A stretch of 52,862 bases of DNA, filler included, from Perkinsus olseni (taxonomy: Eukaryota), in the NCBI GenBank assembly GCA_013115125.1. It is 2 parts of 2 records of this genome, joined end to end, with 100 filler letters (N's around TTAATTAATTAA, not from the genome) between each part and the next. Parts side by side here need not be neighbours in the genome. Positions count along the whole stretch, not along the records: positions 1 to 26,401 come from JABANN010000483.1; 1 more part is not named here. One strand, written 5' to 3'. The translations under genes and the position numbers were made by a program. The notes below the pieces were generated by a model that was not told the DNA's origin, did not search any database, and was given only the letters and a program-made list of their open reading frames with translations. Of this stretch, positions 1 through 52,862 are shown in pieces; within the stretch, counting starts at the first letter, position 1; each line of letters starts with the position of its first letter.

Positions 1-23
1 GTTAAGATAATACTATTTCTCAG

Positions 24-748
24 GACGTGGAACGTCTACCTTCGACGGTGCTGCCATCGCTCACGCCGTGCTGGAGAGGGTCTCGGAGCACATCGGCTGC
101 CGTGCAGTATTCGCCACTCACTACCATGAATTAGCCGAGGATGAAACACTCCTCAATACTGGACTGTAAGGGCCTTCTGCTGTCCACACCTTTCAAGCTG
201 CATCAGCAGTCAGCGTCCGACCGTGCTATGGTCTCGGCAGATACCATCAAGCATGCCTCGTGAACCCAACGACCCGCGAAGTGACCTTCCTCTACAAGTT
301 CACTAAGGGTCGTTGCCCGCAGAGCCATGCCATGCACGTAGCGAAGATCGCTGGACTGCCTGAGGTCAGTTTAGGCTGGGAATTTCGGGGACGCATCCTT
401 GCATGTTTGACGCTGGTGATGGCGATTGGATATGCGTCGGGGGTGTTGCGACCGTTATGGCTGCTTATCTAGAGCTAGCGCTGTCGTCAGGTTATAGTAG
501 AAGAAGCCAGGGAGATGTCAGCAGTTTTCCACTCTGCTGTGAAGTCGTCGGCCGTCCCGTCTGATGACGAGGCCCTTGGCAACTTCTATGATTCTGTCAA
601 GTACGTTGTAGCTTTTTGATTTTCTGCTGCGTCGTCTCATTGTGTTGGTGGCGAGTGGGAAGTAGCTAACTTATATTCCGACACTGGAAGGCTGCTATGA
701 GTCATAGCTTATGATGCCTACAGAAAATACCGGTCGCGCAAGCACTAA
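24..748 (+). CDS. MSH6: MutS-family mismatch repair protein, MSH6-like, 3' exons (5' truncated)
   Basis: Spliced exons 24-165, 241-364, 491-600 read [66 protein letters not shown] (MutS ATPase domain V and HTH); GT-AG introns 166-240 and 365-490. Last exon and stop uncertain (619 or 748). Confidence 0.85.
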
Positions 749-2061
749 TCAAAGAGAAAATCTTGACGCGGTTATGGGCCATTCTTGATGAGATACCACG
801 AACTTATATTCGGACAGTACCAACTCGGACACTTGAATCCCCCGGCCATATCGTTTCGCGAACGGTTCGCGGGAATCAAGCTGATATGACCGGCTCCTGA
901 AATTCCATACTATGGTGGGACATCCTGGGCCGAAGTGCCTGCCCGTCTGAAAGAAGTGGAGTACATCCCATACTTAAGGGCGTGCTGTGCCTCACTTGCA
1001 CGTTCCAAGTCATCCAGCACGTACGGCAATAAGCAGTAGTTCTCATGATTTAGTGATCAATTCTCTAACCAAGCCGGTCTCACCCGCGAAGTTCCATTCG
1101 AACTTGATTTCCTGTCGGCGTGTGGCTGGTTCGGTGAAGTTTCTCCCTTCTTAAGGAATGTGCATTGAGTTACTGAGTGCAAAGCAAGTGCCTCGGTTGG
1201 CTGGCGAGCGAAGTGCCACCGTCTCAAGTGGTCCTGTCCGAATTGGGTCAGGCCGCCCAGCCGTTTTTGTCCGAGCTGCCACCGACTCAGCTGATGGTGG
1301 TGGGTGACGACAGTGACGACCCGTGAGTCACTCACGGGTGGTGACTTCCGCCACTACTTTCAGTCGTGTCCCTACTTGGCACCTGCACGGAAGAGGGAGG
1401 CTGCGGGAGTGCCCCACCATCTCTACAAGATTGTGACGGATTTAAACCGTAAGGCTTTCATTCGTTTACGGCGTGTTCACACAAGGAACGCTGGAATGAC
1501 TCGGCAGAGTTGCCGCTGAGGTCATCAACCCGCTCAGAGTAGGGACAGGGCGCAAATGGAGCCGCGACACCTATACGGCAGTTTTTGACGTCACTTTACG
1601 GTGTTGCACGGTGTAGCCATGCGTCGGGAATAGTTCAGCCAAGTGGTTCACAGCTCACCACTCCTCGTGCGCCTTCTTCGATGAGTTTACACGGCCGCGA
1701 ATGACTATCAACTCACTACCGCCTGTAGCTGCGCTGTCCTATCACGGGCTAGAGTGTACGTTCAAATGTTGAGACGTACGGGTGTGGAACACGCAAGCGC
1801 GGGGGAGGACGCGATGAGTAATCACAGCGCGGTAACGCTTCCGGGCTCATGCTTCGTGCGAACGGCAACAGCGCCCTCTGTCTCGTTGAAGGCAGCTTAT
1901 ACCGAAAGACCGGATAGACGTGCTTTCTCGGCCACTCAGTTTGCTTCTGCCTCGAAATCTTTGGCGGCAGCTAACACGCTCGCTAGCCCGCTGTGCCAGG
2001 ATAATAGCACCCACGGTATCCTTGCTCTTCAGCTTCACGACAGCTCCTGTCTTCTCCCCCA

Positions 2062-2220
2062 ATGCGCTTCGCTATCCTCATGGTCGCTGCAACCCTCATG
2101 GCCACCTTCGGTCTCAAAGTCGGTGCCTCGCCGAGAAAACTCAATTGGGGCGGATGCCCTAAGAGTTGCCCTTCTCTTTACCACTGTGGCTGTGATCAAC
2201 ACGGCTGCCGTTGCACATGA
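2062..2220 (+). CDS. Secreted six-Cys peptide, type A copy 1 (52 aa)
   Basis: Hand translation MRFAILMVAATLMATFGLKVGASPRKLNWGGCPKSCPSLYHCGCDQHGCRCT*; hydrophobic N-terminus; paralogues at 4045, 6456, 10568, 12414, 24351. Confidence 0.85.
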   Translation: MRFAILMVAATLMATFGLKVGASPRKLNWGGCPKSCPSLYHCGCDQHGCRCT

Positions 2221-4044
2221 AAATGCTATTCGTCCTCACAGCATCTATCAGGGATATTTCATAAGCTCCTCAGTGATGGACGTGGCTAGAACGTCGAGGC
2301 CCCCCTGTTGTCCGACTTTTTCTTTCTCGGTTGGCTGCCTTGCTCACCATTGGAAAACCTGGCAGACGGCGCTGCTCTGATTTTCCCCAGTTGCGCAACT
2401 GCTCTCCGATGGCGGAATGAGGCAACAATTGAGAGATGTTCCCTCCCTGTATGGTGAAATATCGCTGCTCATTATGTAGCATTCACTAGTCGGAATAGTT
2501 TATATCGGCATCAATCATGTTTTTTTCGTCTGTAGTGACGCTCTAGGTGATGCGGAGTCCGCACTGCGAAAGTTTTGCTCGGGCCGAGCCATGGCCACTA
2601 GTCCCACTTTTAGCTTTTAATCGGGTCGTCGACGGCCTGGACTACATTTGATCGCAGTGCTTCGAGGCTCTGCATTCAAGTCCCCTCCATCGAGTTAGAT
2701 AGTACTGCGTTCAGTCCATCGAACATTATAATGAATCTCGTACCGCATCCAATGCAGCGCATCGAGAAATCGATTGTACGCATGGTACAGCATGGCAGCC
2801 GGGCTGCCGTAAATGCCTCAGTGGGCTCCATCAGAACTTCTGATTCAGAAGTTAGGGGCTCCGGAAGAGTTTGACCGCGAGTAACTGTACCGGCACTAAG
2901 GTCCCCAGGGTCTCGCCTCTCAAGTTGAGAGTCTCAACAGATGGTCTCGCGGATAGACACATCCCGAGAATCATGGACATGCCGGCGACATAATGGCGCC
3001 GGCAGCGCCGTCACTGTCTCGCGGGTCGGGCTAATACAACGGTGTATCATACACCGTGTATGCATGCGTGTCAGCCAGGCTTTGCCTGTACAATTCGCAC
3101 TCACTTGATTCCACCTTCCACGATTAATGTACAGTGCAGGGAGCTCCGATGCGCAGCCTGCGAATATGCAATATTTCCCTCTTTCTAGCAGTCTCCTTGT
3201 CTCGCCGTGAGTTCGTACTCGGCCGCACGCATAAGTTCAGACGTCCTTCGCCACCAGTGATCGTATACGTGACGGAGAATTCAATTCTGGCGGGCTTCAA
3301 TATGAGTGGAAGCTGCAAGTCAGTGCGAGCTTGCAGCGCTGATAGTCCTCATCCGGATCCTACCAGATCTCGACTGGACCGTCGTGATCATGCCATTGCC
3401 GGTGTTGATAGCTCTGCTGCTTAGAGTATTCCCGGTTATTGGCGAGAATTGCAATTGAAGCAGATTGCCCTTTCAGCGTGAGGAAGCGGGAGCAGCGCTC
3501 ACAGCATTTATCTATCTCTGTTTCTCATCAGGATCTCATCTCCTTCTCTTACAACTATGCATCTGAATATCCTCGTGTTCGCTGCATCTCTAGCGGCGAG
3601 CTTCGGTGACCAAGACAGATTCTGTCTGAAGATAGGGAGGGCAGGGGAACTTCTGTCTGACAGAACGTTGCGGTTAGGTACGAGTGCTTCGGTGTCCCCA
3701 TCTCAATCCTCATAGTCAGAGGTTTCATTCTCGACTTCTCCGTCGCTTCGTACGTGCGTACGCTCTCTGTACGCTTTCGTGCTTCGTGCGTCCAATACGG
3801 TATTGGCAATACCCCTCGCAATCGTGTGCATTCTTCGTCATGTTATTGAAAGCAGGTTCCACATAGCTTCACAATGAGATCAGTCCCCCCATTCTTTGAA
3901 CCCTGTCTCAGAAGCGACAACAAGCTCGCAAGTCTGTTGTACCTCAGCCTCAGCCACTTGGGTACCACGATAAAAGCGGTCACAACATAATTGCTCTTCA
4001 GCCGCTGAAATTCAGACTATCGACAGCCCCTGTCTTTTCCCTCA

Positions 4045-4197
4045 ATGCGCTTCGCTATCCTGATGTTCGCTGCTACCCTTGTTGCCACCTTGAGTATCAA
4101 AGACGAGGCCGCGCCGGACACTTCTAACTTTAAGTTGGGCGGATGCTCCCAGTGCCTTTACCAATGTTATTGCGATACTCACGGCTGTCGTTGCTGA
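4045..4197 (+). CDS. Secreted six-Cys peptide, type B copy 1 (50 aa)
   Basis: MRFAILMFAATLVATLSIKDEAAPDTSNFKLGGCSQCLYQCYCDTHGCRC*. Confidence 0.85.
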   Translation: MRFAILMFAATLVATLSIKDEAAPDTSNFKLGGCSQCLYQCYCDTHGCRC

Positions 4198-4855
4198 CGA
4201 AAGCGTCATTCGTCCCAGCAGCATCTATAGGAGGTGCATCAATCACATGATGTCAAGGGGTTGGCCACCGTGTGTTGAGCTCTCCGGGCCTCAACACGTA
4301 TTAGGCAGTGCGTAACTGATGTACAACTGTAGGTAGGCATTGTGTCCACTTAGTTAGCCCCACTTAAACGGTGCCATCCACAGAACGCTAGTCCTAGGTG
4401 TTAGAAAGTACTTGGATGGTTTCGACCGTGGTTGCTCAACTCCAACTCAACCGAACGGTGATCCCATTGAAGTTCTTCATAAAGTTGACTTGACCATTTT
4501 ACCGTCGCACCCACTACGGGGTTGAGTTCCACGCAACGATTCGAAAGGATATCACTCGACCGATATCACAGCCCACAGAAAAAATGACATCATAATTCCT
4601 GAAAAAATATCAAGATAACATAATAACACGACCGGAGATGATAAACAATAAGCTCGATGGCAACGGAGGTACAGCCACGGCGGACGGTGCACAAGCTTAT
4701 GCAGTTGATGGAGGATGCTAGAGACCCACAACCCATCAAAGACCCCCGCAAAGGTGCATTTCCGACGGTGGATTATCGTGTTCACACCGGCCACGGATTC
4801 AAAAGGCATTTTTGTCAAGAAGATGTGATTAGCCAATGAAAGGCGTTCTCCCCGA

Positions 4856-5245
4856 TTAGCATGCCGTCAAAGGGTAGTTGAATAGGTCAACGGCATGGAG
4901 TGTCTTGCCGTCGTACTTCAGGAGGGCGAGCTTATCAGCGCCAATAGGTGCGCCTATCTGCTTGATAAGGTCCTTCAGTTTGTGGGTGTCAATGACCGTC
5001 ACATCGCCGCTCGATGCATCGTACTTATAGGGAACATCTGTCTCACTGCCGCTTCCTTTTTTGCCAGTGGAGGGAATCCATGTGGCCTCGATGTCGAATG
5101 CGGACTCGCTTCGTATGGTTACCTTGATAGTCCCGTTACCTACTAATGGGATATCGGGAGACCCACAATAGCTACCAGATGGTCTGGTCCGGAGGATGGC
5201 GTAAGCTCCGACCAGAAGAAAAGTAAAACCTAGAAGACTGCCCAT
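4856..5245 (-). CDS. Secreted hypothetical protein (129 aa), beta-rich, lineage-specific type
   Basis: ATG at 5245 gives MGSLLGFTFLLVGAYA (signal-like) then PSGSYCGS...YPLTAC*; intronless; one N-terminal and one C-terminal Cys. Confidence 0.7.
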   Translation of the reverse strand: MGSLLGFTFLLVGAYAILRTRPSGSYCGSPDIPLVGNGTIKVTIRSESAFDIEATWIPSTGKKGSGSETDVPYKYDASSGDVTVIDTHKLKDLIKQIGAPIGADKLALLKYDGKTLHAVDLFNYPLTAC

Positions 5246-6455
5246 CGATCGTCCAATATTATAAACTGAGATGGAAATCTTAACTCGGCACTGGTAAGTC
5301 GGCTGTGTTAACGTTCGATGTGTCGCCAAGTGTAAACCGCCCTCTTGTGAGTCGCCAGGTATCAATGGTCAGGCTGGACACATTACGATTGCAAAGCGAA
5401 GGGTAAGCGTCACAGTTGAAAGGAAGCACGCATGCACGCTGAGGTCGGGCGCATGCGCCCCCTATACTCATTGACGGTCTAGTACCACGGCCACATGAGC
5501 TCGACATTATCATGTAGGCCCGCAATGTCTCGTGCCTTGCTACCGGCCCTACCATGTAGACTAGATTGTGGTCATAGCATGATAGCTGGAACGACTTGAC
5601 GCTGCGGTCGTGTACCCACCCAGAGCGGGGACATTGCGCAAAGATATCCGCGACATGAGTTGGAGACTCTCGAATCGAGAGTTTTTGAGTCAAAAAAACG
5701 TCACAGTAACGTCGTCACTTGACGAGCTGCATTGAATTATCAGCCTCCAGCGCGTGAGTCTCCAGCGCCAAAGTGTGGTAATTTACCCTCCATACTCTGA
5801 AGGGTGGGACTCGGACAGTCTATCCCAAGGGATCGACGCTCCTCAACAAGGTGACGTGCCGTTATTGTAGTCTACTGTGCACCCAAATGCTGACCGCGAG
5901 CCCTCAGGGCCCAGCCCTGCGCCCGGGTGCGATGGAATATTTCGAAGTAGTACCCTAGTCCCGGCTCTATCAATAAACTTGTTTTGTTGAATGCTGCAAA
6001 GCCCGTTTCGCGGGGAAGATATGTTTCACAACGATTCGCACGCATCAACCACCGTACGCTGTATAACGCCTGCCATTCAACTGGGGCTGACAAGTTATCC
6101 TGGATATCACGATGTAGCTAGCCATCCTGATTAGTCTAATCAACTGGTTTACAGTTCACCACTCCTCGCGCACCTCCAGAAGGTGACCTCCTCCGACAGC
6201 TGCGAATGACTATGTACTCACTACCTCCCGTAGTTGCGCTGTCCTATCACGCGTTAGCGTGACGTCATCTGCACGCAAGCGCTGAGGAGAATGTGGCGGG
6301 CTAAGCGCAATGAAGGTGAGGTAGCGGTTCTGGTCTCATGTTTCGTATATCGTACCGAGAGACCGGATGGACGAGCTTTTCTCCTCTGCCACCGTAACAG
6401 CACCCCACAACGTACTTGCTCTTCAGCTTTACGACAGCCCCTGTCTTTTCCCTCA

Positions 6456-6617
6456 ATGCGCTTCGCTATCCTGATAGTCGCTGCTACCTTCACGGCCACC
6501 TTCGGTCTCAAGATCGACGCCTCGCTAGACACTTCTAGTCTCAGGCTGGGCGATTGCGATCACTGCCCTCCTGGTTACCACTGTGGCTGTGATGTGCACG
6601 GCTGCCGTTGCCTATAA
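6456..6617 (+). CDS. Secreted six-Cys peptide, type A copy 2 (53 aa)
   Basis: MRFAILIVAATFTATFGLKIDASLDTSSLRLGDCDHCPPGYHCGCDVHGCRCL* (3' half of ORF 6291..6617). Confidence 0.85.
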   Translation: MRFAILIVAATFTATFGLKIDASLDTSSLRLGDCDHCPPGYHCGCDVHGCRCL

Positions 6618-7146
6618 AAGTGTTATTCATACTCACGGGCCGTGAGTCATGCATCCACCGGGGATATTTCATAGAATCCCCATCGATGGATGTGGCAAGA
6701 ACGTGGAGAGGCTGCCACCTTCAGTCCGAGTTTCTATTTGTACGCTCGGTTGGCTGCCTTACACACAATCGAGCATCCAATCCGACACCCCTTCGGGCTT
6801 TGATTTTTCCCCAGTTTCCCAACTGCTCTTCGATGACGGTTCTGAAACTAGGCAACAATAGAAAGATGTTGCCTTCATGTATGGTGACAAAACGCGGCTC
6901 ATTATATAATATTCACTTGTCGGAAGAGTTTATATCAACACCAATTGTCGTTATCCGTCTATGTTGACGCTCTTGAGTGTCGCACATTTTGCTCGGGCCG
7001 AGCCATGGCCGTTTGTCTGACTTTCAACTTCCAATCGGGCCGTAGAAAACCTAGACCGCATTTGATGGCGGTGCTCTGCGACAATTTCGCATTCAAGCCC
7101 CCTCCTTCATGTTAGATAGGGAACTGTGTTCAGTACATCGAACAAT

Positions 7147-7576
7147 GGAGTTTCACCCGTGTTGTGTAAAACGCTAGTGTCAAACGCATAACGCATCACG
7201 CAGCGCGAAATAGACGATTTTAGAGCTCAGAACGCGAAAAACGCGTAGGCGTTAAACATACCGTCATCCATAACGCGTTGGCATAACGCGCGAGAGGTAA
7301 AACATAATCAACAGCACAACAAGAAATTCAAACGATAGAAACCTGGCGGCAGGCCTATTACCAGTTTGCTGATGATGAAGGAAATCGAAGTTAATTGAAA
7401 TTCTATAAGCGCAAACCATCCTGGAGGCTTATTCTCTTCTCTGTTGTTGGTTGTGTTCACGCAGTTAAGTCTCGTGATGGTAAGTGAATCACTTAAAGTG
7501 ATTCCCGCGTTGTGTTGTGTTTCACGCGTTCAACACAATGCTTAACGCGGTAAACTCGTTAAACAGGTGAAACTCC
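7147..7576. mobile_element. Non-autonomous DNA transposon (MITE), 430 bp
   Basis: 11-bp TIRs GGAGTTTCACC / GGTGAAACTCC flanked by AAT on both sides (3-bp TSD); absent from paralogous sites at ~2725 and ~11235. Confidence 0.8.
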
Positions 7577-10567
7577 AATATGCTGATTCACCTACTGTAT
7601 CCGATGCAGTGCATCGTGAAATCGTCTCAAATTGACACGAGGTGCAATTGACACTGTCAATTTTACTGTACAATTTGTGCACATGGTGCAGCATATCGCG
7701 GCTTAAGTCCCCACGGTATAACTAAGAAGAGGCTGTCCTACATGCCTCAGTGGGCTCCATCAGAAGTAAGGGGCTCTGGGAGAGTTTCACCGCGAGTAAC
7801 TGTACCGGCAGTATACGGTATACTGGTCTCACATATACCCAGGGTCTCACATCTCAACAGATGGTCTCGCCGATGGACACATCCCGAGAATCATGGAGAG
7901 ACTCCGCTCTACTCTGCCAGAATGACTGGTATTCACTTGCACGATTCGCCAGTGAATCGCGGCTAGTCCCCTTTGCCACAGTCTCCCGGATGGAACCGTC
8001 ACGGTTCAACCGTGGTGAGAGTCTGCACGCGGTGGAGCAAGCCCCGGCTATCCACTGGATAGTATCCAGGTCTGAGCTTCGTGCGGTCCGTTGGTCCAAC
8101 TTTACCAGATACTCGGTTAACCACTCGGCAAGGGTCGCATTACGGATCGAGTATGCTCCCTCGAAGTACTGAATGATGGCGCCGGCAGAGCCACCATTGA
8201 CCCTCGGGTCAGGCTAATACAACGGTGTATGCATGCGTGTCAGCCAGGCTTTGGCAAAGCCGCTTTGCCTCTGCAATCGCACTCATTTGGTTTCACCTTC
8301 CGCGATTAATGTACAGTGCAGGGAGCTCCGATGCGCAGCCCGCGAGTATGCAGTATTTCCCTCTTCCTAGCATTCTCCCTGGCTCGCCATGAGTTCGTAC
8401 TCGGCCGCACGCATAAGTTCAGACGTCCTTCGCCACCAGTGAACGTATACGCGACGGAGAATTCAATTCTGGCGGACTTCAATGTAAATGGAAGGTACGA
8501 GTCATTGCGATCTCGCAGCGCTGATGCTCCTCATTGGGATCCTACCAAGATCTCCTCGACTGGACCCTCGCAATCATGCCGTTGCCGGTGTTGGTAGTTC
8601 TGCTGCTTGGAGTAACTTCCTGGTCATGAGTTGGCTAGAATGCTACTGGAGAGCATCGCAATCCTAGCGTGAGGAAGCAGCATAACGCAGCACTCATAGC
8701 ATTTTTCTATCTCTGCTTTTCATGAGGATCTCAGCGCCTTTTCCCACAACTCATGCGCTTGGAAATCAACACGAAAATATTCAAACTTTGAATTATTCAA
8801 ATTGAATATCTTCGTGTTCGCTGCATCTCTAGCGGCGAGCTTCGGTGTTGTAATATCGAGTTCGTTCAGGTGAGCGCCCCAAAGACTGCTGATGAACACA
8901 GGTCTCCAAAGAGTGACGAAACCTGCACTGAAGTAGCCACATTCATAGCTATGCAGGAGAAATGCCAGAAGAGCGCATAATGGGACCGACTAGACTGGTA
9001 TAACATTCGGTACCGAAGAAAACATCTCGCCTGCCGTCCCTATCATCAGAGGAGGGGGTTGCAGTAATTGCGGTGAGTATTGCATCTGCACTCCTGCCTC
9101 TTGCCATTGCAAGTAATGATTGTGATCAAGAAAACTGTATCCCCACTCTCTGTCACCGGTGGTTATTCATTTCATGCTTGGTTAGCTCGGTTGCCCGCCC
9201 CTGGACGACCTATCAGTCGGTGCTGCTTTCATTTTTCGCGGGTCGCCCAAGACTCTTAAACGGCGGTTCTGAGTTAAGGTGACGACCGAGCAAAGCTCTT
9301 TTAGCCCATGTGCAGCTGCTAGCCGTGATTCCCGGTGTATGAAACTTTCATAATGAAAGTATACCCTTCATTCTCCAACACTGAGTAATCGGGTCGTAGT
9401 AGACCCGTGCAAGAGTTGCTCACAGTGCTTGCCGATGAATCCGTATCAAAGCTAGTCCCTTTTTAGAGGATGTCGCTGTTTTCAATCAATGACCAATCAC
9501 ATGGTATTGCATCGGACCAGAATGGCCTCACAGTGGCATCGTGAGTATCGTAACATCTTGCACAGCAACGGCGATAGTGGCGGTACTTTAACTTGCAAGT
9601 CATGGCCCACCACAATGAAGTCTTTGTAGAGGCTCACCCAGAATCGGCCGCCTTCCATCCAGTGCAATTCTATCCAGCTCATTTCATACATCGGGCAGCG
9701 CGACGCTGCCAGCTCCCATCCAGAATCTTTTCGCCCGGGGTAAGTATGCGGATCCTGATTGCAAGGGCGCAGCCGTTGATTGGAATCAGGATCCGCATGC
9801 TTACCCGGTAGGGCCTATCTTAATTCGAATCATCAACCACCAGCCGAGCCTCCTATCGTCCCTCACTGAGGGAGGGACCCTCAGTCAACCCGCCATTGGG
9901 ATAGACCTTGAGCCGCTCCCACGATGGCCTACTTTCCTAACCACCAAACAAGAATTTCTTCATTCCTGCCTCCACGAGCAAGCTCTAACGCACCTGCTGC
10001 GTCCACAATGGTACTACCATAAGTCCAAAGGTTGGTGACGACTTTCGTTCCCTATGCGCTTCTGCTCTTGTGCATCCAATTGTCCCTTCAATCGTGCGCA
10101 TTCCTTGTCACTCTATCGAAAACACGTTCCCCACAACTCCATAATGAGATCAGTTTCCTCAGTCTTTGAGCCTTGCCTCGAACAGCCACGCTGTACTGAG
10201 CTACAGCGCGGCAATGGGCACTATAGCGACACCAATGACAACTACCTGCATACCCTTACCCCAAGGTTGCTACGTGATACGTACTACGTATTACGTAGTA
10301 CGTATGCTCGCTCCCTGTGCGCTTTCGCTCTTTGCGCGTCCTATCGTCTACGCAATCTTGTGCGTTCCTCGTCATGCTATTGAAAATATTGCTTCCCCGT
10401 AGCTCCGCGATGCGATAAGCTTCCCAATTCCTCGAGTCCCGTCTTAAAGGCGGGCAACGGGCTCGCAAGTCTGTTGTACCTCAGCCTCACCCCTTCCGGT
10501 GCCACGATAACGGTGCTCTAAGCAGACTTTCTCTTCAGAGTATCGACAGTCACTGTCTTTTCCCTCA

Positions 10568-10723
10568 ATGCGCTTCGCTATTCTGGTGTTCGCTGCTACC
10601 CTTGTTGCCACCTTGAGTATCAAAGACGAGGCCGCGCAGGACACTCCTAACTTTAAATTGGGCGGATGCTCCCAGTGCCTTTACCAATGTTATTACGATA
10701 CTCACGGCTGCCATTGCCGATGA
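10568..10723 (+). CDS. Secreted Cys peptide, type B copy 2 (51 aa, five Cys)
   Basis: MRFAILVFAATLVATLSIKDEAAQDTPNFKLGGCSQCLYQCYYDTHGCHCR*; fourth Cys TGC>TAC. Confidence 0.75.
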   Translation: MRFAILVFAATLVATLSIKDEAAQDTPNFKLGGCSQCLYQCYYDTHGCHCR

Positions 10724-12413
10724 AAGTGTCACTCGTCCCAGCAGCGTCTTTCGGGGATGTTTCGAAGCTTTCCCATCGGTGGATCTGGTTATGAAGTGAA
10801 GGCCCTTTCTCTTCTGGTCCTAGTTTTTGCTCCATCGTCGATTACCATCCGACGGCTGACTATCTCAATCACTACTGGACAACGTATCTGGCAGTGCTGG
10901 CCTGTTGCCCGACGGTGGTTCGCGAATGAGCTTACCATTGAGAAATGTTGCTGTCACCAGTCGCTGCTCATTATGTATTATTCCCTCCATCATCATTATC
11001 GACCAGATATTCTTTATGAACGCCCCAACCTTTGGTCATTCCTTTACGTCAGTGCAACGGACTCAGTAAGTAACGTCACAGATCTTGGTGCTGCAGACAT
11101 TTTACTTGAGCCGAGCTATGGCCGCTCGTCCGACTTGCCCTTTTCCTGGGCTTCGGTCGTAGCTTTTTTTTCGACGATCCCGTATTTAAGCCATCTCCCT
11201 CGTATAGGAAGGTACTGTGTTCAGTCAATCGAACAGTATCAATCGCGAACCACATCCATGACGACAAGGGCTGAGTCCAAACTTATGTTGCGTTCTCCAA
11301 CCCCACACATGCAACAGGCAGTGCGCAATGGGTGCACCACTGTTGGTGGGCCTTGGGACAACCGAGAAGGCTCGGCCTAAACGGCGCCATTCACAGAACA
11401 CCAGCCCTAGGAGGAAAAAATTACTTGGACGGGTTTAATTGTGGTCGAGGGACAATCCTGTGACTCACACGCTGAGCTGCAACTCAACTAAACGCGATTC
11501 CAATAAACTGAGATGGAGATACTTAACTCGGCAATGGTAAGCCGGCTGTGTTAACGTTCGATGTGTCGCTAAGCGGAAACCGCTCTTTGTGGGTCGCCAA
11601 ATATTCATGGTCAGGCCGGTCACTTTACGCTTGCAAAGCAAAGGGTTGGCGCCGCAGTTGATATGGAGCACGCATGCTCACCCAGATCAGGTGTGGATGG
11701 GACAGCAAATACCCGTGTACGCCCGTTGGTCGTCCAGTTACCCGGTCACATGGTAGGCCTCCAATCTCTCACGCCTCACTGCCGGCCAAACGATGTGGAC
11801 TTGAGTGTGGCCACAGCATGATAACTAGAATGACTCAGCACACTACAACGATGTGGTCATGTACCTCGCGGGGTAGGGGACATCGGCAAACTCGGACTCG
11901 CGTACGAGAATTCCTGACGTCACTTGCCGAGCCGTGTTCACACGAAGTAGGCAGCCATCGTTACTAGTCCATTCAATTGGTTCGCAGTTCACCACTCCCG
12001 GCGTATCTCCTTTGATGAGTTGACACGGCTCTCCAGCAGAGAATGACTATCCACTCACTTCCCCCTGTAGTTGAACTGTCCCATTACGAGCTAGAGTGAC
12101 GTGACGTACTTCTAGCTCGTAACGTACTTCATCTGCACGCAAGCGCTAGGGAGAATTCGGTGGGTTTAGAGTAATCGTGGAGAGGGAAGGTCCTGAGCTC
12201 ATGCTTCGTATGTCCAGCAGCGGCTCTCTCTGCTTTGTCGAAGGCAGCTCATACCGAGAGACCGGATAGACAATCTTTCTCGGCCACTGTATTTGCTTCT
12301 GCCTCGGAATCTCCGGCGGCGGCTAGTAGGCTCGCCAGCCTGTTGTGCCAGGGTAACAGCACCCGCGACATACTTGTTCTTCAGCTTAACGACAGCCCCT
12401 GTCTTCTCCCTCA

Positions 12414-12569
12414 ATGCGCTTCGCTATCCTCATGGTCGCTGCTACCCTCATGGCCACCTTCGGTCTTAAAGTTGATGCCTCCCCGGACAATCTCAAGTTG
12501 GGCGGATGCGATGACTGCCCTTCTGGTTACCACTGTGGCTGCGATATACACGGCTGCCGTTGCCTATGA
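12414..12569 (+). CDS. Secreted six-Cys peptide, type A copy 3 (51 aa)
   Basis: MRFAILMVAATLMATFGLKVDASPDNLKLGGCDDCPSGYHCGCDIHGCRCL*. Confidence 0.85.
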   Translation: MRFAILMVAATLMATFGLKVDASPDNLKLGGCDDCPSGYHCGCDIHGCRCL

Positions 12570-13098
12570 AAGTGTTATTGATCATCTCGGCATCCACCGG
12601 TGATATTTCATAGCCTCCTTATTGATGGACGTGTCTAGAACGTGGAGGCCCCCTTGTTCTCCGAGGGTCTATTTCTACGTGCGGATGGCTGTCTACCACA
12701 CCATTGGGCAGCTCTATTAGACAGCGCTGCTATGATTTCTCCCAGTTGCCCAACTCCTCGCCGAGGGCGGTTCTTAAATGGGGTAGCAATTGAGAAATGC
12801 TGCCTCTACATGTGGTGACATAGCGCTGCTCATTATGTAATATTCACTTGTCTGCAAAGTTTATATCAACACCAATTGTGGTTATTCGTCTGTGTGTTCA
12901 CGCTTTAGATGGTGCGAATGTTTTGCTCGGGCCGAGCTATGTCCGTTAGTCTGTTTTTCACCTTGCCAGTCGAGCCGCGGATGGCCTGGATGAGATTTGA
13001 TCGCGGTGCCCTCCCATGGTCGAAGTCCGACAATTCCGCATTCAACTCTCCTCCTCCATTCAGGATAGTGCTGTGTTCAGTCCACCGATCAGGTCAAT

Positions 13099-13135
13099 GG
13101 AGTTTCACCCGCGATATGTTAAACGCTTGTGTTCA
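13099..13135. mobile_element. Truncated left end of the same MITE family
   Basis: AAT-GGAGTTTCACCCGCGATATGTTAAACGCTTGTGT resembles 7144-7180 at the equivalent position in the third unit; no right TIR seen. Confidence 0.6.
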
Positions 13136-14926
13136 TCATGAGTTTTTGAATACTCCGCGAAAAATGGATCCAGTCTAGCGCGAAACGGGATAATCACTGC
13201 TCCGCGGTTGACACGATCGCCATGCGCAATTCACCATTTTCACGTTTCGGGCGACAGTGCTACGCACTGTCCACGTTTCCTGGGTCTTAGCTCACAACAG
13301 GCGATTTTTTTGAAAGACTATTGGTGTCATTGATTTAGTGATGGCTACATCTCGAGAGTTGCCGGCTCCATAATATAGAGAGACTCTTGAAGAGACTCTT
13401 GAAGAGCCACTCTTCGCCACCCTGGAATGACCAATAGTCACTCACACCGTGAGTCACACGTGTGAGTGCGTATGCACAAGCGTGTGAATCACACGCAAGT
13501 GAATAGCGCCGCTAATAGGGCTAGTCCCCCCTGCCACGTTGATGAAACCATCTGACTCAGAGTTCGAACCTCAGATGATCTGAGGTTTGTCCTGTCGAGT
13601 GCTTGAAGTTTACGGGGTGGTTGGTTGAACCTTCGGCGAGCGTCCAATGTCGGGACGAGTTTGCATCCTCGGAGTGTTGAAGACACGTCGCTGGCAGCGC
13701 CATATGGTGGGATGGCAGCCACTGTGACTTTTCGCGCCAGGCTAATGCAAGTCTTCAGCGGTTGACCTCAGCTTAGCTTAAGCCTTGAGCCTTTGTCGGG
13801 AGTTCAATTGACTGGGTGAACAGAACAGTTCATCCCCAAACCACACCCTAACCGCTCTGGAGGGGGTCTACTTCGTGTGAGACTGCTAACCTTCCGCGGG
13901 CTGAGACAGCCCAGCTGTCACTAACCTACTAGAACTAGTCGGTGGACGGCCAGCAGCCCCGACGTACGGGCCACCGGTCCACGGTTTTACCTACACCCTC
14001 CAGATCAGGCGTCTAACAACAGCGTATGCACTCGTCTTGTCCGGGCTCTGCCACTCTAATCCCTCTCAGCTGGTCACAGCTCTCACGAGTCGTCAAGCAC
14101 GACTAATTCACAGCACGAATAGCTCCGATCGGCAGCGTGACGCTGCGCTCTTCCTATCAGTGTATCTGCGTCGCCGTGGGGTCGTACTCAGCCGCACGCA
14201 TAAGACGATCCTCGCTAGCAGTGAACGTATACGCGAAAACTTTTCGTCGAAAAGAGCTGTGAGCCTGCCGAAAGTGGCAGTTCAACTGCCATCACATTGC
14301 AATCCTCTCCAGGCTAAACTCGTGGGCATCCTACTCGCTGTACAACTCGCCACATGTACGTTCATGCAATCGGCTGCCCTGGTCTATACGGACTGCCTGC
14401 GTGCAATCGACCTGCTAACCTGAGCGTCCTGAGGTCATGGCGCTGGATGTGAACTAACCATAGAAAGCATGAAGCGTGTGCACTTCCGGCCCGGGAGTTC
14501 CGGGGTGTCGCTCGGTCACCGAACGGGCTACTTTTTGAGCTACTACTTATACTATCTGATACGGGACCGGGTCGAACTTCGGTCCGGAGCCGTCCGCTTG
14601 CGACGCGAGATGTCGAGGATTCAGAGTGGCAGTCATTTGTGCCATCTCCAGTGTCGTTACTAATAGCGGCTCATTCAGGCTTATTCAGGGAGGTCGGGTC
14701 ACGAAGACTGGACTGCAGAGCTCTGACCGCATCATTTGATCCCACAGCGGAAAATTAGGGGTTCGCCCACAGTAGTGCCCGACAGGCACAACTTGGATTT
14801 TCCGCCTCTGTTTTGTACGTCGCCCACAATTGAATATTTGCTGTCGAGAGAAAAATACAAAAATATAAATATATATATAAATAGCAGCAGCGTGAGCAAG
14901 CGTCGGAGGATTGGCGACTGGGACGT

Positions 14927-15021
14927 TGACCGCGAGGATGGAGGAAGATGCAGAAGAAGTCGGTCGAAGCCTTAGAGCAGGAAGACGTGATGACTAATTC
15001 ATGTATTGCTCGTTATTAAGG
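14927..15021 (+). repeat. 95-bp identical dispersed repeat (second copy 23578-23672)
   Basis: TGACCGCGAGGATGGAGGAAGATGCAGAAG...GCTCGTTATTAAGG identical at both sites. Confidence 0.9.
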
Positions 15022-15958
15022 CAAGTTCCAATCTGAGACGGCGAGAGTCGTATCGCATCGACGAGAAGCCACGTTACGCAGCCGCAGAGCGCACCTTGAT
15101 GGTCCTGATTCGAGTTTAGCTGCTTATAACGACTAATAGTCGCCGCCTTCTCTTTCCACTGGATACTCTTGTACGCAGCGTCCCGTGAATCGCTAGTTTG
15201 CCCCGTCACGGTTGTTTTCTCTTCTGACCATGTGTTTCTGGTGAAGAGGGGAATCTGCACTGTCTACATAACTCCACTTCCTATCTGCTCTATCTCGTTC
15301 ACTATGATCCCAATCTACTTATGTTGTTTTCTACAACTACACCTACTGCAACGAGATAGTTCATATCGTTATTGGTAAGAGTTTTACTCGTCTCTTGATT
15401 TTTAAATCTTCTCTAAGACTCACTGTCAACGTGGCTCACTCTCGTCATTCGATATTGACAACACGCAGTCTTCCACTAACGCAAGACTTCGAGGAGCCTC
15501 CTCAGGGGAGATAGCGTCGTCTATCCGTATCCGAGGCTAAGGATAGTGGCTTATACGATTATATTTTATTGACATGAAGCCTACCTAGACGAAGTTTATC
15601 TAACGAGATAAAGGGTGTCTTTTGCGCCTTGAGGACACAGAACACTACGCCCGAGTGCACAGCGGGAGGCAACCAACTTCGTGAATGACTGAAATAATAT
15701 TCTCAGTGAGAATGAGACCGTTGTACGGCCGAAAATGGATTAATAGTAATAACATTCATAGCAGAGAGATCCGCTCACCCAGCGTTGAGGTCCCGGGTCA
15801 GCTCGAGCTGTCTTCAGGATTCGCCCAATACCGGACCGGTATTACCGGTATAATACCGGCGGTATCAGGCGAAATCCGTCACAGCAGAATGTGAAAATAA
15901 TACCCCCCCCCGTGTTCGAAAAGCAAAACTGTTTCACACCCCACGAGGTCGCGTATCG

Positions 15959-16780
15959 TTAAACCTTGGTCAGAGGGGTGCGAGCTCCTCCAAGTGGGAC
16001 GTAGATTGTCTTCTTAGTGGCGAAGACCACTTCGTCGGAAGGACCCAAATCTTTGCGGCAAAGATGCCTCACTTGTTGACGGAGATCATCCAAGGTACCC
16101 TGTTGAGTCGACTTCAAAGCATAGTGCTCATAAGGCAGACCGGCGTCACCAGGAACCAGCTTGAAGGCAAATTTGGCGGTGGGAGGTCCGCCACACGCAG
16201 CCTGTATGGCTACGATCTTATCAGGGCGTATCGTGTAACTTTTCTCGGAATATGGAGCATCCTCGTCCTTGAATACATACTTTCCGAGTGTCAGTTTGGC
16301 TGCCACCCTCGTGAACTCTATAACTTCCCTTCGGAACTTGCTTGAGATAGAGTCACCGCTTGTATACGTTAGAACGGTCAAGTCCCCAGGCTGAATACCA
16401 CCATACGGCTCGGGATGATCGTAGTCAATGACGTAGTTCTTCAGCAGTAACCTCTCGATGGACTTGTACCAATCATGAGCACTGGCTCTAGTTCCATCGA
16501 AGTCGATGGCGTAAGTAGAACTCCTTGCCGCGGACAGGGAGTATGGCCCGTGGGTGAACTCCTCACCCGGTCCGACTTCGAAAGTGAAAGTCTATCCGTC
16601 TGGAGACCACGTTCCAGGTCTAGGCGGGACCCAGAAGGTGAATGTAACTTCATGATTCTCGTCCACATCATAGGTTATGCGGTAGTCTCCCGCTCTGTGA
16701 ACAAACTTGCCAACGTCCTGAGCCATAGTGATGAGGAGAGCTTGGAGGGCTACCAGCCAGGTGGGCACGGAAGACATCAT
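15959..16780 (-). pseudogene. Secreted hypothetical protein paralogue 1 with in-frame TAG
   Basis: 274 codons in one frame (MMSSVPTWLVALQALLITMAQDVGKF...GGARTPLTKV*) interrupted only by TAG at 16592-16594; colinear with 20618-21414. Confidence 0.8.
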
Positions 16781-19700
16781 TTGATGAATGGAATGTGCTT
16801 AATACAAGTGTCCGTGGAAGCTGAGATGGAACGTAAACTTGTATGGAGAGGAGCTCTCACAGAAAACGGTAGCAACTGAAGGCGTCAGCTGCAGTTCCAA
16901 CTACGGGACGGGACCCGACACAGCCAAATGAGCGCGGGGTGCAGTCCCATAGCTCGGAGGGCCTATGAAAACCCTCTCTATGGAAGAGCCTACTTTGCCA
17001 AACTTTCCTGATGCATGCGCACATTAGCTACAATCCAGTCCCTTAGGGACCGTCCCTAGCACACGCCTACAACTGTCTATACTAGACTGTCTACCTCTAT
17101 CACCCAGCAGGTACGATCCGGAGCGATCCCATGCACACAAATGCAAATCTCCTTAATGTAGCCGGCCGTTAGTGGCTTGCCTACCTCCTGCCGTTGTCAG
17201 TAGAGACTCATCAGAGACTGACCCCTGCTTACAGCACGCACTGCTTGGCACAGTGCCAATGACACTGCCTGCTCCGACAGGCTCCTTTAAGGTAACTTGG
17301 AGTAGTTCTAAACTCATCTTTGTCATATGTTCTGGTATGTAACATATCGTATGTTGTGGCCCCTTATTTCCTCGATCACAAGCATCGAAGATTGCTTTAC
17401 GATCTTTTGAAGTATGTGCGCAATATTCTACTTGCTCGCTCCGACTGTTACGTGTGTCTCCTTTACTCCACAGCATGTACTGACTGACTACGGCGCCTTC
17501 GCCTTCTATGGTGGCGCGGCCCGAACGCATGAGGTCGGATTTACGCACACAAGGACGCTGTTCAACACTAGGCACAGCGTGACTCAGACTATCTCATCGG
17601 CGTCTTGATAGAGATTATCAGACTGGGTAGAGTTTAAAACTCTGAGTTTTACCATAGATACATATCATCGGACAGGCTTTATGAGTATGAAATATGTCAC
17701 ATATTCCAATGACATGTATGCGGCCTCTTTGACATATTATATGTGTAGGCGGTAGGCGTGTAGGTGAATCTCTCTAGATTATGCTCGGCAAAGAGGCCGC
17801 ATACATGTCATTCAACCGTGAATAATTCACGGTTGAATTCACGGTGAATTCAAGTCTGTTCAACAAACTCCGTGAGATGCGCTACCACTGGTCGTCCACC
17901 AGTGAAAATGACTGCGAGCGGGTTTTTGAGCGGTTACACAACTATGGAACCTCAGCTCGCTCGCTGCAAGCGGATCATCTTATCAGCGGTGCTGATTCAT
18001 CAGCATGATTTGAGAAAGAACCCCAGGATTCCGCTAGCCATATGCCTGTTGAGTACCTAACGATAGACAGCAAGATTAACCGTAATGTTGCAAAGGCTTT
18101 GCCGCAAACTTCGCGGCGCAAATCCGAGGTCGTTCCTGGTTGCCTCGGCGATACTTATCAGACGCTAACACAGGGTTCCAACTTGTGGAACGCTGTAAAC
18201 TTGTAACTTCAACATACACACAACTTGGAATCTCAGGCACAGCGGCCTGCCGCAATTACAGTGTTTGGCGCCTTCATGATGTCACTTCCAAGATTGCCCT
18301 GGATGAAACGAGCATTGAAGAAATAAATCGCACGAAAGTACGTATGTACGAAAATTACTGGAGTCACTCCAGTGGAGTGCAGGCTGGGTAGTGCATCCAA
18401 GTGAGTATGATAACGAGCGATGGTCCGTAATAGCGGGATTGAATGTATCGAATCCAAAGACGCATGCAGTGCATGCCATGCACACACATGCGGAGTGTCC
18501 TCCCGTGGCACCTACGCGGGAGTCCCGCGGCGGGACAGTGATGAATGGAGGACAGAAGTAGAAAACCCCCAAAACCAGAAGAACATGAAGAGTGAGGGCG
18601 CGAATAACTAGGCGGTTGGGAGACTCCCTCCATGCCCAGGCCTCGGCAGTTGCATCCGGATTCTGGATCTCGGATTCGGGTTTCTGGAGGAGTTTCTAGT
18701 TCATCGTTACTGGCTTTGCCCGGAATTCGGGATTTTTCTGTTGCCTTTTCTGACAACCGGTATGTTGAACATTAGTGTGCTATGGTGATAGTGATTCAGT
18801 GCTACGCTCGTCATAGGAGACGATGGCCCATCGTCTCCTATGACTCGTTCCCATCGTCGATGGGAACGGAAGCTGCTAGCGTCCCACGGGAGTGTTTGTA
18901 ACCAGCCAAGCCTGAGGGACTCTGCCTATCTGTGAGGGTTTGTCAAACCCGGTTTGATGATTAAGCTTTAATCAAACTCTTACGCAATGCTGCCCTCTGA
19001 ACCAGAGGCTCTAGTTCAACTTGAACTGTTCAAGACAGACTCCTTTGCAAGGCTTCTTGAGATCTCTGTTGCGACAGACGAACAGTCTTCGCCGCGGCTC
19101 TCTCGTCGAAGTAGGCCAATGAATGGAGCCTCCAGCAATTCTGTTGCAAGAAAGTTTCTCGAGGAAACACAGCATCCTCAGATGATCAGTAACTCAGCAC
19201 TACTGAGTGTCGCTGAGTTTCGAGATCGTGGGGCACGGTCTGTGCCCCCTTCACTTCTACGGCGTGAGTGTGCGTCAAGGCACTGGCCCATTTAGAACGG
19301 ATTCGGATTCATTTTACGGGCGATTTTGATGGGTGAAATGAGATGGATGGAATGGCACCGGATGAAATTATAGTGGACGACTTTACACTGGAACAGATGA
19401 CCACTGGACGAAATTATACTGGATCAGTTGGGTTACCCCGCCCTAAAAGACGATCGTAATCGATCGTTAGAAGTGGGACATATAAGCTAAGCTTCAGTCT
19501 TCGGCGCTCGGCAGGCGCTGTCCACCCGCATGCGCTGAAGACTTCAGGCTGAAGTCACAGGTCACGCAGTTGTAATTGACACAATGTGCCGTTCGGGCCG
19601 TGCGTACACGTCGCTTGGGAGCCTTAGGCTGCCTAAGGATAGCAACAAGGATAGCAACAATAAGGATAGCAACAGACTGTCACTGAGTGGCGCTGAGGTT

Positions 19701-20617
19701 GGGAGCGGATGGTACTGCCGGATACTCGGCCGGTACGGAAGAATATTCATCAAACGCAGGAAGTTTCTTGAAGAAACTTTCTTCGAGAAACACGAAGAAC
19801 GGCGGCGTTGAATTTGAACGGCTGTGCGTAGCTGACAGAAGTGGGTGAACCGGATGAGAAAATCCAACATTAAAATGAAACTAATATCATTTCTCATGTA
19901 TATGCTGCAGCATCACCACAAGGCGAAGAAAAGAAGATGAGAATAGAAATAATCACAGCCGCTTCGTTAGTCATTTCTCGGAAAGACGTAGCTGTCCCGT
20001 CAGACCGAGGCCTCAACTGGGGGTTAGATGGTATTGAAAATTGTAACCCGATATACTCGGCGAGTGTTATGCGGCTAGGTTCATTTCGCCACAGGTAGGA
20101 GCTATCGTGAGCCCGGATTCCAGAGTAGGATGGACCATACAAGACTTGGTCTCAACGTGAGCCACGTTACGTGCCTCTCTAGTCGCGCCCGAGATTTCCT
20201 TCGAGATTGACAACACGCGAGACTTCAAGGAGGGGAAATAGCGTCGTCTCTACGTACCGAGGCCGATGGTAGTGGCCTATACGATTAGACCTTATTGACT
20301 TGAAGCATACCTCAGATGAAGTTCATCTAAGGAGAAACGGGGGGTCTTCTGCGTCCCGAGGACACGTAGCACTTCATTTTTCCACGCGTCATGAATGACT
20401 GACATGTTTTTTTTCGAGAAAAAAGGAGACCGCTGTACGGCCAAAAATGGGTAACAACATCTCTAGCGTAGAGACCCGCTCTTTCAGACCAGCTCGAGTT
20501 GGCAGTAGGGTTCGCCGACAACCGGTACTAGGCAAAATGTGTAATGATAGGGTGAGATAGCGATACCCTCATGTTCAAAAAACGAAACTGTATCATATCA
20601 CTTGAGGGCGCGTATCA

Positions 20618-21414
20618 CTAAGCCTTGGTCAGAGGGGTGCGAGCTCCTCCAAGTGGGATGTAGATTGTCTTCTCAGTGGCGAAGACCACTTCGCTGGAAG
20701 GACTCAAATCTTTGCGGCAAAGATGCCGCACTTGTTGACGGAGATCATCCAAGGTACCCTGTCCAATAGGCTTCAAAGCATAATGCTTATAAGGCGGACC
20801 CGTCTTATCGGGAACGAGCTTGAAGGCGAACTTGGCGGTGGGAGGCCCGCCGCATATAGCCTGCGTGGTCACGACCCAATCAGAGCGTATCTTGTAACTA
20901 ATCTTGAAATATGGAATTAATGGAATTCGAAGACATAATTGCCCAGTGTCACTCCAGCTGCCACCCTCTTGAACTCGATCTTTGCATTCTGGAAGTTGGT
21001 CGAGATAGAGTCGCCGCTTTGATAGGTTAGAACCGTAAGATCCCAATCTTGGCTAGGATCAGAGGGGTAGACCTCGTCATGATCCATTAGTCCCGTGTTC
21101 CTCAAGAAGCGGTCGAGCTCCACGCGCCAGTGAAGCGCGTCCGTCCCAGCCTCATCGAAGTCGAGGGAGTAAGTGAAACCAGTAGCACTTCGTAGAGGGT
21201 ACGGACCAAGGGAAAGATAGACACCGACAGGTATGTCGCCTCTACGTAGCGGAGGCTCAGGCACATGGACCGTGAAGGTAACTTCCTGGTCCTCATTCAC
21301 ATCGTAAGTCATGCTGAACAGAGGTCCCTCGTAGACGAATTTACCAACGTCCTGAGCCGTCGTGATGAGGATAGCCTGAGCGACTAACAGCCAAGTCGAC
21401 GCGAAAGGCATCAT
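20618..21414 (-). pseudogene. Secreted hypothetical protein paralogue 2 with frameshift
   Basis: ORFs 20917..21414 and 20618..21046 supply the N- and C-terminal halves homologous to 15959-16780; net 1-nt loss near 20911-20927. Confidence 0.8.
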
Positions 21415-24350
21415 GTTGTGACTAGGATGGGCTCACTAGAAACTAACGTCGAGGCTGAAATACGGCAGACTTATATTGGGAAGAGGTAACATTGAAATTC
21501 TCATTGTGGAAGCCTGCATCCCGAATTGCTCAGCTTGGTGATCACAGGGTGAGTAGATGACGGTAACAACTCAAGTTAGGAAGTACAGTTGCCTTTACGG
21601 GATACGACTCAACTCAGCCAAACGAGTGCTGGGTGCAGTCCAATCATGAAATCTCTCCAATGAAGAACTCACTTTGCCGAGCGATCTTGACGCGTACACA
21701 TATTCGCTATACATGTACTATACATGTACTCGTATACATATATGTACTCGAAGCTTGAGCGGCGCTCGTCTACATCTGTCTACACTAGACAGTCTACCTC
21801 GATCAGCCGCTGATAGAAGGAGACTGTCTTGTGCTGCTGATCATCAGCGAGCAGAACAGGTCCGGCTCTTCGCCTTTCGTTCTGCAGAAATACAGATGTC
21901 CTCACCATATCCATTCGTTAGTGAGCCAACTATGTCCCACGTCATCAGTGGCGACTTCTCACTACGTCGCCTTGCCTGCTTTCGAGTCTGACAGATATGA
22001 TGATGGGCGGAATCACATCTCAGCCAGGCGATCCACTGTCTTCTTCTTGCCGGGAGCGTTCGCCCGCTCGTCAAGTGTATCTCGAGTAGTACTCCATCCG
22101 CACTGTCTGTTCTTCCTAACATGTTGATCACCAGAACTAGGGATTACATGCCACTTTTTGAGTCCGCGCTCAATTCTTATTACCTCCTTCGGGCCAGCGC
22201 CTAATGGGTGTCCCTTGTACGGTACAAGTTGTACCTCGACAGGCTTCACCCGGCTGAGCCGGATCCATCGGCCCGGCTCCATCGGCCCGGCTCCTTCGTC
22301 CGTTGGTTTGAACGCGAGTGCGAGGCGGTTTCAGCGCTAGTAACACTTTCAACTTGCTAGTGTTGTGACCCCATGGTTGGTAAACTCGACCTGGTAAACG
22401 TAGACTTGAAAACCTTATTATCAGTCTGCTTATGATCACAAACGCAGCGATATGTAGCTCAGCGTAACACAATTAATGGAGACAATATCCACAGACAAGA
22501 TCGCACAATTGGAGACATAACACTGTTGAGGAGAGACTTACGTGCTCGGTACACGATGTACCACTCGCAGTACCATGATTCCTGGTACTGGAACTTCCTG
22601 GTCCAGGAAGGCGTTGATTATGTCGTTCTATTGCATATTGGAATGCCCTATGAATATTCGTGTTTCTACCGTGGAAACACCGTAGAAATTCTTCGTCGCT
22701 GACCTGCTAATCCTCAATGAGGATTCCTCATCGTGTTGGGCGGTTTCAGCGCGTTATGTCCTCGTACGAGGAATTCCTTGATAGGAGAGGGTCACTTCAG
22801 GAGTAGCGATTATATTCAGCCCCAGACTCTGGGGCCCAGAGCCAGGTTACCAAATTCCATGGCGTGATTAGCTGACTCCGAAGTAGCTCAGCTTCAGAAA
22901 AATCTATCGCACAGCCAGTCGTACGTATGAAAGCATCTGCACTGTCTACATAACACATTCGTGCTGTGCTTTTAGTAAAAGCTTTATACTAGCTTTGCAT
23001 TATCAATCCATTCCCTCTGAGAGAATCTCTCAACTCCCCCACTTCCTCTCTGCTCTATCTCGCTAACTATGAGCCCAATTTACTTATGTTGTGTTCTACA
23101 ACGACTGCCAAGAGATAGTGCAACGTACCAGATCCTTGTTTTTTCAAGAAGGTGCCCGTGCACTTGGTGAAGTTCACCGAGTACAAGGCGAAGTGTTGTT
23201 GGTATGCGGTTTAATGAAGGACCGATCTAACCCTACTTGGAGTTCATTAACGTCTTACAATCTGTGATTCGTGGTCTTCTCACTCCATCATGTGCGAAAT
23301 CAGCTATGAGGAAGTCAGGTTTGTTACTCGTCCATAGTAGGCGTAAGTTGTCGTTAGTCCTAAGGACTAGGGTTGTCGCGCGTCCTTTTCTTTGATTCTC
23401 GGTTTAGAATTCCATCGCATCGACACGAATGACTGCCTCAATGATGAATCACCTAGCGAAGCCCAGTAACTGGGCCCCAGTTCCGACCAGCATTATGCAG
23501 CGGCTATGTTCATCGAGACGGCGAGAGGGACAACCTCCCCTCCTGTCCGCTCCCGGCGCAGGCTCGAGCGGTCACCGTGACCGCGAGGATGGAGGAAGAT
23601 GCAGAAGAAGTCGGTCGAAGCCTTAGAGCAGGAAGACGTGATGACTAATTCATGTATTGCTCGTTATTAAGGAACGTTTCAATCGATTATACACGTGCCT
23701 CGATTATATACCTAGATCAACAGCCTGTTGACAACAGGACCTCCGAAGTGGTACGGCACGCCTGTGGACTTCGCACGCCCAGTCTGAGCTCTGATCGTTC
23801 TATGGGCAGATCGTTCTTCTGCCAGGGTCACCTACCAAAAGTCACTATGGCCGGATCACACTGGTGTTTCCGGCTCGAAATCTCGAAAGGAACTGCACTG
23901 TAACTCGGGAAAGTGTGGGTATTTGAGACGGGGTTCAAAGAAAGGGAAGAACCTGGACTCGAGGGGAGTTGAACGATAATGACTCATCAATAATAGATTC
24001 TACAGCGTAATCTAGCCTAGCGTAAGTTCTAGCCTAGAAAGCACACTCATGCACGCGGATGCAAGGCGCAGAATGATGCATGATACGAGTAGTTAGTAAG
24101 CAGTAGAGATCATTGTCACTATAGTGCACATCCTGGACCCTCCTTAGGCGGGAACATACACGGGTGACGCGTGTACCTCCATGAGCACCAATTTGTCTCC
24201 ACCACGCGAGACTGTCTCCCTTCTATGGGTGTGACGTGACGTCCACGTCATCGCCGATGACCTGCTGTTCATTGCTCCGTTTTTCACTGATGACAACATT
24301 CCTCCTCTCGCAGTTTTTACGACACTTTATATTTCCGTTTTCTAACACTC

Positions 24351-33581: not shown

Positions 33582-36500
33582 TCAATACCGAGGATCTATC
33601 AATCGACATTGGGACGGCTGCGGAAAACCCCACAGACCGTTACCGCCCCCGGCTACCTCTCTCGCGCGGGACAGCTCCTCGCACAAGTGGGCCTCCCTAA
33701 AGGAAACGGCATCTCCGATCCGTTCGTCGTGAACGAAAGGTGAAGCCGTCACTGCAAGCGGAACCCACCGTTGGCGTAGTTCCAGGACTATCCGCTCGTA
33801 GTGGTTCCGCATACACTCCAGAGCATCTGAGCTGGGTGGGTCAACCATCTCCTCCAAAACCGAACGTACTTCTTCCGTCTTGGATGGGAGCGCCTTCCCC
33901 TGCACAAGTGCGGCTCTGATCTTTAAGGAACATATTGCCGACACTTGTGATTGCGAAGGCCTGGATCATTGCGAGTAATAACTCGAAAATGCACCGCCCG
34001 GGAATCGAACCCGGACCATCTGCTTGGAAGGCAGATATCCTAACCATTAGACTAGCGGTGCTGATGTAAATCAAAGTCTGTCAAACAAACTCAGCCCGCC
34101 ATTAGTCCCAGCCATCTACCGTTGCAGCCGGAGCTTGTTCACATGCCTGACTCGCCTCGAGCCGCCCCATGGCGAGGTACTCGGACAACGTCTTCACTTC
34201 ATTGAGTGCATCATCCCGCTCTCCTGTCATGCTCTCCAATTCTGCACTCAGTCGCCGAACCTCCGCACGCTGGGCCTCTAATCCCGACAGTAACTCCGGC
34301 AAGCGAGATGCCTGCGGATGGGTACGTATTTTATCTTAGAGAATGAGGCGTTCCGGAGAAATTTCAAGACCAGATTATTCACACGCCCGTCATACCTGGC
34401 TTCTGGCCTCTACGAGTTCCGCTTCCAGCCTAGCAGCGGCCTCTCGGTTGGAAGCTGCGGCGGCAGTGACGGACACCAATTCCTTACATAGCCCACATGA
34501 GAACGATCGTAACAAGTCCCACGTTGGAGAGTGTTTCGCGGGTACCTCATGCAGCTTTCTCATCTCCATCCTGTGCTTCTCGTTGATCTCCTCCATGTGG
34601 CGTTCGGCCTCTTGCGAGCGCTCCAACATTCCTGCGTGGAGACGTTGGAGCTCAGTTCTAGCAGCCTCCAGTTGCACCTTGAGGCAGCACGAGGCATCCA
34701 GTGGCCGACAGACCTGGCGCAGTGAGTACTCCTAGTGACAGCAGCTACCTTCACATCCTCGATGTGTTGCTCCTTCGCCCCCATGTTCTCTCTGTGGACA
34801 CGCTTCACTTCCTCTAGCTCAGCAAGGGATTCTCGGTTGTTTCGTCCAACGAGATTCTCCAGGTTCTCCCGCCAGCCCTTGAACTCAGTTTTGAACTCTT
34901 CCATAGTGCGAGTCATTGTCTCCTCGAGTTCTTGCTGGTTGAAGCCCTGGCAAGTGATGAGCTCGGACGAGCAGCTAGGAAGAGATCGCCCGGAACCTCT
35001 CCGTTGAACGCCAGTTACAGCGAATGACAGTAGCTGACGTAAAGTGAGAACAGGACGGAGAACACCAGACGCATTCAGGCATAGCTAAGCTCGCGGGCTA
35101 CCGTGGAGCTCAGACTGCCCCGCTTCTCGGTGCTATCGATTGTTGCAATCCTCGGGCGGTTGACAACCTTGCTCATACGTAAAGCAAACTGTAGTGTATT
35201 CACAGTCTGCCGATACTCGTTCTCGTTCCTGCCACACGACGCGAACTGACCCGTGCTAGAAGTCGTAGCCTCGACTTGTACCGGGTCTGGTTTTTTTTGC
35301 GGGAGCCTACCTCCGCTCGGGGTTGATAGTTGCTATCATACATGTCTTACAGTTCCCGCCTAGAGAGTCTTGGAGAAGGCGAGTGAGTAGAGACTCTCTA
35401 TAAGGGACGTGCGAGCTGCCGTTGTTGAGTGCTTCAACAACACGACCCAACACGGACAAGCTCGTATTGATTTCTCCGGCCTCTTTAACGCCGTCTTTGT
35501 TCACCTGATACGCCACAAGTCGAATCATGGGAGGAGCTGCTCTTCCAGAGTTGTACCCGGAAACACGGTGCTTACCTTGCTCCTTTTCACGTTCTCGCTT
35601 CCCGCTAGGTCGATCATCACGAGCTTCGATCGGCGCCCTGCAGAACTTGTGAAGTTGATGGTGAACACTGCATGTGATCGACTGGATGACTCGTTGCATT
35701 CCGTCTGGCGGAAATGCAGCATCTTGCACCCATCTTGGAGGACCTCGAAGGACAATTGCCACCAGATGAGCGAGGTGGCCTGGGCGAACCTCCAAGGCCT
35801 GCGACTCGTTCTTCACTAGTATCTCCTTGATACCCCGAACGTGGATCCTCGTGCTGTTGCCGCAGATTTCCAGTGTGCCCCCACTCCCCGCCATGGACGC
35901 AGCCCTGGCTTCCGTGTTGAAGAGATCCACGAGCTTCTTCCCGTAGATCTCCAGAAAGGAAACCGAGATACTTGATCCCGGTCGTGTCTTGAGTTTGTAG
36001 AACAGTTCTCCGAATGACTGCGGAATCAAACCTGCCGCACCTCGTTGCACGAACTTCCAAGCGAGATGCCCAGTCCAGAGACGAAAAATAGGGGAAAGCG
36101 AGGGACACAGGCACACGGCGCTCGGGGAGGTCGCTCCAACGCAACGACGGTCGCACCTTTATTTTCCGTATTGCCCATCATGGTATACGTCTTGCCGCTG
36201 CCGGTGACGCCGTACCTGCGAGGACACGGGGCACCGGGAAAGGGGCCGAAGTGCAATGTACTGATGTAGCTTCACAAAGAGGTTATCACGAGTGGGGTTT
36301 CCGAATCGTGAATTCCTCGTTAAACACGAAAAGCAGCACTCGCTGCGGCGTGTCCATCACGCCCCCATCGACGATTTTTATGATCAGACTGTATCGGCAG
36401 CTTGCGCAACGTAGTACAGAGTGCCGTTGGCCGAACATTGCTCAGCGCAATGCAACAGCTTCTCAAGCGCCTGGCTTTGCCACACAATAAACGGGGGATA

Positions 36501-37135
36501 GCATGATACAGTTTCAATGCGGCATTGAGAAAGGCCAGCAAGAAGAAGATTACGCGAAAACTGCGCCGTTGAAGCCGTCAAGAACAGAGTCCAACACCTC
36601 CCCAACTGTTGCGTTGTATACGTCTTCTTGTGTTGCCTCTGGGCCGAAGACGTTGGAGTACGAGAAGATACTGCTGTCTACTCGCACAGCCTTGTCGATT
36701 GGATCCACGGTATACCTGAGCCAAGCATACACTCGCCGAGTTTTCTCTCCGTAAGAAATGGCAACTGGATAGTCATTGTCTTGCTAATGTACTGAGAACG
36801 CCCTTCCACCAGCCGTGAGAATATGTAACCCCCAAGGGCTCACCATGGAGATGCACCAGCCCCTGGCTCATCTGGACAAGGCAGACCGAATTGGGCTGTT
36901 AGCGATTGCTTGGGCTTCTCCACAGAGTGAGATCTATTATCTGACGAAAGCTCCGGCCTCGACCGAACCACCACCTGACAGCGACTAAATGACGCTGCAG
37001 AGCCCCGGCACGAGCGAAATACGGTTCGGACCACAGCTCCGTCAGCGTCTGGCCAAGAAGCAGGAAGCTGCTTACCTTGACGCACTCATCAGACAACTTA
37101 TGACTGTTGTTTGTCGTGCTGGGGGTACCCGGCAT
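33582..37135 (-). CDS. N-terminal motor kinesin with coiled-coil stalk, multi-exon
   Basis: [28 protein letters not shown] (P-loop), [17 protein letters not shown] (switch I), DLAGSE (switch II), [23 protein letters not shown]; coiled-coil exons 34100-34920; 3' end inferred. Confidence 0.9.
33990..34061 (-). tRNA. tRNA-Gly(TCC)
   Basis: GCACCGCTAGTCTAATGGTTAGGATATCTGCCT-TCC-AAGCAGATGGTCCGGGTTCGATTCCCGGGCGGTGCA; full cloverleaf, followed by TTTT. Confidence 0.97.
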
Positions 37136-37588
37136 GGCCAAACGCTGGATGCACAGTATACTCCCAACCCACTCCCCACGAGACGTCAGACAGCGAAATT
37201 TCTTAACCAGAAAGTGAACAGAAACACGTGCGTCATGGAGACCCATACCGGGTCGACCTACCAAAGACATGTCATTCTCGACGTCAAACGACACCAAGCA
37301 GAGACGCAAATGCCGTAGCCCTCTCACCGCGCTCATTGATTCAGCAACGCAACCAATAGAGCTCTTGAAGGTTTACAAAGTCTTAAAAAACGAAGCTTGC
37401 AACTGCTTATCACGAAATATCCTTAACAGAAAAAAAACGCATAGGCAACCCATAGAACGTCACTCAGCGTTTCAATACGCAAGTGACTCAGTTACGAAGA
37501 CTATGAGCCTTCACTCGAATACGAGAAAAATGTAGATAGGCGATCAGGATGACGATCACCCTTCGAGCCAGTCGATACCAGTGATCAA

Positions 37589-38017
37589 TTAGACGGTGGG
37601 GCACGAATAGGGATTGCCTACACAGCCGGGATCGGTGCTCTCGAAACACAGACTACCATCAGCTTTCTCGAGGATACCGAAGCAGACCGGAGGATTCTGC
37701 CAAGACTTGCAATACGAACCCCACTTGGAGTTCTTGCAACCACTCAAACCATTACACACATCCTCACAGGTCGGGGGAACCACAGGGCAAGAGACCGGCT
37801 GATAGACAGAATCATCACAGGAAGGATCAGTCGGTTGGAAGCAATAGTCATTGTTGCCCTTCTCAAGAAGACCGAAGCATACACCATTACCCTTACAGTA
37901 GGAGCCCCAACCATAGCTCGCGCATGAAGGAGTCGCGTCACACAGCTTCTGACAGTAGTCGTCAGGACTGGCCACAACAAGACCAAGGAAAGCTGCTAGC
38001 ACAGCGAACGACTTCAT
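37589..38017 (-). CDS. Secreted Cys-rich protein, two 8-Cys repeats (142 aa)
   Basis: Signal MKSFAVLAAFLGLVVA; two repeats of CxxxCxxxxxC..WGSYCK..VCFG..C..TD..C..C; intronless. Confidence 0.9.
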   Translation of the reverse strand: MKSFAVLAAFLGLVVASPDDYCQKLCDATPSCASYGWGSYCKGNGVCFGLLEKGNNDYCFQPTDPSCDDSVYQPVSCPVVPPTCEDVCNGLSGCKNSKWGSYCKSWQNPPVCFGILEKADGSLCFESTDPGCVGNPYSCPTV

Positions 38018-38961
38018 TAAGAAAACGAGTAGAAAGGAATAACAGCGAGTGTTGTTTCGAGCCGTAGGTAAGCCCGAGCCTAGCCCAGCTGAGCCTAGCG
38101 TACAACGCTAGTTGCACAACCGGGCACGTCCACATCCTTCACAAAGGACGGGACGCCTAGTAATCTGACGAGGACGCTCCTACCTGGGGAGGCGGGGTGA
38201 ATGGGCAACACCAAAAGTGAAAGAGCGCGCTCTGCTTCTTTGCTTCCAAGGAATACTAGCCTGTGTGACGCACCTGCCAGCTCGTGCTGCTCACGAATGT
38301 CTTCAGCCCGGCTGAACTAGACATCAACTCTACCGGCTTCCGGGACATTCGGTGGTATTACTTTCACATATCGCCGAATACACAACTCAGCCAACCACAG
38401 GTGATGGCCACTGGGTGACACTGTCGGGCCCAGCCTCAATTCGGCCAGGTTCTCCCTCCTACAAGGAACCGACAGACTAACCATTTCAACACGATCGTCC
38501 TGTAGTCTATCCCTACTCCCGTGTCACGTTGGAGAAACTGAGAAATCCTACACTGCTAAATTCCTAATATATACTATACCAGTCTAAGATGGAATCGCAC
38601 AATCCTACCAGTAGCAAATGACTAATGATGAACAAGCAACCACCACCTCGCGATCTTCCGACGCATCGACCTAATCAACAATGCAGCATCCGCGAAAAGG
38701 CTAGAAACAAGATTCTCGCACTCACAGATGTAAACTTGGCACCATTAACGCTAAAACGCAACAGATTCTATTGAACAGGAACAGACCTTTAGAAGATTCA
38801 TAGAGTTTCACAACAACAAAGAGGATTTAAAACAGCTTACCCCAGGAGACTCTCTGGGTAAGACACAGACGAAACCAAGCGCTCATATGGAGTGCCACAC
38901 AACGTTCATAGTAAAAAAGTTCTCCTTCACGAGAAGAGACATGATGGGGAGTCTACAGACT

Positions 38962-39387
38962 TCACAAGTTCGGGCAGGGATAGGGAACACCGGCACAATC
39001 GGAGTCGGTCTTCTCGTAGCACACACTGCCATCAGGCTTCTGGAGGACACCGAAGCAGACCGGAGGGTTCTGCCAGGTCTTGCAATACGAACCCCACTTA
39101 GAGCTCTTGCAACCACTCAAACCGTTACAAACATCCTCACAGCTAGGTGGGACCACCGGGCAAGAGACGGGCTGATAGACAGAATCGTCACAGGAAGGGT
39201 CAGTTGGCTGGAAGCAATAACCACCATCCTTGTTAAGGAGCCCGAAGCATACACCGTTCCCCTTACAGTAGGAGCCCCAACCATAACTCGCGCACAAGGG
39301 AGTTTCATCACACAGCTGCTGGCAGTACTCGTCAGGGCTGGCTAGAGCCGCAGCGAGTAAAGCTGCAAGAACACCGAAGGACTTCAT
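38962..39387 (-). CDS. Secreted Cys-rich protein, tandem paralogue (141 aa)
   Basis: Highly similar to 37589..38017, all 16 Cys conserved. Confidence 0.9.
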   Translation of the reverse strand: MKSFGVLAALLAAALASPDEYCQQLCDETPLCASYGWGSYCKGNGVCFGLLNKDGGYCFQPTDPSCDDSVYQPVSCPVVPPSCEDVCNGLSGCKSSKWGSYCKTWQNPPVCFGVLQKPDGSVCYEKTDSDCAGVPYPCPNL

Positions 39388-39895
39388 TAGGGCAATATCA
39401 ACTAAAAAGGAGAAATTCCAATGTTGTTGGGAAAATTCAACAAACCGCGGACACTACAATTTGACGAGAGTCAAGAACGAGCAAAGCCTAGCGAATTGAA
39501 CCACGCTACGAGCACAACTGTGCCCGTGCAAATCCGTCACAAACACTGGGACGATTGAGTGGCAGGAAATCTGACTCGGGCTTCGCCATGCTGGAAATGA
39601 AGCATGTCTCGTACCAGAATACCTGAACAGCTTAGTACGGCTCACAGAGAATTGCGAGTTTTATCCGCGGGTGTTCGTGACCAACTCATTCGAAAGATCA
39701 TCAGATTGATCGACTACCCAAACAAAACTCTTCACGTGACGAGAGAATCCTGTTAGCTGCAACATGCTCATTTTCCATTACTAGGAGGGTCATGCTGGAC
39801 GAAGTCTGAGATGTGAGCAGCTACCCAGTAGAAATAGGGCCGTACTGCAGAACGAGCCAGTCACTGGTGTACCAGAGTCCCCGTGTATCTTGCTG

Positions 39896-41490
39896 TCATT
39901 GCGGCCGTCTGCGCATCGCCGAGGTTCCATCAGCATTTTGTCCAACTGCCATATTCGGGTGGTAGTAGCGGTTGCGGTCCTCCTCGTCATCCTCGCTGTC
40001 ATCGGACATCTCACCATTACGAACTTTCTCCTGAGGGCATGGCGATAGGACTTCCCCCGGCCTTGGACTCCTGGACGGTACCGCACTCAAGCTAGATGCC
40101 ACGAGGTTACTGGAGCGAACAGTTAATGCACCGCGACCGAGAGGCACTCGCGAAAAATAGCGTTGTTCGACAGACCTGATCGGTCGGGCTCAAGGAATAG
40201 AACCATGGAATATCTTCAGCCCGGCAGAACTCTGTACCATCTCCTCCAGCCTCCACAACATCTAAGAATTCGACAATGTCAATAAGAAGACCGAATCACA
40301 AGCTCGAAAGCTCGCAGACGCAAAGCGAAGATTCCCTCACTCGCGTAGCTTATAGCGTAGGGTAAGTTGAAGAGGCACAGGATGAGGGGAATGACGCCGA
40401 AGGGAACAATGATGAGATGAAGACGAGGGCCGCAATAAAAGATGATGTCGATGGGGTAAGGCAGCACATCCGAGCTGAAAAGACAAGGTTTGAGGGGTGC
40501 GAGGACAAGCGGTAGGCTACGCCATGGACTCGACTAGAGGATTCGTGAAGGCGGCTGCGACCATAGCGGCGCCCATCTTGGCAGTCTGATGCTGTTCCGC
40601 TTGACCACTCTTCATGATGAGATAGTTCTACCAAGGATTCAGCTGAGAGTCGGAGTACGTAGCGCTCTTACGCCTGGGAGAAGATGCGCGTAGAAGGAGC
40701 GCACTTTGAACCCAAAGTGGACGCCATAGGTTATCCACCTGACTAAGGTACTTTAATTCACTCGTGCGAAATCTCTTGCGGGAGGCCTCGTAGCTGCAGA
40801 GCACCAAGGGAAGGCGGTACCACTCACAGGATCCCCGATAGGAATAGCATAGACACGTAGAGGCGGGAGAGAGGGAGCTTCCCAGTTCCAGTTGACATGG
40901 CCAGAGCTGCCATTCCAACCATCACAGTCATCAGAGAGAAACTCCAGGTCAATATCGGGTTCCAATAGAGGAGCTCTGAGTGCAAGAAGGAGGCAAAACA
41001 GTCCTTGGCCAGTCTGGGTGGGATCTACCATCCCTCAGCCACGGTATGTACTGTACAGCTTCGTGAAGGTAGAAGTGGGTAATTATCGAACAGTTCGTGA
41101 TGGTGATCACAGCCAGCGACGTGGCGCTAACCACCATTCCTAAGACAGAGCGGCCCCGGGATAGAGGAGAATAACAGTATCACCTCCCTTAAGAGGAAGA
41201 CAACAACAAGAGCTGCAACTCATCCTGACTCACAAAAGACCTGTTCATAGAGAAACAGAGTGACCATCAGAGTGACGAGAGAGCAGGCAGCCTTCGAAGC
41301 CAGTGACACAACGCAACAGAGTCCTGTCCTAGTTACGGTTCTACCGTTCCTACAGCTACCAACTTCAAGGGCAATACGACGGGCATCCAACCTCAGCAAA
41401 TCGGTAATGAGCGCACGTGCAACAGAGGGTGAGAACGATGACGATGACGACGATGCCCACCAAGAGGGAGACGATACTAACAATGTACAT
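39896..41490 (-). CDS. Multi-exon multi-pass membrane protein of unknown function
   Basis: Exons read MYIVSIVSLLVGIVVIVIVLTLCC.., AACSLVTLMVTLFLYEQ, SRLYVSMLFLSGIL, LHLIIVPFGVIPLILCLFNLPY and acidic tail SDDSEDDEED..RRRPQ*. Confidence 0.6.
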
Positions 41491-41611
41491 GTCGACTTGC
41501 GAAGTGATGGGCCCTACAGGAGGAGGCCCGAGAACTGCTGTTGGTAATCATCAACAATACTACATTCAACAGAGGAGGAGTGCCAACACTTAACAATCGT
41601 TCGAGTGGACT

Positions 41612-43006
41612 TCAACGGGCACTGCCTGGAGGGGCGGAGACCGCCGTCCCTTTCCGAAACAGCCGATTGAGCTCTGTCTCCCTCTCACTCTCCTCATCCG
41701 AGCTACTGTCGCTAGAGCTGCTGCCCCGACTACTAGAGCTGCTAGAACTACTGGAATTAGCCCGCCGCCTCCTCTGCGCTTCTTGTAGCTGCGCTAACGC
41801 CCTCTGCTGCGCCACTATCTCTCGAGCTCGTTCCTCGTTCTCCTTAACCTTCTGATTGCGAAGATTCAACAGCCTCGCCACATACCGCTTCAAGTTCCTC
41901 TGATCTCTCGGGGCCATCATGTCGACATCCAACTCCTGCAGTATTCCGGTTGTAGGGTCCAGAACCACCCCTGGACAGTTGCGCAGCTTCTTGTCGACCA
42001 CTTGACAAAGGTCCTCAGGCGTTAGCTGGTTCATATCCTCCTCCAGTTTGACCTTCTCTTCCGCCGTCAGAGGGAGCGCAGGTCCTCTGGCACCCCCTAC
42101 GGCCCCCACCTTCGCCGAGTTCTCCTTCGCAGCGGAGCCGCCACTAGCTCGAGGAGTTTCGCTGAGATTTGAAACGAACTGCGTCAGCTCAGAGATCCTG
42201 TCCTGTAGCTGCTCTATCTGGGCCGTCAACTCCGACTCCGATGCCTTCGATCCACCACTTGAAATCTTGCTCTTCTTACGAGATTCCTTTACGCTCTCCT
42301 TATCCTTGCTCTTATGAGCAACAGGCTGCTTACTGCCCTTATGACTACCAGCCTTTCCACCTCCACTAGCTTGATGCCTGTGTGTGCTCGAAGTCGGAGT
42401 AGCCTCAGGTGGCTCCTCGATCGCCGGATACTGCGCTTCAACATATTCCGCATTTCCAATCCGATAGGAGGCGTCGAACATCAATTCTGTGCACAATTTA
42501 TTCAACCGCTCCGCGGCTTTGAAGGGTTGCGAGGTTTTAGGATAATTTCTCAATGCAAATCTTACAAGTCGACGTAAGTCTCTCTCCAACTCCAAATGCG
42601 TATTGTACTTTCCCTCTTCAACCATATGGCGGACATGTCCTAAATTAATCGGCAGCTGGCACGCACTAAAGCTGACCCCCTCGATTTGCCGAGGTAGCAC
42701 TGGATGGCTGAACCAATACGGTATGCTATCAGCACCGGAAAAGCCCTGGTCGGCCTCTATTGTATTCAAGACTCCCAAGAAAACTGATCGGAAGTGGGCT
42801 CCATCTTCGCCCATCTTCGACACTGCTCCCCTCGGCATCATAATACGTGCTCCTGGATCCTTGCCACTCATCAAGATCGGACTCCCCGAGGCAGTAGTCG
42901 GTGCTGCCGAGACATTGACGGGAGCGCTACTCTTCTTTGTAGTCGAAGCCCGTCTGGGTGTGAGGCTCTGCCCTGTCTTCTGCTCATCCACAGTGCTCAT
43001 CTTCAT
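41612..43006 (-). CDS. BET/GTE-like protein: bromodomain + NET(ET) domain + Ser-rich tail (464 aa)
   Basis: FSHPV..PINLGHVRHMVEEGKY..DLRRLV..AAERL (bromodomain); PLTAEEKVKLEEDMNQL..ELDVDMM..NLKRYV (ET); SSSSSDSSSDEE (SEED-like). Confidence 0.85.
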   Translation of the reverse strand: MKMSTVDEQKTGQSLTPRRASTTKKSSAPVNVSAAPTTASGSPILMSGKDPGARIMMPRGAVSKMGEDGAHFRSVFLGVLNTIEADQGFSGADSIPYWFSHPVLPRQIEGVSFSACQLPINLGHVRHMVEEGKYNTHLELERDLRRLVRFALRNYPKTSQPFKAAERLNKLCTELMFDASYRIGNAEYVEAQYPAIEEPPEATPTSSTHRHQASGGGKAGSHKGSKQPVAHKSKDKESVKESRKKSKISSGGSKASESELTAQIEQLQDRISELTQFVSNLSETPRASGGSAAKENSAKVGAVGGARGPALPLTAEEKVKLEEDMNQLTPEDLCQVVDKKLRNCPGVVLDPTTGILQELDVDMMAPRDQRNLKRYVARLLNLRNQKVKENEERAREIVAQQRALAQLQEAQRRRRANSSSSSSSSSRGSSSSDSSSDEESERETELNRLFRKGTAVSAPPGSAR

Positions 43007-43252
43007 ACTCGAGCTTGGCGAGTCGGGCAGGGAGGCAGCGTTCTCTCCCTGAAATTTATCACTGTTCCAAGAAACAAGTCAACTTACACTGGGTTGCCTC
43101 TCCGAAGCGTTCCGAGTACGAAGACACACAGTCCCCAGAATCTCCGATCCATGGGACAAAACTCCAAACTTAGTAATACTATCCGCAAATACAGTACAGG
43201 CCCCAGTACAAGTCAATAGAAGCTATCCAAATCAGCCCACTAGCTACGTCAG

Positions 43253-43798
43253 TCACTGAACGCACTCGATAGTTTCACAAGAGAAATGCCTACCGCTCGG
43301 TGCGGAGCAGATTCCCGCCCAACCATCTACTACCCTTTTCCTCTTCCCCGCGGCGCTCCTCCTCCTCAGTGCAGGCGAGCTATCGCTCACTCCATCCACG
43401 GTGCTGCTCGAGCGCGCTGCCGCCGTAGACTCCCTAGTCCTTCGCCGAGCCGAGACCGCGGCCGCAAATGACAGTTCCGCTCGAGGGGAAGCTGGAGGAG
43501 TCTTCACTTCCTCGAAGGCAAATCCAGATTCTTGCAACGCCTCGCACACCGATCCCAGCTCGGCCTCCGAGAGAAAGAGTTCTCCTCGGAAAGAATGACC
43601 AGCAGGCTCGCGATTAACGGATGGGTCTAGCGAGACGGTATCCTGAGCATCGCCAGCATCGGGAGGCGCCGGCTCAGCTGCCTTCTCGAGCTTCACCGGT
43701 GCGGTGGCTTCGTCTGCCGAGGAGAGAGTCTGGCTCATGTCCACAACGTTTGTCTCGACCGGAGGGGTTGCCGCCTCCGGTGTAGTAATGTTGCTCAT
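43253..43798 (-). CDS. Hypothetical low-complexity protein (181 aa)
   Basis: Open frame from ATG 43798, Ala/Ser/Glu-rich with basic patch RRRSAAGKRKR; same orientation as neighbours. Confidence 0.55.
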   Translation of the reverse strand: MSNITTPEAATPPVETNVVDMSQTLSSADEATAPVKLEKAAEPAPPDAGDAQDTVSLDPSVNREPAGHSFRGELFLSEAELGSVCEALQESGFAFEEVKTPPASPRAELSFAAAVSARRRTRESTAAARSSSTVDGVSDSSPALRRRSAAGKRKRVVDGWAGICSAPSGRHFSCETIECVQ

Positions 43799-43989
43799 GC
43801 TGGTCGAAGGGAAACCCTTGAAAGGATGCCTCCAGCCAGTCAGCCCAATAGTTCTGGGGTCCACCAGCTCGCACTCAGTCAGTTTCCATCAACGCGAGAA
43901 CAAGTTAGGAGAAATCTGGTATGTAACAATAGGCGCAATGGATCGACTAATCACCAGCAGGCCGATCCCAATTGGCCAGACCCATCTTC

Positions 43990-44812
43990 TTAGTGGGCCT
44001 TGGCGTACTTCTTGGAAGGCTTAGCGCCCTTTCCCTTCTTTGGAGCATCATCCTCCTCAGTTGCCTCCATGAACTGGTTGAGAAGGGCCGAGAAACCGCT
44101 CTTCTGAGGGTTCACGCCACCGAACGGCCGCCGCAAGGCCCTGACAAATCCAGCATGGAACAACCTCAACCAAAGAGCACTTCACCTGTGCTCATGAGGA
44201 TCTTGCTTCAGTATATGCAGCTTGAATACCTCCGAGTCGGTGAGAGCGGTAAGAGCCATAACTGAACTTAGGATCAGCGGCTGGACGAAGCCCATCCTAT
44301 AGTGGATGAATACAACCTGAAAAGAAGTAGCTGCTCCCCAGCTCGCTCAGATGCTCATCGCCAGGCTCCCGGCAGCCCTCACATCCCGAGGCTTGAAGAC
44401 TTACAATGAGTATTTGGATGAGTTGATTCTGTACAAGATCCATTAGCTTGCCAGTATCATATTGGTTAACGGTCATAGCCTCAACTGGCTCCATCTGTCC
44501 TAGACCTGCTCATCACAACTCGATTGCCACGACCGCGAGGCCAGTACTACCAGCGTCCTTCTCATGAGCAGGGACGATCTCTTTATCTCCCTCAGTGTTC
44601 CCCCTTATACTTCTATAAATCATCAAAAACACGCCCGTCTGCGCCGCGAGGCGGATCGCAAAAATGATTCGACCGATTATGGTCATCTGGTCCTCGCTGA
44701 GCGGCAGTTGCTTGAGTAATAACAGGACGCCGATGGGAAGCAAAGCACGCCAGAGCTTCGGTTTCTGAGGGGGCAGCGGCTGCGACTCGTTCTTTCGCTT
44801 GGATTGGGCCAT
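43990..44812 (-). CDS. Pho88/SND3-family ER membrane protein, multi-exon
   Basis: Hydrophobic N-terminus, MTVNQYDTGKL, PLILSSVM, VFKLHIL, LRRPF match recalled Pho88 motifs (TxxEYD, PLxxQ, KIHL, LxRPF); ends KKYAKAH*. Confidence 0.75.
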
Positions 44813-45342
44813 ATCAAACGTGAGTGGACAACACTGATAAATGCGGCCATGGACTTTTCTACGTGCTCTGCGACCAACGGGACAGAGTGGAAAGAATATC
44901 CCCTCGAAGAACTAATGCCCCAATAGATGATACTAGCAGGAGCACTCGTTGGACCTATTGTACTTTCCTATAGCATGGACCCAGAGAGATAGCCTGCTCG
45001 TGCTAGTCCACGAGATGAGAGCACCGAATACCAACTCCCGACAGCTTTCCTGCTCATTAGGACCCTACCACAGCTTGGGCCCCAATTGCTCCGTTCAATG
45101 CACGCATGGGTCGAGCAATGACAGAAGCAGGACTTAGAGCCTCAGGTGGCATTCTCGATTCGTAAAGTTCAGTAGCACCTCGGAAGCTGAGGGAAATCGT
45201 TCGGCAACGAAACCTTGGGAATGGGCGAGCGAGAATTGACGCGACGGAGCGAAGCGTTTCGTATTTTTCAAATTGGTGAGCGGAGCGAAGAGAATCACGT
45301 TGCGCATTTTTCGGCGACCATCACTGCGCAGAATGGGTTCTC

Positions 45343-46210
45343 ATGTTTTGCAGCCAGTGTCTGAGCTCTTGCGAGGACAGCCGGCCCTCTAGCCAACCGC
45401 GGACGTGTCGGACACCGTATGTGATCGACAACCACGAACTCCGAGTGGTCTCTCCTATTAACAGTAGTGATACTCGGGAGGCACGAATCGGGACTTCACG
45501 CATCCGCATGCTGCCCGTCGCTTCCCTGGTCAGGTTTATCTCGCCTGAGAGGGGAGCATATGACAAATCTGAATTCTACTCAGCGCGGTGGGGCGGCGCC
45601 CTATGGTACTTCGGTACCCCCAGCGTGGATGGATGGGATATCGCCGAGAGCCCGGCAAATACTCATGAGAGCTCGGGGATTCACGACCCACTTGTCACGG
45701 TAGTAGGGACGGTTGGCCGGGTAACCGGAAATAGTCGCTGGGAAAAAGCGACAGGAGGGCTCAGCGGACATATCCTCAGGTCGAGGCCGCTGGCCCATAT
45801 CGTTCCTCCTCACAGTGGTGACACGACAGTCCCATTGGACACAGGGAGGAGCAGTGGGCATGTTAGTGGCGTGTGAATTAGCCACGATAAGCATTTACTA
45901 CCACACCGATGGAGACCTAGCTGATCTTGCGTTGTTAATAGTATGCTGTCGTGCCAACCACTACTCGTGACAGTTGCATTGTATGTCCAGCTCCTGCTTG
46001 CCTTACCGACTCCACAATGCTAGTACAGAGGAAACGAGGTATTACGGTATAGGTATTCACTTTTCCTGCGCTATACCCAGTGCGAATGGCCGCTAACTTA
46101 CTACACTTCTATGCCTTTCGTGAATGAAGTGTGCCGTACCGCTCGCTCGTGGACCATATTGTCGTTCACTGTTACGCTCCTAGGGCAAGCGAAGGCGTTT
46201 TGTAATTCGT
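45343..46210 (+). CDS. Possible small multi-exon hypothetical gene
   Basis: ORF 45343..45876 with plausible internal splice sites; no recognisable motif. Confidence 0.3.
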
Positions 46211-46265
46211 ACCTGCATTACACCAGAGCATATTTCGGGGCACTTTCAGCGGAAGCGTAGTGTCA

Positions 46266-52862: not shown

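Follow-up and report, generated by a model that had tools for sequence, protein, structure and literature searches.

Twenty-two-base-pair scars in intergenic DNA of the mollusc parasite Perkinsus olseni resemble the excision footprints of a hairpin-forming transposon

The window analysed is a stretch of 52,862 nucleotides from the genome of Perkinsus olseni, a parasite of molluscs whose genus is an early-branching relative of dinoflagellates and apicomplexans. Its first contig, of 26.4 kb, is rich in secreted-protein paralogs, and the DNA of this contig was found to be full of 22-base scars that resemble healed excision wounds. No scar was detected inside the coding regions 15962-16777 (minus strand) and 20621-21411 or the small ORFs 4045-4197 and 10568-10723. 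A single formula fit the scars, namely X[1-7] followed by the reverse complement of X and then X[2-8], where X is the local 8-mer; the same 22 bp may equally be viewed as a pair of overlapping 15-nt odd palindromes. Scanning of the whole window revealed 26 exact 22-mers, and the counts at a minimum of 0, 1, 2, and 3 substitutions were 26, 15, 18, and 29, compared with means of 0, 0, 0.3, and 5.1 in 40 first-order Markov simulations and an arithmetic expectation of ~2 × 10−4 for the exact class. A preliminary description of this DNA had given the range 2830-11924 for the phenomenon; scars do lie in that range, but they extend well beyond it, from 694 to 27740. They number ~60-80 in all (~2 per kb, or ~4% of the sequence of the first contig), with 57 of the 59 scars of 0-2 substitutions located before 28 kb. 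If the scars record insertion and excision, the rate of these events would be about one scar for every 60 point substitutions. The scars, their empty counterparts, and related footprints are listed in Table 1.

Table 1. Scars, non-canonical footprints, and empty sites in the window (features without strand assignment; X, local 8-mer).
Feature	Position	X or 8-mer	Remark
Exact scar	2830-2851	ATCAGAAG	grammar scan; unit-2 paralog has 8-mer at 7759-7766
Exact scar	2917-2938	CTCTCAAC	paralog ATCTCAAC at 7851-7858, first base differs
Exact scar	3041-3062	GGTGTATG	paralog 8-mer at 8224-8231
Exact scar	3792-3813	CCAATACC	two unit-2 copies (near 10076 and 10338) 8-base
Exact scar	7481-7502	TAAGTGAT	grammar scan
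Exact scar	7993-8014	GAACCGTG	grammar scan; present in run X7 contig
Exact scar	8048-8069	CTATCCAG	grammar scan; present in run X7 contig
Exact scar	8247-8268	GGCTTTGC	paralog 8-mer at 3078-3085; present in run X7 contig
Exact scar	8787-8808	TTTGAATA	within larger unit-2-specific insertion bearing further palindromes
Exact scar	9338-9359	TATGAAAG	grammar scan
Exact scar	10277-10298	ATACGTAG	weaker scar-like matches overlap at 10270 and 10284
Exact scar	15828-15849	ATACCGGT	~110 bp downstream of stop of gene 15962-16777(-)
Exact scar	17629-17650	AGAGTTTT	grammar scan
Exact scar	18358-18379	CTGGAGTG	grammar scan
Exact scar	18462-18483	GCATGCAC	grammar scan
Exact scar	18515-18536	CGCGGGAC	grammar scan
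Exact scar	18936-18957	GGGTTTGA	grammar scan
Exact scar	19013-19034	AGTTCAAG	grammar scan
Exact scar	19763-19784	GTTTCTTC	grammar scan
Exact scar	22214-22235	CTTGTACC	grammar scan
Exact scar	22710-22731	ATCCTCAT	grammar scan
Exact scar	22820-22841	CCCCAGAG	grammar scan
Exact scar	23461-23482	GCCCAGTT	grammar scan
Exact scar	23717-23738	TCAACAGG	grammar scan
Exact scar	24694-24715	TCCTCAAG	grammar scan
Exact scar	27719-27740	AATGGGGG	only exact scar of second contig
Old decayed scar, unit 1	2743-2764		homologous to 7595-7616
Same old scar, unit 2, 1 substitution	7595-7616	CTGCATCG	same as 2743-2764
Scar, 1 substitution	5660-5681	TTCGAGAG	substitution-tolerant scan
Scar, 1 substitution	5698-5719	ACGTCACT	paralog 8-mer at 11917-11924
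Two overlapping decayed scars (7647, 7660)	7647-7681		unit 1: single 8-mer ATTGTACG
Scar, 2 substitutions	20154-20175		ancestral AACGTGGC per paralog at 15428-15435
Non-canonical	3613-3665	AGACAGAA	both 8-nt inverted copies retained, 23-nt filler between
Non-canonical	9859-9884	TCCCTCAG	flanking copies 12 nt apart (8+4)
Non-canonical	13549-13584	CATCTGAG	right palindrome extends 3 nt past duplication
Non-canonical	17691-17745	AATATGTG	24-nt filler (17708-17731)
Filler template for 17691-17745	17789-17812		exact reverse complement of filler, ~60 bp downstream
Non-canonical	17817-17850	CGTGAATT	palindrome arms 14 and 10
Non-canonical	18810-18868	ACGATGGG	arms 17 and 11 nt; centres are complements of X8 and X1
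Non-canonical	21801-21849	GATCAGCG	21-nt filler
Non-canonical	33477-33532	CAGAATAT	second contig; with filler
Empty site for scar 8247	3078-3085	GGCTTTGC	8 bases
Empty site for scar 2830	7759-7766	ATCAGAAG	8 bases
Empty site for scar 2917	7851-7858	ATCTCAAC	8 bases
Empty site for scar 3041	8224-8231	GGTGTATG	8 bases
Empty site for scar 5698	11917-11924	ACGTCACT	8 bases
Empty site for scar 20154	15428-15435	AACGTGGC	8 bases

The geometry of the scars was examined by scanning footprint classes of the general form X[1-7] + k left and m right palindromic bases + X[2-8]. Only the class k+m=8 was in excess (26), and the others were at or near chance (e.g., 1 found vs 0.8 expected for the 16-bp class). 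Perfect odd-centred palindromes with arms of at least 7 numbered 100, of which 91 were in the first 26.4 kb and 70 fell at scar positions 8 or 15, while even-centred palindromes of this size numbered 3; chance predicts ~3.2 of either type. All 26 exact scars and all 8 variants had both centres complemented, as the construction of the scan dictates, with the total far above chance. The target 8-mers were all different and displayed a preference for T at position 2 (17 of 55) and A at position 7 (23 of 55; background 0.25, binomial p = 0.004) that is two-fold-symmetric but weak, the two bases occurring together in 7 of 55. The target consensus of hAT transposons is nTnnnnAn, and the preference points weakly in the same direction. 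P elements leave a different type of footprint, in which an 8-bp duplication is combined with retained pieces of the element terminus derived from a 17-nt staggered cut; this class was rejected, as no sequence was common to different scars and the 14 extra bases derived wholly from the local 8-mer.

Paralogous repeat units provided the empty state of several sites. Six pairs of a scar and a single paralogous 8-mer had been put forward in the preliminary description, and all six were recovered. Its reading of the scars as derived +14-bp events is supported by the combination of letter-perfect scars (2830, 2917, 3041, 3792, and 8247 among those compared with paralogs) and paralogs in the 8-base state; a seventh comparison, of scar 3792 with two separate paralogous copies, found both to be 8-base. 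Identity between units around these scars was 72-82% overall and 82-95% in the immediate flanks. The proposal that each palindrome centre is the complement of the ancestral base also proved correct for all six pairs, with scar base 8 the complement of the last base of X. Scar base 15, which that description did not mention, is in turn the complement of the first base of X, and a hairpin intermediate would explain both relationships. A 22-mer of this grammar can only originate from an 8-mer. In principle, deletion between the 6-bp direct repeats within a scar could return it to the 8-mer, and for this reason the comparison of two copies is by itself insufficient to establish polarity; the perfection of the scars carries most of the argument. 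The scars had furthermore been held to post-date the duplication of the units, but at least one is older: 2743-2764 in unit 1 and 7595-7616 in unit 2 occupy homologous positions and are a single decayed scar, which must therefore predate the duplication. Sites 3143 and 8325 may be another scar common to both units. Overlapping footprints were also detected: those at 7647-7681 would represent a nested or repeated event, the weaker matches over scar 10277 are either nested events or shadows, and scar 15828 has a 1-substitution neighbour at 15845.

The scars were further examined in contigs of other sequencing runs. Logan contigs from runs X2, X5, and X6 (two studies), some of which may be the source sample of the window, matched the scar-bearing stretches with 0-1 differences, and a low-depth contig from a fourth sample, run X7 (7964-8352; 5 differences, 0 gaps), retained scars 7993, 8048, and 8247. 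The scars are therefore no assembly artefact of one data set. Some library preparations can create palindromes and several of the runs may be the window's own source, but a sequencing or assembly artefact of any kind is next to inconceivable given that (i) contigs from two studies and four samples, including the diverged low-depth one, carry the scars; and (ii) many scars have decayed by 1-3 substitutions, and one is common to two paralogous units of ~75% identity. The rows listed from the read lay-out showed neither a filled allele nor a 14-bp presence/absence polymorphism, which weighs weakly against transposon excision.

The canonical 22-bp product accounted for 26 of 34 intact footprints. 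Eight non-canonical footprints were found to keep X[1-7], X[2-8], and both complemented centres and to differ in the interior (chance ~0.002 by arithmetic), and each of the eight gave one consistent X from both sides. At 18810-18868, where the arms measure 17 and 11 nt, the two sides independently yielded the same X; hairpins in this organism would therefore be opened well away from the tip. Templated insertions are characteristic of microhomology/polymerase-theta-type end joining. The joints appear to fit this type of repair, with 8-nt complementarity explaining the canonical product and one 24-nt filler being an exact inverted copy of DNA ~60 bp away. Four filler-containing variants harboured inverted copies of 7-8 nt, near the length of the duplication, which random nicking would not predict and which count against transposon excision as the source; they would be explained, albeit ad hoc, if the tails had annealed and lost their flaps but had then come apart and been joined anew. 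Replication errors were also considered, in which the growing strand would jump to the complementary strand, copy 8 nt of it, and return. Although short inverted duplications do arise from such template switches and the 24-nt inverted copy of nearby DNA is of this nature, nothing would hold a polymerase slip to a copy of exactly 8 nt, offset by 1 nt at either switch, in all 26 exact scars, the odd-only palindromes (100 vs 3) and two-fold-symmetric target preference would not be produced, and the variants with 17- and 11-nt arms are still centred on the complements of X8 and X1. This origin is thus highly improbable, and the template-switch/quasipalindrome class, in which length varies with local complementarity, was rejected as the scars keep to a single geometry of 8 nt plus the 1-nt offsets.

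The grammar, its excess over chance, the derived state relative to the paralogs, the odd-only palindromes, the variants, and the templated filler observed here are best explained as excision footprints of a hairpin-forming cut-and-paste transposon with 8-bp duplications, to which we assign a probability of roughly 0.8. The window holds neither a transposon nor a transposase, and hence we infer the agent, its superfamily, the hairpin chemistry, and the repair pathway from the footprints. In every scar X[1-7] is to the left and X[2-8] to the right of the inverted copy, and the paralogs have a single 8-mer. This 8-bp duplication and the 1-nt offset point to a hAT-like transposase together with microhomology-driven repair; that the transposon belonged to the hAT superfamily specifically is, with less assurance, our preferred assignment. 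According to the proposed mechanism, insertion of the element would duplicate X on either side of it, after which the transposase would nick one strand 1 nt inside each duplication and join it to the opposite strand to form flank hairpins. The tip of each hairpin would be complementary to the duplication base next to the element, X8 in the left flank and X1 in the right. Host nucleases would then cut open the two hairpins 8 nt or more away from the tip, leaving the left flank with a 3′ tail of X[1-7] plus the reverse complement of X and the right flank with a complementary tail. Because both tails would derive from one duplication, their last 8 nt would be perfectly complementary; annealing through these 8 nt, trimming of the flaps, and filling of the gaps would invariably yield the 22-bp product (+14). 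Where annealing failed, the ends would be joined in another way, leaving longer palindromes or filler templated by neighbouring DNA.

The source of the hairpins was considered further. Searches of the window for 8-bp direct repeats bracketing inverted termini returned 0 pairs (6 at relaxed settings, about the number expected), and no transposase domain was detected among its 184 stop-to-stop ORFs of at least 80 aa and 15 longest ORFs. In the portions of the literature available, no paper on hAT in Perkinsus was found, and Merlin was the only superfamily with 8-9-bp duplications found in print for the genus (PMC8101967, available text). The same hairpin and annealing mechanism could have been driven by an element of another such superfamily, Mutator-like (MULE) or Merlin, with no transposase in the window to decide between these and hAT. 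The MULE Muta1 generates 8-9-bp duplications and hairpins on the flanking DNA, and its duplication length is compatible with the scars, but over 90% of its excisions in yeast are precise and its authors suggest a different route of gap repair (PMC5499845, in the part available). Merlin likewise produces 8-9-bp duplications of compatible length, and the sister species Perkinsus marinus, as well as 3 of the 8 Perkinsidae genomes that were searched, was reported to contain related ORFs; however, the two preserved Merlin ORFs of P. marinus are without recognisable ends in the available text, which gives no cleavage chemistry for Merlin (PMC8101967). No report of a 1-nt offset was found for MULE or Merlin, and the weak T2/A7 preference and complemented centres match hAT. 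We regard these superfamilies as an unlikely source.

A mobile element may also be dispensed with altogether, in favour of a host or domesticated transposase-like nuclease that makes 8-bp staggered, hairpin-ended breaks in particular genome compartments. Such a host-kept enzyme would break and reseal intergenic DNA in the secreted-protein arrays, with the scars as its by-product or its purpose, i.e., programmed V(D)J-like diversification. This is consistent with the finding of 52.8 kb without any element despite ~60-80 scars, with the clustering of scars in one 26.4-kb contig of tandem arrays encoding small secreted proteins, and with the Merlin-like transposase ORFs conserved without transposon ends in P. 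marinus, whose conservation is questioned by the authors in the text available (PMC8101967). However, the two flanking copies of X demand a prior 8-bp duplication, which ordinary insertion provides and a simple break does not; the scars keep out of the coding parts and so do not diversify them; a cut-and-paste element that excises frequently should in any case produce numerous scars while persisting in few copies; and there is no known precedent. We therefore consider both the nuclease and the diversification it would bring about to be very improbable, the more so than a MULE or Merlin element.

If the scars are indeed traces of transposon excision, they constitute a machine-readable fossil record of it in Perkinsus, in which a 22-letter grammar with essentially no false positives flags every former element site and allows insertion and excision rates to be measured from a single genome. 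Indels and new palindromes in the intergenic DNA, here adjoining secreted-protein genes, would then stem in large part from transposon transit rather than accumulation, and the uniform product would imply off-tip hairpin opening and joining by annealing plus templated synthesis in Perkinsus. The scars would also provide clean presence/absence markers to type isolates. The grammar can be applied to any genome to gauge how widespread this outcome is. Were the nuclease responsible instead, a protist parasite would possess a programmed, V(D)J-like means of generating structural variation.

The scars were compared with known systems. For Hermes/hobo hAT elements, Zhou et al. in 2004 reportedly described a first nick 1 nt into the flanking DNA and a hairpin on the flank, which should yield odd-centred palindromes with the complement of the terminal duplication base at their centre, as in Perkinsus; the chemistry proposed for Perkinsus is deduced from products alone, with no transposase or element tied to the scars. 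V(D)J coding joints and Transib would share with Perkinsus the flank hairpin, off-tip opening, palindromic additions, end joining, and occasional filler. RAG/Transib hairpins are, however, formed with no 1-nt offset and give even-centred palindromes, and Transib duplications are 5 bp; a footprint of this type was rejected, as the even palindromes in Perkinsus are at chance (3 vs ~3.2) and the duplication is 8 bp. Ascot-1 of Ascobolus immersus, a Ds-like element with 8-bp duplications, is said (Colot et al., in 1998) to leave long palindromic stretches that were taken as evidence of hairpins, with extensive footprint diversity; Perkinsus is alike in its 8-bp duplications and palindromes and unlike in its one dominant 22-bp product. 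To our knowledge, a near-uniform product is without precedent among hAT footprints, which counts against the preferred reading. Ac/Ds (hAT) footprints are known from plants, Saccharomyces cerevisiae, and Candida albicans (PMC5873905, available text, citing Coen 1986, Yu 2004, Huefner 2011, Lazarow 2012), and the same text reports that, as in the Perkinsus scars, both 8-bp duplication copies are kept minus the element-adjoining base, whose complement lies at the centre of the palindromic P nucleotides. It further describes arms of up to 20 nt in yeast with frequent microhomology at the joint, and 28 types among 128 footprints in Candida, mostly with 0-3 P nucleotides; Perkinsus, in contrast, has one product with a full 8-nt inverted copy common to both sides in 26 of 34 intact footprints, and its scars are natural, fixed, germline-equivalent, and present at ~2 per kb, whereas the Ac/Ds footprints are reporter revertants. 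Repair after mPing excision, as far as described in the available part of PMC4561436, is similar in that the duplicated target supplies the microhomology for a uniform outcome, but there the direct copies anneal and the site is precisely restored, whereas in Perkinsus inverted, hairpin-derived copies would anneal and 14 bp would be gained.

On direct reading, all of the named scars (22-base sequences built on a local 8-mer, X) were found to fit one formula: bases 1 to 7 of X, the reverse complement of the whole of X, and bases 2 to 8 of X, such that the 22 bases amount to the 8-mer plus 14. Each scar is composed of two overlapping 15-nt palindromes, the first centred on the complement of X8 and the second on the complement of X1. 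The preliminary description had placed the complement of the ancestral base at the palindrome centre, which was borne out for the X8 centre but captured only half of the formula. Exact matches to the formula numbered 26 in a scan of the whole window, with about 2e-4 expected by chance in 52.9 kb (an arithmetic estimate based on a frequency of 4^-14 per position for a 22-mer set by 8 free letters). Scars with 0, 1, 2, and 3 substitutions were detected 26, 15, 18, and 29 times, respectively, compared with means of 0, 0, 0.3, and 5.1 in 40 first-order Markov simulations. A 20-base version at 13441-13460 (X = CTCACACG) has an inverted copy that is two bases short at its centre and probably arose from a canonical scar through later loss of TG by slippage.

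The odd symmetry of the scars was also apparent in the general census of palindromes. Perfect odd-centred palindromes with arms of at least 7 nt were found 100 times in the window (91 in the first contig) and even-centred ones 3 times, with chance predicting about 3.2 of each type; scar centres account for 70 of the 100. The agent behind these palindromes joins two strands with a one-nucleotide offset. When footprints were classed as X[1-7] followed by k + m palindromic bases and X[2-8], an excess was found in the k + m = 8 class only, and the classical 16-bp footprint type was detected once versus 0.8 expected. With X[1-7] and X[2-8] retained but the spacing of the centres relaxed, eight further footprints emerged (chance about 0.002 by arithmetic), including (i) 18810-18868, where X = ACGATGGG is obtained from each side independently and the palindrome arms are 17 and 11 nt long, and therefore hairpins here can open far from the tip; and (ii) 3613-3665, which keeps both 8-nt inverted copies with a 23-nt filler between them and so shows as separate copies what is fused into one in the canonical scar. 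The inverted copies were close to 8 nt even in four filler-containing variants. At 17708-17731, a 24-nt filler exactly reproduces the reverse complement of 17789-17812, and we take it to be a templated insertion as made by microhomology-driven end joining. Templates sought in the window for the remaining fillers were unconvincing, the best candidates being distant 11-nt and 12-nt matches.

The scars were next compared with paralogous copies. A plain 8-mer was observed opposite scars 2830, 2917, 3041, 8247, 5698, and 20154, as previously described, and scar 3792 corresponds to 8 bases in two different paralogous copies. Two nested decayed scars occupy 7647-7681, with ATTGTACG as the counterpart in unit 1 (units 1 and 2 being paralogous tandem units of the first contig). 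The earlier proposal that the scars post-date the duplication holds for seven of the nine sites alignable with a paralog, which display 22 bases in one copy versus 8 in the other, but not for the other two, where both copies carry a scar (a clear case at 2743/7595 and a possible one at 3143/8325). The presence of a scar in both copies at some sites and in one copy at others indicates that the process was active before as well as after duplication. The two-copy comparison alone gives no polarity, because a scar could in principle revert to the 8-mer if a deletion occurred between the 6-bp direct repeats that it contains. Scars 2830, 2917, 3041, 3792, and 8247 are letter-perfect in flanks that differ by 5-18% from the paralog, a sequence pattern that fits young insertions rather than old ones.

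Contigs assembled from sequencing runs were examined for the same sites. Those of X2, X5, and X6, which come from two studies and may include the source sample, aligned to long scar-bearing stretches with 0-1 differences, and a contig of X7, a diverged, low-depth fourth sample (7964-8352, 5 differences, no gaps), retained scars 7993, 8048, and 8247. The scars are not artefacts, as they are present in the contigs of these runs, many are decayed, and one is common to paralogous units. Empty or filled alleles at scar sites were absent among the read-contig matches listed. A joint from 7179 to 7314 that skips 134 bp in all four runs had no flanking duplication, and the stretch replaced in X7 (5621-5694) was rejected as an empty site because the right part of scar 5660 lies within it. 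In three runs, summed contig depth reached 5,000-10,000 at 14806-15472 (especially 15271-15360) and at 14847-14891, against a level of about 90-200 elsewhere, and many contigs diverge at 15271-15281 and at 15360. The 14806-15472 region consists of a short sequence of very high copy number together with a simple AT-rich stretch and has no obvious termini; reading the sequence of the high-depth stretches 6802-7468, 14806-15472, 18808-19474, and 22143-22799 likewise revealed no termini or duplications.

Under steady formation and decay by substitution, every substitution class is expected to be equal, at the formation rate divided by 22 times the substitution rate. After subtraction of chance matches, classes 0 to 3 were roughly flat at 26, 15, 18, and about 24 (mean about 21). 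Over 27 kb, this mean corresponds to some 450 scars for each unit of substitutions per site, or roughly one scar for every 60 point substitutions. These values are minima, since scars are also lost to indels. The alignment of units 1 and 2 proposed in the preliminary description gave the same order of magnitude, with two or three one-sided scars and about 107 differences between 2990-3560 and 8173-8756.

To account for the 22-base product, we infer a pathway of insertion, hairpin formation, and annealing. An element would insert and duplicate X; upon excision, each flank would be sealed as a hairpin, with the duplication base adjoining the element appearing at its tip in complemented form, and nicks would be made in both hairpins 8 nt or more from this tip. 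One 3′ tail would now end in rc(X) and the other in X, complementary since the same duplication is the source of both, and their annealing, followed by flap trimming and gap filling, would always yield X[1-7] rc(X) X[2-8], the sequence observed.

Footprints of hAT elements combine a duplication of 8 bp with a hairpin on the flank and a terminal base that is complemented, a set of features that matches the scars here. The first nick of Hermes is reportedly made at a one-nucleotide offset, as Zhou et al. 2004 are said to have found. No two of the 55 non-overlapping target 8-mers are identical; 17 have T at position 2 and 23 have A at position 7 (p = 0.004), a base preference that may point weakly in the hAT direction. 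RAG/Transib-type chemistry (even palindromes and a 5-bp duplication) and a P-type footprint (retained element ends) do not fit the scars. Pfam searches of 15 + 77 + 107 ORFs in the window detected no transposase, integrase, or reverse transcriptase. No 8-bp direct repeats bracketing inverted termini were found in the window (12-nt termini, at most 2 mismatches), and a relaxed terminus search gave 6 matches, about the chance number and none convincing. One of the six, at 1494-7927 (termini with GGCAGAGT), would span a whole paralogous unit and was set aside. A unit-2-specific insertion at about 7893-8170, flanked by AATCATGG and AATGATGG, resembled a filled site, but it has no inverted termini and unit 1 does not display the scar that a filled site would predict. 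A firm hAT assignment is held back because the window holds no element or transposase and because MULE and Merlin elements have compatible duplications. A MULE as the agent would supply both flank hairpins and 8-9-bp duplications, though its excision is mostly precise, according to PMC5499845. A Merlin element would be in keeping with the Merlin-like ORFs (8-9-bp duplications) of Perkinsus marinus described in PMC8101967.

The scars are unevenly distributed, with 57 of the 59 that have at most two substitutions, and 24 of the 29 with three, located before 28 kb; the former group makes up 1166 of 27025 bases. Gaps of <120 bp were found in 16 of 52 cases versus 10.9 expected (p about 0.04), a marginal clustering. 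Since the window is two contigs end to end, the contrast between scar-rich and scar-poor sequence is one of two loci, and the contigs may not be neighbours in the genome, which could account for the concentration in the first part. The first contig carries diverged tandem units (72-82% identical), whose products are small peptides, rich in cysteine and hydrophobic at the N-terminus, and members of a Perkinsus-specific protein family with a signal-peptide-like start. The block holding the small ORFs is the best-conserved part of the units (91% identity), and the sequence of these ORFs suggests a family of short, secreted, Cys-rich peptides. The second contig, with almost no scars, encodes a subtilase, a kinesin, a BET bromodomain protein, and others. 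The subtilase is one member of a large family in P. olseni, with 19 matches from this species at 48-100% identity. Housekeeping-type genes, including the multi-exon kinesin motor and the bromodomain/BET protein, were noted at 35310-36271 (-) and 41615-43078 (-). In addition, 37599-38019 and 38972-39389 form a tandem duplicate (82% identity), and an ORF overlapped by one of the copies matches Pirin weakly (E = 9e-5, short of the Pfam cut-off).

Table. Features annotated along the two contigs and their linker
Feature	Position	Strand	Remarks
Small ORFs, 50 and 51 codons	4045-4197, 10568-10723	+	Hydrophobic N-terminus, Cys-rich tail (7 Cys, 6 Cys)
Diverged copies of the small Cys-rich ORFs	near 2038-2248, 6432-6628, 12380-12605		
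Perkinsus-specific gene, signal-peptide-like start	15962-16777	-	100% to P. olseni hypothetical protein, 66% to P. marinus protein; several paralogs
Second copy of the 15962-16777 gene	20621-21411	-	Matches in two different frames; frameshifted or intron-containing
Linker, 44 N + TTAATTAATTAA + 44 N	26402-26501		100 bases, between the two contigs
59-residue fragment resembling subtilase N-terminal part	27485-27661	+	About 1 kb upstream of the subtilase gene, adjoins scar 27719
Subtilisin-family protease (subtilase) gene, 461 codons	28706-30091	+	100% to a P. olseni protein

A full-text literature search, the reach of which excluded two key older papers, returned neither a description of scars of this type in Perkinsus nor one of a hAT footprint in which a 22-bp product dominates. 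Footprints are unmentioned in PMC4316626, and PMC8062965 has nothing specific about end joining in Perkinsus. Undescribed in the literature searched are (i) the dominance of one product with a full-length inverted duplication (26 of 34 intact footprints); (ii) a density of about 2 scars per kb in a natural genome; and (iii) the occurrence of such scars in a perkinsozoan. Footprints of hAT-type excision that contain P nucleotides are already known in kind, as is microhomology-guided end joining.
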